From IMG/VR virus record IMGVR_UViG_3300029288_000163, positions 6,787 to 70,786 of that record: a stretch of DNA of 64,000 bases. One strand, given 5' to 3'. The position numbers were made by a program, and so were the translations under genes. Of the stretch, positions 1 through 64,000 are shown one piece after another. The stretch comes from a virus (lineage: Duplodnaviria; Caudoviricetes). The number at the start of each line of letters is the position of its first letter. Within the stretch, counting starts at the first letter, position 1. Below the pieces are notes generated by a model. That model saw nothing but the letters and a program-made list of their open reading frames with translations. It was not told where the DNA came from and ran no database searches.

Positions 1-376
1 CAATTTCTTCTGTTTCTGAGTACAGGGAAAAGTCTCTTACAGGCTTCTTCTTTTCCGTTTTCTTTCCCTTAAGATCCTTCATCTTCTTCTTGGCTTCTGC
101 AATAAGCTGTTTCGCACCCTCAAGGGTTGGGTGATATCGCAAATCCCCCTCTTTCAAAAGGAACGTCTCAACTGCCTTCAATGATTTAAACGAAACTTCG
201 TCGTATTCTCCCGCCCATCACGAACAACCACTAGCAGAAAGAATAACGAACCTCTTTCCTGCTGGTGCCTTCTTGTCGTAGTAAATTCCTGTTTGATCAA
301 CCTCATAGGACTCCGATTGATCAATAAAGAAAAGCTCTACCAATTCCTTGCGTCTTTCATCAAATCCGTATTCCAT
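1..376 (-). CDS. Hypothetical phage protein with an in-frame TGA at codon 53 (SGCS*W); candidate selenoprotein; runs off the window
   Basis: AAAAGGAG RBS and ATG at 376. TGA at 218-220. The frame then stays open to position 1. Confidence 0.6.
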
Positions 377-393
377 TTAGTTACTCCTTTTAG

Positions 394-1146
394 CTAAAGA
401 TCTACCAAATACTTCTCTTTGTAATGCGTTTGCTCACCTCTGTAACCGTAGGCATTACAAACACATCTGGTATTCCCCAAATTTATATCCTTGAACGAAT
501 GCGTGTGCCCATATACCCACAAAGCAGGTTCGTAAGTGGTTATCAAATCATCGCAGTTTGTTGCAAATGCCCCGTTCAAAGGACTGCCCTTGAATTGAGA
601 AGATATTAAGGAAAAACTTGGCATATGATGGGTAACTACTATCGTTTTAATCCCGCTTTTCTTGTTATGCTTCAGCTTCTTCTCTAACCATTTCCGAGAT
701 TCGAAATGAGCATTAATGAAATCTTCCGGCATAACCTTACGAAATTTCCCGTTGTCCACCGCAGTTATCAAATCAAAATCATTCAACCCAAAAACTGCTT
801 GAGCTACACACCTTTGGCTGTCGTAATCTGTCCACAATGCACAGCCAAGAATCGAAGTGGTATTGATAACTATTTCTTCGTTTTCTAGAAGGTATGCGTT
901 ATCAATCTTTTTTACAGCGTGTTTGTAACCTTTACGAGAATCTGGAAAAATGTTGTCGTAATATTCATGATTCCCAAGCACGTAAACAATAGGGGCCGTT
1001 TCATTTACTTTACGAACCTGGGAAAACATTTCACCAACTTTACCGGGAGTAGTTGCTACATCACCAGCAAAAATAAGGAGATCTGCTTCCTTGCTAATTG
1101 ATGGGAGATAACCATGCATGTCACTAACTATTTGCAATTTGGTCAT
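394..1146 (-). CDS. Calcineurin-like metallophosphoesterase
   Basis: SDMHG, AGD, GNHE, THH and GHTH motifs. Confidence 0.9.
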   Translation of the reverse strand: MTKLQIVSDMHGYLPSISKEADLLIFAGDVATTPGKVGEMFSQVRKVNETAPIVYVLGNHEYYDNIFPDSRKGYKHAVKKIDNAYLLENEEIVINTTSILGCALWTDYDSQRCVAQAVFGLNDFDLITAVDNGKFRKVMPEDFINAHFESRKWLEKKLKHNKKSGIKTIVVTHHMPSFSLISSQFKGSPLNGAFATNCDDLITTYEPALWVYGHTHSFKDINLGNTRCVCNAYGYRGEQTHYKEKYLVDL

Positions 1147-1481
1147 GGCTTTAATGCGTCTTCTCTGGGAAGCGTTACTAATTTAACCCCAAGCTTATCC
1201 GCTATCTTTTGGCACACAGCACAGGGCTCAATTGGTAGCAAATTCCCCGCTTTCCCTACACGGCAAACAATTATGCGAACAATTCCGCGAGCTTTAGCTT
1301 GCTCCATTATCAAACGTTCTGCGTGCCAACCGCCACCAAACTGATTAAACCTTGGCCGATTAGTTCTTGACATGACCGGGATTCCGCTACGATTCAGTCC
1401 GATTGCTGCAACTGAAAATTTGCAGATAGATTGGCCCGCTTTTGTTCTGGCACGCTCGATTATTTCTAAATCTGTACACAT
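1143..1481 (-). CDS. Small zinc-dependent cytidine/nucleotide deaminase-like protein
   Basis: HAE ... PCAVC deaminase signature. Confidence 0.75.
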   Translation of the reverse strand: MCTDLEIIERARTKAGQSICKFSVAAIGLNRSGIPVMSRTNRPRFNQFGGGWHAERLIMEQAKARGIVRIIVCRVGKAGNLLPIEPCAVCQKIADKLGVKLVTLPREDALKP

Positions 1482-1490
1482 AACTTTGTT

Positions 1491-1518
1491 AATATAGGCA
1501 CTAATTCTGGCTTGTCAA
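1491..1518 (-). promoter_or_regulatory. sigma70-like promoter
   Basis: TTGACA-16nt-TATATT. Confidence 0.7.
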
Positions 1519-1542
1519 TAGGGAAAATTCAATCTTTTCCGC

Positions 1543-1971
1543 CTACAGCCACGGAAACCCTACCTTTTTGTAATGCTTGTAAACTTGTCGGTAAAGTTTT
1601 ACCAAATCTCGGAAGATGATGAATTCTTGCCTTTCCGCAGAACATTCGCTAGTTATTTGTGCCCACCAATTTCTATAAGGTGAATCATCATCAAAGCAAT
1701 TCTTTTTCCACATTTTCTGCAATGGACAGAATTTGCAAGTATTGTGGTCATCATACATCAAACATAGCCCACAATAACCTGTCTGACCACGATCCTTATT
1801 CATAGGATGCCATTTTGCAACTGATAAGGCAACAGCACCCAGTAATCCGTAGGTGTAAAGGAATTCATTGATTTCCTCTTTAGTGAAGGAAGGGCTCAAT
1901 TCAATAAACTCTTCCCAGGTCTGACATACTGGAGCTAAACTCCTGCGTGTTTTAAGGTCTGCAACCTTCAT
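1543..1971 (-). CDS. Cys-rich hypothetical protein; first 17 codons derive from the IS right end
   Basis: ORF with CGLC/CKFC pairs; ATGA overlap with the tnpB stop. Confidence 0.6.
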   Translation of the reverse strand: MKVADLKTRRSLAPVCQTWEEFIELSPSFTKEEINEFLYTYGLLGAVALSVAKWHPMNKDRGQTGYCGLCLMYDDHNTCKFCPLQKMWKKNCFDDDSPYRNWWAQITSECSAERQEFIIFRDLVKLYRQVYKHYKKVGFPWL

Positions 1972-2978
1972 GCAGTTGCCTCTTTAGGGGTATCAGTGCT
2001 CCCCTTGCCAACATCTCTGTCTGCTGGCAATTGAAGAATGCCTTGATGACGAAGTGCTATGACAAAGGCAGCATTTACGTCGGCATCATCAACGTGCCCA
2101 CAATGGGTACACTTGAACTTCTTTCCTTTTCGAGTGCCTAGAAGTCCACACCGGGAGCATTGCTGGCTCGTATAGTGAGGATCAATCTTGACAACAGGAA
2201 CCCCAAGCAGTTTGGCCTTGTATTCTATGAACTGTGCGAGTTGATAGAAAGACCAACTGTTCAAGGAGCCCTTGAATTCTTTGGATCGTTTCTTAGTCTT
2301 TCGAATTCCTGTAAGATTCTCAAGAACAATACCGGTGTTGTTTTCTACTGCATAATCTACTATCCTCCTGGAAATCTGATGGTTCAAATTTCTAACTTTC
2401 CTGGCCTCTCGATTCTTTATCTTTTTAACTAGCTTGTTCTTTACTTTCTTTTGCAGGTTCTTCCTCTGGGCCTTGTACTTCCGGTGGAGATGATATGCTT
2501 CCTTGCCTAACTTCAGAACTTTTCCAGTTGTTGGATTTGCAGCAACCAAACAATGTCCCGTTGTATTCAAGTCCACCCCAAGCCAAGCTTCTGGTTGCAT
2601 TGGTGGCTTCTCTGGCACAGTAACCGCCACATAAGCATATTTATTGTCAAGCACAATTTGGTTTATTTTAACAAATTCAGTAAAATGATAAGTTAAAGTG
2701 AGCTTTAAACAAGCAACCCATAAAACTTTGTTCTTAGTGTCCGGTTTAATTGCCTGCCCAGGAACAATAAGATTAACATTGGAAATTTTCTTTATCTTTT
2801 TATCACGCCCATATTTTCTAAGAATTTGACACGCAATAGCAGCCTTAAGCCCTATATGTTTTACAGCAGAAGATGAAAATTGATTTGGGTTTTTAAGCGC
2901 AAACTCAGCCACCTGTCGAGCTTTTGCTAGCTCCACAGAAAAATCCCGACCATGCTTAATTTTGTATGTTAGTATCAT
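1968..2978 (-). CDS. tnpB: TnpB RNA-guided nuclease
   Basis: RuvC-I GVDLN, RuvC-II VLENL, Zn finger CSRC/CTHC, RuvC-III DADVNAA. Confidence 0.93.
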   Translation of the reverse strand: MILTYKIKHGRDFSVELAKARQVAEFALKNPNQFSSSAVKHIGLKAAIACQILRKYGRDKKIKKISNVNLIVPGQAIKPDTKNKVLWVACLKLTLTYHFTEFVKINQIVLDNKYAYVAVTVPEKPPMQPEAWLGVDLNTTGHCLVAANPTTGKVLKLGKEAYHLHRKYKAQRKNLQKKVKNKLVKKIKNREARKVRNLNHQISRRIVDYAVENNTGIVLENLTGIRKTKKRSKEFKGSLNSWSFYQLAQFIEYKAKLLGVPVVKIDPHYTSQQCSRCGLLGTRKGKKFKCTHCGHVDDADVNAAFVIALRHQGILQLPADRDVGKGSTDTPKEATA

Positions 2979-3373
2979 TTATTCTTCTGATCTTCAATAT
3001 ACGCTTTTATTGCTTCCTCCGAAATTTGCCCCACTGCTGCACAAAAATAACTTCTGGTCCACAAACAAGGCAACCGACTTTTCAGAAAAGGAAACTCTTC
3101 CCTTAATTTCCGGGATGTGTAGCCTTTCAGTTGCCCTACAACCCAGTGTACCGCATCAACAGGACTTGCTTTAACAAACAAACGTACATGATCTGGCATA
3201 ACTTCTAAAGACACAATTTCTATTCCCAGTTGATTTGCCTTCTCCTGAAGATAGATTTTCAACTTAGCCTCAACCTCGTAATCCAGAACCTTGCGCCTGT
3301 ACTTGGAACACCAAATAAGATGATATCCTAAATTGAAAACTGATGTTCTACTTGTTTTCCATCTCTTGTCCAT
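2975..3373 (-). CDS. tnpA: IS200-type Y1 transposase with mutated HUH motif (HVR); likely start MDKRWK
   Basis: YHLIWCSKYRR, MPDHVRLF, LWTRSYF and YIEDQ motifs. Confidence 0.9.
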   Translation of the reverse strand: MDKRWKTSRTSVFNLGYHLIWCSKYRRKVLDYEVEAKLKIYLQEKANQLGIEIVSLEVMPDHVRLFVKASPVDAVHWVVGQLKGYTSRKLREEFPFLKSRLPCLWTRSYFCAAVGQISEEAIKAYIEDQKNK

Positions 3374-3467
3374 ACCTATTAGTTGCCTGTCAACCAACTA
3401 TTTATGATTTTAAAAAATTATTTTTTATTTCACTCTCCCTACAACGAAAAAAGGAAATTTTTCAACT

Positions 3468-3938
3468 TCATTTTCCCTCCAAGTCGTAAATGAAAACAGG
3501 AATATCCTTGCTACAAAGTGTGCGTTCAATGATGTGTGCAACAGTAGCCCATCTCCCTCCAGAAAGTCCAGATCCGAAACGAGGTGCATGAATACTTGCC
3601 TTTGTCATTAGCGCAGCTTCGGCAACTTTCTCCAAACAACGCTCGCAAGCAGCCGCATCAAAAGGCACAGGATTCCACTGGGACCGCAAGGCACGTTGGG
3701 CCACCATATTAGCTACAACGATGTCATCAGTAACTCTTACAAGATGCACGTCACCAAGAAACCACTTACCCCTTTGGGAAAGATAAAACTCTTCTGGTTC
3801 CTTCCACCTCTTTGAAATTGCTAAAACATAGCCCCTTGCCCAACCTCCGACAGTGTTGCAAATATGGGGCAAAATCTTTGGACCCTCTCCAATAGGATAA
3901 GTGGCGTCACCCTTGAGATATGTAATTTCAGTTGTCAC
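3468..3938 (-). CDS. Macro domain (ADP-ribose processing, Poa1p/DarG-like)
   Basis: KGDAT, HICNTVGGW, ANMVAQ and PRFGSGLSGGRW motifs. Confidence 0.85.
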   Translation of the reverse strand: MTTEITYLKGDATYPIGEGPKILPHICNTVGGWARGYVLAISKRWKEPEEFYLSQRGKWFLGDVHLVRVTDDIVVANMVAQRALRSQWNPVPFDAAACERCLEKVAEAALMTKASIHAPRFGSGLSGGRWATVAHIIERTLCSKDIPVFIYDLEGK

Positions 3939-4386
3939 GCGCCACCTTCTTTGAAATCTGGTCCTTCAAGTACTTCGGAACCTTAATCTCTCCCGAAATT
4001 ACCTTGAGCATGAAATTCTGGTTGACCAGATACTCCATTGTGTATGCATCAACCTTAATGGGAATATCCAACATAAATCTATGTGACCTTGAACCACTCT
4101 CCATGTAGCGACCCAACCAACGCTTCGCGAGCTTGAAACTATCCCGATCCCGCTGATGCTTGATTGTCCAGAACACAAAAACTGACCCATCCTCTTGACG
4201 AGTCGTTGCCAAAGTCACGCCGAAAATTGGAGAAGTGAATAGAATATTCCTCCGGTTTTCATGAACCTTCTGGGCAATCATCTTATCCCTGGCGCGAATT
4301 TCCTTGGCAATTCTCTTGCCCTCTGCACGCTTGGCAAAAGAATCCGCCTTTCGTTTTTCAATCTCTTCAGGTGTGTACGTGGTCAT
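3928..4386 (-). CDS. Hypothetical protein
   Basis: ORF in a tightly packed minus-strand run. Confidence 0.6.
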   Translation of the reverse strand: MTTYTPEEIEKRKADSFAKRAEGKRIAKEIRARDKMIAQKVHENRRNILFTSPIFGVTLATTRQEDGSVFVFWTIKHQRDRDSFKLAKRWLGRYMESGSRSHRFMLDIPIKVDAYTMEYLVNQNFMLKVISGEIKVPKYLKDQISKKVARDN

Positions 4387-4492
4387 TTTTTATCTCTTTC
4401 TTTTTAGTTGATGATCCAAGTCTCCCACAGAAGAAACCTGTGCTAAAAAAGACAACACAGAAAATTAGCAAAATCCAGTATTCGATGGACAC
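4367..4492 (-). CDS. Small membrane protein (41 aa, below the ORF-track cutoff)
   Basis: GGAGG RBS, GTG start, hydrophobic N-terminus MSIEYWILLIFCVVFF. Confidence 0.55.
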   Translation of the reverse strand: MSIEYWILLIFCVVFFSTGFFCGRLGSSTKKKEIKNDHVHT

Positions 4493-4511
4493 AACTATCC
4501 TCCTGTTGGAA

Positions 4512-4539
4512 AGTGTAAGACTTAAATTTTGATTGTCAA
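4512..4539 (-). promoter_or_regulatory. sigma70-like promoter
   Basis: TTGACA-16nt-TACACT. Confidence 0.65.
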
Positions 4540-4558
4540 GGGGAAAAGGAAGGAAAAA

Positions 4559-4912
4559 CTACTCAGTAACCTTGGCCTTCTTGAGAACTAGAGCAAGAAG
4601 ATCCTCAATGGCTTCCAGGAACTTGCGCTCACCAGAATCAGTCAGGTTCAGAGCCTCTAGCCGCACTTCCATAGCTTCCTCGTCGTGTAGCTCCTCTTGA
4701 ATCAGATCCTTAATCAGATTTGCGGCTAGTACCTTGGCTTCGGACTTCTTGAGCGAATTCTTCTTGTCTGTCATTTTCGACCCTTTCAGTTTAAAATCCT
4801 CTACTTTAGAAGATTTTGTTAGATCCTTCTTTCCACCAACAGCAAACAAAGTCACCAGAAAAATAACTAAGGTAACAGCAACAATAAGGCCATATATAAT
4901 GTGTAGATTCAC
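4559..4912 (-). CDS. Membrane-anchored hypothetical protein
   Basis: N-terminal hydrophobic helix. Confidence 0.6.
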   Translation of the reverse strand: MNLHIIYGLIVAVTLVIFLVTLFAVGGKKDLTKSSKVEDFKLKGSKMTDKKNSLKKSEAKVLAANLIKDLIQEELHDEEAMEVRLEALNLTDSGERKFLEAIEDLLALVLKKAKVTE

Positions 4913-5094
4913 CTCTCTTTTTCCTCCTTCTGGTCTACTTCAGTCCTCCAGCGTTCAAAAAGCTCCTCCTCTGATAGCACCATTGAACAGTCAACATCGT
5001 GTTCGTTACCATACATGCCGCAATCGCAACGAGCCAGAGTTAGTTTGTTGTCACGCACCCACTTGGTAAATAGTTTAAAATTCTGACCGGACAT
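4909..5094 (-). CDS. Small hypothetical protein
   Basis: Overlap-coupled ORF with CDC..H..C. Confidence 0.5.
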   Translation of the reverse strand: MSGQNFKLFTKWVRDNKLTLARCDCGMYGNEHDVDCSMVLSEEELFERWRTEVDQKEEKER

Positions 5095-5626
5095 CTTCTA
5101 CTTTTTCCTCACTTTCGATGGTAGGATCTTCTACCTTTGGTGTAAAAACTAGCGGAACATTACCGTTTAGTTCATTCTCTACTCTACGGAATTGACAATA
5201 CTCGTAAAACTTATCCTCAACAATTCCCCAAGGATAGCCAAACCATCTTGAAGGATTCGGCCCCTTCTTTTGAACACCATAACAACGAATCATACCAATT
5301 AAATATAGATTTTTGAAATCGTGCTTAACCCCTTCCTCACTCCATACAGGAACCCCGCCTTCGTTCTTGATCTTAGGGCACATTGTAGCCAAACCTCTTA
5401 CCCAATAAAGACCAATTTCAAGAGGACGCCCCTCAAACCACCCATCATTACCCAATTCTACTGTACTTACTTTGTACTTCTTCTTACGTACAAGCTCAGG
5501 AACAGCGTTTGATTTCCTACCTTCATCAAGCGTTTGCCGATGGATAAGGTTTTCACGACCTGTTTTGCGTGCCTTTACTTCAGCATTAGTTGGTCGTCCC
5601 CGCTTCTTTTTTACTGGTTCATCCAT
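5075..5626 (-). CDS. Hypothetical protein with N-terminal AT-hook-like motif
   Basis: KKKRGRP at the N-terminus. Confidence 0.6.
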   Translation of the reverse strand: MDEPVKKKRGRPTNAEVKARKTGRENLIHRQTLDEGRKSNAVPELVRKKKYKVSTVELGNDGWFEGRPLEIGLYWVRGLATMCPKIKNEGGVPVWSEEGVKHDFKNLYLIGMIRCYGVQKKGPNPSRWFGYPWGIVEDKFYEYCQFRRVENELNGNVPLVFTPKVEDPTIESEEKVEDVRSEF

Positions 5627-5663
5627 TAATGATCCTTTTGCTAGGGGTTATGATCTTAGCACA

Positions 5664-5837
5664 CTAAACCCTTTTTGTCAGTATACAAGGAAGGTCGGAT
5701 ACTGTGTCAATCCCGTTTTCAACCGCCATCCTCTGGTGTGGATCTAAAGCACCCCACGTTGTTTTGACACCATGAGCTTCACAAACAACCTCATGATCAT
5801 CTTCAGGCTCAAACTTGGTCCCATCCTGCGTATACAT
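5664..5837 (-). CDS. Small hypothetical protein (57 aa, MYTQDGTKFEP...)
   Basis: GGAG RBS and an upstream promoter; fills an intergenic gap. Confidence 0.55.
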   Translation of the reverse strand: MYTQDGTKFEPEDDHEVVCEAHGVKTTWGALDPHQRMAVENGIDTVSDLPCILTKRV

Positions 5838-5876
5838 AACGCTCCTTTTGTAAGGGCTAATTTCCCAGTCACAGGC

Positions 5877-5904
5877 AATATACGAACTTTTTTGGCTTTG
5901 TCAA
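5877..5904 (-). promoter_or_regulatory. sigma70-like promoter
   Basis: TTGACA-16nt-TATATT. Confidence 0.7.
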
Positions 5905-5924
5905 GAGTTTGGGAAGAAAATAAT

Positions 5925-6302
5925 CTACTTATTTTGCATTACGCCTTGGAAAACATCGGAAGGCGTTGTGGGCTTTTGGTTGGACGGTAATGTAGTAGGT
6001 TCAACTTTTTCTTTAAGTAAATTAACATCGTCAGCAATTGTATTCACATCTGTCCAAACTTCGTTAACTGATTCGGACATACCTGCATTAAATTGGTTAA
6101 GATACTCAAGCCACTCTTGCAGTACAGAATTTTGCTGATTGAACTGCTCCTGCAATTGCTGAACCTGTTGGGATACGTCACCAGAGCCCCCAGGAGCCGT
6201 TGTAGAGCCCAAAGGAACCGCCTCCCCTGCCTCGTTCACGTCCCATTGGCTGACCTTCTGGATGCGTTCTAGAGCCTTTGTACTCAGTCTCGCTAATCTC
6301 AT
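5925..6302 (-). CDS. Coiled-coil hypothetical protein, possibly virion-associated
   Basis: GGAGG RBS; Q-rich heptads; basic leader ending KVSQ. Confidence 0.6.
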   Translation of the reverse strand: MRLARLSTKALERIQKVSQWDVNEAGEAVPLGSTTAPGGSGDVSQQVQQLQEQFNQQNSVLQEWLEYLNQFNAGMSESVNEVWTDVNTIADDVNLLKEKVEPTTLPSNQKPTTPSDVFQGVMQNK

Positions 6303-6325
6303 TGAAAGATCCTCCCTAAAGAATG

Positions 6326-6348
6326 ATTAAAGCACAGTTTTGGTAGGG
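6326..6348 (-). promoter_or_regulatory. Candidate phage-specific promoter
   Basis: CCCTA-N12-TTTAAT. Confidence 0.45.
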
Positions 6349-6352
6349 GAAC

Positions 6353-6472
6353 TTAATCACAGATCAAATGACCTACATAATAAAAAATTGGTAATGCAAA
6401 GAAAAGGAGTAGACCTATCCGAACGTTATCCATGAAAGTAGCAGGCTTCTCTGCGGGTTGTTTGAAGTCCAT
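6353..6472 (-). CDS. Small membrane protein (39 aa)
   Basis: TAATG coupling to the upstream gene; IGLLLFFALPIFYYVG helix. Confidence 0.45.
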   Translation of the reverse strand: MDFKQPAEKPATFMDNVRIGLLLFFALPIFYYVGHLICD

Positions 6473-7209
6473 TACCTAACCATAAGGCCTCTTTTGCCTT
6501 TGTCAAACAAAAAAGACTCCGAATCTGAAATTTCGTAATTGACCAGTTCAGCAACTTCCCGTGGGTCCATTTTGTATTCGCTAGCCACAGTAAAAATTGA
6601 AACAAGCATGTTCTCCCGTTTTGCAATTTCCCAAACCCGATCCTTTACCTCATTTGCCTGCTTACGCGGACGCATTGGTAAGGCATTCAATGACTTATCT
6701 GTTGGTGAAAGTTCTTCGTTAAGTGGCGACATTAACGGATTATCACCAATTGTTTGCGTACCCATAGGAACGTCGTCAGCTTTCTTGTCTTTCAACTTCT
6801 TTTCCATCTTCTTCAATTCAGGATAATAGGAATTCCCCAATTCTTCCAAATGATCGCTGGCTATCTCAATTGCAACATCATAATCGTCTGTGTGCTCAAG
6901 CTCTACTTCCGCCCCCTCTTGGAGATCCTTCTTCTCAAAGTCACTAGGCGTTTTTCCATCTGCTTTGCCTCCTGGGAGTCGGTCTTCCCATTCATCGTCA
7001 CTGGGTAGCCCGTTAGCTCTGGCCACTCTTCTTCCAATTCTCCCCCAGTCATTAAGGCTATTAATGAGCCGTCCAAGTCGATCAAAAGCTCTTTGATGGG
7101 AATTTCCAGTCCGTGAGGAATTACGGTAGTCTGCGAAAGCCTTGTCCAATTCGAATCCGACAATTCTATCGAGTATCTTATATGCACGTCGTTGAAAGGT
7201 ATCTGCCAT
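6472..7209 (-). CDS. Modular phage protein with DUF5661-like domain
   Basis: LPGGKADG ... GAEVELEHT ... IASDHLEE ... YY motif. Confidence 0.65.
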   Translation of the reverse strand: MADTFQRRAYKILDRIVGFELDKAFADYRNSSRTGNSHQRAFDRLGRLINSLNDWGRIGRRVARANGLPSDDEWEDRLPGGKADGKTPSDFEKKDLQEGAEVELEHTDDYDVAIEIASDHLEELGNSYYPELKKMEKKLKDKKADDVPMGTQTIGDNPLMSPLNEELSPTDKSLNALPMRPRKQANEVKDRVWEIAKRENMLVSIFTVASEYKMDPREVAELVNYEISDSESFLFDKGKRGLMVR

Positions 7210-7243
7210 AAGCTCACCTCCAACCTTTTATACTAGCACAGTT

Positions 7244-7672
7244 TTAGTCGCTGCCCAAAAAGTCCAAACTTAAACAATCTTTCGCATAACGAACTGCTTT
7301 TGTTGCCCGAAATTTTGTAGGAACATCTAAACGGATTCGCATGGTTTGATGATTTTCACAAATTTTTGGGTCAATGTAGTAAACTTTTGCTGTATCTGGG
7401 CAAAATATGGCGTAAAGATCAACTTCATCCGCCTTTATACCCTTATGACGCTTTTGTTTGCCGCGAGAATTAGCACGCCTTAACTCAAGATCTACATAGC
7501 CTTTGTGATTTTCACGATATTTTACTTGAACTTTGTAAAATTTGCTGTTTTTGTGAATTACCATGTCATACGGAAGACTGGCAGAAAAAGGAAGAAGAAT
7601 GTCGAAACCTTTTGTGGTTAAATCTGCCGTGACTTGAGAAACCCCGATGTCGCCTTTGTCGCTTTCTTTCAT
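7244..7672 (-). CDS. PD-(D/E)XK homing endonuclease-like protein
   Basis: KGDIG ... YDMV ... VQVKY motif. Confidence 0.75.
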   Translation of the reverse strand: MKESDKGDIGVSQVTADLTTKGFDILLPFSASLPYDMVIHKNSKFYKVQVKYRENHKGYVDLELRRANSRGKQKRHKGIKADEVDLYAIFCPDTAKVYYIDPKICENHQTMRIRLDVPTKFRATKAVRYAKDCLSLDFLGSD

Positions 7673-7705
7673 GGGGGTAGTATACGAGAGAATGGGGAGG
7701 AGAAC

Positions 7706-8389
7706 TTAAAAGAGAAGATCAATAAACCCTTGGCGAACTTTGGTTAATGTCGTTTTCTTGTTTGTGCGATGATCCTTCACAATATCGTCTTGTTCCCTGT
7801 ACGTGCGAACCTTACACCCTCTTTGCCCAGACCCAAGCTGTACTCGCCTCTTCTCCGCTATTTCTGAATCTTGGGCCATCTTCGCATTGCCCAAAACCTT
7901 AGCTGATAGAAGCCGTCTAGCTGTCTCCCGGTTCTGCTTTTGCGAGCGCTCGGTGCAACACTCAACCCTAATACCAGAAGGCTTGTGCAACAGTCGTACA
8001 GCCGTTGAAGTCTTGTTATTATTTTGCCCACCATTGCCAGCAGCTTTCCTGTACAACGTTTCCTCAAGATCCTCTTCTCTGAATTGTGGAATAGAATTTG
8101 GTAGGCTAAGGACAGCGCAAGTAATTGTGGAGGTCTGTACTCTACCCCGTTTTTCTGTACTAGGGACATGTTGCCAGCGGTGTCCCCCAGGTTCATTCTG
8201 GAATAATTTGGTAGCATTCTCCCCAATTATTTCCAAAACTGTTTGACCAGGACGTTGATCAACTATTTCGACACTAAGTGCAAACCTTGCGGAATATTTA
8301 GCATATATTGCAGTCATCTCATGTACTAACAATTTGCTATCATTTCCGCCTTCTGCTGCACGTATTTCGACATATATTGTTTCTTTCAT
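7706..8389 (-). CDS. Class I peptide chain release factor, RF1-like, lacking domain 1
   Basis: EIRAAEGG, E.GGHR..VPSTE..GRV.TS (PxT), GGQ and RTY motifs; GAGG RBS before MKETIY. Confidence 0.85.
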   Translation of the reverse strand: MKETIYVEIRAAEGGNDSKLLVHEMTAIYAKYSARFALSVEIVDQRPGQTVLEIIGENATKLFQNEPGGHRWQHVPSTEKRGRVQTSTITCAVLSLPNSIPQFREEDLEETLYRKAAGNGGQNNNKTSTAVRLLHKPSGIRVECCTERSQKQNRETARRLLSAKVLGNAKMAQDSEIAEKRRVQLGSGQRGCKVRTYREQDDIVKDHRTNKKTTLTKVRQGFIDLLF

Positions 8390-8543
8390 TTGCGTGCCTC
8401 TTGACCGATGTGTTAGTGAAACCATAGAACTATCAAACCGACTTTATGATAGAGCTATTCACTAATATTTGGTCAAGATCGCAAAGGTAGGAGTTCTGAC
8501 AAACACATGAATTTCCTTAATCTGCAATGATCAGAGAAACACT

Positions 8544-8628
8544 TGGTGCGCGTGGCCCGGTTCGCACGGGCATAGCCTTGCGGCTGAAAACTTTTGAGGT
8601 TTTTGTGTATACACTCCACCACACGCGC
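8544..8628 (-). tRNA. tRNA-Leu(CAA)
   Basis: Cloverleaf GCGCGTG/CACGCGC, anticodon loop CTCAAAA, long variable arm, encoded ACCA. Confidence 0.9.
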
Positions 8629-8643
8629 AATAAATATGGAATT

Positions 8644-8715
8644 TGTGCCTTCTAGGGTTTGCACCTAGGTAATTCCGTTATGAGCGGAATATGCTGACTT
8701 CTGCATTAAGGGCAC
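8644..8715 (-). tRNA. tRNA-Met or tRNA-Ile2 (CAT)
   Basis: TTCCG-CTCATAA-CGGAA anticodon arm; CTAGG-TGCAAAC-CCTAG T arm; no encoded CCA. Confidence 0.85.
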
Positions 8716-8719
8716 CTAG

Positions 8720-8792
8720 CGCCCATTCTAGGATTTGCACCCAGGGTCTTTCGGTTAACGGCCGAATGCTTTTGCTACTAAGCTAAATGGGC
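8720..8792 (-). tRNA. tRNA-Asn(GTT)
   Basis: GCCCATT/AATGGGC acceptor stem; TTCGG-CCGTTAA-CCGAA anticodon arm; discriminator G. Confidence 0.9.
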
Positions 8793-9277
8793 AATGACGG
8801 AAGAGGAGCAAAACCGGAATGTACTTCAATATGACACCGACAACAAAGAAGGACGCATTTATCTAGTTCTGCTTTTACTTTTTCCCAAGATCTTGTATAT
8901 CCTTTATGTGATATGTTAAAATCTTTTGTACTAGGATCTAAATGATGCGTTGCAAGTGCCTGTATGCATTCACTATACCCACACATAATGCATTTTCCAC
9001 CTAAATACTGCACCGCCTTTTCTTTTAGTTGCTTGCGCCTCCTATCCACATAATAATTATTCTTGCATTTTTTGGAACAAAATTTAAGACCATTTACTGT
9101 ATTAGTACACAAATGCCAGGCACATTTACCAGAATAGTTCCTACCTCTGCCTTTTGTACGCAGGCCAAATTTTTTCATCCACCAACGTACATTAGTTTGA
9201 GAAGTTTCCAACCTGGAACTTATCTCACGTTGGCTACACCCCTCTTCTACTAATTCTTTTAATATTTTTTCTTCCAT
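8783..9277 (-). CDS. HNH homing endonuclease with N-terminal HTH, inside the tRNA cluster
   Basis: GGKCIMCGY ... HHLDP ... KCVLLCCRCHIEVH. Confidence 0.85.
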   Translation of the reverse strand: MEEKILKELVEEGCSQREISSRLETSQTNVRWWMKKFGLRTKGRGRNYSGKCAWHLCTNTVNGLKFCSKKCKNNYYVDRRRKQLKEKAVQYLGGKCIMCGYSECIQALATHHLDPSTKDFNISHKGYTRSWEKVKAELDKCVLLCCRCHIEVHSGFAPLPSLPI

Positions 9278-9283
9278 GCATTA

Positions 9284-9306
9284 AGAATAGCACACAAAGT
9301 TTAGGG
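9284..9306 (-). promoter_or_regulatory. Candidate phage-specific promoter (leaderless)
   Basis: CCCTA-N12-TATTCT, 6 nt before the ATG. Confidence 0.5.
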
Positions 9307-9328
9307 GAATTAAAGCTGACTGAGCTAG

Positions 9329-9400
9329 AAGCGCGGGGACGAGGCGAACGTTCGCTAACCAGATCCAAATTCTGGTGTTTTACCACTAGACTACCGCGCC
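9329..9400 (-). tRNA. tRNA-Gln(TTG), somewhat atypical
   Basis: GGCGCGG/CCGCGCT acceptor stem; CCAGA-ATTTGGA-TCTGG anticodon arm; T-stem mismatch and T loop TTCGCCT. Confidence 0.7.
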
Positions 9401-9474
9401 AAAAGAAAAAATAACCAGACTTGCAGCGTCACTGGTCGATGGACTTTATCCATCCTTAGAAAAGCTCTAGAAAA

Positions 9475-9585
9475 CTTTTCCTGTCTTCGGTGCTCCCCGC
9501 GCCAATAATGTAAATAGCACCTAAGACTTTGACAACAGTTTTCAGCGGGGGAGGACTAACTGTTGCCTAGCTGTTACGGGAAAAG
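9475..9585 (-). ncRNA. Candidate structured RNA (two hairpins with kissing loops)
   Basis: Closing helix plus two hairpins whose loops carry CCCCGC and GCGGGG; strand inferred from context. Confidence 0.5.
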
Positions 9586-9623
9586 ACAATGCCAAGGAGC
9601 CTAGTCTCTTGGCAAAGTCTCCG

Positions 9624-9754
9624 TCTGGGGCCAAGGAATTGCACCTTGGACTTGGGGGCCTTCAGTAGACACAAACAGCCCCTCACGATTCACTTACAGC
9701 GGGTGTCGAATCCCGTGTGCCTTTCCGTTTCCTTTACTTTTTGGATACCCCAGA
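9624..9754 (-). ncRNA. 131-nt tRNA-like RNA with expanded anticodon/variable region
   Basis: TCTGGGG/CCCCAGA acceptor stem, TCC/GGA D-like arm, CAAGG-TGCAATT-CCTTG T arm. Confidence 0.65.
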
Positions 9755-9757
9755 AAA

Positions 9758-9840
9758 GTAACCAGTTTTGTCTTGTCCTCTGGTTACCCAGGACAGGTAA
9801 AATCCCCGTAGGTAATCACTCCACAGGAACCAGACAAAAA
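9758..9840 (-). ncRNA. Candidate pseudoknotted three-way-junction RNA
   Basis: TTTTGTCT/AGACAAAA closes two hairpins; loop GTAACCAG pairs with the 3' CTGGTTAC. Confidence 0.5.
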
Positions 9841-9963
9841 GTTAGGGTAGGGACTTCCAGCGTCACCCCACCAGTGCTAGAGGCTTGATGCCCCGGCCTT
9901 ACGGCTTGTAGCTGTTTCATGTCGCTGCCAGCAACATTTTGTTCAATGATTACAAATACTTCC

Positions 9964-10339
9964 GGTGGAGCCGGTGATATTGAAATCACGTCCGAAAAGT
10001 TCAGACATTCGTATCTACGTGTGTATTGGCAATTCTTACTTGCATTAGTCAGGAAGCCACTAACCTATAACTGTGCAAGGGTTACTCAAAGTTTGACACG
10101 CTGAGTATTCGTGTGTTCTATCCTTGTAATCACGCCCCTTGATTTACTAGGATTCCTCAATCAAGGCACGTTCCCATTAAGCCGCTACTGCCATCGGAGC
10201 GAAAGCAGGCGCAACCATCGTCGGGAATTGGATGACATTGTTTTTGGCAATTGTCAGTGAGGGTCTTTTTAACCCGGTAGCCCACAACCGGGACACGCAA
10301 CAAATCTCGTCAATCTCTCCGTCGAAACCTGACGGCCCC
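9964..10339 (-). ncRNA. ssrA: tmRNA; tag (A)AKNNVIQFPTMVAPAFAPMAVAA* at 10177-10248
   Basis: 5' GGGGCCGTCAGGTTTCGAC; 3' GACGTGATTTCAATATCACCGGCTCCACC; tag ORF ending in AA. Confidence 0.93.
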
Positions 10340-10590
10340 AAGAAACCCCCGTAGATGGATCACATGTGCATCGCTAGAGCGCGTTTCCTTGACGGGCGTT
10401 TCTCGGATACGATGTACAGAAGTGCTACGGGGCAGTCTTCCGGCATAGCGGCAGGCTATGGACGTCCCAGAAGACCATAGTAATAGAGGGAAAGGCCTTA
10501 GCTAGCCAAGCGATTCCCTCTTTTTAGCAAAAACAATTTCGTGTTGCTCTAATCACCGCAAATTTTCAAACATCAACCGGCCACTTTGGG

Positions 10591-10619
10591 AATATAAGGC
10601 CAACAACACCATTTGTCAA
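10591..10619 (-). promoter_or_regulatory. sigma70-like promoter at the head of the RNA island
   Basis: TTGACA-17nt-TATATT. Confidence 0.75.
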
Positions 10620-10788
10620 GGCCTATTTTAAAAATTTAGCGCTGGACCAGTAACAGTCGAAAATCTTTGACGTTTTTGAGACAACACTGAACAATGTCAA
10701 CCTCAAAATGGTCAATTTTCGGGCTTCGCCTCCCGGTTCGCTAGTTAAAAAGATTTTCTGGAAACCATTTCCACAGCGCATAAACTAG

Positions 10789-10817
10789 AGTATAAGGCTA
10801 CGCTTCGCTATTGTCAA
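10789..10817 (-). promoter_or_regulatory. sigma70-like promoter
   Basis: TTGACA-17nt-TATACT. Confidence 0.7.
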
Positions 10818-10965
10818 GGGCATTAAGCTCATCAATTTCATCATCGGTAAGATTATCCCAAAGTTCGTCAAGTTCATCCAAAACAGGATCTACATCAACA
10901 TCTAACGCATCTTCGGGAAATTCCTTGAGTTTATCTAGTAAATCAAGGTACAATTTTTTGGACAT
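10798..10965 (-). CDS. Small, very acidic protein (55 aa)
   Basis: AAGGAGG RBS; MSKKLYLDLLDKLKEFPEDALDVDVDPVLDELDELWDNLTDDEIDELNALDNSEA. Confidence 0.7.
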   Translation of the reverse strand: MSKKLYLDLLDKLKEFPEDALDVDVDPVLDELDELWDNLTDDEIDELNALDNSEA

Positions 10966-11012
10966 GGTAGGAACCTCCTTGCTGTTGGAGGATAATATAC
11001 GAGAGATATTGA

Positions 11013-11276
11013 TTATTCTTTATACAATTCCTCAATCTTTGCCCACACCGCTGGACCCCCATGAGTCTCTTCTTTGGCATGTGCAAAAGCTTCTTCCAAG
11101 GACTCGCCCATTTCCAAGTGCATATCAATATTATCTTTTGTACTTTCCACTAAAATATTAATCATATCCTCGTTATTCATTCTATCTGGAGTATTCTTTT
11201 TTCCAGGAGTAGGATTTCCTCGAAAGAATTGTGCTAATTTCTCAAAACCTTCATCGCTAATTCCTTTTTTCCACAT
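11013..11276 (-). CDS. Small protein with shared MWKKG leader
   Basis: MWKKGISDEGFEKLAQ. Confidence 0.65.
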   Translation of the reverse strand: MWKKGISDEGFEKLAQFFRGNPTPGKKNTPDRMNNEDMINILVESTKDNIDMHLEMGESLEEAFAHAKEETHGGPAVWAKIEELYKE

Positions 11277-11287
11277 TTGATTCTTCC

Positions 11288-11662
11288 TTAATCTGAAAGT
11301 AGGGAGCCTGCAACTTCATCCCACTTTACTTCATCTAGTGCGGAATTAAGCAATGTTCCAAAAGGTTCTGGCACATTAGCCTCTTCTGCCATCTCACGAA
11401 ACTGGGATTCAATTTCGTCAGCAATTGCAAAAGACAAATTAACTTCTTCCCCTGTATTTTCAGTCTCCTGTTTAATCTCCTCTGCCCTCTCTCGCCAATA
11501 TGTATAGCTACCTTCATCGTTTTCCAGGGTCACAGCAATAGTAAAGGTTTCGTAATTCTTGTAACCTTGATATGTGCCCTCTTGTGCTACCTTAGTTGCT
11601 TCCCCACGCAACGAAGCTAATTTCTCAAATGCCTCTTCCCCAAGTCCCTTCTTAAAATTCAT
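11288..11662 (-). CDS. Acidic protein with shared leader and a Y.GYKNYET domain
   Basis: MNFKKGLGEEAFEKLAS ... KVAQEG. Confidence 0.65.
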   Translation of the reverse strand: MNFKKGLGEEAFEKLASLRGEATKVAQEGTYQGYKNYETFTIAVTLENDEGSYTYWRERAEEIKQETENTGEEVNLSFAIADEIESQFREMAEEANVPEPFGTLLNSALDEVKWDEVAGSLLSD

Positions 11663-12495
11663 TATAGTATCCCCTTTTCTCGTGCTTCACTTAGCACTTT
11701 GTTTGCTAATTCCCTTGGAAATTCCTCACCCAATGTCAAGATAATATCGACGACTTCATAATCACTTTCAACCAATGACTTCAACCTTGCCATACATTCG
11801 CCAAACCCACCTTCACCAACCATCAAACCAGATTCGTCATCCTTGCCGCTGGAAAAGGTTTGTGGCTCATGGAAAGAGTTTATATCACCCATTTGCGCTT
11901 TTTTAAAGGCGGGCAATATTTCTGCAACCTTTGGTACATTTTTGCTAACATCTGTTCCTTCCGGCATTGACACATTCATTAGTATTAAGTCAACCATATC
12001 TTCCGCAGCTTCCATAAGAGATTTTGCATCTTTGTTGTCAATGGCAAATTTCATCGCATTTAGAATATCATCAAAATCGTTCCAATTTATTGACAATTCT
12101 TCCTGTGCTCTTTTAGATGCTTGGGGAGACATTGTATAAGCGGAAGCTAGATCATTATCCTCAACTTGCTTAATACCCTTGGGAACTTGCTGACCTTGCT
12201 GATCCGCTGGCATAATCTGCTTTTTGCCATCTTGGGTAGGTTCAAGCACGGTATAAGCAATTCCCGCTAGATCATAGATTGTCTGCCCCTGTGCCAATGA
12301 ATCTGTATCAACACCCGGATTAGTTTGCTCAGGATCTGCCCCGTTCTCGTCTTGAGGATTTTCTTGCCCACCATTCTCTTGTGGGGGATTCTGTTGAGCA
12401 TAGTGTCTAGCAAGATCTTCGAATATTTCTGTATTCTTCATAGGGTTTTTCACCTTGGCAGTTTTCCTACTAGATCTTTTTGAGAACAGTTCCAT
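11662..12495 (-). CDS. Modular acidic protein, putative virion-internal
   Basis: KRAQ/KKAQ junctions. Confidence 0.6.
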   Translation of the reverse strand: MELFSKRSSRKTAKVKNPMKNTEIFEDLARHYAQQNPPQENGGQENPQDENGADPEQTNPGVDTDSLAQGQTIYDLAGIAYTVLEPTQDGKKQIMPADQQGQQVPKGIKQVEDNDLASAYTMSPQASKRAQEELSINWNDFDDILNAMKFAIDNKDAKSLMEAAEDMVDLILMNVSMPEGTDVSKNVPKVAEILPAFKKAQMGDINSFHEPQTFSSGKDDESGLMVGEGGFGECMARLKSLVESDYEVVDIILTLGEEFPRELANKVLSEAREKGIL

Positions 12496-12537
12496 TGAGA
12501 TAGATTAACACGCCTTTTGTCGAGCCCCTAAACTAAA

Positions 12538-13269
12538 TCAACCACAAATGTCTTTCATCGTTTTTGCTATTGCTTTACTATAATTTGCTCTTACTGTCCA
12601 AGGCCAGTAAAACCAAGGCTCTTTTGTTTTGAAGAAGTAAAATCTAGAAAGCATCCCATGAATCCCAACTTCAGCGCTACCAGCAACGGTTAGCAATTCT
12701 TCTGGCAATGGAATTCTACAAGGCATGTTGTGGCCCCGGATACATTTCAATGCTCCACCATTATCAATAATCCTTGCGTAATTTGGGTAAACATCCTGGT
12801 AAATTCCTACATCAGCCATGTACTTTCTATTAATCCACTTTTCATTCTTGAGGATTTTCAGGATGTCTTCTTGGTTCAATTCCCGCCACTTTTTGTCTTC
12901 CGGATATAGCCCAAGTTTCTTAGCATTGTTCCTGGTACGTGGGCCAATGCTACAACGATTACCACGGCTTTCGTTATAAGCTGTTGCAATAACGCCACAA
13001 GGGTCAACACGTAATTTGTGTCTCCTCATGGCTTTCATGGTTTCTGTTGCTATTTCCTTGCTCCGGGAATACCAATCTTTTTCTGGAGTTTGAACACCGC
13101 AATCATACCAAATATTTGGCGATTCCTTTTTAATGGTCTTGGTAAACCCGTGTGCTAATTTCGTTACCCATTCTTCCATCCTTGGGCTTAATGGTGCGTT
13201 ATCGTTTTGATAACCAGCACCCATAGTAAAAAATCCTAGTAGTAAAACACTTAGTATTCGGACCTTCAT
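12538..13269 (-). CDS. Exported lysozyme/lytic transglycosylase-like protein
   Basis: Signal-like N-terminus; AYNESRG ... DVGIYQ resembles the SLT ES and GxxQ motifs. Confidence 0.5.
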   Translation of the reverse strand: MKVRILSVLLLGFFTMGAGYQNDNAPLSPRMEEWVTKLAHGFTKTIKKESPNIWYDCGVQTPEKDWYSRSKEIATETMKAMRRHKLRVDPCGVIATAYNESRGNRCSIGPRTRNNAKKLGLYPEDKKWRELNQEDILKILKNEKWINRKYMADVGIYQDVYPNYARIIDNGGALKCIRGHNMPCRIPLPEELLTVAGSAEVGIHGMLSRFYFFKTKEPWFYWPWTVRANYSKAIAKTMKDICG

Positions 13270-13318
13270 TGTTTCGTACTCCAATCTAATAACCACTATT
13301 CCTAAGAATAGGGTTATC

Positions 13319-13346
13319 AATATAGTAATGAATTTCGCATTGTCAA
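13319..13346 (-). promoter_or_regulatory. sigma70-like promoter
   Basis: TTGACA-16nt-TATATT. Confidence 0.65.
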
Positions 13347-13362
13347 GTGGGTGGGAATTTGC

Positions 13363-13647
13363 CTAGTTGTGCTTAGAAAGGCAAATTGTTTCAAAACGAC
13401 CATAAGGGCATTTCAAAATTACTTCGGTTCCACAAGCTTTTTCTGATACTTTGAGAACATTGCAACCAGGATTCTTGGCTTTGGCATAATCGACCATAGT
13501 ATTAGCACAGCCGACAATACTGACGACTGACCAAGCAAGAAAAACAAAAGCGATGAGTACCAAAATTACCGTCATTACATTGAACCACTTTGGAGGAACA
13601 TCCCCAAAATATATTTTTGCCTTCTTCTTTTTTGGAAACTTAATCAC
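13363..13647 (-). CDS. Small membrane protein
   Basis: TM helix followed by a Cys-rich tail. Confidence 0.55.
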   Translation of the reverse strand: MIKFPKKKKAKIYFGDVPPKWFNVMTVILVLIAFVFLAWSVVSIVGCANTMVDYAKAKNPGCNVLKVSEKACGTEVILKCPYGRFETICLSKHN

Positions 13648-15458
13648 TTTAGGTACTCAGTTGGAATGCAATAAGTACTGCCCTCTTCACAAGTTACCAT
13701 AAAAGCATCCCCGTGGCCGTCATACAAGTTCTTAATAAAGCCTTTGGTACCCTTGGGAAGCTCCGTCGTACCCCCGCCCCAAATTGGCATTTCGAAAGCT
13801 TTAGAGAGTGTTACCTTATCCCCAATAGCAAAGGGAAAATCCTTCAGCGGTACTTCTGCCGGGTCAATACCTTCGTGGATCTGGCCAAGCTCAACTACTT
13901 CGTATTCCCCATCATTTTCTTCTTTTTCTTTCTCAGCACGTTTCCCTATTTTTGTTAATTCATTGGAGGGACGCGCAATTCTGTCTTCTTTATTACCTTC
14001 GAACTTATCAAAATCAATACTCGCCATAGGAATAGAATAACTGGAAGAATCCACATCAACAACAGTACCATCACCAAACCTGGGGTGATTTACTCTATCC
14101 CCTGATTTTAGAGATTCCTGAGCCCGTTTCCCATAACTTACCAAATCTGAAGCATCCTTATCCGATAGACCATAAACTGCTTTAATGGTGTTCTTAATGG
14201 TTGCCGGGTCGCTCTTACGCATTGATTTAACCATTGCCAAAGCATCCTGCAATACGTCATCCATTGGCCGGTCAGGTTCGTCCATATATGCGGAGTCTTG
14301 AGCAAATTTACTAGCAACAACTTCTTTACCTTGATTGGTAGCATCCCCTTTATGCTTTTCAACCCAAGCCTCGCCCTTGGAAGTAACCACCAACTTATCA
14401 TCAATTTCTTCCACTAAGCCAAATTGCTTAAGTGCATGTAATGTGGACCATTTGCCACCATGAAAATCTCCAGTTAATGCTAGCAAGGCCTCTGCTTGAG
14501 ACTTTGATAGTTTTACATCAGCAATACTGGAACCACCTTCACCCTCTTGAGCCCTCTTATTAGCAAACAATGCTGGAGGCATTTCGCTCTGTTCTTCAAA
14601 CATGGGATCTAGTGTTACGCCTTCCATTAGCGACATTACATCAGCGGCCATATTCGAATCAATGCCAATTCCACTGTCATCAATTACAGAATCGGAAACC
14701 TCTTGCTGAAGTGCTGTTACATACAATTCATCCATTGCTTGCCGAATATCATCAAGTGCTCGCCAGGTGTTGGTGGAATCTGTGTACAAAGCTTCCAATT
14801 GCTTCTTTACGTCCAAGTATTCCTTCATCTTTGCTAATGCTTGATCCTCGAATTTTGTGCCACGGAAACCATCAAGGAATTCTTCAAGCAGCGTTCCACA
14901 AGCTTCTTTGTCAGATCGATATGCCTTGATTACGATAATTGTTTCGTTGGGTTTGGCACATTTCATACGGGACAAGTTGAGCATGTTCAATTCGTACTCA
15001 AGATTGGCAAGCTTCTCCTCTGCCATTCTTCGTGCCTGTGCTTGATCCTGATTACCGCAGGATTGGTCACGGGAGGCAGCGAAATATTGTTCAAGCAAGG
15101 ATTCAGCCTGATCCTTGAATGCTGTTGCTTTCAATGTACAATACCAATCGGCATAATCCATCGAACTCCAATAAGCTGTTTTCTTAGTTGCCATTTTACC
15201 CACTCCTGCACCCTGGCCTAAAGAACCCCTGGAAGCCTCAAATTCATCAACGGCTGCTTGCGCGGCTTCATCAATTAATGCACTCGAATTATCGTCAATT
15301 TCTTCATCGGTTTCGAATTGTGACAAATCTATTGGAATATCAGTTGTATAAACGTGTGCGCCCTCTTCAAATAAGGAAACGTCAAAGTGCCCCTCTTCTG
15401 TTGGGGCTACCAAACAGTCGAAACCACGAAAAAGGATTTGGTAAGCTGTTTCGGTCAT
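13644..15458 (-). CDS. Large modular acidic protein (SH3-like modules), putative virion-internal
   Basis: 604 aa; KxA junctions; GDRVNHPRFGDGTV module. Confidence 0.6.
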   Translation of the reverse strand: MTETAYQILFRGFDCLVAPTEEGHFDVSLFEEGAHVYTTDIPIDLSQFETDEEIDDNSSALIDEAAQAAVDEFEASRGSLGQGAGVGKMATKKTAYWSSMDYADWYCTLKATAFKDQAESLLEQYFAASRDQSCGNQDQAQARRMAEEKLANLEYELNMLNLSRMKCAKPNETIIVIKAYRSDKEACGTLLEEFLDGFRGTKFEDQALAKMKEYLDVKKQLEALYTDSTNTWRALDDIRQAMDELYVTALQQEVSDSVIDDSGIGIDSNMAADVMSLMEGVTLDPMFEEQSEMPPALFANKRAQEGEGGSSIADVKLSKSQAEALLALTGDFHGGKWSTLHALKQFGLVEEIDDKLVVTSKGEAWVEKHKGDATNQGKEVVASKFAQDSAYMDEPDRPMDDVLQDALAMVKSMRKSDPATIKNTIKAVYGLSDKDASDLVSYGKRAQESLKSGDRVNHPRFGDGTVVDVDSSSYSIPMASIDFDKFEGNKEDRIARPSNELTKIGKRAEKEKEENDGEYEVVELGQIHEGIDPAEVPLKDFPFAIGDKVTLSKAFEMPIWGGGTTELPKGTKGFIKNLYDGHGDAFMVTCEEGSTYCIPTEYLK

Positions 15459-18275
15459 TTACTTTATTCCCTGTGCTTTAATTTGCTCAAGCTCATCTTC
15501 CAGGGAGTCTAAAACATCTGTATTTTGCTTTTCTCCCCACCATTCATTTGTCTCATCCTCCAGTACAAACAAAGGCGGGAAAGCAAAAGCTCTTGAAACC
15601 ATTTGTTGATACACATCTGGTGCATATTCAGCTAAATCATTATATAATTGATCAACACGTTCCGGACCCCATTTAGACGTATCCTGGCTTTTTGGTTCAT
15701 CCGGAGTTGCATCCTCTCCAAATAGCTCTTTCTTCCAATTATGGTCATAATCTGGAGGACCGGCTTTCTTATCAAAAGGGCGCTTCACCGATTTCTTTCC
15801 AATTCCCTTCAAAATAGGCTTGACGTCCTTATTCTTCGTTTCCTTTGGGCCACTATGAAGATCCTTGTCGCGAGCGTCCCAAGTAGCTTTCCATGGATCA
15901 TCAATACTGGGATCTTTCTCCATGTTATTGAAAATCTGTGCGTACTTCTTGCCAGGAGGAAGAATACGTAGACAAGATGCAGACCACATTTTCTTGAATG
16001 TTGAGTTAAGAGGCTGAATATCATCTAAAGCAACACGGTACTCATAGCCCCGTGCTTTTACAATTGCGCTATTCTCAGCTTTGTTAACCTCAACAATTGT
16101 TCCACGAATTGCACCGTCATGGCCTTGGAACTTTACGGAATCCCCAGCTTCCATTGGCGTTTTCGTACCGTCGTAAATATGGGCGTCATCTACTGCTTCA
16201 TCCATTACTTCTTGCCATTCATCCTCAACTTGTGCCGTCTTGTCTCTGCCCCTATTATTCGAACCATAAGGATTGAGCACATAGCCGTCATTGACCAAAT
16301 GGGTTGCCCAAGCATCTTGCGAAGCTGTTGATACTACTTCAAGAATATAATTACGCAATACATGAATCCAGGAACGTGGGAATGTGTCTTTTCCCTCGTC
16401 TTGGGCTTTGTCCATAAGCTCCTTGACTTTTTCGTAACCGCCTGGGACATGAGTGCCCATTGAGGCAACGCGGGAAGCTTGATGACCACCAGTCCAATCC
16501 TTGAATGTGTGGTAGAAATCATCCTCGTCATCGTCCTGCGGGTCCATACCCCACATACTCAGGCCTTCAGCAGATGAATCAGCAAACTCTAACTGCTCTG
16601 GTGTATACTTCTCAAAATACTCATCATCCGTATCACCGGGCTTCAACGTAAGGAAGCCAAGAAGGCCACGAACTGTATCATCTGAGTCAATCGCGTGCAT
16701 GGGAGATGGGCTATAATCGTCCCCTGAGAAAACTACATTTCCTTGTGGATCAGAGAATGTGTAACGAATGTAGTTCCTTCTCTGGCCACGTTCGTACTTT
16801 TCCCCATTATCCCACATTTGCAAACGGTATCCATCAATATCTACGTCTCTTAGCAAAGATTCGTCATCTTCCTGAGCCTTCTTTGCAAAATGATTTAGAT
16901 CAAGGTCGGAATCTTCTTTAGTATCTGAAGACTCCTCTCCATATGCTCCGTACCCATCTCGTTCATATGAGAACTTTAGCCAATTACGCGGTATAACTTC
17001 CTTAAGTCCTCGAATAATTGATTCATCTGACTTAGCGGATTCTGTGGAAGTTACATAAACATAATCCTCTTCCCAATGCGCCACTTGTTCCCCGCCCAGG
17101 CCCATCTTCTCCAGCACTTGCCCATCAGTTGTCAGCCATTTTCCATCAGCCGGTTGCTTCTCTGAAAAAGCTTCAAGAACCTTCTTATCAATTGGGGGAA
17201 GTGCAGCCCTCTTGACTCTTGCCCTCAAAGGCTCATTCTGGAATTTCTTTGCATCATCCATATCCGCCATTGGTTCATTCGGCGTAATCTTGTCGGTAAG
17301 GTCGGACTCCGCATCCTTATCCAAATCACTAACAACGCCAATTTGTCTGGGGTCTACACCAAAGTAAGTCGTTTGATCTTCATCACTAATAAAGGGGAAA
17401 CCTTCTTTTACGTGCTTTGGTGTCTCTGCAAACTTGTTGTAATATTCAAGACCATTTGCCAAATCAATTGGGTCAAGATCTTCAAACTTAGATCCAATAA
17501 AGTTAGCAAGATCCGTCCAGTCAAGTTCTATATCATTTTCAATATTGTACTGCATATAACCAACAATTTCACCACCAATTTGTTCCGCTACTGCACTGGC
17601 GCTACCAAAATATGCCTTCTTATATGTCCTTCTAATGGTTGAAACTGGACCAATTCCCTCACGGGCTTGATAACCAATCTCGTTCCTAAGTTCTGTGGCA
17701 CTTTCTCTTTCGTCCCTGGTAAGAGGTGCGCTGAATTGCTTACGAACCGGGATGAGTTCGTAAGAGCTTGCACGTTGGACCATAGCATTAACTGACGACT
17801 GAGCCAATACAATATCCCGGCCATTGAACTTGATTACCGATGGAGGTAATACTTTCCCACTAACCACTTGGACCGGAACGTCAAATGATTGCTTAAGCCC
17901 ACCAACAGTAGCGAACTTGCACATTAATACAATCGTCCCGCTTAATACATCATCAGTTGTCCCAGCAGTCTTTACATTCTTTACACCAAGGTACGTAATA
18001 GCTGGCGAAATTGGGAAATCGAATTGGTCAATAACTTCCCGCGCCGTTAGAATAGCTGTTTTAATCAGATCAGGCAATTTCTTTGAATTGTTCAAAAGTC
18101 CCAGTCTATTGGCACTGGAGAACATATCTGACAAATTGGGTTTGCCAGTTGAATCACCTAGATCAATAGACTGTGCGTGCTTACGAATACGCTTTTCCTT
18201 AGCTGCGCTCTTCTTCTTGGCGTCTTTAAACCAAGGATGATTTTTCACATGTTCTTTATCCATAAGATTTGTCAT
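15459..18275 (-). CDS. Large modular acidic protein, putative virion-internal polyprotein
   Basis: 938 aa; about 8 K/R-x-A junctions. Confidence 0.6.
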   Translation of the reverse strand: MTNLMDKEHVKNHPWFKDAKKKSAAKEKRIRKHAQSIDLGDSTGKPNLSDMFSSANRLGLLNNSKKLPDLIKTAILTAREVIDQFDFPISPAITYLGVKNVKTAGTTDDVLSGTIVLMCKFATVGGLKQSFDVPVQVVSGKVLPPSVIKFNGRDIVLAQSSVNAMVQRASSYELIPVRKQFSAPLTRDERESATELRNEIGYQAREGIGPVSTIRRTYKKAYFGSASAVAEQIGGEIVGYMQYNIENDIELDWTDLANFIGSKFEDLDPIDLANGLEYYNKFAETPKHVKEGFPFISDEDQTTYFGVDPRQIGVVSDLDKDAESDLTDKITPNEPMADMDDAKKFQNEPLRARVKRAALPPIDKKVLEAFSEKQPADGKWLTTDGQVLEKMGLGGEQVAHWEEDYVYVTSTESAKSDESIIRGLKEVIPRNWLKFSYERDGYGAYGEESSDTKEDSDLDLNHFAKKAQEDDESLLRDVDIDGYRLQMWDNGEKYERGQRRNYIRYTFSDPQGNVVFSGDDYSPSPMHAIDSDDTVRGLLGFLTLKPGDTDDEYFEKYTPEQLEFADSSAEGLSMWGMDPQDDDEDDFYHTFKDWTGGHQASRVASMGTHVPGGYEKVKELMDKAQDEGKDTFPRSWIHVLRNYILEVVSTASQDAWATHLVNDGYVLNPYGSNNRGRDKTAQVEDEWQEVMDEAVDDAHIYDGTKTPMEAGDSVKFQGHDGAIRGTIVEVNKAENSAIVKARGYEYRVALDDIQPLNSTFKKMWSASCLRILPPGKKYAQIFNNMEKDPSIDDPWKATWDARDKDLHSGPKETKNKDVKPILKGIGKKSVKRPFDKKAGPPDYDHNWKKELFGEDATPDEPKSQDTSKWGPERVDQLYNDLAEYAPDVYQQMVSRAFAFPPLFVLEDETNEWWGEKQNTDVLDSLEDELEQIKAQGIK

Positions 18276-18601
18276 TTTTTCTCTCGCTTTGCTACTTGTC
18301 CCAGAACTATTTTACCTTGCTTAATCGTTGCCCGATTACTCACACCGTCTGCCTTTTCTGGCCCAGCCTTTTGCGATACGGGTTCTGTCCCCCACGGCCT
18401 GTCAATTGCTACGATCATTGAAGTCCGTATCGTGGCTTCTATTGTATCACCTGTTTTGCTAGGAAATATAAAGTGGAGTACCGAATTCTGCTCAATCTCG
18501 TTCCATACCTCTTTTAATGAGGAAAAGGGTAGAAGAGCTATTAATTGATGGCTCCCGGCAAAGAATCGGTATGCGTACAACTTCTCTTGTTTGAGTTTCA
18601 T
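18272..18601 (-). CDS. Hypothetical protein
   Basis: AGGAG RBS; overlap coupling. Confidence 0.55.
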   Translation of the reverse strand: MKLKQEKLYAYRFFAGSHQLIALLPFSSLKEVWNEIEQNSVLHFIFPSKTGDTIEATIRTSMIVAIDRPWGTEPVSQKAGPEKADGVSNRATIKQGKIVLGQVAKREKK

Positions 18602-18619
18602 GGTGGGATTAAACTCCTT

Positions 18620-19216
18620 TTAGATCATGTCGGCAAGCGCTGCGACTAAGCTAATATCTGCTTCCTTCTCCTCTTCAAGTTCTTTTAAATCTCTTTTTGA
18701 TACTGCGGAAAGTAGAACACGCTCACCAATAGCTACGTCATTATTTAAACACCAACCACCAGATACTTCAATAACGCCATCGCACTCTTCGCAAGACCAT
18801 CTATCATCATGGCCAACTCTTGTGTTTTCCTCTAATTGAATTATCTGGCCATCACAAAGAAATATGAGATCAAGACTGAAAGGAACACTGCCTTGGTGGA
18901 AAGTAACATCAGTAAATGGTTCATAAGGAAAGTACAAGCCGCAATCTTCATCTAACGCTTTATGTCGTTGTAAACCAATCTTTTTCTTTTCCGGGGTATC
19001 AGCTAATGCACAACGAATTTTGACATCACGTTCAACCCAAAGAGCATTAACGCGAGCAACGTGTGAAAAGTGATTTTTCTTGATATTAGGAACAGATCCA
19101 GCTTCGTATAAGGTAACAGTTTGACCGTCGGGAGCAAGCAACCCGAAATCCTCAGAATAATTTAAGGAGTGAGATTTTAATAGCATCCTATTAATTCTTC
19201 TTAGCTGGCCTTCCAC
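18620..19216 (-). CDS. DUF192-family protein
   Basis: ADTPEKKKIGL ... GLYF ... FSLDLIF ... VIEVSGG. Confidence 0.75.
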   Translation of the reverse strand: MEGQLRRINRMLLKSHSLNYSEDFGLLAPDGQTVTLYEAGSVPNIKKNHFSHVARVNALWVERDVKIRCALADTPEKKKIGLQRHKALDEDCGLYFPYEPFTDVTFHQGSVPFSLDLIFLCDGQIIQLEENTRVGHDDRWSCEECDGVIEVSGGWCLNNDVAIGERVLLSAVSKRDLKELEEEKEADISLVAALADMI

Positions 19217-19739
19217 GATGACGCTTCTCTACCGGCATTTCTTCTTCTGCGGGTGCTTCTGCGGGTGCCTCTACGGGTTCCTTAGCCAATTCTTCAACGG
19301 GCTGATCAATTACTGGTTCCTCAGTAACAGTTTCCTCAACGGGTTCTTCACCAACTACTAAATCAACCGCTACCATACCTTCTGGAACTTCCATATCAGG
19401 ATCTTCCTCAACCAATGGAACCTCAATTAGCTTTTCTTCAATTGGCTTTGTCTCAATTACTTTGCTTGAATCTTCCATTACCTGTATAATACGTTGCCCA
19501 ATCAATTTCGTAAGCTCTGACTGATCTTTTAATTCTGCGATTGATAATCCAGTAACCTTTACGAGATCCTTTGAGCAAGCATTAGCGATATTTACGTTAA
19601 TTGCCGCTGAACGAAGTGCTCTTTTGTAATTGCATACATTCATTCCGTCAGTTTTATCAATATTTTTATAAACATTGAACGAACATGGGCCGCGTTTATC
19701 GCCAACACCAGTATTGAGAATAACGTACTTTTCAGTCAT
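19191..19739 (-). CDS. Hypothetical protein with acidic E/P-rich tail and terminal RGRP
   Basis: ORF composition. Confidence 0.6.
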   Translation of the reverse strand: MTEKYVILNTGVGDKRGPCSFNVYKNIDKTDGMNVCNYKRALRSAAINVNIANACSKDLVKVTGLSIAELKDQSELTKLIGQRIIQVMEDSSKVIETKPIEEKLIEVPLVEEDPDMEVPEGMVAVDLVVGEEPVEETVTEEPVIDQPVEELAKEPVEAPAEAPAEEEMPVEKRHRGRPAKKN

Positions 19740-19756
19740 ATTGTCTTTGTCCTTTG

Positions 19757-20029
19757 TTAGCCATTAACCACTTCAGCGCCAACAAGCATACCCTGCTCAA
19801 CCAAAGGATCAAGCAACCCCTGTAGCGAGGAAGCTAGCTCATTAGCCGAACCTTCATCCGCCATATCAAACATAATACCGCCTTGCCCACCTAGATATAG
19901 ATCAACAGCAAAAACCTCAGATCCATCAGACAAAGTTGAAGGCTTAACAGAAACCCTAATCTTTGTTCCTTCTTGAGCAGTTTTTGCTATTCTTTCTAAG
20001 CTAGAATCACTAAGTCCCTTTTTCCACAT
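19757..20029 (-). CDS. Small protein with shared MWKKG leader
   Basis: MWKKGLSDSSLERIAKTAQEG. Confidence 0.65.
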   Translation of the reverse strand: MWKKGLSDSSLERIAKTAQEGTKIRVSVKPSTLSDGSEVFAVDLYLGGQGGIMFDMADEGSANELASSLQGLLDPLVEQGMLVGAEVVNG

Positions 20030-20051
20030 TGTCTTTTCCTTTGTTTGTTGG

Positions 20052-22682
20052 TTATTTAAAAAGTGTGCCGAAATTGCCGCGCTGAAGACCGAATAGTTTA
20101 CTCGCTTGATCTGGAGTAATTCCTAGTTCGGTTAGCAAACGCTGTAGTAACTGCGACACTTTAGCAGTTCCGACTTCATTCGGTGTCGCGGCATTTACTT
20201 GCATTTGCTGAACCTCTTGGAGAATCTGAAACGCTTGCTGCTCTTGTCCACCACCAGCTTGACCAGGATCGGCTGCTGGGCCACCTGCGGGCTTGGCTGG
20301 TCCCTTTGGTGCTGCTGGTGTTGCGGGGGCCTTGCCGGGAGCTGCGGGCGATTGAGGGGCTTCCTGGGCTGGTGCAGCGGGGGCCTCCTCAGTTTCTGGT
20401 AAAGGGGCGGCTTGTGCTTTCTTACCCTTTTTAATACCCTTAACAGCCTTTGGAGACGGAGCTGACGGTGCTGGAGGTGCTGGTTCCGATCCTGGTGCTG
20501 CTGGACTCTGTGGACCGGCAGGGGGTGTTCCTGGACCACCCGGAGCAGGAGTCTTCGGTGCAGGCGTCTTTGGCTGCATTTGTGGCTTCTGCTCTGTACC
20601 CGGCTTAGTTAGCTTGATTTGAAGAATGCCCTTCTTCTGTTCATCGGTCATCGATTGAACGTCTTCTGCTGTCCACCCTAATGCTTGGATACCTGCATCG
20701 CCTACGCCCGGTTGCAAGCCTTGTGGAGCCTTTGGAGCCGGTGCCTTGGGGGCAGGAGCAGCAGGTTGTCCACCGGGAGCAGGAGCCGCCCCAGGACCGC
20801 CAGGAGCCGCAGGAGCAGGTGCAGCAGGGGTTGCTGGGGGAGGAGCAGCTTGGCCCCTCTTACCCTTATCCAACATCTTCTTTGGATTCTTACCTTTTGG
20901 AGCTACACCATCATCCTTGGTAAGCTCTTTCCCATACTCGCCAAAATAATTGTTAATCGTTTCCTTGGCCTCTTCATCAACGGCTTCTACGTCGGCGGAT
21001 TGGGCCATTTTAGTTTTAGTTTCAGGGTTTAAGCCTAACTTCTGCATAGTCCAATCAAACTTATTCGCCTTCTCTGGGCCAGCCATCATTTTAACAGCGT
21101 CCAGAACTTCAAAAAAATTAACTTTTCCGCTATTGATTGCTTCCCTGCAATCTGAAATGTTCCCATTAATATAGGATTCAGCCCAATATTCTGGGTTAGT
21201 TTCCCAATCAGAGTCATCATCGAATTGAGCCTTCTTCGCCGTAATAGGAGCAGCCCCGGCACCTTCTTGAACGGGCTGTTGCTGGGCTTCTGCATCTTTA
21301 TCTTCGGGCATTGCTGGCTTGAACTTTGCCCAATCTACATCTTCCCCACCAAACCCTTGAACCAATGCGTGCAATTCTTCAGCAGATTCCGACTCGATTT
21401 CCCGGTGATATCCACCATCATTTAGCCATTTTTCACGAAGCTTTGGGCCAGCAGTGCGTAATGATTTCTTCCCACCAACGGCCCTGTCTTCTTCCTCATC
21501 CCGATTAGGTTTTTCGTATGGACGGAAATATTTATTATATTGCTCGTTCTCTGTTATATCCTCGTCGTCTTCAGCACCAATTTGCCCACCAACCCCCGGA
21601 CCTTCACTAAAATTGCCTTTACCTTTACCGGGCATTCCTGGACCACGCTTTGGCCGATTTTTGTCCATCTGAGCCAAACGTTGCGTGGCTTCCCATTCGT
21701 CAGCATTTAGGATACCATTAAGAAGCTCTTTGGAGACTTTCTTTGCATTCAGCTTACGATATATTTCGCTGGGATCGGGGCCATTAGCGAAAGTGTCTTG
21801 AATTTTAGAGTTCTTGGAAGCATAGTGATCTTCATCAACCCCGCCCCCACCTTCACCCACCTCATACAGATAAGCTACTAGTTCCTCAATTTCATCAGCG
21901 TCACCCTCATCACCTTTATTCAAACCATTTTCAGTTCTATATTGCAAATAGGTCTTATGCTTTTCCAGTTCCTTAATTGCCCGTGATACAGCATCAGCAG
22001 GAACACCATGACCGCCCAGCCAATTTGACCCAACCTCATATAAGGCAGTATTCATCCCCCCATGATATGTAAGAAGCAAGTCACCTATTTCCGTATCCCC
22101 AAATACTTTCCCTTCATCAGAATCCGGTACCCCACCCATCGTGTATGGATGAGCTTGTGCCTTCTTACCAGTTCTCCCGTCACTCTGTACATTAACAACT
22201 TTATTATCGAACTTTGTTGAATTACCTGAAGAGTCTGAGCCAAGGTCCGTATCAGTTAAACCTTCGTCATCAGGAGTCATGTCCTTATTAATGGAAGGAG
22301 TAGCAAATGCTTCGTCCATTGATGTGTCACTGCCAAGAGATTTGTCAGTAAATGAACCATCTGGTTTGGGGGTTTTATTAACCGAAGGATCAAACTTCTT
22401 TGGCGACTTACCTGAAGTATCCTTACCCAAAGAACCATCAGAAGTTGATTTTGGCGCATTGGTTTCATTAACCCCAGGAGCCATTACATCAGCCTGCTTA
22501 CAGAAGTCTTTAACCGCTTTGTCAAGGAATGCCAAAGTAGTTTCCCGACCCTCGCCCTTTGGTGGCCAGATCTGTACTTTATCGTCTTGACTGATTTTGA
22601 TGATCCAACCCCTACGAGTTTGGAAATCTTTACCGTTTAGTAGAGCAGTTTTTACTACGGATTCAATCTTTGTCATTTTCAT
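20052..22682 (-). CDS. Large modular protein with internal repeats and Pro/Ala-rich linkers
   Basis: 876 aa; three D..LG.D(T/S)S repeats; KxAQ junctions. Confidence 0.65.
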   Translation of the reverse strand: MKMTKIESVVKTALLNGKDFQTRRGWIIKISQDDKVQIWPPKGEGRETTLAFLDKAVKDFCKQADVMAPGVNETNAPKSTSDGSLGKDTSGKSPKKFDPSVNKTPKPDGSFTDKSLGSDTSMDEAFATPSINKDMTPDDEGLTDTDLGSDSSGNSTKFDNKVVNVQSDGRTGKKAQAHPYTMGGVPDSDEGKVFGDTEIGDLLLTYHGGMNTALYEVGSNWLGGHGVPADAVSRAIKELEKHKTYLQYRTENGLNKGDEGDADEIEELVAYLYEVGEGGGGVDEDHYASKNSKIQDTFANGPDPSEIYRKLNAKKVSKELLNGILNADEWEATQRLAQMDKNRPKRGPGMPGKGKGNFSEGPGVGGQIGAEDDEDITENEQYNKYFRPYEKPNRDEEEDRAVGGKKSLRTAGPKLREKWLNDGGYHREIESESAEELHALVQGFGGEDVDWAKFKPAMPEDKDAEAQQQPVQEGAGAAPITAKKAQFDDDSDWETNPEYWAESYINGNISDCREAINSGKVNFFEVLDAVKMMAGPEKANKFDWTMQKLGLNPETKTKMAQSADVEAVDEEAKETINNYFGEYGKELTKDDGVAPKGKNPKKMLDKGKRGQAAPPPATPAAPAPAAPGGPGAAPAPGGQPAAPAPKAPAPKAPQGLQPGVGDAGIQALGWTAEDVQSMTDEQKKGILQIKLTKPGTEQKPQMQPKTPAPKTPAPGGPGTPPAGPQSPAAPGSEPAPPAPSAPSPKAVKGIKKGKKAQAAPLPETEEAPAAPAQEAPQSPAAPGKAPATPAAPKGPAKPAGGPAADPGQAGGGQEQQAFQILQEVQQMQVNAATPNEVGTAKVSQLLQRLLTELGITPDQASKLFGLQRGNFGTLFK

Positions 22683-22727
22683 TACTCCATACGAATGCTG
22701 GACATTTTAAAAACCTTATGGAACCTA

Positions 22728-23954
22728 TTATACGAGATCTTCGTCAGGGTCTTCACCATCATCTTCAGTCTCATCTTTAGCGTCATTAATAAAATCATCT
22801 TCCTCAGATTCTTCTTCAGGGCCGTCAAAAAACTCTAGTTCAGGGTTAAAATACCAAGCATACTTTTCATCAACGCCCTCTGTAGCGTCAAAGGGTAAAT
22901 TAGAATACCCACCAAAAGACATTGGTTCCCCAGCTTCAAGAGCGTCTAAGATAAATTGATGTCCTTCAGATCCCTTTTCAACAAAAACAGAACCAACTAA
23001 ATCATCACGACTATCATGGCCCTCGTCTCTAGCGTTTCCTACATTCTTTTTAAGCCAACGCAGCATATTTCGCTCAATTTGCATAGCGGCCTGAGTAATG
23101 CCCTCTGAATCTAGGGTACTACTGTGTGGGTGCTCATCATCGTCTGCATCTTCCATAAAACCATCAATAATAGCAAACCCGTAGTTTAATTCATTCTGGG
23201 ATTGGGCCGTATGGAAAGGCTTATCCTGCATCCTTAACTTGAGATCCCTGTTATAATTTTCTTCATCAAGGCCCTTTTCTCTATCCCGTTGTACCTTTAA
23301 CTTTTCTTCCTCTTCGGGCGTTCGTTCAAAAGGGCGTTCATCGTCCCCATTAACCAAGGCTAGGATGAATTGACGTGCCTTTTTGCAATTTGGCGAATTT
23401 GATTGCAGGCCGTTTTCTAGAATAACTCTTTCGTAATCAGCCTGGGAACCGATGTCTTGAGCAAGAGCAGCTAATTTTGAGATTTCCAAAGAAAGATACC
23501 CACTCTCACCGATCTTTTCCAATACTTCACACACTGCGGACCTGGGGTAATTTTTGCGGAAATGGTCATTTAGTGCAGTGAATTTAGCTGAAGTAATCGA
23601 AGCTGTACGATCCTTGCGCCACATGGAAGTAAGCATTGTTTCCAAAGCGCGGACCCCTATGTCATTTTCGCTAACCTTGGCTTGCTTAACTACCTGAAGT
23701 GCCGAAAATACGTCAGTAATTGGCATATGCGCGTTCTCTTCAGTAGCCATTTGCTCAAGCTCTTGGGCAAGGAGGCGCTTTACGTGCTCGATATGGGGAA
23801 TATTCGTCTCGAAAGCTTGCTCATTGTCTAGATCAGCTTGCCTACGCTGTGCTACAACTGGTGCGTAGAGCTTTTCTAAACGAGAAACGCTGAGATCCCG
23901 TACTGACTGTTGAGAATAGTTAGCTAAAAGTTGCCGAGTCTTATAAAGTGCCAT
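22728..23954 (-). CDS. Hypothetical protein, possibly head-associated
   Basis: 408 aa; RQAD and HTAQ junctions; acidic tail. Confidence 0.6.
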   Translation of the reverse strand: MALYKTRQLLANYSQQSVRDLSVSRLEKLYAPVVAQRRQADLDNEQAFETNIPHIEHVKRLLAQELEQMATEENAHMPITDVFSALQVVKQAKVSENDIGVRALETMLTSMWRKDRTASITSAKFTALNDHFRKNYPRSAVCEVLEKIGESGYLSLEISKLAALAQDIGSQADYERVILENGLQSNSPNCKKARQFILALVNGDDERPFERTPEEEEKLKVQRDREKGLDEENYNRDLKLRMQDKPFHTAQSQNELNYGFAIIDGFMEDADDDEHPHSSTLDSEGITQAAMQIERNMLRWLKKNVGNARDEGHDSRDDLVGSVFVEKGSEGHQFILDALEAGEPMSFGGYSNLPFDATEGVDEKYAWYFNPELEFFDGPEEESEEDDFINDAKDETEDDGEDPDEDLV

Positions 23955-24014
23955 GTTGAAAAACCCCTTTCAAGTGTTACTTCAGCCACTTTAGCATGAA
24001 GATTTTTGGGGGCC

Positions 24015-24290
24015 TTAAACGGTTGTTAATTCTTTTTGCTCTAAAGGAACAAGATCACGCAAAAGGAAGACTTTGTTGCAGGAACCGCATTTTACTTCCA
24101 GCGGCAGGCTCCCGAATATTGTTGAAAGTTGGGCTTGACAGCACGGGCTTGTTAGTTCTCCACAATCTTCTTCAGTGTCCCCGTCAGCACAAGGATCGGC
24201 CAGCTTTTTGAGGAAGTGTTGGATGGGATTGGGGGTATCCTTATTAGAGAAATCAGCTAAGGTTGAGAAAGGGGAAAGGGGATTAGTCAT
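24015..24290 (-). CDS. Small zinc-ribbon protein
   Basis: SPCC ... CGSC. Confidence 0.55.
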   Translation of the reverse strand: MTNPLSPFSTLADFSNKDTPNPIQHFLKKLADPCADGDTEEDCGELTSPCCQAQLSTIFGSLPLEVKCGSCNKVFLLRDLVPLEQKELTTV

Positions 24291-25452
24291 TTTTAGGTGC
24301 CTCTTCCTTATACTTCCAGATGAAGCCGCCGCCTGTTTTTAAACTGCCTCCACAAGTCTTAGAAATAGAACTATAACCCACACCACTTTTTCTAGAAGCT
24401 TCCGCAATAGAGGGAAATTCGCCCAGTATTGTCCCCTCAGTATCTAACCAAACAACTGCCCTTTCTTGCTTATTCTCAGGGCCGTGTTTTCTCTCCATAC
24501 GAAAGTCATCCTCATTTTTGAAACGCCACATAAAACCCCCGTGAGGGGTCGTTTGTTCACCGCGACACACTAAAGAAATAGATTTAAGACCTAAACCACA
24601 TTTTTCTGCGGCCTCGGATACAGAAGAAAACTCCTCTAAAATATTTCCATCAAGATCTAGTTTCAAAATGGCTTTTCTATTATAGCCGTCATGCCCCATC
24701 ATAAGTTTGGACATCTTTAGCTTTGTTTTTTCAGTTGCCTTCCGACCCTTCTGCCTATCTGACATTATTTTTTTAGTTTCCTCACTTGCACAAGATCTAG
24801 GTTTTGCTTTTGCTTCTCCTGCAAACCTCCAGCCCCACCCAGCACAAGATTTACCCTTTCCAGTACATACCCTTGAAATACTTGCATTATGCGTGTCATG
24901 TGCTCTTGCAGCAGCAGAAAGAGAGGGATACTCGCAAATTACATTTCCGTCTTTGTCCAACTGTTGAACCGGACGTTCTTTTGCTCTTGCATTATTCGCA
25001 TTTGCTTCGGCAGATTTCTTAAGACCAGTTAAAGCTTTACTAATTTTATCACAACGTTCCTGTGTAAATTTGCGTCCTTTGTTTGCAGCAGAAATTCTTT
25101 CCCGATGTTCTATTTCTAAAGGGTGGCTTCTTCCTCCACCCGAAGTCAAATTATAACCTTTTTGTGGAATATTACTTTGATACTGCTTTATATAAAATCT
25201 TTCTTTTTCATCCAACTCTTTTTCGGAAAAACACTCCTCCACAACTTCCCAGAGAAAAGCATCAGGACCATATTTGTTCATTGCATTCTGAAAATAATAT
25301 CTATATTTGGGAATAGTCCTACTTACACTAACATGTTTTGAAATTCTATCTTTCAGGGTACCAGAAGTTATACCAATATAAACTTTTCCATTAATTGTAT
25401 TGGTTGCTTTATATACAAGACCGAAGATAGGAGGTTTGATGACACCTGGCAT
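24283..25452 (-). CDS. GIY-YIG homing endonuclease with NUMOD3 and three NUMOD1-like repeats
   Basis: GLVYK ... KVYIG; GYNLTSGG; repeated E(F/Y).S...AA ... GG..W motif. Confidence 0.9.
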   Translation of the reverse strand: MPGVIKPPIFGLVYKATNTINGKVYIGITSGTLKDRISKHVSVSRTIPKYRYYFQNAMNKYGPDAFLWEVVEECFSEKELDEKERFYIKQYQSNIPQKGYNLTSGGGRSHPLEIEHRERISAANKGRKFTQERCDKISKALTGLKKSAEANANNARAKERPVQQLDKDGNVICEYPSLSAAARAHDTHNASISRVCTGKGKSCAGWGWRFAGEAKAKPRSCASEETKKIMSDRQKGRKATEKTKLKMSKLMMGHDGYNRKAILKLDLDGNILEEFSSVSEAAEKCGLGLKSISLVCRGEQTTPHGGFMWRFKNEDDFRMERKHGPENKQERAVVWLDTEGTILGEFPSIAEASRKSGVGYSSISKTCGGSLKTGGGFIWKYKEEAPKND

Positions 25453-25455
25453 AAA

Positions 25456-26301
25456 TTACTTCGTTGGCCTTAATAATCGGGGTACGTAGGAACACCATTT
25501 TTCTCCAAATTCCCCGAAAAACGACGCCCACACCGATGCGGCATGTTCGTCCACGCCGTGCTTCTTGAACCACTTCTCAGCAAGATCAGCGCGGACACGT
25601 TTTTGGACGGAATCGCAAAGTAACTTTCCGTAGGGACCAAAAAATGAGACCCAGACAGCCCTGGCTTTATCGTCAATTGATATTTTCGTAAGGCCGCTCT
25701 TCTTGAAACCTTCAAAAAGCGTTGCGAGTTTTACTGCCGGTTCCCCGTAAACCTTAACTACAGATGCTGTGCGGCCTTCACGGATTCCATCAAGCATAGT
25801 CTTCACATGTTTCATATCAACTGAAGCGGTAACGTCCATCACATCTTTTGTCATGATGAATGGAAGATCTAGGTACTTGCTTGCGAGACGAACTTTAATA
25901 CCTTGAGCAATTGCAGCACGGATGGAACGAATTGGTTCTTCACCAAAAGCCGTCTTCAACTCGTCCCAAGATTTAATAACTGGTGCATCTGGTGCAGAGC
26001 AGGCATTAAACCGCTGTACAATCGATTTTGGTATCTCAGAATTAAGTGAAGCGTTATCTACCAGAGAGGCCCCGAACAAGCCCCATAGCGCATCTGAAGT
26101 TTCTTTATCTGCGGTTTTGGTATTCATTGTTGCCTCTTTTTTGAACGAGGTTTTAGTCTCTAGTTTTTCCTCGTCCCAATTCTCTCGCTCCGCTTTAGCG
26201 CGGTTGATCTTAAGTTTGCCTTCAGTGTCGAGTTCGGCGTTCCAAAGATGATGAGCTTCCTTGGCTCGCTTCTCACGCAAAAATTCTTTTACAGTTGCCA
26301 T
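25456..26301 (-). CDS. Hypothetical protein with two D..A..W..FFG.(Y/F)G repeats
   Basis: C-terminal tandem repeat. Confidence 0.6.
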   Translation of the reverse strand: MATVKEFLREKRAKEAHHLWNAELDTEGKLKINRAKAERENWDEEKLETKTSFKKEATMNTKTADKETSDALWGLFGASLVDNASLNSEIPKSIVQRFNACSAPDAPVIKSWDELKTAFGEEPIRSIRAAIAQGIKVRLASKYLDLPFIMTKDVMDVTASVDMKHVKTMLDGIREGRTASVVKVYGEPAVKLATLFEGFKKSGLTKISIDDKARAVWVSFFGPYGKLLCDSVQKRVRADLAEKWFKKHGVDEHAASVWASFFGEFGEKWCSYVPRLLRPTK

Positions 26302-26312
26302 TGCATTACCTC

Positions 26313-26687
26313 TCAGTAATAGGAACCCTGACCATAAGGATTACTCGGTGAGACGGTGAAATTGGGATGCGTAATATCATAATTCTTTCCCAAAGTCAAG
26401 TCCTGTTGTTTTTTCTGTCGCTCCTCGCGCTTGTCTTTAATCCACACTTCTAAAAGTTTAGAAATAGTGAGTAAGCGCCAATCAAAGCTGGCGAGCGCGA
26501 CAACATTTAATCCCTTAAGAGCACCATCAATTAGGCTTTCCCAAAAACTATTTTCCATCGGATTTGTATCGGCTGTTTTACTTAGAAGAGCTTCTTTACG
26601 AAGGGCAAGGATTTCACGCACAACGGGGTCATCCTTCTCATACTGAGAAAGATAGTCAAATAAAAGTTCGTCTGTCTGTTTGTCCAT
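26313..26687 (-). CDS. Hypothetical protein
   Basis: ORF preceded by CCCTA-N12-TAATAT (26702-26724). Confidence 0.6.
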   Translation of the reverse strand: MDKQTDELLFDYLSQYEKDDPVVREILALRKEALLSKTADTNPMENSFWESLIDGALKGLNVVALASFDWRLLTISKLLEVWIKDKREERQKKQQDLTLGKNYDITHPNFTVSPSNPYGQGSYY

Positions 26688-26727
26688 TAAGCCTCATTAG
26701 CATATTAAATCATTATAATTAGGGATT

Positions 26728-27303
26728 TTAAAGACAACCCCCGAAATATATTGGTTTAATCGACCTGAAAAATATCGGCTGCGGTGCAAGACTAAATACA
26801 GAATCGGAAATCTGCACAACCTTTGGGGCACCACGAAATATCTGAGAAACAACACTAATCGGAGCATTGGTCATAATGTAGTTCTTTTCAAGGGCATTAA
26901 CACAAGCACAATACCTTTGACTTCTAATTTTGCGAAGTGCGTAGTCGCTGCGCGAGTAGGAACTCCTCTCGACGTTCAAAAGATAGCAGCGGGTGGAACT
27001 CTTACAAATATATTGTCTTCTAAACTCTTGAAATGATTGAGAAAAATACTTCCTAACCCATGAATATAAACTTACGAAGGAAATTCCAAGATATGCTGAC
27101 ATTCCGTCCGCTGTACGAAAAATCCTGGCGTCAAGAATCGCTTCCTTAATCGGCATCTTCAAATCGGCTTGTACCTGCAACACCGCAAGACTATGCTCCT
27201 TCTTGCACTGGTCGCAAAATACATACTCTTTATATCTAGGTTTAACGGCACACGTAACAAGTGCAGAGCAGTAAGGGGTCTTGCATTTTACCTGATACTT
27301 CAC
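26728..27303 (-). CDS. Zinc-finger/HTH DNA-binding protein
   Basis: C..C pairs; MSAYLGISFVSLYSWV HTH-like segment. Confidence 0.5.
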   Translation of the reverse strand: MKYQVKCKTPYCSALVTCAVKPRYKEYVFCDQCKKEHSLAVLQVQADLKMPIKEAILDARIFRTADGMSAYLGISFVSLYSWVRKYFSQSFQEFRRQYICKSSTRCYLLNVERSSYSRSDYALRKIRSQRYCACVNALEKNYIMTNAPISVVSQIFRGAPKVVQISDSVFSLAPQPIFFRSIKPIYFGGCL

Positions 27304-27305
27304 AA

Positions 27306-27791
27306 CTATTCGACCTCAAAGAACTTACCAATGTAACCTTTAATATCCAGTAACGGAGCCGGTATCACTAATTGTCCGTTCTCCTTCAGGGAAATTCTTT
27401 CGACATAGTTATGTAAATTCTTCTTGATGGAGATTATTCTTTGCGAATCGAGGACTTCGCCCAAATGCGCGGCCATATTTTTGGCATCTTCCAAACCACT
27501 AGCCCCTTCCTTAACCACCAGCTTTTTCATACCCGCTGGTGGACCATTAACCGGGTCCACCTCATCCGGCTTAACCCCGAAATGGCAATTACCTGACCAC
27601 GTATGCAAATCAGCTACAGCCATTGTTTGCTCAAATTCCTCGCTCGTCATAGAAACTTCTGGTAGCCCAAATGCTGGGACTTCACCGGGACACCTGTTCG
27701 TCTTCCTCACAAAATCATGGCACCACTCAGACCATTTTCTTTTCTTATTAGACATTGGCAACTTCCTCCGTCTTTGGAACATCCTTCTCAA
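27306..27791 (-). CDS. Hypothetical protein (start may be MSNKK)
   Basis: ORF. Confidence 0.55.
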   Translation of the reverse strand: MRRMFQRRRKLPMSNKKRKWSEWCHDFVRKTNRCPGEVPAFGLPEVSMTSEEFEQTMAVADLHTWSGNCHFGVKPDEVDPVNGPPAGMKKLVVKEGASGLEDAKNMAAHLGEVLDSQRIISIKKNLHNYVERISLKENGQLVIPAPLLDIKGYIGKFFEVE

Positions 27792-29004
27792 CCCAATTCA
27801 CACGGGACAACATATCACTATACAGTTCGTCATCCGTGCCCTTACCAATCTTATAAAACGCCTTGTACCACTTCATGGCAATCACTCGGTAAATATCACG
27901 ATATACTTCGCCCATAAACATTTGGCGCATTTGATCTTCGTCGTGAGCACCAATCACGCTCATGGCCCGGTCCTTATCCCCCTTGAACTGGGTAATATGA
28001 TTACCCACAAGTCTCTGAACCGACAGCTCTAACCACCTGTCCGGTAATGGCGAAATTACCGAATTCTGGAGAATAGTATTGATAATTGCGTCGGCAGCGG
28101 AGCCTTTCCGACACCCTTGGACATAGTTTCGATACTCAGTTTCGAAATCAGCTTTCAAAATATCTAATGAATCCTTACCTTCCTCCTTGGCAATAGAATC
28201 GTCCACCTCTCTATAAATGATTTCCTTAGCCTTGAAAATCTTGACTGTGGCATGGACTGGATGACCCTTTACGTCAGGATCGATTCCATTCATATTGAAA
28301 TCAGTTTCGAAAAGATCACCAATGTTACGCTTCTCGAATGACTTACGGAAATCGGGGAACAAAGTCCGTAATTCCAGCCACTTTCCGCGAATGGTGCCTG
28401 CCTCATAGGGTTGGCCATCACATGAAGCTATGACATCAAGGAGGAGTTCGTGATTATCCTGAACTAATCCTTCCGTAAGTTCGACCTCACTAACCTTCTT
28501 GTACTTATGCTTTAGCTCCACCTGCTTGCTTCTCCACGCCTTTTCAAAATCTTCCTGGATGGGTGATGTGGCCTGGAAGACTAAGGCCTCTGGATGGTCT
28601 ACAGCGAGCGTAGGATAGTAGTAAACTTGACCGATGATTTGGGCTTCTTTGCCTTCTTCGTAATCATAGAAATCCAACGCATCCAGATGTAGTATTTCCT
28701 TACCTGTTTCCTTGACTTGATCAATGAGGAAAGCGGCTAATGCTTCCTGGTACAGCTTTCCCGGTTTGATATTGGATTCCAGCATTTTCCTAGCTTTATC
28801 TGGATTGATTTTACCGCCTTTGGATTTCTTTACGTTGGGCTTATAATGATTAATCAAGGCAGCACTACGCTTTTCCCAGTATTCGTCAAAGATTTTCTTC
28901 AAGTCTGCGTAAGGGACTTTGAAATCGATTCTGTAAGGAATTGCCAAAGCTTCTTCATGGAAAGTGTAGATTGTCTTTGCTTCGGTTGTTGTTAGTTCTT
29001 CCAT
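27748..29004 (-). CDS. Trigger factor-like chaperone (divergent)
   Basis: 418 aa; FKBP-like segment LFPDF ... GD ... KG.PVHATVKI followed by VDDSIAK ... SLD.LK. Confidence 0.6.
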   Translation of the reverse strand: MEELTTTEAKTIYTFHEEALAIPYRIDFKVPYADLKKIFDEYWEKRSAALINHYKPNVKKSKGGKINPDKARKMLESNIKPGKLYQEALAAFLIDQVKETGKEILHLDALDFYDYEEGKEAQIIGQVYYYPTLAVDHPEALVFQATSPIQEDFEKAWRSKQVELKHKYKKVSEVELTEGLVQDNHELLLDVIASCDGQPYEAGTIRGKWLELRTLFPDFRKSFEKRNIGDLFETDFNMNGIDPDVKGHPVHATVKIFKAKEIIYREVDDSIAKEEGKDSLDILKADFETEYRNYVQGCRKGSAADAIINTILQNSVISPLPDRWLELSVQRLVGNHITQFKGDKDRAMSVIGAHDEDQMRQMFMGEVYRDIYRVIAMKWYKAFYKIGKGTDDELYSDMLSRVNWVEKDVPKTEEVANV

Positions 29005-29005
29005 C

Positions 29006-29641
29006 TTAATTTCCTTTCATTGCCATATACAAACAATCCGGGTCATAAACATAATATGCGTTTCTATAATACGTTTTACCTACATCCCTCTTGGCTTTTA
29101 CTTGTTGCACAGTTAAAAATCTGAGGACATTTTCATAACCAGCAACCCAAATGGAGATGCTGTCCTTGTGCCCCTCAACTTGCATATCTTGCCCAAAAAC
29201 AAGTGGAACCAAAGATAGCGCCCGTTCTTTTGCGAACTGGGACGTTTGCATATTAGGGGAAACAACTACAATATCCTTACCTTCTGCACCATGATCGTAA
29301 CCATAAGACTCTTCAAAGATTTGCGATTTAACCAAGCGCAGAGCATGATAAACAGTAGCCAAGGATTTTCCAGTTCCTAGATTAAACAGCATATCTGTTA
29401 CAGCATTCAAACGCTGTAAATCAAGACCACACACGTTATCTGTTCTGTCTTCGCTCTTTATGCTTGTGTGTTCTGAAATAGCTTTACACAGCGCAGCAGC
29501 TTCAACTGTAAACACACTGTCAAGATCAACACGAATATCCACTAAACCAGGATAGCCCCAATGATCTCTTACCTCGAACACGGTAATTGGATCGTAGGAC
29601 TTCCTGGATACTTCGTAGATAGTTACGTTTGTCTTTCCCAT
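29006..29641 (-). CDS. Hypothetical protein
   Basis: ORF. Confidence 0.55.
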   Translation of the reverse strand: MGKTNVTIYEVSRKSYDPITVFEVRDHWGYPGLVDIRVDLDSVFTVEAAALCKAISEHTSIKSEDRTDNVCGLDLQRLNAVTDMLFNLGTGKSLATVYHALRLVKSQIFEESYGYDHGAEGKDIVVVSPNMQTSQFAKERALSLVPLVFGQDMQVEGHKDSISIWVAGYENVLRFLTVQQVKAKRDVGKTYYRNAYYVYDPDCLYMAMKGN

Positions 29642-29642
29642 T

Positions 29643-30098
29643 TTATTCCTCCAACTTGTATGGTTGAATCACAAACTCTGTCCTTGGCTCTCCATTAAAC
29701 TTCAAATCACCATCCATTATTTTTTCTGCTGTAATTTTTCTCAGCAATTTATCATCCTGTATAGTTTTTGCCACGATTAAGCCGCCTTTTATTTTTACTC
29801 CTTGCAAAGCATCCAGAACAATAGCAGGTAAATTATCCAAATCCGGTTGCCATTGTTTCTTACAGTAATATACGAAATTTATTTCAAACAAGTAATCAAT
29901 CGGGTTAATTCCCCCTTGTTTTTTAAATTGGTCAAATAAGGAGATAGCGATTTCTGTTCTAGTTTTCTTCAATTCTTCGCTATGGTCAACGAATGGGATC
30001 TTTTTACCGCCTTTGACAATTTTATAGCGAATCTTTATGTCGTTTTTTTGGACTAAGGGACGACCGATTATTAGGAATTTGAAAGTCACCGGGCACAC
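29643..30098 (-). CDS. rusA: RusA-family Holliday junction resolvase
   Basis: PDLDNL ... LDALQG ... DDK ... PRTE. Confidence 0.8.
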   Translation of the reverse strand: MCPVTFKFLIIGRPLVQKNDIKIRYKIVKGGKKIPFVDHSEELKKTRTEIAISLFDQFKKQGGINPIDYLFEINFVYYCKKQWQPDLDNLPAIVLDALQGVKIKGGLIVAKTIQDDKLLRKITAEKIMDGDLKFNGEPRTEFVIQPYKLEE

Positions 30099-30343
30099 AT
30101 GGAGTTAATGATTTTAACCACAGCTTCGTCATTAGTGAACCAAAGGTGCTGGACGACGTAATCTCTTTCAATTGCACCAACCTTGTACATTTCACGAACA
30201 GATCGGTTAAGATATGGTCCAGACTTTAAAATAATATCGTCATCAATAATTTCAAACGTAACTTGCTCAATCTTCCTTTGCTTTTTAACCGTTTCCTTAC
30301 CGGCTTTTTCTTTGCGAACCATTGTGTGTTGTTGAGTTGCCAT
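30086..30343 (-). CDS. Hypothetical protein
   Basis: ORF in a packed operon. Confidence 0.55.
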   Translation of the reverse strand: MATQQHTMVRKEKAGKETVKKQRKIEQVTFEIIDDDIILKSGPYLNRSVREMYKVGAIERDYVVQHLWFTNDEAVVKIINSMCAR

Positions 30344-30345
30344 TA

Positions 30346-30588
30346 TTACTCCTTGAACTTATAGCCGAGAGGTTTATCCTTCTCACAATATTGCTCCATC
30401 CAGGTTTTTGCCAGTTGAAGCTGCATTATAACTTCATCCAACCAGTGGGAGCTAAAAGAAGTGTCCTCTAACCAATGTTCTCCTCTACCGGACAATAAAG
30501 TAACAAGAACATGATTATCTCCAGGGTAATCTTTCCTGGCACCTAAACGAATCCCAAGGCACTCTCCCTTAAAATCAAAAGTCATCAT
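30346..30588 (-). CDS. Hypothetical protein
   Basis: ORF in a packed operon. Confidence 0.55.
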   Translation of the reverse strand: MMTFDFKGECLGIRLGARKDYPGDNHVLVTLLSGRGEHWLEDTSFSSHWLDEVIMQLQLAKTWMEQYCEKDKPLGYKFKE

Positions 30589-31136
30589 TACTGTAGCCCC
30601 GCAACCGGATTAGTATTTGGAATAACCAACCCACTATCCTTTGCCTTGCCTCTTGTCAACGCATCCAGATACGTTTGTGCAAAAGTCATGTCCGACTTTG
30701 ATTCCTTGTTCAAAAAATACAGTGTGCCAATTCTAACAGTTAATCGTTCCGGTGTTCCGACATTCATTAGGGGCTTCTGGAAACCACACATCATAGAACC
30801 CTTATCAATGAATTCAAAATATGTTAGCGCATTAAACATCCAAGCAAAGCCATCATCATCCCATTCAGCAAGAGCACCAACATAATGCTTACCTTCTGAA
30901 CCAACAATGACAATCGGAATGTCCATATCTTCGCCAACTCTTACGCGAATGCAATTGTCAAATACTCTTTCATCAGGTTCGCCAGCACCACATTCATCAA
31001 TAGGACAGCCACAATCTGGGCAAAGTCCTTGATCAATCATCTTCTGGGCGCAGTCGTTGCAAATATCTGATGTGCAATCTTCTTCCTTGGGATCTGGAAC
31101 TGCCTTAACTGGGGGCTTCTTTTCCTTCTTTGACAT
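30588..31136 (-). CDS. Hypothetical Cys-rich protein
   Basis: CNDC and CPDCGC. Confidence 0.55.
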   Translation of the reverse strand: MSKKEKKPPVKAVPDPKEEDCTSDICNDCAQKMIDQGLCPDCGCPIDECGAGEPDERVFDNCIRVRVGEDMDIPIVIVGSEGKHYVGALAEWDDDGFAWMFNALTYFEFIDKGSMMCGFQKPLMNVGTPERLTVRIGTLYFLNKESKSDMTFAQTYLDALTRGKAKDSGLVIPNTNPVAGLQ

Positions 31137-31139
31137 GTT

Positions 31140-31391
31140 TTACTTCCCTTCCGGCAAAACAATAAAGCGTTGCGCCGAAAACCAAGAATACAACATATCA
31201 TCCACCAAACCCGGAACAAAACCTGCCTCAACAAAGGCCTTACGAAGCCCCTTCAAAGTCTGTGTTAGCTCCTCCATTGTGATCCCCTTTGCAATCCACC
31301 CTGTAGTAGAATCATAGGATCTCAGAACGGGTGTTTTCTTCGTCTTCTTTGTTGACATCTTTTCCTCCTGTGTGTTTGTTTTCTTGCTCAT
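31140..31391 (-). CDS. Hypothetical protein
   Basis: ORF. Confidence 0.5.
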   Translation of the reverse strand: MSKKTNTQEEKMSTKKTKKTPVLRSYDSTTGWIAKGITMEELTQTLKGLRKAFVEAGFVPGLVDDMLYSWFSAQRFIVLPEGK

Positions 31392-31660
31392 TTGTTGTCC
31401 TTTTCTTTTTCGGGTGTTAGGTTTACCGTAACACGAGTCAACGGTTTTTTCATTTTTGCAGAATATAACAAACTCTGCCCATCTTCAGCATACTTAATAT
31501 CTGTAATCTTGACAAACGGATCTACTAACTTATCATCCCCCAACCCCATAATCCATACTTCACTTTCTGGAATTTTCTCATCAATATAAACAGACATGCC
31601 TAAAAACCCACAAAGAAGTAAATTCAAAGGAGTCACATTGTTCATAACTGCTTTATACAT
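31388..31660 (-). CDS. Hypothetical protein
   Basis: ORF. Confidence 0.5.
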   Translation of the reverse strand: MYKAVMNNVTPLNLLLCGFLGMSVYIDEKIPESEVWIMGLGDDKLVDPFVKITDIKYAEDGQSLLYSAKMKKPLTRVTVNLTPEKEKDNK

Positions 31661-31919
31661 CTTTTCTCTCCCAGCTTTTTAGAAAACCACGCATTGTTTT
31701 TATTGCCGCCCTAGACATTCTACGATAATGATTCTGATCCTGACCCGCAACTTTATCCCAAATGTCCTCTTTAGTGTATTCCCCGTAACCATCATTATCT
31801 TCTACATCCAGTTCAAATATAGCCTTAGCAACAGCCTCAACCATAACCTTTGCGTGCTTTAGGTCAACTGCGGGAAGAGCATTAACAATATCCGCCGCAA
31901 GGATGAAAGGTACGTCCAT
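31653..31919 (-). CDS. Hypothetical protein abutting the IS left end
   Basis: ORF. Confidence 0.5.
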   Translation of the reverse strand: MDVPFILAADIVNALPAVDLKHAKVMVEAVAKAIFELDVEDNDGYGEYTKEDIWDKVAGQDQNHYRRMSRAAIKTMRGFLKSWERKDV

Positions 31920-33172
31920 AAACTTTGAGGCACGGAAACCCTCCCCCCGCTTTATCTGTGGGAGGAAGTGCCCTTTCCTTTCTTCGTCTTTAGGATCCCT
32001 AAAGTTGGAGTGTTATACTCCAAGCTATGATACTCGTAGTTACAACTAAATTGCTTCCTACTCCCGAGCAAGCGAATATGCTCCTTTCCACTATGGAACG
32101 AGTCAATGAAGCTTGCAACTGGCTCGCGGAGAAAGCTTTTAAAGAGAAGACTGCGGATAAATATAGACTTCATCATGCTTTTTACAGAGATCTCCGAGAA
32201 AAGTTTGGCCTTTCTGCTGAGATGGCTGTTCGTACAATTGGGAAAGTTTGTGATACTTATAAACAAAACCGGAAAGTCCAACCTGTTTTTAAGCCTCATG
32301 GATCTATCGCGTATGACCAAAGGATCTTGAGTTTCAAGGCAATGGACAGAGTTTCTATCCGTGTTCTGGAAAAACGGCTTCTTATCCCCTTTGTTGTTGG
32401 AGATTATTTCCGTGCCCGACTTGAAGGTAAGAGGGGACAGTCGGATCTCGTTCTCAAAAAGGGTAAATGGTACCTTTACGTTACTGTCGAAGTCCCAGAA
32501 GAAGCCCAGATAACCCCCAAGGAATGGATGGGCGTTGATCTTGGCATTAGAAATCTTGCTGTTGACTCGGATGGAGCCAAGCACACCGGGGACAAAGTTG
32601 AAGTTGTCCGTCAGAAACAAGCTAGGCTCAAAGCCGATCTTCAGTCCGTAGGAACCAAATCGTCTAAAAAGAAACTCAAAGCCCTCTCTGGGAAAGAGGC
32701 TCGTTTCCGTGCTGACACAAACCATACCATCTCGAAGGTTCTTGTTTCTAAGGCCAAAGACACCGGACGTGGGATCGCTCTTGAAGACCTCAAAGGAATC
32801 AACAACCGGGTAACGGCTAGGAAAGACCAAAGAGCAAGCCGAATGAGTTGGGGTTTTTATCAGCTTCGTACTTTTATTGAATACAAGGCCCGGTTGTCTG
32901 GGGTTCCGGTTGCGATTGTCAATCCGGCCAACACCAGCATAACTTGCCCTGCCTGTGATTGTATCAATAAGAGGAACCGTCGAAGCCAAGCTGAGTTCTG
33001 TTGCAAGTCGTGCGGTTACACCGACCATGCTGATCATGTTGGGGCGGTGAACATCGCTCGCAGGGCCACTGTCAACTGGCCTATTGTTGCGGCTATTGGA
33101 AGAGAAACCGTTCAATCGGATACCCCTTCTAGGTCAGCGACAAACCGGCGCTTTTAAGCGTTGGTAGTTGAC
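31920..33172 (+). mobile_element. Non-autonomous IS1341-type element (tnpB only)
   Basis: Left subterminal hairpin CCTCCC...GGGAGG; right hairpin followed by GGTAGTTGAC; opposite strand to its neighbours. Confidence 0.75.
32027..33157 (+). CDS. tnpB: TnpB RNA-guided nuclease
   Basis: GVDLG, IALEDL, CPAC/CKSC, HADHVGAVNI. Confidence 0.93.
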   Translation: MILVVTTKLLPTPEQANMLLSTMERVNEACNWLAEKAFKEKTADKYRLHHAFYRDLREKFGLSAEMAVRTIGKVCDTYKQNRKVQPVFKPHGSIAYDQRILSFKAMDRVSIRVLEKRLLIPFVVGDYFRARLEGKRGQSDLVLKKGKWYLYVTVEVPEEAQITPKEWMGVDLGIRNLAVDSDGAKHTGDKVEVVRQKQARLKADLQSVGTKSSKKKLKALSGKEARFRADTNHTISKVLVSKAKDTGRGIALEDLKGINNRVTARKDQRASRMSWGFYQLRTFIEYKARLSGVPVAIVNPANTSITCPACDCINKRNRRSQAEFCCKSCGYTDHADHVGAVNIARRATVNWPIVAAIGRETVQSDTPSRSATNRRF

Positions 33173-33211
33173 AAACCTTATCGTATGCCCAACCTGTTCC
33201 TTTTGGCATTA

Positions 33212-33496
33212 CTAATCCTCAATAATAGCTAGTACATCCTCAAAGCACAGAAGAACAATTGCCCTGTCTTCCAGCTTTAGAGACAGATCCTTATAACGAA
33301 CGAACAGCACCTTCTGCCCCACAACAAACGGGCAAGGAATAGCAGACTTTTCGTACATACTTCCTGGACCGCAAGAAATAATAACCCCCGTCTCATAAGC
33401 ATGATCAGCCGTAGGAAGGAACAAACCTCCAGCCGACTTTCCTTCAGGTGCCACTAGCTCCACAACCAAATTGTCATAAACTGGTACGAGTCTCAT
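33212..33496 (-). CDS. groES: GroES-like co-chaperonin
   Basis: MRLVPVYDNLVV ... SAGGLFLP ... GPG ... EDVLAII. Confidence 0.85.
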   Translation of the reverse strand: MRLVPVYDNLVVELVAPEGKSAGGLFLPTADHAYETGVIISCGPGSMYEKSAIPCPFVVGQKVLFVRYKDLSLKLEDRAIVLLCFEDVLAIIED

Positions 33497-35754
33497 GAAT
33501 TCACCTCCAAAGTTGTTATCCCGTTTTTCTTCCTGGCTGTCCAAACACCATCAAATGACAATAAATCAGTTGCCCGTCCTGAGTTGTCCGTTACCACAAC
33601 AGTTTCGCCACCAAAGTTAAACAGATCACTCATCTTCTGCGAACTGCTGTGGTCAACATACGAGAATATTTCGTCCATGAACATTAAATTGCAACCATTG
33701 CCATTCTTCGCTGCCATGTCATGCAATGCCCGAACAATTACTAAACTAACCCGGCTAGTTTCCCCATCACTGTACAATTTTGGGTCAATTGATTTCTCAC
33801 CATCGGTAATCGTTAGCTCAATCTCGCTCTTTAACATATCCGACATTGGGCCAGATTTCTTACCTTTTTTCTCGGAAAATGACGAAATATTTACCCGTAT
33901 ACTTTCACCAATATTTGAGAGATACTTGTTAACAATGCTAGATAATTCCGTAAGCGATACTGATAGCTTGTGTAGTTTAATGTACGGAGCATGATGAATT
34001 AACCAGTCGTAATAACTTGCCTCATCTTTTAGCAAATCCACCTGTGCTTGAAGATCGGCTAGCTCACCTTCCTTAACCACAAGTTGATTTTGTAGATCCT
34101 CCAATTTGGCCACTTGAGCTTTATATTGCTCAATACGGGTGGAGCATTGGGTAATCTTTTCGTTATTCTCTGCAATAGATCGGTTAAGACTCCTGGTTTC
34201 CTGGTTCAAGTTCACAATCAAGAATTCAACTTCTGATGCTTGAGCTTCTACTTCAGCAACTTGAATTTCTAGTGATTGAATTTGCTGCTTTAACTCCTGT
34301 GCTTTAACCCGACCTTCTTCTATGTAGGAATTTCTACCTTTTTGTAGATTATCTCGTTCAGTTTCAAGTAATGACCGGGAATTGACTACTTGTCCATTAA
34401 GGGTCTTTACCAACTCTTCGGCTTTACCTATGAGTTCAATTTTCAAAGTTTCTGTAAGTACGGCCAACTCTTCCTTTTTAGTTGTATGTCTAACTTCCCA
34501 TTCAGCAATCGTTAAATCTAGCTCTTGCTGCATTTCCAGCATATTGTGCTTAATGCTGTCCCAGTTTTCCTTTGATCCGCAAGTTGGGCAAGAATCTCGG
34601 GCAATGCTTTCCCCATCCTTATTCTTGAATGCGTTTAACTTGCCATTGAGTACGCTAATTTCACCCTCAAGTTTATTAATTTCCGCCCTTAAGGCTCTAA
34701 CCTCATTTGTGTCCAAGAAACGGTCAGAATTTGATTTATAAGACTTTAGCGTACCTTCGGCAACAGCTAGTTCACCTTCCAATTTACCTAGCTCTTTGGC
34801 AAGTGAACGCATTTCGTTACTTTCAGCAACAGGTTCCCGACTTCTTGATTCGAGAAGGTTAATTTCTCGATTCAATGTTGAGATCTGGTTTTTCAATTGT
34901 GTTGAACCAATAGAACGCTTTGACAACGCATCTTGCAACTCTTTAGCAACTTTTTCTTGCTGAACATTTAACTCATCGGCATGGACATTCAACTCCAGCA
35001 AGTACGTTTCATGCTTTACGACAGTATCAGCCCAGTCCGTTTTGGCTAATGTGTCGCGTTCATTACGAAGGGTTAGCAAAACACCTTCAAAAAAGGACAA
35101 GCGCTTTTCTAAGTCGATTATACCATTTTGTTGATCCCGACGAAATGCTCTGCAATGGTCAAGTACATTATCCCATTCCGACAGTCCGATAATTCCGGAC
35201 ATTAGATCCATTCGTTCTTTATTCGTACCTTTTAGGATTACGTTACCAGTACGAGGCGATAGGTAAGATGACGAAATGAATCTGTCGTAAGAAAGACCAA
35301 TCGTATTCTGGATTACTTTCCTAGTTTCCGCCATAGATGCGCCACGAAGATCCCGCCACATGCCCTCTTCGAACTTGTCAAAGAAAATTGAGGTTCCAGC
35401 ATATGTGCAAGAATTGTCGTTATCTACGGGGTAAAAATCCTCATCTTTCCAATCCCGGCAATAAGTAATGCGGTAAGTAATACCATCATCAGCCAATAGC
35501 TCTACACGCCCGTTAAAGCCTTTGTGTATGGTGTTGTTGACGACTGAGGCACCGGAGCAGGAAGTCGGGTTAATGCCCCACACGACCTCGCACAGAGCGT
35601 TAAACAAGGATGATTTACCTGAGCCGTTGGAGTCTGAATCACGGTCCTCGTTAATGCCTAAGAGATGGACTAGCCCTTGGTTGTCTAATGGGATCGTTTC
35701 AGCTAGACCATAACTGAACATTCCAGCGGGCCGGATTGATGTGAATTTCAACAT
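33493..35754 (-). CDS. sbcC: SbcC/Rad50-like ATPase
   Basis: NGSGKS, coiled coil, CPTC zinc hook, SDGE signature, MDE Walker B. Confidence 0.9.
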   Translation of the reverse strand: MLKFTSIRPAGMFSYGLAETIPLDNQGLVHLLGINEDRDSDSNGSGKSSLFNALCEVVWGINPTSCSGASVVNNTIHKGFNGRVELLADDGITYRITYCRDWKDEDFYPVDNDNSCTYAGTSIFFDKFEEGMWRDLRGASMAETRKVIQNTIGLSYDRFISSSYLSPRTGNVILKGTNKERMDLMSGIIGLSEWDNVLDHCRAFRRDQQNGIIDLEKRLSFFEGVLLTLRNERDTLAKTDWADTVVKHETYLLELNVHADELNVQQEKVAKELQDALSKRSIGSTQLKNQISTLNREINLLESRSREPVAESNEMRSLAKELGKLEGELAVAEGTLKSYKSNSDRFLDTNEVRALRAEINKLEGEISVLNGKLNAFKNKDGESIARDSCPTCGSKENWDSIKHNMLEMQQELDLTIAEWEVRHTTKKEELAVLTETLKIELIGKAEELVKTLNGQVVNSRSLLETERDNLQKGRNSYIEEGRVKAQELKQQIQSLEIQVAEVEAQASEVEFLIVNLNQETRSLNRSIAENNEKITQCSTRIEQYKAQVAKLEDLQNQLVVKEGELADLQAQVDLLKDEASYYDWLIHHAPYIKLHKLSVSLTELSSIVNKYLSNIGESIRVNISSFSEKKGKKSGPMSDMLKSEIELTITDGEKSIDPKLYSDGETSRVSLVIVRALHDMAAKNGNGCNLMFMDEIFSYVDHSSSQKMSDLFNFGGETVVVTDNSGRATDLLSFDGVWTARKKNGITTLEVNS

Positions 35755-36362
35755 TAAACGCCCTTATTCCACACTGCGTCCATCATCTCATAAATTAGTT
35801 TTTCTTGATCTGCCTTAAACTTCCATCTAACATTCACATTTTTCTTCGCCCACTCTTTTGGGGCATTCCCACGTTCTTCTGACATAGCACACCAATCAGC
35901 AACCATCTCTGCAAGATCAAGAGAAGACATACCTGTTGCATCAATCATCTTCTCAGGTGGAGCATCCCTGTCGCGTGGATTCAACAAAGACTCAGTTTCA
36001 CTTTGATGAAATTCAGGGTGATGTGCATTGTTCAAAATATGATGTTCAGTAGCAGCATCAATTTCTTTGTCCATTCCTTCAGGGAGATTACATTTTACGC
36101 CGTCATCCTTGCACTTATAACGCCAAGTTAGCCAAACATAAGGAATACGCTCAGGCTCTTCAAACTTGCTCAAATCATGCTCTACCCCACGATCAACAAG
36201 ACCCAGCAAATAGGGGAAAGCCTTTTCAATAAGGGCGCAATATTTTTGAACAAGCTTAATGTGCAGGTGTGTTCTGTTCAAAAAATGGTTTACCTGATCT
36301 TTTGTGGCTTCTTCGTTTTCCATGTTAAATACCTCGGTCTTGGATATATACCCGGTGGACAT
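35754..36362 (-). CDS. HD-like protein (DUF5662-like)
   Basis: HDLSK, HH..N.HHPEFH, EMVADW. Confidence 0.7.
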   Translation of the reverse strand: MSTGYISKTEVFNMENEEATKDQVNHFLNRTHLHIKLVQKYCALIEKAFPYLLGLVDRGVEHDLSKFEEPERIPYVWLTWRYKCKDDGVKCNLPEGMDKEIDAATEHHILNNAHHPEFHQSETESLLNPRDRDAPPEKMIDATGMSSLDLAEMVADWCAMSEERGNAPKEWAKKNVNVRWKFKADQEKLIYEMMDAVWNKGV

Positions 36363-36507
36363 TGTTCTTATAGCGATATATCTTTAATATCCCCCCGCAT
36401 TTTTCGCACCTGTAATCAAGCTCCTCGGGACGTTCATCAGTGTCATTAAAATATTCCTCAACTTCGTGGTCACAACTGCAACAACGATATGCTTCCAGTC
36501 TAGCCAT
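36325..36507 (-). CDS. FmdB-like zinc-ribbon protein
   Basis: YRC..C.H ... CEKCGG. Confidence 0.6.
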   Translation of the reverse strand: MARLEAYRCCSCDHEVEEYFNDTDERPEELDYRCEKCGGILKIYRYKNNVHRVYIQDRGI

Positions 36508-36710
36508 TACTCTTCTCCCTTCTTTTCTGCCCGTTCTTTTGCAGCCTTAACTACAAATTCCGGAATATAAAAAGGCAATAACTCGCCTGTTTTCAAAAAG
36601 TGCTGATAAGACTCAGTAAGCGCAGCCACCCAATCCATGCAGGATGATTGGTAAGACATTCCTGATCGAATGCCCCTTTGAACAATCTTTTCTTCGTATT
36701 TCTCAGCCAA
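36507..36710 (-). CDS. Hypothetical protein
   Basis: ORF. Confidence 0.5.
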   Translation of the reverse strand: MAEKYEEKIVQRGIRSGMSYQSSCMDWVAALTESYQHFLKTGELLPFYIPEFVVKAAKERAEKKGEE

Positions 36711-37092
36711 GGCAATTCCTCCGGATTAGTTCGTTGTAAATATCGTCTTCAACTGTACGAGGGGGAATTGGAAAACCCCAATAACCCTTAACATAAACAG
36801 TACCAATAGTTGAAGCAAGTTCCATTTCTAAAGTCATCGGTCTTCCAACATAAAAAGTAAGATTGCTCTCAGAAGCTTCAAAAAGTGATTCATCTGTTGG
36901 AAAAAGATCATTTAACTCTGCGTCAATCTTTTCCTGAACTTCGTGCTGCGCTTTCAGCAGCATGTTCTCCCCCGCACCTATCATTCCAGGGGTTGCGTGA
37001 TCAAGTCCCTCCATAAGCAAAGCCCCATCAAAGGAGGCACTGAAATATTCCTTACCTCCAGCAAGATAATTAGATTCACCCATTTTCAACAC
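36703..37092 (-). CDS. Hypothetical protein
   Basis: ORF. Confidence 0.5.
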   Translation of the reverse strand: MLKMGESNYLAGGKEYFSASFDGALLMEGLDHATPGMIGAGENMLLKAQHEVQEKIDAELNDLFPTDESLFEASESNLTFYVGRPMTLEMELASTIGTVYVKGYWGFPIPPRTVEDDIYNELIRRNCLG

Positions 37093-38506
37093 CTTTCTCT
37101 AAGTCTTCACGCGCCTTAGTTATACGAGCTTTAGCAATTTCTATATAATTTTCATCTTTCTCAATTCCGATAAAATCAAATCCTTCCAAATGGGCTGCAA
37201 CACCTGTGCTACCACTGCCCATAAAAGGATCTAAAATAATTCCACCAGACCGTGTTACAAGTTTGCAAAGATAACGCATAAGAGATTGTGGTTTTACTGT
37301 AGGGTGGGTATTTCCTGAACCCCTATCCTTTTTACTGGCTTTGGCGCAGTAGAAAAAACGGGCAGCACTTCCAGCATCGTTACGCCTCTCAATAGGTACT
37401 GTTCGGTTGTTGTGCGCGTTCCAGCCGGAATCTTGCCCAAGTGCCGTTCCGCCTGACGAATCGCCTCCTTTTCCACTAGATTGAGGAAATAGATTCACAG
37501 CATCTTCACTCCCGTCATGAATTAAATTTGCAGGCCAGCGACCCAACCCCCCGCTATTGTCAACTAAAGATGCAGTTTGTTGCATCCTACATAGAGGCTT
37601 TGCTTTTGGATCTCCGTCATTAACCTTGTTTTCAATAGGTTTGGCGTTATTGAATCTTCCTAAACTCTCCGCTGTTTCAACCCTACAACCATCAATATTA
37701 ATTACGCCCGTTCCATACCTCAATACATTAGCAGCAACGGTTCCAATCAATGGCTTTCTTGCTACAATAATAGGTTCCCACGCTGGCTTGAGCGCAGTGC
37801 CCCATCCGTCCCACTGCTTTGCTTTTTCGTGTTCCGGTGCAGTTATCTCCCAAGTTTTATATTCTACAGAAGCTCCTAGAGTTGGAAGGGCAGAACCAGA
37901 TCCCTGGGCACGGGCTTTTGTAATTGTACCCAATACACGTCTTTCAACCTCTTCTATAGGCTCAAAAGGAAGATCAAGAATCTCACATACTTTATTAAAT
38001 TGAGAAGAAGTGGGAAGACCGTATCCAAGTTCCCAATTTACTACAAGGCCCCCATGATTTATATTTTTGTAAAATCCTCCCCGTTCAGCAAGATCGTGTG
38101 CACTAATACCACGGCTTTCCCGTTCTTTTCGGAGCCAAGGACCAAACCATGAAATATTAGCACCCCCAACTTTGTCGATAGCCTTGCTCACATCCAGGCT
38201 CTTGGGAAAACCCGACCCATAAACCCACATTACACAATCACGAATTTCAAATCCTGCATCTTCAATTGCACACGCCAAACGATGAAAAGTCCTTGTTCCA
38301 CCAAATGCAAGTAAATATCCACCGGGCTTCAAAACACGCAAAGCCTCAACCCAAAAAGGTGTTCCGGGAATACCATGATCCCAATTCTTCCCCATAAAAG
38401 CCAAACCATAGGGAGGATCAGTGACAATGCTATCTATGCTTTCTTCTTCCATAAGAGGCATTTCGACTAAACAATCACCACAAACCCCATAACTTTTATC
38501 AAACAT
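37076..38506 (-). CDS. Beta-class N6-A/N4-C DNA methyltransferase with inserted XRE-like HTH
   Basis: TDPPY, HPTVKP, DPFMGSGST; internal LRKERESRGIS..DLA ... NWELG. Confidence 0.9.
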   Translation of the reverse strand: MFDKSYGVCGDCLVEMPLMEEESIDSIVTDPPYGLAFMGKNWDHGIPGTPFWVEALRVLKPGGYLLAFGGTRTFHRLACAIEDAGFEIRDCVMWVYGSGFPKSLDVSKAIDKVGGANISWFGPWLRKERESRGISAHDLAERGGFYKNINHGGLVVNWELGYGLPTSSQFNKVCEILDLPFEPIEEVERRVLGTITKARAQGSGSALPTLGASVEYKTWEITAPEHEKAKQWDGWGTALKPAWEPIIVARKPLIGTVAANVLRYGTGVINIDGCRVETAESLGRFNNAKPIENKVNDGDPKAKPLCRMQQTASLVDNSGGLGRWPANLIHDGSEDAVNLFPQSSGKGGDSSGGTALGQDSGWNAHNNRTVPIERRNDAGSAARFFYCAKASKKDRGSGNTHPTVKPQSLMRYLCKLVTRSGGIILDPFMGSGSTGVAAHLEGFDFIGIEKDENYIEIAKARITKAREDLEKGVENG

Positions 38507-38511
38507 TCTAA

Positions 38512-39645
38512 TTAACCTTGCTCAACTTCTGTTAAAACCTCAAACATCTTTTCTCTTCCTAACGTGCCAAGAGATCCAAAACCACTGTCAATATACAATT
38601 CCAAATCATGTCCTATATTACGGGACTGTGACAAATCTATTACCGCATCCCGTGATTCAATTTCGTAATCCCGTGCTATATCCATTTTCCTGGCACCAAG
38701 GATTTCGACATAATTCTTCCAGCGTGTGTCATCCGCTACTCTATCCACGTCACATTTCTTACCCGTTAGCTTTACTTCAATTCGCTTATCCTTTACCAAA
38801 TCTTCATCAATTTTTATTTGCTCGAAATTCGTTTGCGGACCAACATCAAAGGATAAGCAAGAAAATAGTGGCTTGGTTGGTACAAATTGCGTAGTAATTT
38901 CCCAAGCGCCTGGACCACCCTTTACTTCAACTTCTACCCATCCACGCTCCTTGTCGGCATCAGCGCGTGTTCTCTGTAATACTGCGCCAACATAGCCACC
39001 CTTTGGCACATTCTTTAGTGGGAATGGTTGAGGTACATGGATATCACCAGCAAGAACCATGTCAAATTCTGGCCGATCAATCTCGGAAATTTCAATGCCC
39101 GAATCAAATCGCATCTTTTCCGAATCATCCATGAACGAGCCTTTTAGCATATCATGGAAAAGAAATAGATTGAATTGCTTGGGATCTGTGCCAAATTTAG
39201 CAAAATCAAATTTGCTACCTGCTGGGAGAACATGCAACAAAACCTCTGGATAATGCTTACCCAATATCATAACTGGATACGTTTTCGCTTCATCCATAAT
39301 GCACAATTTCCCAGTGAACCTTGATAACCATTTCAATGATTCGCTAGTGTGCCACCTCATCGAATTAGTTACCCAGTCATGATTACCAATAAGGCTGTAA
39401 TGTGGTGCTCTGCGATTTTCATTACCTAAGATGGATAAGAGTACCTGATCAGCCTTAGTCTTTATTTCGTCTTCTGGATTACGCTTGAGAAAACGGTCAC
39501 CAATAAATATAGTGAAATCAAAGTCCCCTTCACTAACTCGTTGGTGAACCTGTTTCTCAACTTCCGCACAATCGTCGAAAGTTACACATTGAGCGGCTAA
39601 CCGATCATAGTGCAAATCAGCATAAGCAATGAATTTGAAAGACAT
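38512..39645 (-). CDS. sbcD: SbcD/Mre11-like nuclease
   Basis: ADLH, GD, GNHD and GDIH motifs; near sbcC. Confidence 0.85.
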   Translation of the reverse strand: MSFKFIAYADLHYDRLAAQCVTFDDCAEVEKQVHQRVSEGDFDFTIFIGDRFLKRNPEDEIKTKADQVLLSILGNENRRAPHYSLIGNHDWVTNSMRWHTSESLKWLSRFTGKLCIMDEAKTYPVMILGKHYPEVLLHVLPAGSKFDFAKFGTDPKQFNLFLFHDMLKGSFMDDSEKMRFDSGIEISEIDRPEFDMVLAGDIHVPQPFPLKNVPKGGYVGAVLQRTRADADKERGWVEVEVKGGPGAWEITTQFVPTKPLFSCLSFDVGPQTNFEQIKIDEDLVKDKRIEVKLTGKKCDVDRVADDTRWKNYVEILGARKMDIARDYEIESRDAVIDLSQSRNIGHDLELYIDSGFGSLGTLGREKMFEVLTEVEQG

Positions 39646-39657
39646 ATTCTTTGTCCC

Positions 39658-39933
39658 CTATACAATATCAGGCAACAAATATTTCCAAAAACTGTCCCAT
39701 TCTTTAGTAAAATGCGTCTGAACTTCTTCCTCACTCATTGGACCAAACTCATTACAAAAATAACCCATATGATCCTCGCTGCCAATATCCACACCACTAA
39801 AATAAGCAGGGATATATGGAACAAATATAGTGGAAGTTACTCTATACTCTAAACAATTTTTGCACAGTCCGTGCTTACCAACAAGTACGTCTTTTCCACA
39901 AAGAATACAAATATTGTCAATTTCAGCCCTCAT
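39658..39933 (-). CDS. Hypothetical zinc-finger protein
   Basis: CILC ... CKNC. Confidence 0.5.
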   Translation of the reverse strand: MRAEIDNICILCGKDVLVGKHGLCKNCLEYRVTSTIFVPYIPAYFSGVDIGSEDHMGYFCNEFGPMSEEEVQTHFTKEWDSFWKYLLPDIV

Positions 39934-40202
39934 GCGTCCCCTATGTGATTTAATGCTGACGAATTTGCTGCTGTTACAAAGGCCAAAAGAATTGGGCTAA
40001 TACCAGAAAGGAATTCTACCAATTTCCTTTGCAAAAAATCTTCGGGCATTCCCGGAAGAGCAAATGGAGAAGTCTTTAGAAAACGAGCTACAAGATATTT
40101 GTTGAGAATATTCATGTCTTCAAGGAGCAAATCGTTACTTAAACTTTCCATGTACTTGGAAGCATAAGCAAGTAGTTGAGCGTCTGAGAAATTAGATTCC
40201 AT
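39930..40202 (-). CDS. Hypothetical protein (start uncertain)
   Basis: ORF. Confidence 0.5.
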   Translation of the reverse strand: MESNFSDAQLLAYASKYMESLSNDLLLEDMNILNKYLVARFLKTSPFALPGMPEDFLQRKLVEFLSGISPILLAFVTAANSSALNHIGDA

Positions 40203-41013
40203 AGTGTGTGCGTACTGCTTTCTCAAGTTGTGCAAGAAGTTCAGGATTATTTTTTAGGGCTTCCCATGCATTGTCCTTACCTTGACCAATACATTCGCCA
40301 TTGAAATCCAACCATGCGCCACGCTTGGAAACTACACCACAATTCATTCCGCAAAGGAGAATATCTAGGGCACGGGGGACGCCTTCACCGTATCGGATTT
40401 CTGTTTCTGCTACTTTGTATGGAGGAGCAACCTTGTTCTTCACTACCTTTATTTCTGTCAAATTGCCTAGAATATCTTCACCCTTCTTTATCTGCGCCTT
40501 ACGTCTAATATCCAAGCGAATAGAAGCATAAAACTTTAGCGCATTTCCACCAGAATTGTGAGATAAAACCCCCTCTGAAAAATAACAACCATTTTCCATC
40601 TTAACATCTACAACCGGAATTAGCTTATCTGAAGGTCTGACAAAAATCGGCTGCGATGCTACCCCCGAAGGTTTTTCAGAAAGAACAGAATATTGTAGCA
40701 AAGAGGTGGAAAGATCAGCTAAAGACACCCAATCATAATTTTCATCCTTATACTTTGCATAAAGAAAATGCTCTGGGCTCCCTGAAAATAAATAATGAAA
40801 CCCCCCAGGCCCTTTTTCATAGACCTTATACTCCTGTCTATCATTTTTTCTAATAATTCCCAAAATTTTGCTTTTAACAATCTCCCCCCCAGCATAAGAC
40901 TTTAAATACTTGTTCTGATCAGATACATCAATCATCTTTCCAATTTCCATATTCTGGATCTGGAACCCGAGTTGCTTGAAAAGTTCTTCCATCGAAAGTT
41001 GCTGTGTATTCAT
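40192..41013 (-). CDS. recA: Split-intein C-fragment (153 aa, 40555-41013) fused to the RecA C-extein
   Basis: GGAGA RBS before MNTQQ; SPEH block B; ...VLSHN|SGGNALKFYASIRLDIR ... KNKVAPP. Confidence 0.9.
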   Translation of the reverse strand: MNTQQLSMEELFKQLGFQIQNMEIGKMIDVSDQNKYLKSYAGGEIVKSKILGIIRKNDRQEYKVYEKGPGGFHYLFSGSPEHFLYAKYKDENYDWVSLADLSTSLLQYSVLSEKPSGVASQPIFVRPSDKLIPVVDVKMENGCYFSEGVLSHNSGGNALKFYASIRLDIRRKAQIKKGEDILGNLTEIKVVKNKVAPPYKVAETEIRYGEGVPRALDILLCGMNCGVVSKRGAWLDFNGECIGQGKDNAWEALKNNPELLAQLEKAVRTHYGI

Positions 41014-41986
41014 TAAAATCTCCGTTCGTATCAATCATTCTCTCAAATACTATAGGGTTATAGGAATACAGTGTTTTCTTACCTGTCCCCCTTTGCGAAT
41101 CCGGAAGCCTAGTACGGACACTAATTCTTTTATTTCCAACCTCAGTTAAAATTCCTAAATATTTTAAATATGCTAACCTTGCCAAAACCCCATTTCCAAA
41201 ACTGGGAACAAGTGGATGACAATTTTGTATCATAGAATCGCTAAGAGTGTCATCTAAAAGATATTCCAACATTTCAGGAATATCAGGAACAAAAACACCC
41301 TTTAATGCTTTATATTCTGTGTATGAGTTAGGAATCGATTCTATTTTTGCAGAAACTTTACTTTTGGCTGCTTGCACACGACCTGCCGGATCTTTTGAAA
41401 AATAATCCATATATTGGGAAAACCCGCTAACTTCAATATAGCCCTTGAACTGGTAGTATGCAAGGGCTCTGTGCAATTTAACAGACATTCCAAGCCGCTT
41501 ATTTACCAAACCACTAATAAATCTGTCCGGTAAATTGGTGCAGCAAGAATAATAACAAACCATGGGTGCAATTCTTTCGTACACACCCAACCAACGCTTG
41601 ACAAAATCTGGATTCCCATATCCACGACTTGCCTCGGAACAAAGTTTTCTTGCTCTCTCGGCATAAGGACCCTGCCAAACTGTCCACCCTGCATTTGCTT
41701 CCCCACCAATAGCAACATTATAATTTGTTTTTTGGCTAACAAAATCTATATTAACTATACGTTTCTCCTCTAACAAAGCCTCTTCTCTAGAAGAATGTGT
41801 AGATAAAGTCTGTCTCAAAAAATTATTTCTACCAAATTTACTAATTGCTTGCTTCAAAACATGTCCTGACCCTAAATACCCATCCCCCAAATCATTGGTG
41901 GAATGAACACCAACATACTCCTTATTATTTACTAAACACGTTGTTTTGTACACTATGTGGTACTTTCTCTCTGGTGTATTACTCAT
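40928..41986 (-). CDS. GIY-YIG (Seg-like) free-standing homing endonuclease between the recA halves
   Basis: IVYKTTCLVNNKEYVGVHST ... DGYLGSG ... YNVAIGG. Confidence 0.88.
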   Translation of the reverse strand: MSNTPERKYHIVYKTTCLVNNKEYVGVHSTNDLGDGYLGSGHVLKQAISKFGRNNFLRQTLSTHSSREEALLEEKRIVNIDFVSQKTNYNVAIGGEANAGWTVWQGPYAERARKLCSEASRGYGNPDFVKRWLGVYERIAPMVCYYSCCTNLPDRFISGLVNKRLGMSVKLHRALAYYQFKGYIEVSGFSQYMDYFSKDPAGRVQAAKSKVSAKIESIPNSYTEYKALKGVFVPDIPEMLEYLLDDTLSDSMIQNCHPLVPSFGNGVLARLAYLKYLGILTEVGNKRISVRTRLPDSQRGTGKKTLYSYNPIVFERMIDTNGDFNEYTATFDGRTFQATRVPDPEYGNWKDD

Positions 41987-41987
41987 T

Positions 41988-42016
41988 GGTATAACCTCCT
42001 ATTAGGAGGTTATACC
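41988..42016 (-). promoter_or_regulatory. Perfect 13-bp hairpin sequestering the endonuclease RBS
   Basis: GGTATAACCTCCT-AAT-AGGAGGTTATACC-A-ATG. Confidence 0.85.
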
Positions 42017-42029
42017 TTAAAATTATTCG

Positions 42030-42728
42030 CTAATCTAAAGCGAGTTCCACCTTTGTACTTGGGTGAACACAAGTAGTTTCAGGGCTGCCAAAAAGAACAC
42101 CAATCTTGTAACGAATTTGATTTGTGAAATAAACCATAACGCCCGACTTAGAAACACTGCTTGTCAACTTCCTCAAACCTTGCCCCATAAGCCTTGCCTG
42201 AAGACCAACGTGGCTGTCTCCGACCTCTCCATTTAGTTCAGCCTGAGGAGTCAACGCGGCTACAGAATCAATAACAATGATGTCCCCCTTAGTCAAAATA
42301 CTGGACATAAGGACAGCCATCTCTAAAGCACGTTCACCGCTATCTGGCTGATCAATAAGAAGGTTCTGAACATCCACACCAACTTTTGATGCATATCCGG
42401 TATCCAAGGCGTGTTCAGCATCGATGAAAGCCGCAACGCCACCGGCTTTTTGCACAGCAGCAATGGCATGTAATGTGCAGGTCGTCTTTCCGGCTGACTC
42501 TGGGCCATACACCTCGATAATTCTGCCATGAGGATAGCCCCCAATACCAAGAGCAATATCAAGAGAGGCAATTCCGCTGGAAGTAGAAGTAATATCTGAG
42601 ACTACTCCGTCACCTTTCATCCATTGAAGGTCATTACGAAGATCCTTATTCTTCGATTCCAGAGCTTTAAGAATTTCAACAATCCTATTCGTCTCAACTA
42701 CTGGTTCAGTTGGTGTTTTCTTTGCCAA
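42030..42728 (-). CDS. recA: RecA N-extein fused to a 13-aa split-intein N-fragment (42030-42071 including stop)
   Basis: [27 protein letters not shown]; ends GSPETT|[13 protein letters not shown]. Confidence 0.93.
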
Positions 42729-42731
42729 AAT

Positions 42732-42989
42732 TTACTCTACCTTTTGCTTCGAAGAAAAGAGATTACCAGCATTCTTAAAATTGGCTACTTCAATAACCAA
42801 AAGTTCCGGCCCTTTCTGAAGTAAGCCCACCGAGTCTTTATTTCCGTCTTCGTATACAGGAACAAGAGTACGGTCCTTCCTAACTAGAACCTCCAAATTA
42901 GTAAGATCAGAAAGCAAAATCTGCTGAAGTTGATAAATTGCACTGTTCAAACTTTCATTTACAGCAGAAAGATCCTTCATTTTTTCCAT
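42732..42989 (-). CDS. Hypothetical protein
   Basis: ORF. Confidence 0.5.
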   Translation of the reverse strand: MEKMKDLSAVNESLNSAIYQLQQILLSDLTNLEVLVRKDRTLVPVYEDGNKDSVGLLQKGPELLVIEVANFKNAGNLFSSKQKVE

Positions 42990-43025
42990 TTTCTAACCTT
43001 TCGCTATTCCCGAATTACGAAAGAA

Positions 43026-44339
43026 CTACCACGCACGCTTACCAGGAGGGGGACCCTTCGGAGGTGTGCGACCACCAGCAGTAACTTGTGGTACCATTGG
43101 GATGGGCGAAGCAGGTACCGGAGCCGCAGGAGCAGCAGCCGGAACAGGAGACGGTGCTGAAGGCGCTGGCATGGGCGTAGGAGCCGCCGCAGCCGCAGCG
43201 GGCATTGGAGGGGCCGTTGGTGCCGTTGCAGCGACTGGTGGGGCAACTGGAGCCGCAGGAGGGGCAGGAGGAGCAGGAGGAGCAGGGGGAGCCGCAGCAA
43301 CCGGAGGACGTGCTACCGGGGCAGTCACAGGGGTAGTCACCGGGGTACTTGCTTGTGCCGCAGCCTGACCCAGATAATACCTTTGTTCATCATAAGTAAT
43401 CAAGTTCAGGAACTCACTCGGATCAACCATTGCATCCACATTCTGCACATATGCTAGCCAAGACGGATCAAGCACTACCCGCCCAGGAGCAGCAACTACA
43501 TCGTACTGCGTTAGCATCATCTGGCCCTGTGAGCACCTTTCCGTGTCCTTAACAATGTAAAGAACCTGAACCCCTGCCGGATTCTCCATGTTATAGAATT
43601 CCTGACCATCCGGCGACATTTCGCACAACGTTGCCAGCTTGTCAAACACCTTCCCAGGCGCGAGCCACATCTGATGCTCAATCGTTTCCTGGCCCTCACG
43701 CAGCGGCTTGACACCCGCGATTTGATCATAGTCCATAATTGGTAGAACGTACTTATCTGATGCCTGAAGCTTCCTGGCCTTCTCCCGTGCATTCTTCAGT
43801 ACGGAATCCTTATTCACAAGATCATTATAACCGTCCTTGCTCAGATTCTTACGGGTTTCCTTCGTATGTCCAAGTTCCTCAAGCCTAGCATTGAACTTAT
43901 TCCACCAAGCCTGTTCCTCTTCACAAAATGCACAACGAATTGGTTGGTTAAATAGAGGCTCAAACCCAAGCACTTCGGTCAGGTACTTGTTGAAATGAAT
44001 TGGACAAACCGTATTAGCAAAGCCAACTGATCCATCGGGTCGGGAATAATTGCTAACACTGTGAACCGGAACCTTGAAATAGAATGAGCAAAGATCAGCC
44101 GGAACACTTGCCGTAGCATTGCCAGTAGCCGCCATATTGAACTTGGCTACATCATTGACCGTTGGGTTGAAAATCTTCCACCTTGACGGATAGAACGTAG
44201 GAATTAGCACACCATTATTGTGCTTCTGCTTTGCTGCATCTGGTAGTGGTGAAAAGAGCTTACTAACGCCCTTTGATGGTGTAGGATTTGTCTGATTAGC
44301 TGCCTTCTCTGCTGCGATTGGCATGTTCATCTTTCCCAT
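43026..44339 (-). CDS. Putative single-stranded DNA-binding protein (gp32-like) with Pro/Ala tail
   Basis: H ... CP ... CAFC Zn ligands; TQYDV; position next to recA; inference only. Confidence 0.5.
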   Translation of the reverse strand: MGKMNMPIAAEKAANQTNPTPSKGVSKLFSPLPDAAKQKHNNGVLIPTFYPSRWKIFNPTVNDVAKFNMAATGNATASVPADLCSFYFKVPVHSVSNYSRPDGSVGFANTVCPIHFNKYLTEVLGFEPLFNQPIRCAFCEEEQAWWNKFNARLEELGHTKETRKNLSKDGYNDLVNKDSVLKNAREKARKLQASDKYVLPIMDYDQIAGVKPLREGQETIEHQMWLAPGKVFDKLATLCEMSPDGQEFYNMENPAGVQVLYIVKDTERCSQGQMMLTQYDVVAAPGRVVLDPSWLAYVQNVDAMVDPSEFLNLITYDEQRYYLGQAAAQASTPVTTPVTAPVARPPVAAAPPAPPAPPAPPAAPVAPPVAATAPTAPPMPAAAAAAPTPMPAPSAPSPVPAAAPAAPVPASPIPMVPQVTAGGRTPPKGPPPGKRAW

Positions 44340-44354
44340 TTTTCAAACCTCTTT

Positions 44355-45017
44355 CTAGCTACTTTTCGAGTAGCGCATCAAATCTCGCTCATTTCTAGGA
44401 GCGGTTAACCCAGTATTACCCGGTTTTTGCTGTATTAGACCAATTACTTCCTTGATGTGGAAACTCTTAGCATTCAATCTCTCAGCTACTATACGAACAA
44501 TTTCGTAATTCTCAGATAACTTACTCTCTGTATTTACGACATCTTCGTAATACCATGCTGGATCTTGGTTAATGTATCGGAACATGGAATTCTTGTATTC
44601 TTCCAAGGATTCGCTGCAACTTGCTCGCTTATTGGCGATAAGGTAGCCAGCATTAGCAAACTGTTCCCTTTGGCTGTCGGTTGTTTCTTTACCATACATA
44701 TTGATAACTGTATCGGTAATAGAATCAATCGTCGCTTTTGTTTCGCCGTAAGAAATGAGCACATCTTTAGCGAATTTCTTATTCCATGCCCACCAACGGC
44801 TTTTCCAATCCTCTTTGAAATTATCCAGCTTTGTCTTTAGCCTTAATGCAAAAGCTTCCCAGTAGGCTTGGACGCTGGCATGAGTGTGCAATAAGTCGTC
44901 AATTTCCTCATCATCGAACCTTAGCATAGCTTCGATGTCAGTTTCCGTCATAGTTTCATCAAGTGCGAAACTTAACCCAGTTTCCTTTGATGAGGATAAT
45001 GTAAATTTACTTGTCAA
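44355..45017 (-). CDS. Helical protein, possible UvsY-like recombination mediator
   Basis: Helical composition and gene context. Confidence 0.35.
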   Translation of the reverse strand: MTSKFTLSSSKETGLSFALDETMTETDIEAMLRFDDEEIDDLLHTHASVQAYWEAFALRLKTKLDNFKEDWKSRWWAWNKKFAKDVLISYGETKATIDSITDTVINMYGKETTDSQREQFANAGYLIANKRASCSESLEEYKNSMFRYINQDPAWYYEDVVNTESKLSENYEIVRIVAERLNAKSFHIKEVIGLIQQKPGNTGLTAPRNERDLMRYSKSS

Positions 45018-45544
45018 GAGTGTTCATCCTCATTCTCATCATAAATTCCCGATGTCCAATCAACACCAAGCTTACGAATCAGATCCGTAAAGTCCTCAAG
45101 GTCATGCTTACGAATACCTGAATTTCCCTCTTTTATGTGCATCATCTCATGAAGCAATACATACTTCTCTTGCTTTTCACGTAGCCCAGTTTCGCCAGCA
45201 TCAAATCGCTCAAGTGGCGCATTGTTCAAAGCAATGATGTAAGATATGTCCAGCAGATCATCAAGGAATTGCGTATGTTCAGCAGTTTCGTCAAAATCTT
45301 CAACGATAATTTGATTCTTCTTTAGCGCCATATAGGCATACCACGTTAGCATGTTCTTTGGTGGTGCAATGTACCAACACTTGCCAAGCCACTTTGCGTT
45401 GGGATCAGAGACTCTTACAAAAGCGACTTTGGTAAGGTCTACATGACCAACTTCATTTTGGAATTCAACAATAAGATCCCTTGCGACTGTCCTTAGCCCT
45501 TCATCCAGAATCCACTCACTGCCGTTTTTACTTTCGATAATCAT
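45014..45544 (-). CDS. Putative phage metallopeptidase
   Basis: LGKC; HEMMH ... HDLEDF. Confidence 0.7.
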   Translation of the reverse strand: MIIESKNGSEWILDEGLRTVARDLIVEFQNEVGHVDLTKVAFVRVSDPNAKWLGKCWYIAPPKNMLTWYAYMALKKNQIIVEDFDETAEHTQFLDDLLDISYIIALNNAPLERFDAGETGLREKQEKYVLLHEMMHIKEGNSGIRKHDLEDFTDLIRKLGVDWTSGIYDENEDEHS

Positions 45545-45849
45545 CTGTCTGTTCTCCTTGCACTGCGCTTCGCTGTGCCGCCACCACCATAAAGCTTTTT
45601 CCCAATACTTGTACTCTTTTGTCCACTACGCTTTGCACCAGCTATTAGCCAATCTTGCCACTTTCCTTCATAATCCGTATCAGCAAACCCTTTACCTTCA
45701 AGAACTAGCCCACAAGTTCTGCACCTTAAACGAAAATACGAACAAAATTTCTCTGTTGGCCATACTGAACACTGCATTGCCAAAAAAGCTGTCTTATCCC
45801 GATTAGCGCATCGGGGACATCGCAAATCAGTTGTCCAAGGAGCAGGCAC
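45541..45849 (-). CDS. Zinc-ribbon hypothetical protein
   Basis: CPRC ... CRTC. Confidence 0.5.
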   Translation of the reverse strand: MPAPWTTDLRCPRCANRDKTAFLAMQCSVWPTEKFCSYFRLRCRTCGLVLEGKGFADTDYEGKWQDWLIAGAKRSGQKSTSIGKKLYGGGGTAKRSARRTDR

Positions 45850-45854
45850 AATGC

Positions 45855-46100
45855 TTAAACTACAGCTTTCTGCGTATGCTCAATATAACAATTACAAATA
45901 CTAGTAGGCCGATCTATCATCACCGTCCCATCTTTTACATGAATCTTGTACATAATAGACCTTCCACGCAAAAGACGCAGACTAAGCCCGAATCTTGTAC
46001 TCCAGAACCAAGAACGAATTCTCTGGGACAGGGTTAATTCCCGCCTTAGCCGTTGCCTAAGTTCCTGCTCAGTCACATCTTTCAAAGCTGCATTCTTCAT
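45855..46100 (-). CDS. Hypothetical protein
   Basis: ORF. Confidence 0.45.
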   Translation of the reverse strand: MKNAALKDVTEQELRQRLRRELTLSQRIRSWFWSTRFGLSLRLLRGRSIMYKIHVKDGTVMIDRPTSICNCYIEHTQKAVV

Positions 46101-46315
46101 TATTCTGCCTTTTCCTTAATTTCATAGCCGTCCGGAATGTAATTCATCGCCACAACTGCTTCACGCACAACATCATTGAAATTTCCTTCAACAATGAAAG
46201 AACTACCACAAGAATTTACCCAGATTTCATCCTTCAATTGACGAACAATTATGTTTTCCGGGTTGAGTGCCAAAGATTCCCCGGTTTCTTTGAGTATAAA
46301 AATTGCTAGGCGCAT
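46100..46315 (-). CDS. Hypothetical protein
   Basis: ORF. Confidence 0.5.
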   Translation of the reverse strand: MRLAIFILKETGESLALNPENIIVRQLKDEIWVNSCGSSFIVEGNFNDVVREAVVAMNYIPDGYEIKEKAE

Positions 46316-46641
46316 TCCTTAACCTTCTTTGCAAACTTAGCCAATGATTTCTCACCTTCATCAAACTGCTTTACCCAATTTGAATAAACATCTGCGCCGT
46401 AAGCATTACAAAGTTCATCACAAAGAATATCACCTAGCTCGTCCCAGCCAATACTTTCGTCAGCAAGACTATGCTTTCGATATGCCATTTCGATAGCTCG
46501 CAAAACCCTGTCTTTCGGTGTAACCACTGTACAAATCAGGGAATGTTCCTTCCACCCTTTTGGATCTTCTGGAAACCCCTTGTGGCATTTCCCGCATACC
46601 CAAACCCGGTCTTCGTCTTCATCTCTGCAACCACAGCCCAT
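46306..46641 (-). CDS. Hypothetical zinc-finger protein
   Basis: CGKC ... H...C. Confidence 0.5.
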   Translation of the reverse strand: MGCGCRDEDEDRVWVCGKCHKGFPEDPKGWKEHSLICTVVTPKDRVLRAIEMAYRKHSLADESIGWDELGDILCDELCNAYGADVYSNWVKQFDEGEKSLAKFAKKVKECA

Positions 46642-46859
46642 TAGCCCACCTTCCTACACCAACTAGGAACACTGTGTCCTACATGAAAACCAAAACAATA
46701 CGGACACGAATATGTCTCAAGCTCTTCGTTATATGAAGTCTTCATTATTAGCACTTTTTGATCAGCCTCTTCCTTCGTTGCATACCTTATCTTACGAGCA
46801 CAGGAGTTATGTTTAGTAGACGCTCTGTTTTGTCTTGTCGGAACATAAACCTGAATCAT
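46641..46859 (-). CDS. Small zinc-finger phage protein
   Basis: C..K.RY ... YSCPYCFGFHVGH. Confidence 0.6.
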   Translation of the reverse strand: MIQVYVPTRQNRASTKHNSCARKIRYATKEEADQKVLIMKTSYNEELETYSCPYCFGFHVGHSVPSWCRKVG

Positions 46860-46871
46860 TGCCTTTCTCCA

Positions 46872-47753
46872 TCAGTTAAAAGTTCCCTCTGTCAAAAGCT
46901 GCTTGAACAACTTCATCGTTCGCTTACCAATTTCTTTCCGTGCTGCTTTACTCTCAATAATCTCGCCGGAAGCCTCACGCGAAACATCCTCAAGCATTGC
47001 CTTGATAATCTTCGTGGCATCTTCCATTTTAGGCTCTGGGAAACCGTCAAGAACATGCTGAAGACGCATAACCGTTACCCACTCTTCACTAATCGCCTTT
47101 GCATCTTCCAAAGCCTTGATTTCATCGGGATCAGAAAACTTTGGCGTATGTTCGCGCTCTGCAAACTCTGGGCGCTTATGCTTGCAAATGATTCTACCTT
47201 CCCCGTTAATCGTCACTTCGATTGGGGGGTGTAGGACCACGCCTTCCCGCATATGACCCGCCCCAAGGCCATTCCTGACCGCCTGAACGCTATCTGCCAT
47301 GATAGCCGCGTTGATTGCCTCTTCCGTTGTGTCAATCAATTCATAATGTACGAACTCAAAACCAAGACTAGTTGCCAATCTATCGGCTTGTGGAACACTC
47401 AGCCATTGATCCTCATTAAGCAAGACTTCGAAAGCAACGAACTTCAACTCTTTTCCATAGGTAGCCGACATACCCTGAAGCTTTCCACCATAAGCTTCAC
47501 CGTAGATAGTGATAGACTTTGTGGTAGGGTGCTCAAGGAAGTTTTGCTCGAATGTTGCCTTCAGCTTTTCCTGATCAAACAAAGAAACAAATTGCTCATG
47601 CTTTGAACCACCAGAAAAAAACTTGAGTTCCTTCGTTTCAGCATTGTATCGTACATGGGCAGAAGTACCGTGAATCTTCTCAAGTGCCCAACATTGCTTG
47701 AAAATTAGGATTACCTTATTGCGATAAAGGTTCTCTATATGTCGGTAGCCGAT
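46872..47753 (-). CDS. Rnl2-family RNA ligase with apparent ATC start codon
   Basis: Motif I EKIHGT lies upstream of the track's TTG start; YGE, FEV, EGVV and KHK motifs. Confidence 0.85.
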   Translation of the reverse strand: MGYRHIENLYRNKVILIFKQCWALEKIHGTSAHVRYNAETKELKFFSGGSKHEQFVSLFDQEKLKATFEQNFLEHPTTKSITIYGEAYGGKLQGMSATYGKELKFVAFEVLLNEDQWLSVPQADRLATSLGFEFVHYELIDTTEEAINAAIMADSVQAVRNGLGAGHMREGVVLHPPIEVTINGEGRIICKHKRPEFAEREHTPKFSDPDEIKALEDAKAISEEWVTVMRLQHVLDGFPEPKMEDATKIIKAMLEDVSREASGEIIESKAARKEIGKRTMKLFKQLLTEGTFN

Positions 47754-47796
47754 GTTACACCTTCCTTTCTAATTCAGTCTCGCCTTCGTCTCTACC

Positions 47797-47824
47797 AGCA
47801 TAAGCACTAAATCTTGGTTGTCAA
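47797..47824 (-). promoter_or_regulatory. sigma70-like promoter
   Basis: TTGACA-16nt-TATGCT. Confidence 0.65.
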
Positions 47825-47986
47825 GCCCTTGCCACAATATGGGCAAAAACTTCGCAAATTTACCTTTTCCTCAAGCTCTGCAATGTAGAAAAGCATATCT
47901 TGAACCGTTCTTGCGTTTACTAGTGACAAAGCTGAATCAACATCTTCAACAAGTCGCATAGTTCGCTCCATTAGTCTTGCGTCCAT
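47807..47986 (-). CDS. Small protein (59 aa) with CPYCG
   Basis: GGAG RBS; fills an intergenic gap. Confidence 0.55.
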   Translation of the reverse strand: MDARLMERTMRLVEDVDSALSLVNARTVQDMLFYIAELEEKVNLRSFCPYCGKGLTTKI

Positions 47987-47987
47987 G

Positions 47988-48278
47988 TTAACTCTCCAAT
48001 TTCTTTATGGCCTCATCAAGCATTTTATTGGCTTCTTCGTTCTCACAATCCACCGCAATACTGGCTAACGCAACAGCCATATCGGAAACACATCTACTAT
48101 CAGGCGGTTCGTACCTCATAAGCATATCTACGGCAACTTCCAGCACTTTTTTAACCCTTTTGTTAGCCTTCTCAAGTTCCTCCACCTTGCGCTCTGCTTC
48201 GCTGGCGCGGCGCAGAGCTTCACCAAGTGCGCCACAATGTGCCCAAAGGTTGTCTTTGCAGGGGTAATTTTTGGACAT
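47988..48278 (-). CDS. Hypothetical protein
   Basis: ORF. Confidence 0.55.
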   Translation of the reverse strand: MSKNYPCKDNLWAHCGALGEALRRASEAERKVEELEKANKRVKKVLEVAVDMLMRYEPPDSRCVSDMAVALASIAVDCENEEANKMLDEAIKKLES

Positions 48279-48544
48279 TAGATAACCCTCTCTGGCTTGT
48301 TCGTCTGGTACTCAACCCAAATTCCACGTTCAGGTACAATATCGTTCATTGAAGTACCCCAGCAGTCAGACCACATCATCCGGAATTCGTACAAAGAGAT
48401 AGAATAGTTATCGAAAGAAGCTAGAAGCTCAATTGCGTCTTTCTGGTTGTACGCACAGACATTTGCTGTACACTGCTTGAATTTTCCAGCAACAGTAGTA
48501 GCAATAAGACCGTTCCAAACCTTTAGTGAACGTTTACGAGACAT
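48278..48544 (-). CDS. Hypothetical protein
   Basis: ORF; TAATG coupling. Confidence 0.55.
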   Translation of the reverse strand: MSRKRSLKVWNGLIATTVAGKFKQCTANVCAYNQKDAIELLASFDNYSISLYEFRMMWSDCWGTSMNDIVPERGIWVEYQTNKPERVI

Positions 48545-48750
48545 TACTTTACCTTCTTCATCTGCTTTTTGTCAAATTGGCCAATCGTTGTCTCTACGTA
48601 CCAAGAAATTAGGCCAACGTTAAGGCAAGACTGTACTTTACACATTGCCTCTTCTTTGGTGAGAAATACCCCAGGATGAACCAAGCCAACACGGGCCATT
48701 CCGGAATCCCCGTTAGCGTCAAACGCCAGAACTACGTAAACCTTGTCCAT
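48544..48750 (-). CDS. Hypothetical protein (start MDKVY)
   Basis: AGGAGG RBS; upstream TTGACA-16nt-TACTAT (48768-48795). Confidence 0.55.
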   Translation of the reverse strand: MDKVYVVLAFDANGDSGMARVGLVHPGVFLTKEEAMCKVQSCLNVGLISWYVETTIGQFDKKQMKKVK

Positions 48751-48814
48751 ACTCGCCTCCTGACCATATAGTAAGGATGAATTTGGGAATGTCAAGGGGG
48801 GATTTTGAAATTCT

Positions 48815-49672
48815 TTAGGGCTTAACGTACATGAGGTCAATACCATAGAATTCTTTGATGGCGTCTTTGATCCTTGTGACCCTGGGTGATTTATTACCAC
48901 TGCCCCAACCCCAATTGCCAAAGGAGCTACGGTTGACTAATCGCCAAGCCACGTCGAAAAGTGAAGTCCCATTGGCATCCGATTCTTTGCGGGCATTGAT
49001 GAAGAGTTTGTAGGCTGCTCCGGGATTATTTTGCCAGAGGTTCCAGAATAATGCAGGAGATAGCGTGGTCCAGTCGTCATTGAGGAGATTACGAATTGTT
49101 TTGTATTCACCTAATGGGGGACGGACTGGATCTAGAGCATGAATTAACTCATTTTTACCGAACTGCTCCTGTGCTCGTTGAACACGGGGATCTTGGCCGA
49201 TTGTTCCGAAAAGGATCGCCAGTTGAAGGGCTGAGTCTTTGCTAGACATGCAAATATCGACTATTCGCTTTTTCTGGCTGGGGAAAGCAGGATTTAGTAT
49301 CTGTTTCTTGGCAATGTCGTAAAACTTGCCTGAAGAGATTGAAAAATTGAACTTAGAGAATTTGTCTTGTAGTTTTAAATCGTCCCAAAGCGTTGTGCAA
49401 ATTTCATCGGACTCGACTAGAATTGTTTTGAAGGATTCTAGAAGACGTTGCAAGCGGCCAGAAGTAAACGTGTGCCGGAGAAACCCCCAGGTACAACCCG
49501 TTCCGTCGAACATTGCCACAGAGTTGTAGGAACCCTCGCTTCTGGCAATAACACCCATAATCTTTGTCCACTCGCCCCACGGAGCAGGGGGGTTAAATTT
49601 TGCGGAGCCAAGCACACGCGGCCCTTCCATATCCTTGAAGTGTACCCAATCAACCTTTATTGGATTTGTCAT
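48815..49672 (-). CDS. Putative lysozyme-fold peptidoglycan hydrolase
   Basis: SEGSYNSV..FD....WGF resembles lysozyme-like endolysins; inference. Confidence 0.4.
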   Translation of the reverse strand: MTNPIKVDWVHFKDMEGPRVLGSAKFNPPAPWGEWTKIMGVIARSEGSYNSVAMFDGTGCTWGFLRHTFTSGRLQRLLESFKTILVESDEICTTLWDDLKLQDKFSKFNFSISSGKFYDIAKKQILNPAFPSQKKRIVDICMSSKDSALQLAILFGTIGQDPRVQRAQEQFGKNELIHALDPVRPPLGEYKTIRNLLNDDWTTLSPALFWNLWQNNPGAAYKLFINARKESDANGTSLFDVAWRLVNRSSFGNWGWGSGNKSPRVTRIKDAIKEFYGIDLMYVKP

Positions 49673-50705
49673 ATTCTTCCTTCCATTTCAGATACTTTGC
49701 CATTAACGTTTCGAGAGTTACACCGGGAGGCGCATCATAATGCCAGTCCCTATGTTTAGCCTTATGCTCCTTAACCCACATTGGTTGCATATTACTTACG
49801 TTGAAAGACTTCTTTTGATTTTCAGGAATCTTCTGATCAAACGAAACAAGGGGAATTACATGATCAATTTCCCACCCCTTTGTGGAATTATTATTCCAAC
49901 TCATTTCCTCTCCAGTTTCTGGGTTTGGATAAAATTGGGACTCTATATATGCGCGAGCAACACTAATAGAACATCCTACCAATTCCATAGTAGAAGCTGA
50001 TTTCCAGCCTTTTTTTATAGCAGACCTTACCCGCGCCCGACACCGCACCAATAGCCTATACTCAGGGTCTGTCAGCATTCTCATTCTTCTGTTTTCCCTA
50101 TTATATGTATTAAGTTTCTCCCTACCTTCCGGAGTAGCCCTATATGCTCGCCGTGTTTCCAAGGCCTCTTTCTTATGCGCCTCTCGATAAGCTTTTCTGT
50201 ACTCAGCCTGCTCTTCTTTATGCTTCTCATAGGATTTTTTACAAGTCTCTTTCCTTATCTCCTTGTTGTTGTGTGCATACTCTAATAGTCTTGCATTCTC
50301 TTTATCTCTCCACGCCCTATCTTGCCTATCTCTAAAGACTTTTGTTGCCTTTGCCGTACATTCTATGCACCACACAGACAAACCATCGACAACAAACTTA
50401 TCCACATAAAAAAGAGGGGAACCTTTTTCTTTTTTACAGCGAGTACAATATTTAGAAGCGACCGGAACCCGGCTACCCGAATCAAATTCCGCTTTAAGTT
50501 GTTTTCTCCTGTTTTTTGCCCAAACTTTATGCTGTTCTTCATATTGTAAACGAACTATTCTATTTTTCGCGTTAAAACACTCTTTGCACTCATTCAAATG
50601 CCCATCTTTTGCCCCAGTCCTCTTTGGAAACAAATCAAGGAGTTTTACTTCTTTGCAAGTCCTACAGGGTTTCGATACTGGTATTTGTTCATCTATCATA
50701 GTCAT
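49650..50705 (-). CDS. HNH-type homing endonuclease-like protein with tandem CxxC modules
   Basis: CRTC/CKEC/CTRC/CIEC; WEIDHVIPL ... NMQPMW; follows polA. Confidence 0.8.
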   Translation of the reverse strand: MTMIDEQIPVSKPCRTCKEVKLLDLFPKRTGAKDGHLNECKECFNAKNRIVRLQYEEQHKVWAKNRRKQLKAEFDSGSRVPVASKYCTRCKKEKGSPLFYVDKFVVDGLSVWCIECTAKATKVFRDRQDRAWRDKENARLLEYAHNNKEIRKETCKKSYEKHKEEQAEYRKAYREAHKKEALETRRAYRATPEGREKLNTYNRENRRMRMLTDPEYRLLVRCRARVRSAIKKGWKSASTMELVGCSISVARAYIESQFYPNPETGEEMSWNNNSTKGWEIDHVIPLVSFDQKIPENQKKSFNVSNMQPMWVKEHKAKHRDWHYDAPPGVTLETLMAKYLKWKEEYDKSNKG

Positions 50706-50769
50706 ATAATATAACATACGATAGGTAGGAGAAATAAAGAACAGACACTTAAATTTTATTGGAAAATAT

Positions 50770-52959
50770 TTAACCTTTGTCAGACCATCGCTGACAAACC
50801 GATGTGTCAACTAATAACGGAACTTCGAACTTTGTGAACTCCCGCAACCAAGTACACATGAAGTAATCCATTATACGTTCTGCTTTTTCAACCTCTTCAT
50901 CTTTTACCAGAGCTATCAACTCATCGTGGACGTAGTTCACCATTGAAGCATCCATCTTCTCATCTATAAAGGCTTGGCTAATTTGAATGAATGCCAATGA
51001 TGCACACTCTGCACTCCCCCCCTGGATCGGACTATTAACTGCCTGACGCAATGCACCATTTACTTTTGATAGAACAAATTTTCTTTCTCTGTTAATTGAG
51101 CACCCAACTATGTAATTGCAAGACAAGCAATGAGAAAAAGAATTCATATTTCCTTTTGCTTTAATCAATTGCTTAATATCAAACTCAGAAACATTGTATA
51201 AATCATTTGGATCAATACCCAACCAGCCGGGGAACGGTCCGTCGCGATAACACCTTGGTCTTACCGAATCATCTGGCCACTTCATAGCTTGTGGAATTGG
51301 AGCCATTGCTTCTGGCAAATGTCTCCTACGACCAAACATTGTAGTTACAAAACCGTGGGTTTTTACGAACCCATGAATTGAATCAATCCAAGCTTTTAAT
51401 GTCTTGGCCACACCAAAGAACTCATCATTAATTAGATGATCGGCTTCCTCATATGAAATATTCAAAGCCTTGGAAAGAGAAAAGGTTGATTCCCCATACA
51501 ACAGGCCGAATGAAATGCTTTTTGCCGCAGACCTTTGTTCCTTGTACAACTCCTTCACATCATGCACATCACAAGGTAAATGATAAACACGATGTGCCAT
51601 TTGAGCGTGTAAATCTTCGTTGTTGTTTAACCAATCAATCCACACGGGTTCTTTTGAGAGGTGCGCTGCCATACGCAATTCCATCTGGGAGAAATCTTTG
51701 AAAATAAACTTGTATCCTTGTGGTGCTAAATAAATACTCTTTACAATGTCCCCCCCATTTTCTGTCTTAGGAAGGTTAGTCATGTTTGGTTGATTTGAGC
51801 GAAGACGTCCGGTCAACGTATCAAGAAAAAATGAGCTATGTATGATTCCAATCTTCCCGTCATCTGCATACTCTCTTACATAATCTATTGCTGGCTGAAC
51901 ATAGGTTCCTTGTATCTTTTGCGCTCTTCTATATTTGAGCAAAGGTTCAATAACGGGATGTGTCAATTCCGACAAAGCCTCAATATCAACAACCCATTTA
52001 TGATGTTCCCCTTTCCTACCTGGAGGTTTTAATTGATCAAAAAGGATCTCACCTAACTGATCATTACTTCCAACATTAAATTCTTTTCCAATAATTGACC
52101 AAATCTCCTTTTGCGAGGATTCCATAATTGCCAATTGATCTATTACAATTTGTTTAGCTCTTTCCAAATCAACTGGCATACCTGCTAGCTCAAGCAATAA
52201 GATATGATGCGACAATGGCATTACAATATTTTCGAATGCCCAAGTTAGTCCTTCGTCTTCCATCATCTTTGCAAAAACAAACTTCAGCGCAAGAACGTAA
52301 CAGGAATCCGAGCAGCCGTAGGGATAGAGAGTTTCTATTGGAACCTTAGAGTAACGTTGCAGCCTCGGATCAAAGTACTTTAATGCGGACTTTAAATCAT
52401 CTTTGAATTGGGAAGCCTCTGTTGAAAGGTAAAAGTCAGAACAACCCAACTTCGTGACATTGCCTTCGTCATCAAAGTCAGACTTCAATGCGTGAGAACA
52501 ATCGGAACGCGATTCATTTATCAAACTGTGGGCAAGCATCGTGTCAAATGCAAACCCACGCACCCTGATCCCCAAAAGAGTACATAATTTTCCAATATCA
52601 AACTTTCCGTTATGGGCAATCTTGGGTTGGTCCGATTCCAGAACTCCCCTTAGCAACTCAACAACATCGTTTTGCTTCTTTCCCCAGAAAGGGTCATCAT
52701 TAGATTTAGTTAATGGAATGTAAGCAGCGTTGCAAGGAACCCAAGGATCAGGACACTCGCTAAGGCCCCACGCAAAGCTCAGGCCACACAATACTTCGGG
52801 GTACACGCCCTCTAGTTTCACTTTTGATGTGGGGTGAGAGGTTTCTGTGTCAAAAGCGAGTTCTGGGGCCTTTTTGAGTTCACCAACTAACCATTGCAAC
52901 TTCTGAAAGGTGTTAATCAGAAAGAAACAAGAAGGTACCTGGGCATTGGAAAAAAACAA
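50770..52959 (-). CDS. polA: Family A DNA polymerase with 3'-5' exonuclease
   Basis: DTET, HNGKFD, Y...D exonuclease motifs; DFSQMELR, R..AK...FGLLYG, VHDEL polymerase motifs. Confidence 0.95.
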   Translation of the reverse strand: MFFSNAQVPSCFFLINTFQKLQWLVGELKKAPELAFDTETSHPTSKVKLEGVYPEVLCGLSFAWGLSECPDPWVPCNAAYIPLTKSNDDPFWGKKQNDVVELLRGVLESDQPKIAHNGKFDIGKLCTLLGIRVRGFAFDTMLAHSLINESRSDCSHALKSDFDDEGNVTKLGCSDFYLSTEASQFKDDLKSALKYFDPRLQRYSKVPIETLYPYGCSDSCYVLALKFVFAKMMEDEGLTWAFENIVMPLSHHILLLELAGMPVDLERAKQIVIDQLAIMESSQKEIWSIIGKEFNVGSNDQLGEILFDQLKPPGRKGEHHKWVVDIEALSELTHPVIEPLLKYRRAQKIQGTYVQPAIDYVREYADDGKIGIIHSSFFLDTLTGRLRSNQPNMTNLPKTENGGDIVKSIYLAPQGYKFIFKDFSQMELRMAAHLSKEPVWIDWLNNNEDLHAQMAHRVYHLPCDVHDVKELYKEQRSAAKSISFGLLYGESTFSLSKALNISYEEADHLINDEFFGVAKTLKAWIDSIHGFVKTHGFVTTMFGRRRHLPEAMAPIPQAMKWPDDSVRPRCYRDGPFPGWLGIDPNDLYNVSEFDIKQLIKAKGNMNSFSHCLSCNYIVGCSINRERKFVLSKVNGALRQAVNSPIQGGSAECASLAFIQISQAFIDEKMDASMVNYVHDELIALVKDEEVEKAERIMDYFMCTWLREFTKFEVPLLVDTSVCQRWSDKG

Positions 52960-52961
52960 AG

Positions 52962-53300
52962 TTATTCCTTATCCTCTGGTTCGCCATATGAGCCCTCTGA
53001 CACCCCATCCAAGCTCCGATCTTCTTCTGCATACCTTGCCCTACGAATTTCAGCATGGCGCAAGGAAATCCATTTCTGTGCCTCTACAATTGCAATTAGA
53101 ATGTCAGGCAGATCCCGCTGTTGGATATATGGCCCGCGCTTCCTCGAACCATCCTGTGAAAGAAACTCACGACACAGCCTCGCGTCGTAAAACACCTTTA
53201 CACCATCTCTGGATCTTGACTCGTATACCTCACATACACCTGCCCCCTCAATGAAACTCTGTACTAGAACACGTTGCGCATCAAACTTCTCTTCAGTCAT
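52962..53300 (-). CDS. Hypothetical protein
   Basis: GAGG RBS; ORF. Confidence 0.55.
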   Translation of the reverse strand: MTEEKFDAQRVLVQSFIEGAGVCEVYESRSRDGVKVFYDARLCREFLSQDGSRKRGPYIQQRDLPDILIAIVEAQKWISLRHAEIRRARYAEEDRSLDGVSEGSYGEPEDKE

Positions 53301-53338
53301 TTTGTACCTCTGCTTCAGTTAAGTCCCGTTATTGGGAA

Positions 53339-54079
53339 TCACTTGCCATTTAGAGCCTTTAATTTCAGAACATCAGCTTTCCTCACATGTTTAGTTCCTC
53401 TAATTTTCACAACTTTCAAATTTCCTTTTTTTGCGTGACTGTACAAATTAACGTAACTACACCCGTATAAATCGGCTGCTGAGCTAATAGTCAGCCAATC
53501 TTCGCCTAATTCCTCCTCCCCATCCCCGCAGGCAATTTTCGGCTCATCCTTCAGCGAATTCTTCTTCATCGCCGCAGTCCTAGAAGAACTCAACGCATTT
53601 TTCGGTGAATCCTTGACCAATTTCTTCGGCAAATTCCCCTTTTCAAAATCGATACCCAATTGCAAATCCCCACGCACTGCCGCATTCGGTCCATGCTTTT
53701 CAAGATCCGCTAACCGCTCCTGAACATTTTGGTAAAGCTTTTCGTAATCCATTTTGCCAAGAAATTCGACAGCATTGCCAAAGTCATCGCCCCCTAAGCC
53801 AATTCTATATGCAAATACGACTAGGCAAAATCGGCTAATATTGCAAGTGATTTGGCAAGATCTTTCGAAAATATGTTGGCAAAACCGGCACTCAGTCCCA
53901 CCAGCCAATTTAGCAGCAGGATTACACTCATGGGCAGTCAGTGAAGGATGGCTGAAGCATTCGACACCAATAGCGTCATCGGGCAAATTCACGCTATAGA
54001 ATTTGCTAATTCTTTCCGCCATTTCCTTATCCAATGGCAGCTTATGTTTCCAGACTAGCAGTTCTTTTTTATTTTCCAT
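53339..54079 (-). CDS. Protein with C-terminal excisionase-like HTH
   Basis: WLTISSAADLYGCS ... KGNL. Confidence 0.6.
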   Translation of the reverse strand: MENKKELLVWKHKLPLDKEMAERISKFYSVNLPDDAIGVECFSHPSLTAHECNPAAKLAGGTECRFCQHIFERSCQITCNISRFCLVVFAYRIGLGGDDFGNAVEFLGKMDYEKLYQNVQERLADLEKHGPNAAVRGDLQLGIDFEKGNLPKKLVKDSPKNALSSSRTAAMKKNSLKDEPKIACGDGEEELGEDWLTISSAADLYGCSYVNLYSHAKKGNLKVVKIRGTKHVRKADVLKLKALNGK

Positions 54080-54280
54080 TCATTCACCTTTTTCTAACAT
54101 CGCTCTCAACTTTATTACTTCTAGTCTATATCCAATTATACAATACAACCCAGATTTTCCATCTCGCTTACAGGTACTAGGCTCATACTGTTCCCAAGTA
54201 GATTTATTATATGATGGACACTTTTCCCTACTACAAAAGAAATCGTAATCCTCAACTCTTGGATTTATCTCTTTGTCCAT
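54080..54280 (-). CDS. Small Cys-rich protein
   Basis: ORF. Confidence 0.5.
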   Translation of the reverse strand: MDKEINPRVEDYDFFCSREKCPSYNKSTWEQYEPSTCKRDGKSGLYCIIGYRLEVIKLRAMLEKGE

Positions 54281-54468
54281 TATAAATTACCTTCTTCTTT
54301 TTCAGCAATGAGTCTTCCACAAAATGGGCAAAATAGAAAACCTTTTTCAATACGACTGTAATTCTCAAAATCTATAGTTTTATCGCAAGAAGTTTCATAA
54401 TGATATGCAGTATTATATCGATCATGCCAAAAACAAAAATCTCGGCTCAATGTATCTCTTAGTTCCAT
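54280..54468 (-). CDS. Small zinc-ribbon protein
   Basis: YETSC ... FCPFCG. Confidence 0.55.
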   Translation of the reverse strand: MELRDTLSRDFCFWHDRYNTAYHYETSCDKTIDFENYSRIEKGFLFCPFCGRLIAEKEEGNL

Positions 54469-54471
54469 TTC

Positions 54472-55524
54472 TCACCCACTAAACTTTGTTAACGCCACCT
54501 TTTTATCACCAGAACACATATACACGAAAGACTTGGTTCCTATATAAATTTTGACATCATCTCCGTCCATTGCCTTGAGTGCTTCCATCATTGCTTTTCT
54601 ATGAACGCCAAAGTCTTCTGCTTCTGAAGGTAAATCAATAACAACCAAATTCTCGGCAACTTCTGTGCCCTTGTAAGTCTTGCACGATATTCGCCAAGTA
54701 TTTTGGTCATTTTCGATACGTGTCCAGATAGCTCCTGTTTCATCATTTCCCATTACAGCATGGATGGACGTGAGAATATTGATAAGATCCTTGCGATTAG
54801 CTGTAAATGAATTGCCATCAGGTTCCCCAAACATTGTGAAAAGATCCTGGGGCAGTTTATCATCAAGGAGCATGGAATAGAATGTAACCCCGCTAGCCAA
54901 TACCACGCCAAATACATTGTCGTTGAGCAGGAGGGCTTTCCTATCCTTGTCCTTGAATCCTTTGAGTACCAAGGCGGCTTCTGATGAAATGACAATACGA
55001 GGGCAATTGAAGGCCTTAGAATCGGTAACGACTACACCACAACTTGCGAAGCCCAATTTCGCAAATTTTGTGTAAGATTCACCGCACTCTACGAGAATAC
55101 CCTTGAAACGCTTGTCCTCTTTGATAGCTTTGGCGCAGTATATGAGATTGTTTACGAAATCCGGAATTTCGTAAGTTGTTAGATCCTTCAATGTTATAAA
55201 GTCAATAATCGTATCGAGCATTGGGAGTTTGGCTTCGGTTTCCCCCTGCTTGATGAATAGTCTAGCTTTTGCTGGATTGAATTCTATTGGTAACTTTTTA
55301 TCCAGCTTTTTTACAACTGCTGTAAAATTATCCGAATTGACACCAAAAGCGAATTCGTCGGGAATTGACAAATCTTGGATAAACGTGACGTAGAACTCCG
55401 TAGATTTTGCGTATATGTGCAGAATTCCGCCAGTATTACGGAAAAATACGTGAGTATTATCCGACATTTTGTCAACGCATCGGCAAAAATCAGCAAGCAT
55501 TTGGTAATTTAAAGTGAAACTCAT
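54472..55524 (-). CDS. Sliding clamp (DnaN/beta-like, divergent)
   Basis: 350 aa; three repeated clamp-like domains; replication context. Confidence 0.6.
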   Translation of the reverse strand: MSFTLNYQMLADFCRCVDKMSDNTHVFFRNTGGILHIYAKSTEFYVTFIQDLSIPDEFAFGVNSDNFTAVVKKLDKKLPIEFNPAKARLFIKQGETEAKLPMLDTIIDFITLKDLTTYEIPDFVNNLIYCAKAIKEDKRFKGILVECGESYTKFAKLGFASCGVVVTDSKAFNCPRIVISSEAALVLKGFKDKDRKALLLNDNVFGVVLASGVTFYSMLLDDKLPQDLFTMFGEPDGNSFTANRKDLINILTSIHAVMGNDETGAIWTRIENDQNTWRISCKTYKGTEVAENLVVIDLPSEAEDFGVHRKAMMEALKAMDGDDVKIYIGTKSFVYMCSGDKKVALTKFSG

Positions 55525-55703
55525 ATGTTCCTCGCCACATCTACATGAACAACTGAAACAACCTCAACAATTGGATCTACTACACCATGAAAATCATCAA
55601 ACAGAGGATAGGGAAAAGTACGAACAGCATAAAGCCAAGGAGCAAATCCATCTTCCCAATCTCTCCAAAATACCTCAGTAATTTTCCACAAAATGGTATC
55701 CAT
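55521..55703 (-). CDS. Small hypothetical protein (start MDTIL)
   Basis: ORF. Confidence 0.4.
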   Translation of the reverse strand: MDTILWKITEVFWRDWEDGFAPWLYAVRTFPYPLFDDFHGVVDPIVEVVSVVHVDVARNI

Positions 55704-55705
55704 TC

Positions 55706-55834
55706 CTAGCCCCACATAAACATTGTGCCTAATCCGGCTGCGAAAAAACACAAACCCATATACGGACTATCGCTAAAAATTACAGCACAGGCACAAGCAC
55801 CCCACATAGCTGCTGTTGCTAGACCTTTTCCCAT
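55706..55834 (-). CDS. Small two-helix membrane protein (42 aa)
   Basis: MGKGLATAAMWGACACAVIFSDSPYMGLCFFAAGLGTMFMWG. Confidence 0.5.
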   Translation of the reverse strand: MGKGLATAAMWGACACAVIFSDSPYMGLCFFAAGLGTMFMWG

Positions 55835-55835
55835 G

Positions 55836-56156
55836 TTACTTCACTTTCCTTACTAATGTCCAACCATAAATTTCCAACCATACTGTCAATGGATGGCAAG
55901 GGTCATCGCTGGCTTCACTGGCAATTTCCTTGTACACTTCATCATCAACGTCTTTGAATTCCATCAATTTTGTAAATGGAAATTCCTCATCGGCATCAAT
56001 AACAAGACCATCAAAACAATCCTTCAAATCCCGTATATCCGTATAAACTAGAAGATCCAAATCCTGTGCTGCATCCATTACAGCTTGCCTATCGGTTGGA
56101 TCTATGTAGTTTTCCTTATCACACGTATGTTTTGTTTTCACGCTAAATTCCTCCAA
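55836..56156 (-). CDS. Acidic hypothetical protein
   Basis: ORF. Confidence 0.5.
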   Translation of the reverse strand: MEEFSVKTKHTCDKENYIDPTDRQAVMDAAQDLDLLVYTDIRDLKDCFDGLVIDADEEFPFTKLMEFKDVDDEVYKEIASEASDDPCHPLTVWLEIYGWTLVRKVK

Positions 56157-56168
56157 CCACCAACATAA

Positions 56169-56993
56169 TCATGCTGCACACGTTGTCAAGTGTACCGGCT
56201 CAACTTTTTGAAAATAAAGAGGTTGTACTACTGTCAAATCCATTGCTGCCCTTTTGATTTGTTTTTTGCACGAATATACGCAATTTTTTGATAAATTACA
56301 GCATCTTGATAATTCGGTGTTCGAACTGTAAGGACTTTCCAACATTTCCGCTAATACCACCAGCGCATTTTGGGAAATTCTGTACATAATCTTCTTGAGC
56401 ATTTCCCGTGCTGCTGTGGTAGATTCTTGGTCACTGTGGGTATCCTTGAACATATTGCTAAACATTTCAGAATCTTTTGTGCTGAAATCACATTCCAGAA
56501 TCTCTTGACCAATTCTTTCGACAATCTTGATTTTGCACTTTTTGGCACTAGTACGCAACCAACCATTTCGTTGTGTGAAATATAGCGTAAGCATGTCCAA
56601 ATACTGTTGGCGAATCACCTTGTACATGTAGGAAGCCAAAGAGCTTTTCTTTACGGAAACTATGTGCTTATACTGTACCCAAAATTTCTCTAATTTTTTA
56701 GTTTTCTTGTATTTGGGGGTAATCAATCTAGCGCATTTTCCGTCACGCATGTCCATTTCGTACAATCTGCCCTTATACCTGAATAATGGGGCTTTATACG
56801 CCACATTCGCCTCTACAGCAGCTAATAGCAAATCCTGTGTTAAATCAATTGGATCTTTATGAGTAATCCTTTGCAAATCATTGGCCGTAGATTTCAAAAG
56901 CGGTAGCCATTTTTTGAGAGCATTGGCCAACGCTGGTTCCGTTCGTTTTAATCCATCAATTGTTGAATTTAGTAAATCTGTTACTGATTGCAT
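56169..56993 (-). CDS. Sigma-70/ECF-like RNA polymerase sigma factor (divergent)
   Basis: DLTQD ... SLASYMYKVIR region-2-like; SNTELSRCCNLS...V C-terminal HTH. Confidence 0.6.
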   Translation of the reverse strand: MQSVTDLLNSTIDGLKRTEPALANALKKWLPLLKSTANDLQRITHKDPIDLTQDLLLAAVEANVAYKAPLFRYKGRLYEMDMRDGKCARLITPKYKKTKKLEKFWVQYKHIVSVKKSSLASYMYKVIRQQYLDMLTLYFTQRNGWLRTSAKKCKIKIVERIGQEILECDFSTKDSEMFSNMFKDTHSDQESTTAAREMLKKIMYRISQNALVVLAEMLESPYSSNTELSRCCNLSKNCVYSCKKQIKRAAMDLTVVQPLYFQKVEPVHLTTCAA

Positions 56994-57949
56994 TCCCCCT
57001 CCAAATGTTGTTGAATTTCCAAGAACCTTTCTTTACTAAGGCTTCCCGGATCTTCGTCTAATTCCAACTTAACAACATTTGGATGTAATTCAAACGCTTC
57101 TAGTTCGCAATAAAGCTTCTTTACGAAATCTTTTTTAAATTTCTTTCCAATTACGACATCGCCATCCAAACAAACAATTGGCCGTAAACCATACAACGTG
57201 CAAAGATAGAAAATCTTGTTGAACTGTGCTGATGTGGCTTCCTTGGTGAACAATCCCACAGATTGAACACCGTATGTCGTCAATTTCCAGACATCCGATG
57301 CTCCTTCTACGATCCACAAATCGGGGGTTCTGTTATTTATCAACCAACCGCCATAAAGCATTTGTTGCACAGGACTACCAGAAGGAAATTGCCACCTTTG
57401 TTTTTTGAGAGGATTCAAATAACGTACTTGAAACGTTTTGTAGGTTCCATCTATTTCAAAAATTGGTGAAACAATTGAATCCCCAAGCTGTACTTCATCA
57501 CATTTTCCGAATTTGCCGAGCATCAAGCCAAACTGATCGATAATGGATTGGCCAAGTTGTCGCTTCTCAAGATATTCGCAATTTGCCAAAGGTGCGAGAA
57601 ATTGAGGAGATGGCCATTGGTTAATCTTTGGCGTATTATTAAAACTGTCTTCTATTCCTAGCAGTCTATCGATATTTACTTCGGTATGTGAATCTTTTAG
57701 TCTTTTGTAAACCTCTCGCCAAGAAGTAAGCCCTTCCATGAGCTTGTAAAACAGGAAGAAATTACCACGTACTCCGCATTTGGAAGATCCACAAACAAAT
57801 AAGCCACGATCTACATCAATTGAGAAAGACGGGTGCCTATCGTCGTGGAATGGACAGCGGGTATGGATTTTGCCACTAAAATTTGGTGACTTATCCGGGA
57901 ATTTAGAAAGTATGTAGGATTTGGGAGTCAAAACTGTGTCTTCTTCCAA
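56981..57949 (-). CDS. dnaG: DnaG-like primase
   Basis: CPFHDD.HPSF CHC2 finger; VEGASD and LDGD TOPRIM motifs. Confidence 0.9.
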   Translation of the reverse strand: MEEDTVLTPKSYILSKFPDKSPNFSGKIHTRCPFHDDRHPSFSIDVDRGLFVCGSSKCGVRGNFFLFYKLMEGLTSWREVYKRLKDSHTEVNIDRLLGIEDSFNNTPKINQWPSPQFLAPLANCEYLEKRQLGQSIIDQFGLMLGKFGKCDEVQLGDSIVSPIFEIDGTYKTFQVRYLNPLKKQRWQFPSGSPVQQMLYGGWLINNRTPDLWIVEGASDVWKLTTYGVQSVGLFTKEATSAQFNKIFYLCTLYGLRPIVCLDGDVVIGKKFKKDFVKKLYCELEAFELHPNVVKLELDEDPGSLSKERFLEIQQHLEGECNQ

Positions 57950-58389
57950 CGACCTTTTTCATCTCTTGGAACATTCTTCATTTCACCCCTAAGTGCTGCT
58001 TTATCTCGTTCAGACCACTCAGTCCGTGCTGTAGTAAGCAACGGTGCAGACAACAAAAAGCCTTTAGCAGTTATTTTTACAACTTCTGTAACAGGAACTT
58101 CAATTTCTTTACCAAAAGAAAACTTACGAACAAGCAGCACTGGAGTCTTTTTTGTTATTACCATATATCCCGGTTCATAGTCATCATAAGTTCCGCCCCC
58201 ATGATTTACCGGACCATCACACCGCCAAGAGCACCCTGAAACCCAAGCAATAAAAGGGGTACAAGGCTGAACAACCCAAACATGCGCCCCAGGATTACTA
58301 ATATCTACCAAACAAGCCTGCACAGACACCTTTGTACCTATCGGATATTGCTCTAGTAACTCCCACTCTTTTTGATGTTTTCGTTTCAT
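57928..58389 (-). CDS. Hypothetical protein
   Basis: ORF; terminal PRDEKGRW motif. Confidence 0.55.
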   Translation of the reverse strand: MKRKHQKEWELLEQYPIGTKVSVQACLVDISNPGAHVWVVQPCTPFIAWVSGCSWRCDGPVNHGGGTYDDYEPGYMVITKKTPVLLVRKFSFGKEIEVPVTEVVKITAKGFLLSAPLLTTARTEWSERDKAALRGEMKNVPRDEKGRWKKTQF

Positions 58390-58856
58390 TGTTTTCTCCT
58401 CTCAGCTTCATACTGCTCATACAAAACATGAGCTTGATCCATAATTCTCTTGTGCATAAAATTTCCACAAATTTCCTTTGTCGCCTCAATATAGAAATCA
58501 ACAATTTCCCGCGAACTACTTCTCTTTGGGCGCAACTTATTAATTTCTGCTTGAAGATTTGAAATTTCTGCGCCTAAGAACTCCACCCTCCTATTGTATT
58601 GATCCCGCTCCTCCGCACCACAAAGATAAGGTTTACGCAATTTGACTTGTGCCAACTCTTGCTGCTTTCCCTTAACAACACGAACAAGAGCTGCCCTTTT
58701 ATCTTCCTTTGTCCATTCGTCCCAATCTGGAAAATAAGCAGAAACATTTTTCGGCTTTACAACAGAAGCCTGATACTGCTGAAATTGTGACGCCTTCTTA
58801 TACACAAAACACCTCGAATAAATTAGAAAGGATTTACCTTCAGAGCATTTTTCCAC
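58386..58856 (-). CDS. Hypothetical coiled-coil protein (start uncertain)
   Basis: ORF. Confidence 0.45.
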   Translation of the reverse strand: MEKCSEGKSFLIYSRCFVYKKASQFQQYQASVVKPKNVSAYFPDWDEWTKEDKRAALVRVVKGKQQELAQVKLRKPYLCGAEERDQYNRRVEFLGAEISNLQAEINKLRPKRSSSREIVDFYIEATKEICGNFMHKRIMDQAHVLYEQYEAERRKQ

Positions 58857-60166
58857 AAATCATGCATACTTCGTTCAATTACCATGCGAGCAATATCAGC
58901 ATCCAGCACAATTTCTGGAATCTTTATTTGACCGCTACGAATAAAAGCAGGAGAAAGAACAATCAAACCTTCCTCCTCCTCTTTCTCATTCTGGTCAATA
59001 TTTATGGTCAAGTCAACGCCTTGAGAAATACCAACAGATTTCCCTTGATGCGCCTTATTCAAACGTTCCGCTGTTGCCCCTTCTACTTTTGATTGGGAAG
59101 CAACAATTCCCAAAGTATTGAACGCATCCAAATGGTTCTTCAAATCCCAAACACTTCTAGTCTGATTCAAATGGTCTTCCTTGCGAATCAGGGAAGGTTT
59201 GATCAGGTTAAGGTAGTCCCATACTTCCAATGCAAATGAAATGCCTTCTCTGTCCTGCAACTTCTTTACTTCGTCCTCAACTTGCTGAACTGTTGTCTCT
59301 TGTGGCGTACATTTGATAATCTTCAGCCTGTTATTCCAATTTCTCATCCAATCAAACAGCCGATCCATACTATCTTTTTCTTCAGCCGTTATCAAATAAT
59401 TTCTAATACGGTCAAAGTTGGTTTCCATGAACATAGCATCAAAACGAGCAGTAGTCAACTCCATCGAATTCTCAAACGTTATGTGCAAAACGTTGAAACC
59501 TTGAAGAACCCCAGCATACGACATTGCATTCAAAATGATTGACTTGTACCGTTTAAAAGGAGCAAGGAAATTGACAATCATTGGAGCTTTCAAAACAAAT
59601 TGAGCGTCCAAACCCCTGATACCAGTCAAAATTCTTGGATTGATAGAAGGGTTGTCTCTTTCCAGTTTCCTGCGCTGTTGCCGTTCCTGATAATTTTCGG
59701 CATAGTCGATATACTGGAATTTCTTTCCTTCAATAACTGCCTGCGCTGCGCTTACACCTTCCCGAATGTCCTTCAAACAAAAATCAATTCTGTCTGACCT
59801 ATTCAACGCCTCAAATGCTTGGCGGATTTTTGAATTCACAACGGACCACGCAACATATGCCGTGAATTTGTCCTTAGCATCATCTTCGAATGTCAAATTC
59901 CTGTTGTAAAGTGCGGAAAGCTGTTCCTTGTACCTGTCCCGCGTTTCGTCATCCGGAACACTTGTCAATTCCTGATCAAGATAACCAAACGGAAGCCTTT
60001 TCCATGCTCTAGCCTTGAGGATTTTGACAAGCCATTTGTAAGATTCTACATTGAAGAAATCCGCCTCAATTGCTTCCAGCGTTTCATCCGTAGCAACATC
60101 CACACCTTGCACCAGAGCAGCAAGGAACTCAGCCTCAACTTTGGAATCAAGTATCATATCGGCCAA
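58823..60166 (-). CDS. dnaB: DnaB-like replicative helicase with atypical Walker A
   Basis: TGIRGLD, APFKRYKS, HITFEN, WDYLNL, ASQ. Confidence 0.8.
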   Translation of the reverse strand: MADMILDSKVEAEFLAALVQGVDVATDETLEAIEADFFNVESYKWLVKILKARAWKRLPFGYLDQELTSVPDDETRDRYKEQLSALYNRNLTFEDDAKDKFTAYVAWSVVNSKIRQAFEALNRSDRIDFCLKDIREGVSAAQAVIEGKKFQYIDYAENYQERQQRRKLERDNPSINPRILTGIRGLDAQFVLKAPMIVNFLAPFKRYKSIILNAMSYAGVLQGFNVLHITFENSMELTTARFDAMFMETNFDRIRNYLITAEEKDSMDRLFDWMRNWNNRLKIIKCTPQETTVQQVEDEVKKLQDREGISFALEVWDYLNLIKPSLIRKEDHLNQTRSVWDLKNHLDAFNTLGIVASQSKVEGATAERLNKAHQGKSVGISQGVDLTINIDQNEKEEEEGLIVLSPAFIRSGQIKIPEIVLDADIARMVIERSMHDLWKNALKVNPF

Positions 60167-60900
60167 TCCGTCCTACTGTCCATCAATCGCAAATCTTCCC
60201 CACCCCCAACCTCAACTGCCCTGAAAACCTTACCCCGGCCAATTACCCCATCTGGCCGAATTTCTAGCAAAGAATCCAAAGTGTGCTGATACTTTTCGGC
60301 AATAAATTTGGGTGGATAGTTTGTGGTAATAATTGTTGATAATCTGTTATCTCTACGGTAATGAAGAACTTGCTGAAGCGTTGCTAAAAATGCTTCCTTT
60401 TTCCATGAAGATTCCGCAGCTTCCGCGCCCAAATCGTCCAACACATATACGGAAGATTGCCACAATTGTCCATCTTCTGCACTGAAATTCATTTGCAATC
60501 TTTGGGCAGTCTCAAAACCATAGGATCTGTCTCTGGAATAGTTCTCCGTCCGTTGAAAATACTTTGCCAATACATAAGTCAAATAATGTGCTAATGTTGT
60601 TTTACCCCTGCCCTTTTCCGAAGAATACATAAACAACGATAAACCCTTTTGCAGCACATCAACAGGTGAATTTGCCCAATAATTGACGAAATCTTCACCC
60701 GATTCGAACTTTGGGTAAACATATTCGTCACTACTTACGAAATCCAAGGTTTCGTCACAAAATCCACCACCTAATAAACGATTATACGCACGAAACTTGA
60801 CTAAGCAATTGCAAAGTATTAGCTCGCCCGCTGCATTACACAGCTTTCCTTCTCCTTGACACAGAAGGCAGGAACCGACTATTTCGTCTTTTAGTGTCAT
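60154..60900 (-). CDS. DnaC/IstB-like helicase loader
   Basis: N-terminal Cys cluster; KGRGKTT, VLDDLG, TIITTN. Confidence 0.85.
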   Translation of the reverse strand: MTLKDEIVGSCLLCQGEGKLCNAAGELILCNCLVKFRAYNRLLGGGFCDETLDFVSSDEYVYPKFESGEDFVNYWANSPVDVLQKGLSLFMYSSEKGRGKTTLAHYLTYVLAKYFQRTENYSRDRSYGFETAQRLQMNFSAEDGQLWQSSVYVLDDLGAEAAESSWKKEAFLATLQQVLHYRRDNRLSTIITTNYPPKFIAEKYQHTLDSLLEIRPDGVIGRGKVFRAVEVGGGEDLRLMDSRTDWPI

Positions 60901-60973
60901 TATCTAGAAATTGCCGCCAGTGCAGCAATAAACACAATGCACACTATAAGCTCTGCAAACAACTGGTCCATCT

Positions 60974-61288
60974 TTACTCGCTTTTCTTCAATTCCCAACT
61001 ATCACAAATGCCCCAACTTGCAACTTCTCGGGAAACGGCCCATTCGTCCCAAAGACCCCATTGTTTGCTCTTAAACTCTAAATTCCTGTCACACCATTCC
61101 TTAGTTACGGTGTTTCCCTCATAAGGAATATCTCCAGAGCATTCCCCCATAGCCACACTTCCGCACTTTGGACGTTCTGATTTGTCAATGTGACAAAAAT
61201 AAACATTAGGCTCATCATACTCGCTCATTCGGAAAACCTTAGCGCAGTTGTAGCACCCGTTCTGGACTTTGTAACTATCAGGTCGCAT
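60974..61288 (-). CDS. Cys-rich hypothetical protein (start MRPDSY)
   Basis: CYNC ... ICDSW. Confidence 0.55.
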   Translation of the reverse strand: MRPDSYKVQNGCYNCAKVFRMSEYDEPNVYFCHIDKSERPKCGSVAMGECSGDIPYEGNTVTKEWCDRNLEFKSKQWGLWDEWAVSREVASWGICDSWELKKSE

Positions 61289-61691
61289 CTTGCATTTCCT
61301 CTGGTGGTTGATGCCAACCAAATTTAGGATCTGCACTACGCTTCTTATCGCATTCTGGACAAAGCGTTCTAATCCAGTGTTCATTTGTCCGAATTTTCAC
61401 TTCTCGGGCAGTTCCACAAATTTCACAGATATACTTTGAGAATGTGTAATACTTGCTCAAAATATTTGTGATTTCTTCGGAACAAGGCTCAGTGTAAACA
61501 GTCAATTGCGCGAACTTTTCCTTGAGTTGTACTACCTTGATTTGATCCCCACCAGGAAGAGCGGTTAATTCCTTAGCCATTTGGAGAATCAGGGCGTACC
61601 AACCCGAACTACACTCGAATTCATGCCTGAACATAGATCCAAAAAGAGTTGGAAATTGTTCTAGCAAGGAATTGTCAAGTTCTTTCTTCAT
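61278..61691 (-). CDS. Conserved-looking phage hypothetical protein
   Basis: GWY.L ... QLKEKF..L..Y ... CEICG ... TLC..C. Confidence 0.65.
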   Translation of the reverse strand: MKKELDNSLLEQFPTLFGSMFRHEFECSSGWYALILQMAKELTALPGGDQIKVVQLKEKFAQLTVYTEPCSEEITNILSKYYTFSKYICEICGTAREVKIRTNEHWIRTLCPECDKKRSADPKFGWHQPPEEMQDAT

Positions 61692-62080
61692 CTAATTTCC
61701 TTCTTTTCTAAAATTTCCCGTTCAGCTTCTAAATCTCTGGTAATGGCTTTCTCTGATGAAAAAGCCTCACCGTACCTCTTTCTGAGCTTGAGAATATTCA
61801 GTGTCATGCTCTCACTAAAATTGCTAGATAAAGCGTTAAGCATAACAGCAAGATACCAACATGCATCGCCCACCTCTTCAATAAGATTTACTTCATCAAT
61901 TGGCTTACCATAGTAAATATGCTTCTTTAATACATCCAGCACTTCCCCTGCCTCTGTGGATAAACCAAGAGCAGCATGGAGTAGCCTAATTGTTTTTTCA
62001 TCCTGGATACGCCTCTTTAATGCGTCCATGTCCGTTGATTCAGTCTTCAGCACTTCTTGTGTATAGATTTCTGGTGTCAA
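61688..62080 (-). CDS. MazG-like nucleotide pyrophosphohydrolase
   Basis: GLSTEAGEV ... KK ... EEVGDACWY ... N..KL..RY; GAGGAG RBS before the TTG. Confidence 0.85.
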   Translation of the reverse strand: MTPEIYTQEVLKTESTDMDALKRRIQDEKTIRLLHAALGLSTEAGEVLDVLKKHIYYGKPIDEVNLIEEVGDACWYLAVMLNALSSNFSESMTLNILKLRKRYGEAFSSEKAITRDLEAEREILEKKEIR

Positions 62081-63213
62081 ATACGTGCTCCTCTCCATTT
62101 CACATTGCGAATAATTGCCCCACCATCCATTTGAAGGCCCAAACCATTCACATCCCATAACCCAGGAAAAGCCCCCCAAGCTGAATATTCTTGCCAGGTA
62201 GGAGTTTGAGTAATCCTGCTTTCCTTTTTCCATTCATCACGAAATAGTTTGAAATTCGTTGTGTCACACCTTATTAAATAATACTTATTTGTTGCGTAAT
62301 GTCGAAGGCCCTTACGCTGTGATCCGTCCTTCCTGTAATAAAACCCTTCACCAGTTATCGAAGTAATTTCGTCAAGCTTGGAATCATCTGTTGAAAGGGG
62401 TCGCCAACCCTTGGGAATATATCCGTCAGGGAATTGGCAGAGCGGCGATAAACCAAGCGACAGACGAATATCTTTCCAAGGATCATTCATCTTTGCCAAT
62501 AACGCGGGCAAATGCGGATCATCAAAAGAATTCAACAACACCGTAAGCGAAACCATGAAATTATCTTGATTTTTTTGCTTTGCCTTGTCCTTGATGAATG
62601 CCAAGCCCCTGCGGAACTTTTCCTCTAGCCAAACATCTAGTGGAATTCCTTGAGATTCCAATTGGCACATCTTATCCCACAGCCGATGATAACCAGCTAA
62701 TGTCTTATTTTTAGAAGCTGTATAAACAGGAATAGCTACGTTATTAGCTTCAACAACTTTCTTCAAAGATACGTAAGCTCTTCCGCAATGCTCTACCTGC
62801 AATTGGATAAAATCTAACATAAATTGGGCCAACTTTTTAAAATTATCCGCAGATCCTACATGTGCGCGAAGTTTTTTAATCATTGGCCACATCATTGTGT
62901 TATTGACCAACAATGCGGGCCTTTCCCACGAAGTATAATCAGTGAGAATGAAGAGAAGTACATAATATGACCACGGATCAATGTCAAATTTCTTGAGCTT
63001 TAGATATAGATTATTCAGCGCCTTCTTTTGTGGTTTAAGACCAAGCCATCTGCCGGGATTATCGTGCCAAGGAGAAATTGTTCCTTCATATCCATAATAT
63101 CCCCAAATTTGTCTAGAAACATGGAGAAGTGCCTGATTGGATAAGGTTTCCTTTTCCTTGTCCATACTACTGATCTCAGAACGAACTAAACGCTTTGACC
63201 AATCACCCATCAT
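62077..63213 (-). CDS. Hypothetical protein
   Basis: 378-aa ORF in the replication block. Confidence 0.6.
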   Translation of the reverse strand: MMGDWSKRLVRSEISSMDKEKETLSNQALLHVSRQIWGYYGYEGTISPWHDNPGRWLGLKPQKKALNNLYLKLKKFDIDPWSYYVLLFILTDYTSWERPALLVNNTMMWPMIKKLRAHVGSADNFKKLAQFMLDFIQLQVEHCGRAYVSLKKVVEANNVAIPVYTASKNKTLAGYHRLWDKMCQLESQGIPLDVWLEEKFRRGLAFIKDKAKQKNQDNFMVSLTVLLNSFDDPHLPALLAKMNDPWKDIRLSLGLSPLCQFPDGYIPKGWRPLSTDDSKLDEITSITGEGFYYRKDGSQRKGLRHYATNKYYLIRCDTTNFKLFRDEWKKESRITQTPTWQEYSAWGAFPGLWDVNGLGLQMDGGAIIRNVKWRGARI

Positions 63214-63392
63214 GCATCTTCTCCAGCCAACTCATCCTCCAACCGCTGAATTTCTAGTTTCGCTGCTACCAACTCATCCTCCAACGTACAAATCCTGTTG
63301 TTCGCCCACTCCGGAGAATGCCTACAAATCTTGATCAGAGGGACAAAGTTTCCATCAATATCCAAGTAATTTCTAGCTTTTACTTCATCCAT
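63210..63392 (-). CDS. Small hypothetical protein
   Basis: ORF. Confidence 0.5.
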   Translation of the reverse strand: MDEVKARNYLDIDGNFVPLIKICRHSPEWANNRICTLEDELVAAKLEIQRLEDELAGEDA

Positions 63393-63395
63393 TTT

Positions 63396-63611
63396 TCACT
63401 CCCACCCGTGCTTCTTTTTCAACATTTCGTAATTCAACCATTTTGCGTACAGATTTCCACAATTGGGACAGAATTTGTCGGAATATTTGTTTGGATCACC
63501 TTCTGCTGCGCCTTTTTCGGACCAAAACTGCGAACGTGGACCAGGGAAGTCCAGCCAACCCCAGCCGCATTTTTCACATCTATATTCCGCGATAATCTGC
63601 ACATTTTTCAC
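63396..63611 (-). CDS. Small zinc-ribbon protein
   Basis: CEKC ... CPNC. Confidence 0.55.
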   Translation of the reverse strand: MKNVQIIAEYRCEKCGWGWLDFPGPRSQFWSEKGAAEGDPNKYSDKFCPNCGNLYAKWLNYEMLKKKHGWE

Positions 63612-64000
63612 TGCAAATACTTTAGCAAATCTTCCCTGCCCATCTCCACTAATTTATCGTCAGGCGTAGTAACTGCTTCCACGATGTCCTGCTTTCCTAT
63701 CAGCTTTTCTTTAATAAGCACGTCTACAGAATTGTCAACGTCTAAAAACATAATAGTTGCAGGTTTCGCACGAATCAGGTCCAAAGCTGTAGGATTTTCC
63801 ATTTCTACCCGTCTGTGGATTCGATCCAAAGACTGATTATAGAGAACATACGAATAAGGTCTGTCAACGTAAATTGCTGTCCTAGCTCTTGCTAACCAGT
63901 CCGTACCCGTCCCCGCTTTTGCTGGAATCGCTACTGCTATTCTTGGCCAGCCGTTTGATTCAAAAGCCGTTGAAATTTTCTCCAGTTCTATATTGCTAAT
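63608..64000 (-). CDS. SNF2/SF2 helicase C-terminus (partial)
   Basis: Open frame from the window edge: AGTGTD (motif V) ... QSLDRIHR (motif VI). Confidence 0.75.
   Translation of the reverse strand: MSNIELEKISTAFESNGWPRIAVAIPAKAGTGTDWLARARTAIYVDRPYSYVLYNQSLDRIHRRVEMENPTALDLIRAKPATIMFLDVDNSVDVLIKEKLIGKQDIVEAVTTPDDKLVEMGREDLLKYLQ

What the first reader, a model, noticed from the sequence alone, without database searches (positions are those of the whole stretch)
1..376. Candidate phage-encoded selenoprotein (SGCS-UGA-W with SECIS-like hairpin)
Seen: a strong RBS and ATG at 376 start a frame with one TGA (218-220, codon 53) in the context SASGCS*WAGEY, and the frame stays open and protein-like for over 70 more codons. 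Fifteen nt after the UGA lies a hairpin GACGA-AGUU-UCGUU whose loop has G in the second position followed by U. Established: bacterial SECIS elements sit just 3' of the UGA and usually have a G early in a small apical loop, and CxU is a known selenoprotein motif. Inference: I recall a phage family with an SGCSC motif, which would put the UGA at a Cys position. Genome-wide UGA recoding is unlikely because many genes here end in ATGA overlaps. The ORF track misses this gene.
Basis: partly seen in the sequence, partly recalled or inferred. Interest (0 to 1): 0.8.

Follow-up and report, generated by a model that had tools for sequence, protein, structure and literature searches.

The report
Candidate selenocysteine protein in a phage
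A small phage gene has a stop codon exactly where nearly all its relatives have a conserved cysteine, which suggests but does not prove that the phage makes a selenium-containing protein, something I found no report of for phages.

Summary
A minus-strand gene starts at an AAAGGAG ribosome-binding site and ATG (376-374). It has one TGA (220-218, codon 53) in the context SASGCS*WAGEY and stays open to the window edge.

The core inference holds. An exhaustive profile search found 115 relatives of about 100 aa with an ASGCSCWDGEY motif. Cys stands at the TGA position in 109 of the 114 aligned. The TGA lies in the beta3-beta4 turn of one confidently modelled domain. Family-conserved residues are kept about as well after the TGA (8 of 11) as before it (15 of 18).

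Contigs from two other studies carry the identical sequence. Two diverged relatives (96% and 69% identical) have ORFs that end at the same codon. TGA is otherwise the commonest stop in the window, so the code is not reassigned.

Weak points:
- The 'SECIS-like' hairpin is only -3.3 kcal/mol and no better than chance.
- No relative's DNA could be fetched.
- The host and its Sec machinery are unknown.
- The last 61 aa are a stand-alone gene in other contigs, which partly explains the long open frame.

Verdict: a credible Sec/Cys-homology selenoprotein candidate (about 0.5). The main rivals are a stable split gene or leaky read-through.

The parts
384..390 (-). Shine-Dalgarno-like AAAGGAG, 7 nt upstream of the ATG
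   Evidence: Read directly.
221..376 (-). Codons 1-52: N-terminal half of the DUF7574-like domain (helix, beta1-beta3), ending ...SASGCS
   Evidence: The same 52-aa ORF (P0006) is on record from 3 contigs. Variants P0005 (96% identical) and P0105 (69%) end at the same codon.
218..220 (-). In-frame TGA, codon 53, at the second Cys of the family's GCSCW motif. Proposed Sec codon.
   Evidence: Cys in 109 of 114 aligned homologues. Contigs of runs X2 and X3 are identical across it.
65..217 (-). Codons 54-104: second half of the DUF7574-like domain (W-x-G-E-Y, beta4, two helices)
   Evidence: AlphaFold2 model, pLDDT 87.2, beta4 57-63, helices 66-76 and 85-104. 8 of 11 family-conserved columns are matched. 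No ATG, GTG or TTG lies between the TGA and codon 66.
189..202 (-).
   Evidence: It exists but folds at only -2.7 to -3.3 kcal/mol and is not above chance.
143..164 (-). Second hairpin (9 bp with many G-U pairs, loop GAAA, -7.4 kcal/mol). Its loop starts about 62 nt after the UGA. It overlaps a GAGGGGG stretch just before the in-frame TTG that a gene caller took as a start (P0002).
   Evidence: 29 of 200 shuffles fold as well. By my recollection of the bacterial SECIS model (loop 16-37 nt after the UGA) it lies too far away.
41..64 (-). Lys-rich linker (about codons 105-112)
   Evidence: pLDDT drops to 63-76 here. The relative's in-frame indels lie here.
2..40 (-). Start of a C-terminal module (codon 113 onward, running off the window) that exists elsewhere as a stand-alone 61-aa protein. 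The window has Val (GTA) where those proteins have their Met.
   Evidence: (P0124-P0129, 69-85% identical).
394..1146 (-). Upstream neighbour: metallophosphoesterase (250 aa)
   Evidence: Pfam Metallophos 2.6e-13 and phrog_1649 6e-45.

Best explanation
The gene encodes one polypeptide of about 173 aa, and UGA codon 53 is decoded as selenocysteine by the Sec machinery of a bacterial host. The product has three parts: a DUF7574-like phage domain (about residues 1-104), a Lys-rich linker, and a 61-aa module that is a separate gene in other contigs. In the domain, the second Cys of the nearly invariant G-C-S-C-W turn between strands beta3 and beta4 has become Sec, giving a C-x-U pair.

Shown here:
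- the TGA is real and recurs in independent assemblies;
- it occupies a nearly invariant Cys column;
- it lies in the middle of a single folded domain;
- both halves keep the family's conserved residues;
- two diverged relatives have ORFs that end at the same codon;
- TGA is an ordinary stop elsewhere in this phage.

Inferred, not shown:
- that the inserted residue is Sec;
- that the host has selA, selB, selC and selD;
- that some downstream mRNA element recruits SelB (the proposed hairpin is unconvincing, so it would be a weak or atypical SECIS);
- that the C-x-C or C-x-U pair is a redox or metal-binding site.

The biochemical role of the family is unknown. Its beta4-alpha fold resembles nucleic-acid-binding folds only weakly.
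For: 1. The TGA is at 220-218 in an ORF with a good ribosome-binding site.
2. hmmsearch of 1.84 billion cluster representatives found 115 relatives at E<=0.001, most about 100 aa and matching across the TGA position. 114 were aligned, after dropping one 1033-aa hit. Column 53 is Cys in 109, Asn in 2, Trp in 1 and a gap in 2.
3. The AlphaFold2 model (pLDDT 87.2, pTM 0.75) puts codon 53 in the beta3-beta4 turn of one domain.
4. Of family columns with at least 60% consensus, the window matches 15 of 18 before the TGA and 8 of 11 after it. The matches after it include W54 and G56, inside the 12 codons that have no possible start codon.
5. A contig of run X2 (1-430) and one of run X3 (1-320) show 0 differences from the window.
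6. P0005 (96% identical, on a 5063-bp contig) and P0105 (69% identical, on an 1831-bp contig) are 52- and 53-aa ORFs ending ...GCS at the same codon. The P0005 contig also carries a 107-aa downstream ORF, P0003, with 72% identity, conservative changes and a one-codon gap.
7. A contig in X3 that is about 86% identical covers 1-320. Its only listed indels are in the linker and sum to -3 nt.
8. This is not a reassigned code: TGA ends 40 of 93 ORFs of 100 aa or more, and there are 11 ATGA overlaps.
9. Published metagenome criteria for new selenoproteins are an in-frame TGA, at least 2 Cys homologues with more than 50% TGA/Cys pairs, and at least 2 different sequences with the conserved TGA (PMC1976440, passages). 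About 13% of known bacterial selenoprotein genes lack a canonical SECIS (PMC13326102 and PMC12013277, passages).
Against: 1. There is no convincing SECIS.
   - The hairpin folds at -3.3 kcal/mol.
   - The 71 nt from the UGA fold worse than shuffles: -8.9 against a mean of -13.3, z +1.51, and 195 of 200 shuffles fold at least as well.
   - 76% of 1430 TGA triplets on this strand have 57 nt downstream that fold at least as well.
   - 41% of all TGA triplets in the window pass the same loose hairpin rule.
   - Rfam finds nothing in 1-400.
2. No tRNA-Sec or other Sec gene was found in the 64 kb. No host genome is held.
3. I never saw a relative's DNA. That their stop is TGA, and that the 12 codons after it are conserved there, is unverified.
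4. The C-terminal 61 aa form a stand-alone protein in 6 other clusters. Selection on that module explains part of the open frame. Gene callers also found in-frame TTG starts at codons 66 and 79.
5. UGA followed by U is, from my recollection of E. coli data, an efficient termination context.
6. I found no report of a phage selenoprotein, so the prior is low.
Confidence: 0.5

Rival explanations
1. The UGA is a true stop and the gene is stably split or truncated. A 52-aa N-terminal peptide is made. A second product is initiated internally, at the TTG of codon 66, the TTG of codon 79 behind GAGGGGG, or the ATG of codon 99. That product carries the last helix or helices plus the 61-aa module. Both pieces are kept by selection.
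For: - Gene callers split it this way in every assembly (P0006 with P0002, P0007 or P0008; P0005 with P0003).
- The 61-aa module is an independent gene elsewhere.
- There is no convincing SECIS.
- Both pieces are conserved between lineages.
Against: - The break cuts a single four-stranded sheet between beta3 and beta4.
- Beta4 and the invariant W-x-G-E-Y would be untranslated, because there is no start codon for 12 codons. Yet the window keeps them.
- A random nonsense mutation would have to hit one of the two invariant Cys and then persist through 31% amino-acid divergence.
- The window has lost the Met that starts the 61-aa module elsewhere.
Confidence: 0.25
2. The UGA is read through at low level without Sec, by near-cognate tRNA-Trp or tRNA-Cys. 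This gives a little full-length protein and mostly the 52-aa product, so the stop acts as an expression attenuator.
For: - It needs no SECIS and no Sec machinery, which fits.
- One family member (P0050) has Trp at this column, so Trp may be tolerated.
- It explains the conservation of codons 54-104.
Against: - It does not explain why the stop sits on the nearly invariant Cys.
- Cys is kept in 109 of 114 homologues, so a mostly-Trp product would probably be impaired.
- UGA-U is, by my recollection, a strong terminator.
Confidence: 0.1
3. It is a decaying pseudogene of the DUF7574-like gene. Only the downstream 61-aa module is still functional.
For: - Single in-frame stops are common in phage metagenomes.
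- The module stands alone elsewhere.
- The linker is the most divergent part.
Against: - The N-terminal half is conserved at family positions across lineages that are 96% and 69% identical.
- The second half matches 8 of 11 conserved columns.
- The only indels listed for the 86%-identical contig are in the linker and sum to -3 nt, so the frame is kept.
- The window lacks the module's own ATG.
Confidence: 0.1
4. It is an artefact or a different genetic code: either a sequencing or assembly error at codon 53, or a host that reads all UGA as sense.
For: None found. It was a reasonable prior for a single in-frame stop in a metagenome contig.
Against: - Contigs from two other studies are identical over the site.
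- The 52-aa ORF is on record from 3 contigs, plus 2 variants.
- TGA ends 40 of 93 long ORFs, with 11 ATGA overlaps.
- Of the 7 other same-frame TGA junctions on this strand, 6 have an ATG or GTG within 10 codons. The seventh joins frames of only 55 and 45 codons.
Confidence: 0.02

Closest known systems
Bacterial selenoprotein genes predicted by Sec/Cys homology (the approach of Zhang and Gladyshev; PMC1976440, passages seen)
   Same: A single in-frame UGA in an intact ORF. It aligns with a conserved Cys in most homologues and pairs with a nearby Cys (C-x-U here). Cys forms far outnumber the UGA form. The samples come from landfill and groundwater, and I assume these are largely anoxic, a setting the paper links to Sec use.
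   Different: The gene is in a phage, not a cell. No stable stem-loop follows the UGA, whereas that paper reports one for every new family. The family has no known function. The Sec machinery of the decoding host is unknown.
Pfam DUF7574 (PF24459), small proteins of tailed phages
   Same: Similar size of about 100 aa. Weak HMM hits run across the TGA region: window protein 16.9 bits, homologues up to 28.7 bits. The best predicted-structure matches are DUF7574 proteins of Streptomyces, Gordonia and Rhodococcus phages (E 3e-3 to 2e-2, TM 0.42-0.59). The language-model neighbours of homologue P0009 are DUF7574 virus clusters, with scores of 0.88-0.89 that count only as leads.
   Different: The window protein scores below Pfam's cut-off of 27 bits. 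tblastn of it and two homologues finds nothing in 50,697 deposited phage genomes. It carries an extra fused C-terminal module and a UGA in place of Cys.
Poxvirus glutathione peroxidase selenoproteins (molluscum contagiosum, fowlpox; review PMC8310308, passages seen)
   Same: A virus-encoded gene whose UGA would be decoded as Sec by host machinery.
   Different: Those are captured eukaryotic host genes of known function with eukaryotic SECIS elements. This one is a phage-specific family of unknown function that would use the bacterial system.
Genome-wide stop-codon reassignment in phages (TAG or TGA recoding).
   Same: An in-frame stop codon in a phage gene that must be read through.
   Different: Here there is one UGA in one gene, at a Cys column. 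TGA is the commonest stop in the window and no suppressor tRNA was found.

Membership tests
Selenoprotein gene (bacterial Sec-UGA recoding) | In-frame UGA inside an otherwise intact, start-equipped ORF | tested here: met
   Identical in contigs of two other studies.
Selenoprotein gene (bacterial Sec-UGA recoding) | UGA aligns with Cys in homologues (at least 2 Cys homologues, more than 50% TGA/Cys pairs; criterion quoted from PMC1976440) | tested here: met
   Cys in 109 of 114 aligned homologues. The flanking G50, C51, S52, W54 and G56 are each at least 96% conserved.
Selenoprotein gene (bacterial Sec-UGA recoding) | [quoted passage not shown] | tested here: inconclusive
   Three protein variants (P0006, P0005, P0105) end at the same codon. 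Their DNA was not obtainable, so the stop codon used is unseen.
Selenoprotein gene (bacterial Sec-UGA recoding) | SECIS stem-loop immediately 3' of the UGA | tested here: inconclusive
   Only a 5-bp hairpin of -3.3 kcal/mol, with loop AGUU starting 20 nt after the UGA. It is not above chance. No bacterial SECIS predictor was available. About 13% of known genes lack a canonical SECIS.
Selenoprotein gene (bacterial Sec-UGA recoding) | Sec machinery (selA, selB, selC, selD) in the decoding cell | not testable with these tools
   No genome is held for the window. The host was not identified. No tRNA-Sec was found in the 64 kb.
Selenoprotein gene (bacterial Sec-UGA recoding) | Selenium in the protein | not testable with these tools
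   Needs 75Se labelling or mass spectrometry.
Pfam DUF7574 (PF24459) | HMM score at or above the gathering cut-off (27 bits) | tested here: not met
   The window protein scores 16.9 bits, E 0.0062. Of 10 homologues scanned, 1 reaches the cut-off (P0025, 28.7 bits), 4 score below it and 5 have no hit. I file it as a DUF7574-like sister family, not a member.
Pfam DUF7574 (PF24459) | Shared fold with DUF7574 proteins | tested here: inconclusive
   The BFVD top hits include three named DUF7574 proteins, but with E between 3e-3 and 2e-2 and TM between 0.42 and 0.59.
Reassigned genetic code (TGA as sense, tables 4 or 25) | TGA absent as a stop and frequent inside genes | tested here: not met
   TGA ends 40 of 93 ORFs of 100 aa or more, there are 11 ATGA overlaps, and no suppressor tRNA was found.

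The most novel reading that the evidence does not exclude
This would be the first phage-encoded selenoprotein. A clade of a widespread DUF7574-like phage protein family changed the second Cys of its invariant G-C-S-C-W turn to selenocysteine. It has kept that UGA through at least three diverged lineages in landfill and groundwater phages, and relies on the host's SelB and tRNA-Sec with a minimal or atypical SECIS. If so, phages can tap the host's selenium pathway, and bacterial SECIS requirements are looser than current models assume.
Probability: 0.45. Interest if true: 0.8.

Novelty: new variant of a known kind. Interest (0 to 1): 0.65.

Why it matters
The viral selenoproteins named in the review passages I read are two poxvirus glutathione peroxidases (PMC8310308). 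My literature searches turned up no phage example. In the two recent bacterial selenoprotein resources, the words 'phage' (PMC12013277) and 'phage' or 'virus' (PMC13326102) do not occur in the main text. I could not see their supplements.

If this is a phage selenoprotein, three things follow:
- Phages would be shown to exploit host Sec recoding.
- The Sec trait would become a marker for predicting the host.
- There would be a natural test case for a weak or atypical bacterial SECIS.

It would also point to the C-x-C turn as the functional site of a large phage protein family of unknown function.

If it is not Sec, it is still a tidy example of a conserved in-frame stop in the middle of a domain, and worth a read-through assay.

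Tried and rejected
Relatives' DNA
- The search for related loci with P0001 in viral contigs and with P0003 in metagenome contigs confirmed nothing.
- A degenerate motif pattern with TGA gave 4 hits in viral contigs, all out-of-frame chance matches.
- A longer pattern gave 1 hit in metagenome contigs and 0 in genome contigs. The one hit was a chance match in a 2.1-kb contig with telomere-like repeats at both ends.
- Read laying showed an 86%-identical contig over 1-320. Its letters at 218-220 were not among the rows displayed, because 123 rows were cut.

Known phages and plasmids
- megablast of window 1-3000 against deposited phages gave no match.
- tblastn of P0001, P0012, P0009 and P0127 against phages, and of P0127 against plasmids, gave no match.
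- The search for related loci with P0124 in viral contigs confirmed nothing.

Host
- No genome is held for the window.
- I scanned genome contigs with the neighbouring TnpB. The best relatives are only 50-63% identical and mostly in archaeal MAGs.
- I do not take that as the host, because the window carries a full tmRNA (98 bits) and a family-A DNA polymerase.
- The family profile found nothing in 5 handle genomes or in 401 sampled genomes of one phylum. That is a sample, not evidence of absence.

Expression
- No RNA holder was listed for the stretch.

Function
- Foldseek against the PDB gave no match at E<=0.001. The best were PUR-alpha and WGR domains at E of 0.08 or more.
- VIA-align gave a best Z of 6.5, below the level the tool calls meaningful.
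- Gene neighbourhoods of 6 Cys-form members in IMG/VR vary.

Other candidate Sec genes in the window
- I examined 7 other same-frame TGA junctions on the minus strand. None looks like a read-through case.

Literature
- 'DUF7574' occurs in 0 papers.
- No phage selenoprotein paper appeared in the listings.
- The one paper holding 'phage-encoded', 'selenoprotein' and 'selenocysteine' is a Bacillus phage genomics paper. I saw it only as a listing and did not read it.

Full report
WHAT IS THERE. On the minus strand, AAAGGAG (390-384) is followed 7 nt later by ATG (376-374), just after the TAG of a metallophosphoesterase gene (394-1146). The frame reads 52 codons ending SASGCS and then TGA at 220-218. 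It continues WAGEYDEVSFKS... for 72 more codons to the window edge. Stored proteins from the same phage (P0002, P0007, P0008) show that the frame runs 48 codons further, so a read-through product would be about 173 aa.

WHAT THE WINDOW IS. It is a phage contig. It carries a family-A DNA polymerase, an SbcC-like nuclease, a DNA methyltransferase and a homing endonuclease. It also has four tRNAs and a full-length tmRNA. An IS200/IS605 TnpA-TnpB pair lies next to the gene. No whole genome is held. The same DNA occurs in landfill and groundwater metagenome runs.

The standard code applies. Of 93 ORFs of 100 aa or more, 40 end in TGA, 38 in TAA and 15 in TAG. 11 of 121 minus-strand ORFs of 60 aa or more start in an ATGA overlap. 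I checked the 7 other same-frame TGA junctions on this strand. Six have an ATG or GTG within 10 codons, and the seventh joins two short frames.

THE FAMILY AND THE CYS COLUMN. I built a profile from the window protein and its few close relatives (A1). I searched it against 1.84 billion cluster representatives. It found 115 proteins at E<=0.001, of which 73 were at E<=1e-10. Most are about 100 aa and match across the TGA position. I aligned 114 of them with the query, after dropping one 1033-aa multi-repeat hit.
- The motif A-S-G-C-S-C-W-D-G-E-Y is the core of the family.
- At the TGA column, 109 of 114 have Cys, 2 have Asn (both also lack the first Cys), 1 has Trp (P0050) and 2 have gaps.
- The family is only marginally Pfam DUF7574. 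The window protein scores 16.9 bits against a cut-off of 27. One of 10 homologues scanned reaches the cut-off.
- The best predicted-structure matches are DUF7574 proteins of actinophages, at E about 3e-3 and TM about 0.5.
- The language-model neighbours of homologue P0009 are DUF7574 virus clusters, with scores of 0.88-0.89 that count only as leads.
- A Cys-form motif scan of IMG/VR gave 9 hits, of which 6 are true family members in viral contigs.

ONE DOMAIN, NOT TWO. AlphaFold2 with 89 family sequences gives pLDDT 87.2 and pTM 0.75. The model has a helix at 5-11, strands at 13-19, 25-33, 43-51 and 57-63, and helices at 66-76 and 85-104. Codon 53 lies in the turn between beta3 and beta4, so a stop there cuts a four-stranded sheet in half. 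Between the TGA and codon 66 there is no ATG, GTG or TTG. Yet this stretch keeps the invariant W54 and G56. Across family columns with at least 60% consensus, the window matches 15 of 18 before the TGA and 8 of 11 after it. The part after the stop therefore looks as constrained as the part before it.

NOT AN ERROR, AND CONSERVED.
- Contigs from two other studies are identical to the window: X2 over 1-430 and X3 over 1-320.
- The 52-aa ORF (P0006) is on record from 3 contigs.
- P0005 is 50 of 52 identical and sits on a 5063-bp contig. P0105 is 36 of 52 identical and sits on an 1831-bp contig. Both end ...GCS at the same codon.
- A 107-aa downstream ORF, P0003, has one contig on record, also of 5063 bp. 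I take it to be the same contig as P0005. P0003 is 72% identical to the window's downstream ORF. The changes are conservative and there is a one-codon gap in the linker.
- An X3 contig about 86% identical over 1-320 has listed indels only in the linker, and they sum to -3 nt. This matches P0003, but I cannot prove it is the same lineage.
- Inference only: most of its 45 substitutions cannot be amino-acid changes, given how few differences P0005 and P0003 show. That would mean purifying selection on both halves.
I could not see any relative's DNA. That their stop is TGA remains unverified.

THE SECIS CLAIM FAILS AS EVIDENCE. The hairpin at 202-189 exists, but the following results show it is not evidence.
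- It folds at -2.7 to -3.3 kcal/mol.
- 29 of 200 shuffles of the 21-nt stretch, and 117 of 200 shuffles of the 37-nt stretch, fold at least as well.
- The 71 nt from the UGA fold at -8.9 against a shuffle mean of -13.3, and 195 of 200 shuffles fold at least as well.
- 76% of 1430 TGA triplets on this strand have 57 nt downstream that fold at least as well.
- 949 of 2318 TGA triplets pass the same loose rule, and 335 of 2318 pass with G-U early in the loop.
- Rfam finds nothing in 1-400, even at E<=10.
- A stronger hairpin (-7.4 kcal/mol, 164-143) has its loop about 62 nt after the UGA. By my recollection of the bacterial model (16-37 nt), that is too far.
This lowers the Sec reading but does not remove it. 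87.4% of entries in BSepDB have a canonical SECIS, and bSECISearch missed at least 13% of the known selenoprotein genes in the test genomes (passages).

The last 61 residues occur as a stand-alone 61-aa protein in 6 other clusters. These are 69-85% identical and sit on contigs of up to 172 kb. In the window lineage this module is fused in frame behind the DUF7574-like domain through a Lys-rich linker. The window has Val (GTA) where the stand-alone proteins have their Met. Selection on this module explains part of the long open frame after the stop. That gives the split-gene rival some weight. It does not explain the conservation of codons 54-104.

WEIGHING. Three points favour decoding of the UGA:
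- the stop lies on one of two invariant Cys, out of about 100 codons;
- ORFs in lineages that differ by 31% in amino-acid sequence end at the same codon;
- a beta-strand and motif that could only be translated by read-through are kept.
These meet two of the published Sec/Cys-homology criteria. A third is met at the protein level only. Against Sec: there is no convincing SECIS, no known host, no Sec genes in the 64 kb, and no phage precedent that I could find. My estimates:
- Sec: about 0.5
- stable split or truncated gene: about 0.25
- Sec-independent leaky read-through: about 0.1
- decaying pseudogene: about 0.1
- error or a different genetic code: about 0.02

FUNCTION. Unknown. Foldseek against the PDB has nothing at E<=0.001. 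The best hits are PUR-alpha and WGR domains at E of 0.08 or more. VIA-align gives a best Z of 6.5, below the level its own notes treat as meaningful. That the C-x-C or C-x-U pair in an exposed turn is a redox or metal site is my inference.

NOVELTY. The review passages I read name only two poxvirus selenoproteins. My four literature searches listed no phage case, and supplements were closed. If confirmed, this is a known mechanism in a new place: a phage gene and a new selenoprotein family, possibly with an atypical SECIS.

Noticed in passing
window 9963-10339 (-), with tRNAs at 8544-9400 (-): The phage encodes a full-length tmRNA (Rfam 98.3 bits; ARAGORN predicts a 23-residue tag ending in VAA) next to tRNA-Leu(CAA), Met, Asn and Gln(UUG). 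This argues for a bacterial host.
   Followed up: partly
window 1968-3397 (-): An IS200/IS605-type pair: a 140-aa TnpA-like ORF and a 336-aa TnpB-like ORF, joined by an ATGA overlap, about 1.6 kb upstream of the gene. The best TnpB relatives in species genomes are 50-63% identical. They are mostly in archaeal MAGs (Methanosarcina, Thermoplasmata, Micrarchaeota), which sits oddly with the bacterial hallmarks of the phage.
   Followed up: partly
window 2-40 (-) and beyond the window edge: The C-terminal 61-aa module of the read-through product is a stand-alone gene in 6 other protein clusters (P0124-P0129). Here it is fused in frame and has lost its own Met.
   Followed up: partly
protein P0050 (from a 5806-bp Logan contig): This family member has Trp at the Cys/UGA column (motif ...GCSWW...). 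It could be a real TGG, or a TGA translated under table 4 by a gene caller. If the latter, it would be another, distant UGA lineage.
   Followed up: no
window 24283-25452 (-): A homing endonuclease with GIY-YIG-like and HNH-related PHROG hits (phrog_314, 3e-48) lies among large ORFs of unknown function.
   Followed up: no
window 13644-23954 (-): Four large ORFs (604, 938, 876 and 408 aa) have no Pfam or PHROG match at the thresholds used.
   Followed up: no
window 6763-6814 (-): A weak sub-threshold Rfam hit to the archaeal C/D-box sRNA sR52 (29 bits against a cut-off of 50, E 0.05). It is probably chance.
   Followed up: no
L005 (2132-bp metagenome contig): The only metagenome hit to the TGA motif pattern was a chance match in a contig with GGGGTTT-type telomere repeats at both ends. 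It looks like a ciliate nanochromosome.
   Followed up: no

Follow-up and report, generated by a model that had tools for sequence, protein, structure and literature searches.

The phage codes for a putative 131-nt RNA that has the two ends of a tRNA and lacks an anticodon arm. Its gene occupies positions 9624..9754 on the minus strand of the window (the whole stretch of 64,000 nucleotides that was analysed), and its residues are numbered p1-p131 from 9754 down to 9624. We interpret this element, with moderate confidence, as a tRNA-derived, non-decoding RNA that would be cut from a tmRNA-tRNA precursor by the enzymes that process tRNA ends; it would be analogous but not homologous to rnaC from phage T4. 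A preliminary description of the region had reported a tRNA-like RNA of 131 nt with acceptor stem, D-like arm and T arm. This description holds, and the element is read on the minus strand, as are all of the motifs quoted for it.

The two ends of the element pair with each other. The 5' strand of the acceptor-like stem (p1-8, 9747..9754) and its partner, the 3' strand (p124-131, 9624..9631), form 8 bp including one G.U (pair probabilities 0.66-1.0), and all seven pairs that the frame scan described below calls for are present. This terminal stem directly adjoins the T arm (p107-123, 9632..9648), which consists of a 5-bp stem (p107-111/p119-123) and the 7-nt loop UGCAAUU. A sixth pair, p106-p124, is optional. 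CCA is not encoded at the 3' end, where CGG comes next. The D-like hairpin (p10-25, 9730..9745) has a stem of only 3 bp (p10-12/p23-25; pair probabilities 0.77-0.88) and a loop of 10 nt, with AGU where tRNAs have GG.

Two domains, X and then Y, followed by the linker CAAGUC, lie between the D-like hairpin and the T arm, all on the minus strand. Domain X (p27-70, 9685..9728, 44 nt) is described from the constrained fold, with pair probabilities of 0.16-0.26. It consists of a stem at its base (ACGG/UCGU), an irregular middle part and, at the apex, a hairpin (p40-55) in which CGGG/CCCG closes the 8-nt loop AUUCGACA. Arm Y (p73-100, 9655..9682, 28 nt) has a G+C-rich stem of 6 bp (GGGGCU/AGGCCC; pair probabilities 0.95-1.0) and a loop of 16 nt, which contains CUA at p87-89. 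The linker (p101-106, 9649..9654) resembles a class-I variable loop, and it is where the variable loops of ordinary tRNAs fall when these are aligned to R1, a covariance model of the element. The CGGG/CCCG hairpin and the G-rich arm of the preliminary description are thus both present. It had also claimed that a 7-nt anticodon loop, a UCA triplet and a tag ORF are lacking, and this holds in all three respects. An anticodon arm (7-nt loop, U33, purine 37) is absent from the constrained and the free folds, the loops being of 8 and 16 nt; direct reading of the 131 nt finds no UCA; and ARAGORN calls no tmRNA or tag at the element. With a domain of 44 nt and an arm of 28 nt in place of the single anticodon arm, and with a 7-nt anticodon loop lacking, the element cannot decode.

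When constrained to the tRNA frame, the element folds into a five-way junction at -42.8 kcal/mol; its minimum without this constraint lies at -43.6 kcal/mol. The unconstrained nearest-neighbour ensemble assigns probabilities near 1.0 to the acceptor stem and arm Y, 0.77-0.88 to the D-like hairpin and only 0.25 to the T arm. In this ensemble, a competing helix of p29-32 and p117-120 reaches a probability of 0.75. The minimum free energy corresponds to a z of -1.41, with 17 of 200 shuffles being equally stable. With this z value and the low T-arm probability, energy alone fails to single out the tRNA-like fold. The proposed helices are free of mismatches. The G+C fraction of the element (0.527) lies within the range of the tRNAs of this phage (0.47-0.58), compared to 0.425 for the window; it is 0.61 in arm Y and 0.545 in domain X. 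A loop-loop pairing between GACAC and GUGUC, which had been proposed earlier, is unremarkable, as 413 of 5000 loop shuffles attain 5 bp.

Both strands of the window were scanned for a stem of 7 bp that adjoins a 5-bp stem with a 7-nt loop of the U[GU]C[AG]A type, the span being set to 60-220 nt. In the 64 kb, matches were confined to the element, tRNA-Asn and tRNA-Leu; tRNA-Met and tRNA-Gln were missed by one mismatch each. When the window was shuffled 100 times with its dinucleotides preserved, the scan gave 0.11 matches on average, with 11 of the 100 shuffles having one. The T loop itself is distinctive. Among the 297 tRNAs called by ARAGORN in the window and in 84 other loci, a T loop starting with UGC[AG]A occurs in three of the four tRNAs of the window (Leu, Met and Asn) and in none of the 293 tRNAs from the other loci, which mostly start with UUCGA (224) or UUCAA (43). 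The AGU-type D loop of the element also matches that of tRNA-Met and tRNA-Asn of this phage, as seen in the ARAGORN drawings. The only tRNA of the window with a normal UUCG T loop and with GG in the D loop is tRNA-Gln. The scan as compared to its shuffles, the private T loop and the type of D loop together indicate that the frame is, as judged from these sequence features, native to this phage and derived from a tRNA.

The element is best read as the descendant of a tRNA gene, with a 5' third that is most similar to tRNA-Gln. For its first 31 nt, the highest score is that with a tRNA-Gln of a phage (locus L033, 9883-9954). By this simple post hoc score, three of the six best-scoring tRNAs are tRNA-Gln, though only eight of the 297 tRNAs have this specificity. 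Ordinary tRNAs that are aligned to R1 have their anticodon arm at arm Y and their variable loop at CAAGUC. The likeness to tRNA-Gln instead places the anticodon stem at the base of domain X. By either alignment, two arms occupy the place of one anticodon arm. A search for domain X and arm Y as repeats in the window returned only matches with E values of 0.1 or more.

Neither ARAGORN nor Rfam assigns the element to a known type of RNA. ARAGORN makes no call at the element by default, with introns allowed or at an 80% threshold; in the window it calls four tRNAs and one tmRNA. At gathering scores, Rfam 15 has no match at the element. At E values up to 10, in a search of 2.2 kb, the only match there was a meaningless one to a lncRNA, and none was obtained to tRNA, tRNA-Sec, tmRNA or YrlA. 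When tested as a canonical tRNA (RF00005), the element has the acceptor stem stacked on the T stem and the 7-nt T loop, and it receives neither a family score nor a call by the tRNA finder. It was rejected as a tmRNA, with no match to RF00023, no ARAGORN call (including a run with -m) and no tag frame; G3.U70 is absent from the stem, the third pair being U-A or G-C depending on the register. It was also rejected as tRNA-Sec (RF01852), which is characterised by a UCA anticodon, an acceptor/T stack of 8+5 or 9+4, a D stem of 6 bp and a long variable arm; the element has no match, no UCA and a D stem of 3 bp. An 8+5 stack of acceptor and T stem is possible and is insufficient alone to define tRNA-Sec. 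As a YrlA or Y RNA (RF02553, RF00019) it was rejected, having no match at E values up to 10, and no Ro/TROVE domain was found in the 50 ORFs of the window that were scanned against Pfam. A low-threshold ARAGORN "tRNA" at about 8460-8531 with a 4-nt anticodon was discarded as spurious, its stems being mismatched.

All genes of the window are on the minus strand. In transcriptional order, the region comprises a promoter-like site, a tmRNA gene, a structured spacer of 208 nt, the element, a hairpin-rich spacer of 223 nt, tRNA-Gln, an HNH endonuclease gene, tRNA-Asn, tRNA-Met and tRNA-Leu, and a gene for an RF1-like release factor. The promoter-like site (TTGACA-17-TATATT, 10591..10619) is assigned only by a consensus match of 11 out of 12. 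The tmRNA gene (9963..10339) was called by ARAGORN and matches RF00023 with 98.3 bits. tRNA-Gln(UUG) (9328..9400) is the next gene downstream of the element, and the HNH endonuclease gene (8783-9277; PHROG 2255, E value 2.8e-26) lies within the tRNA cluster. tRNA-Asn, tRNA-Met and tRNA-Leu (8544..8792) were assigned by ARAGORN and Rfam. The release factor gene (7706..8425) forms the downstream end of the RNA cluster. Its product of 239 aa has the PCRF and RF-1 domains and is devoid of the N-terminal domain; it matches the prfA model with an E value of 1.9e-54, which is below the family cut-off. The spacer folds have z values of -2.59 (the 223-nt spacer between the element and tRNA-Gln) and -2.16. 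Terminator-like sites on the minus strand were not found between 8300 and 11000. With the promoter-like site upstream and no terminator-like site in this region, a single precursor for tmRNA, element and tRNAs is plausible.

Beyond the cluster, the window has a phage-like gene content. It codes for a family-A DNA polymerase, a DnaB-like helicase, a primase, SbcCD, RecA and methyltransferases, for several homing endonucleases and also for an IS200/IS605 pair. When the element was compared to the minus-strand transcripts of the window, no complementary stretch was as long as 11 nt, so that no antisense target is in view there.

Based on these data, the following pathway is proposed. The element would be transcribed together with the upstream tmRNA and the four downstream tRNAs from a promoter near 10.6 kb. 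RNase P and the enzymes acting on the 3' ends of tRNAs recognise their substrates by this frame of acceptor stem and T arm. The element appears to keep only the parts that are read by enzymes acting on tRNA ends, namely the coaxial stack of acceptor stem and T arm and a corner of D loop and T loop of the type used by this phage. RNase P would cut at the 5' end, at p1/p2, and the tRNA-trimming enzymes would cut at the 3' end, possibly followed by the CCA-adding enzyme. This maturation would release an RNA of 129-131 nt. It would most likely be retained as a tRNA look-alike of the kind of the T4 "species 1 RNA". As to its job, we commit to a tentative guess: the RNA may act as a decoy or sponge that occupies a tRNA-binding factor, for example a host nuclease or an enzyme that grips the tRNA corner and the acceptor end. 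The next option would be that it serves purely as a structural signal by which the long precursor is cut and stabilised. The preliminary description had offered two explanations, a tRNA mimic or decoy and a tRNA with an intron. The former would fit everything seen, given a tRNA frame without a decoding loop that lies in a phage tmRNA/tRNA cluster; the latter is not supported, as detailed below.

Homologues of the element were searched for on several levels. When the region and the element were compared by blastn to 50,697 phage records, only a match to the HNH gene and chance matches at an E value of 7 were obtained. Pattern scans for the element in IMG/VR returned nothing but two chance matches in coding DNA. 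In the same resource, a tmRNA-tag pattern matched no further contig and a PolA query found no relative. Scans of GTDB genomes gave one chance match only, in coding-looking DNA of a MAG. With the release factor as query, at least 596 pattern matches were obtained, of which 292 were confirmed as relatives. From these, 80 metagenome loci were fetched, and many of the 80 carry tRNA arrays or a tmRNA. The element was not found by nhmmer and blastn in 84 loci. Covariance model R1, run over 82 sources (592,778 bases), recovered only the element and six ordinary tRNAs (E values of 0.075-1.5). The closest relative found, L005, has a release factor that is 63% identical and a similar tmRNA tag peptide; it has protein-coding DNA between the tmRNA and the release factor gene and does not contain the element. 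The fetched loci contain 20 long-span frames, about half of which are due to neighbouring tRNAs. Several of those left uncalled by ARAGORN have a CCA encoded after their 3' end (L027 209-309, L082 912-1064, L082 2216-2334 and L046 3220-3335).

The phage stretch itself was found in sequencing runs from landfill and groundwater. Contigs from two further studies, X2 (9639-9758) and X3 (9560-9768), are identical over the element. Another X2 contig covers 9407-9652. All 17 of its listed differences (20 in all) are located below 9616, and none of those listed falls into the last 29 bases of the element. In run X4, from a third study, a contig of 346 letters over 9603-9946 is about 90% identical, with 35 differences and 6 gaps. 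All five of the indels among those listed are in domain X (9684, 9704, 9709, 9715 and 9726); the listed ones spare the frame, the D-like hairpin, arm Y and the T arm. These five indels may represent one diverged patch and not five independent events. In another X4 contig, positions 9328-9918 (591 bases, comprising tRNA-Gln and the element) are swapped for 329 other letters. As this stretch of 591 bases is replaced in one strain, the element is dispensable or at least exchangeable. The searches thus yielded near-identical or about 90%-identical strain copies and no homologue that allows a covariation test. The sequences examined were contigs, and no RNA run is among those listed as containing the stretch. 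Run X13 is labelled RNA-Seq and was judged to be probably DNA; it covers only parts of the HNH gene and of the tmRNA. Joints from 8541 to 9623 and from 8548 to 9407 were seen, each with only 30 letters on one side, and were given no weight.

The strongest competitor, which we consider possible but clearly less probable than a retained RNA, is that the element is a decayed tRNA relic, perhaps of a second tRNA-Gln, which acquired two insertions and lost its anticodon loop. The setting would be a recombination-prone cluster with a homing endonuclease, and the relic may still be cut by RNase P while being idle. The distribution of the element is in line with this: it is absent from L005, one X4 strain has other sequence in its place, the strains show a mosaic in this region, and an HNH gene sits inside the cluster. 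The weak D stem, the T-arm probability of 0.25 and the z of -1.41 point in the same direction, as do the indels that accumulate in domain X and the fact that no tRNA can be called even when the inserts are removed. However, each helix is G+C-rich and paired without flaw, also in the two inserted hairpins, which drift would erode. The phage-specific T loop and the matching type of D loop are retained, and the inserts are located at the place of the anticodon arm and variable loop, outside of the frame helices. Insertion of mobile hairpins is unsupported, as X and Y are not repeats in the window. If the element is only a relic, it documents the break-up of a tRNA gene in clusters invaded by homing endonucleases.

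It is tempting to go further than a retained look-alike, and we regard the following as unlikely. The element could be the anticodon-less part, framed by tRNA-Gln, of a phage module for translation takeover, which would comprise the tmRNA, the RF1-like factor without N-domain and the private tRNAs (G55-type T loop, D loop without GG). A factor from either phage or host would read the corner, and X and Y would be strain-variable cargo. The element would then represent a widespread, uncatalogued class, of which the T4 species 1 RNA would be the sole member studied so far.

Still less probable, in our estimation, is a merely cis-acting role similar to that of a t-element. The frame would direct the cuts of RNase P and RNase Z that part the tmRNA from the tRNAs, and the excised RNA would have no role. 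In plant mitochondrial transcripts, t-elements are tRNA-like and have been proposed as RNase P/RNase Z signals (PMC1920247). Like these, the element has a tRNA-like structure that is unable to decode, and its position between tmRNA and tRNAs, in a hairpin-filled spacer with the z values given above, is suited to such a signal. Yet t-elements flank organelle mRNAs, whereas the element sits between RNA genes that have tRNA-type ends of their own. The tmRNA and the tRNAs already have their own RNase P and 3'-end signals, so that an extra frame is needless, and two elaborate G+C-rich arms are unnecessary for a mere signal.

We consider it very improbable that the element is a real decoder, i.e. 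an intron-containing or otherwise unusual tRNA, such as a CUA suppressor that uses the Y loop or a tRNA-Gln. It would be spliced or used as is, perhaps with the help of a phage RNA ligase. The preliminary description had pointed to an RNA ligase encoded in the window, and an ORF with an RNA ligase domain is indeed present at 46872-47582 (PF09414, E value 2.1e-8); its match to Rnl2 is weak (33 bits against a cut-off of 197). The CUA of the Y loop and the tRNA-Gln-like 5' part could also be taken to favour a decoder. In addition, a release factor gene adjoins the cluster, as in the "code change modules" described in a preprint (bioRxiv 10.1101/2021.08.26.457843). Against this, no 7-nt loop with U33 precedes the CUA, and the neighbouring release factor is RF1-like; RF1 reads UAG and would oppose a UAG suppressor. 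Stop-codon recoding was not seen in the window: the standard code spans 88% of the minus strand, and read-through merges number 2 for TGA, 3 for TAG and 7 for TAA, with no stop in excess. Two separate inserts would have to be removed to obtain a tRNA. ARAGORN makes no call with introns allowed. It also called none of the 3,828 variants that lack a single internal stretch and none of the 23,040 that lack a pair of stretches covering X and Y, while the tRNA-Asn control was called. By the criteria of ARAGORN, the element thus does not become a tRNA when one or two inserts are taken out. Spliceosome-free tRNA introns of the small archaeal type are not known in bacteria. Finally, a chance array of hairpins in a structured intergenic spacer has a negligible probability: the whole region 9401-9962 is hairpin-rich and the z of the element is unremarkable, but only 0.11 frames are expected per 128 kb of shuffled sequence, and the frame falls inside a 2-kb tRNA cluster, on the correct strand and with the private T loop of the phage.

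Compared to a canonical tRNA, the element shares an acceptor stem of 7-8 bp, a 7-nt T loop, a D-like hairpin, a variable-loop-like AAGUC ahead of the T stem and the tRNA-Gln-like 5' 31 nt. It differs by its length of 131 nt and by having two arms in place of one anticodon arm. With tmRNA, it has in common that acceptor stem and T arm are retained and the anticodon arm is replaced, and a GGAUUCGAC-like motif is present in domain X. This motif is, however, at a hairpin tip, 40 nt from the 5' end of the element, and not by the acceptor strand; tag frame and G3.U70 are lacking, and a normal tmRNA gene is located 208 nt upstream. YrlA (RF02553) is likewise a non-coding RNA with a tRNA-like module and is often found near RNA repair genes. 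The two ends of YrlA are not known to form a tRNA acceptor stem, whereas those of the element do.

The closest parallel is provided by phage T4. Its record lists two small RNAs, rnaC with 139 nt and rnaD with 119 nt, where a tRNA cluster that holds the homing endonuclease segB ends; neither is represented by a family in Rfam. RNase P takes part in the maturation of rnaC. This RNA folds with a canonical T arm near its 3' end, which abuts a 7-bp end stem, and with two long hairpins between. The element is, like rnaC and rnaD, encoded by a small RNA gene in a phage tRNA cluster with a homing endonuclease (an HNH enzyme in this case), and it shares with rnaC the T arm that abuts the end stem, the two hairpins in between and the lack of a decoding loop. 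On the other hand, rnaC has a UUCGAAU T loop, two U.U mismatches in its end stem and no D-like hairpin, and its fold has a z of -4.57, compared to -1.41. R1 has no match in the T4 region (L085) at E values up to 10. Judged as an RNA of the rnaC/rnaD type, the element thus shows the cluster location, a length within 119-139 nt, the inability to decode and the end stem with T arm, and it does not show homology. On this comparison, the resemblance to rnaC is one of kind and not of descent. The T4 RNAs, also termed species 1 and species 2 RNA, have been known for decades and are in effect the only studied examples of their kind; a T4 transcriptome paper from 2022 still calls their function unknown (PMC9697503). 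Since tRNA finders and Rfam miss such genes, the RNA genes in phage "tRNA islands" would outnumber those annotated. With a comparative set, function could be approached through the parts of the frame that are kept and through what replaces the anticodon arm. That an unrelated phage has a different tRNA-framed, anticodon-less RNA at a similar place to that of the T4 RNAs suggests that this design recurs and is selected.

Three of the four tRNAs of the phage (tRNA-Leu, tRNA-Met and tRNA-Asn, at 8544-8792) have a T-loop that starts with UGC[AG]A. Pseudouridine-55 is near-universal in tRNA T-loops, and its position is occupied by G in this loop type. The D-loops of the same three tRNAs are devoid of GG. 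The UGC[AG]A T-loop is absent from all 293 tRNAs of 84 other loci of phage or metagenome origin. This T-loop, together with the GG-less D-loop, may form a tRNA corner that is private to the phage, which perhaps reflects escape from, or the need for, a particular factor.

The RNA cluster ends with the gene for an RF1-like release factor (7706-8425, minus strand; 239 aa), from which the N-terminal domain is absent. In metagenome contigs, some of which are 280-460 kb in size, 292 relatives of this protein were confirmed. Many of them (in the fetched loci, L005-L084) are adjoined by tRNA arrays or by a tmRNA, and the relative in locus L016 adjoins a suppressor tRNA with a UUA anticodon. Stop-codon recoding was not seen in the window itself. 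Other phage loci linked to this release factor contain frames of 100-150 nt in which the acceptor stem and the T arm are both perfect, but for which ARAGORN makes no call under default settings. An encoded CCA follows in four cases (L082, 912-1064 and 2216-2334; L027, 209-309; L046, 3220-3335), while none follows the frame in L030 (219-344). Large inserts are located in the anticodon or variable region of these frames. When the intron option is switched on, ARAGORN reports L082 2216-2338 as a tRNA-Glu with a 48-nt insert.

The tmRNA encoded in the window (9963-10339, minus strand) has a tag of 23 residues that is similar to the 20-residue tag of the tmRNA from L005 (1211-1572), the locus of the nearest relative found, even though the base composition of the two phages is strongly different. 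The start of the two tags (NN-V/I-V/I-x-F) is presumably reminiscent of cyanobacterial tags.

For its T-loop type, the T arm of the 131-nt tRNA-shaped element (9632-9648) was grouped with tRNA-Leu, tRNA-Met and tRNA-Asn. The spacers on either side of the element (9401-9623 and 9755-9962, minus strand) are rows of hairpins with a fold z of -2.59 and -2.16, and both have a raised GC content (0.46-0.48). In the hairpin immediately 3' of the element, the CCAAG/CUUGG stem known from its T arm is used again. This hairpin is spanned by the differences at 9590-9616 in a contig from sequencing run X2 (9407-9652), which comprise, among those listed, at least 13 substitutions and three one-base gaps.

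The RNA gene region (9328-9918 and 8542-9622) is mosaic among co-occurring strains, as seen in run contigs. In one contig from run X4, tRNA-Gln, the spacers and the element (9328-9918) are replaced by 329 other nucleotides, and contigs from X2 and X3 have 71 nt in exchange for 9840-9914. Short-sided joints in run contigs suggest the existence of strains without the HNH gene or any of the four tRNAs.

The phage genome also carries an IS200/IS605 pair (1968-3397, minus strand), in which the Y1 transposase occupies 2975-3397 and the TnpB/Cas12f-like protein 1968-2978. The RecA ORF (42030-42728, minus strand) codes for only 232 aa, matching profile positions 1-203 of 262, and is followed by an ORF for a SegE-like GIY-YIG endonuclease (40928-41986, minus strand); together (40928-42728), they may represent a recA gene that a homing element has split. 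Within the tRNA cluster, the gene for an HNH homing endonuclease (8783-9277, minus strand) has an overlap of roughly 10 nt with the 5' end of tRNA-Asn. It parallels segB, which resides in the tRNA cluster of T4.
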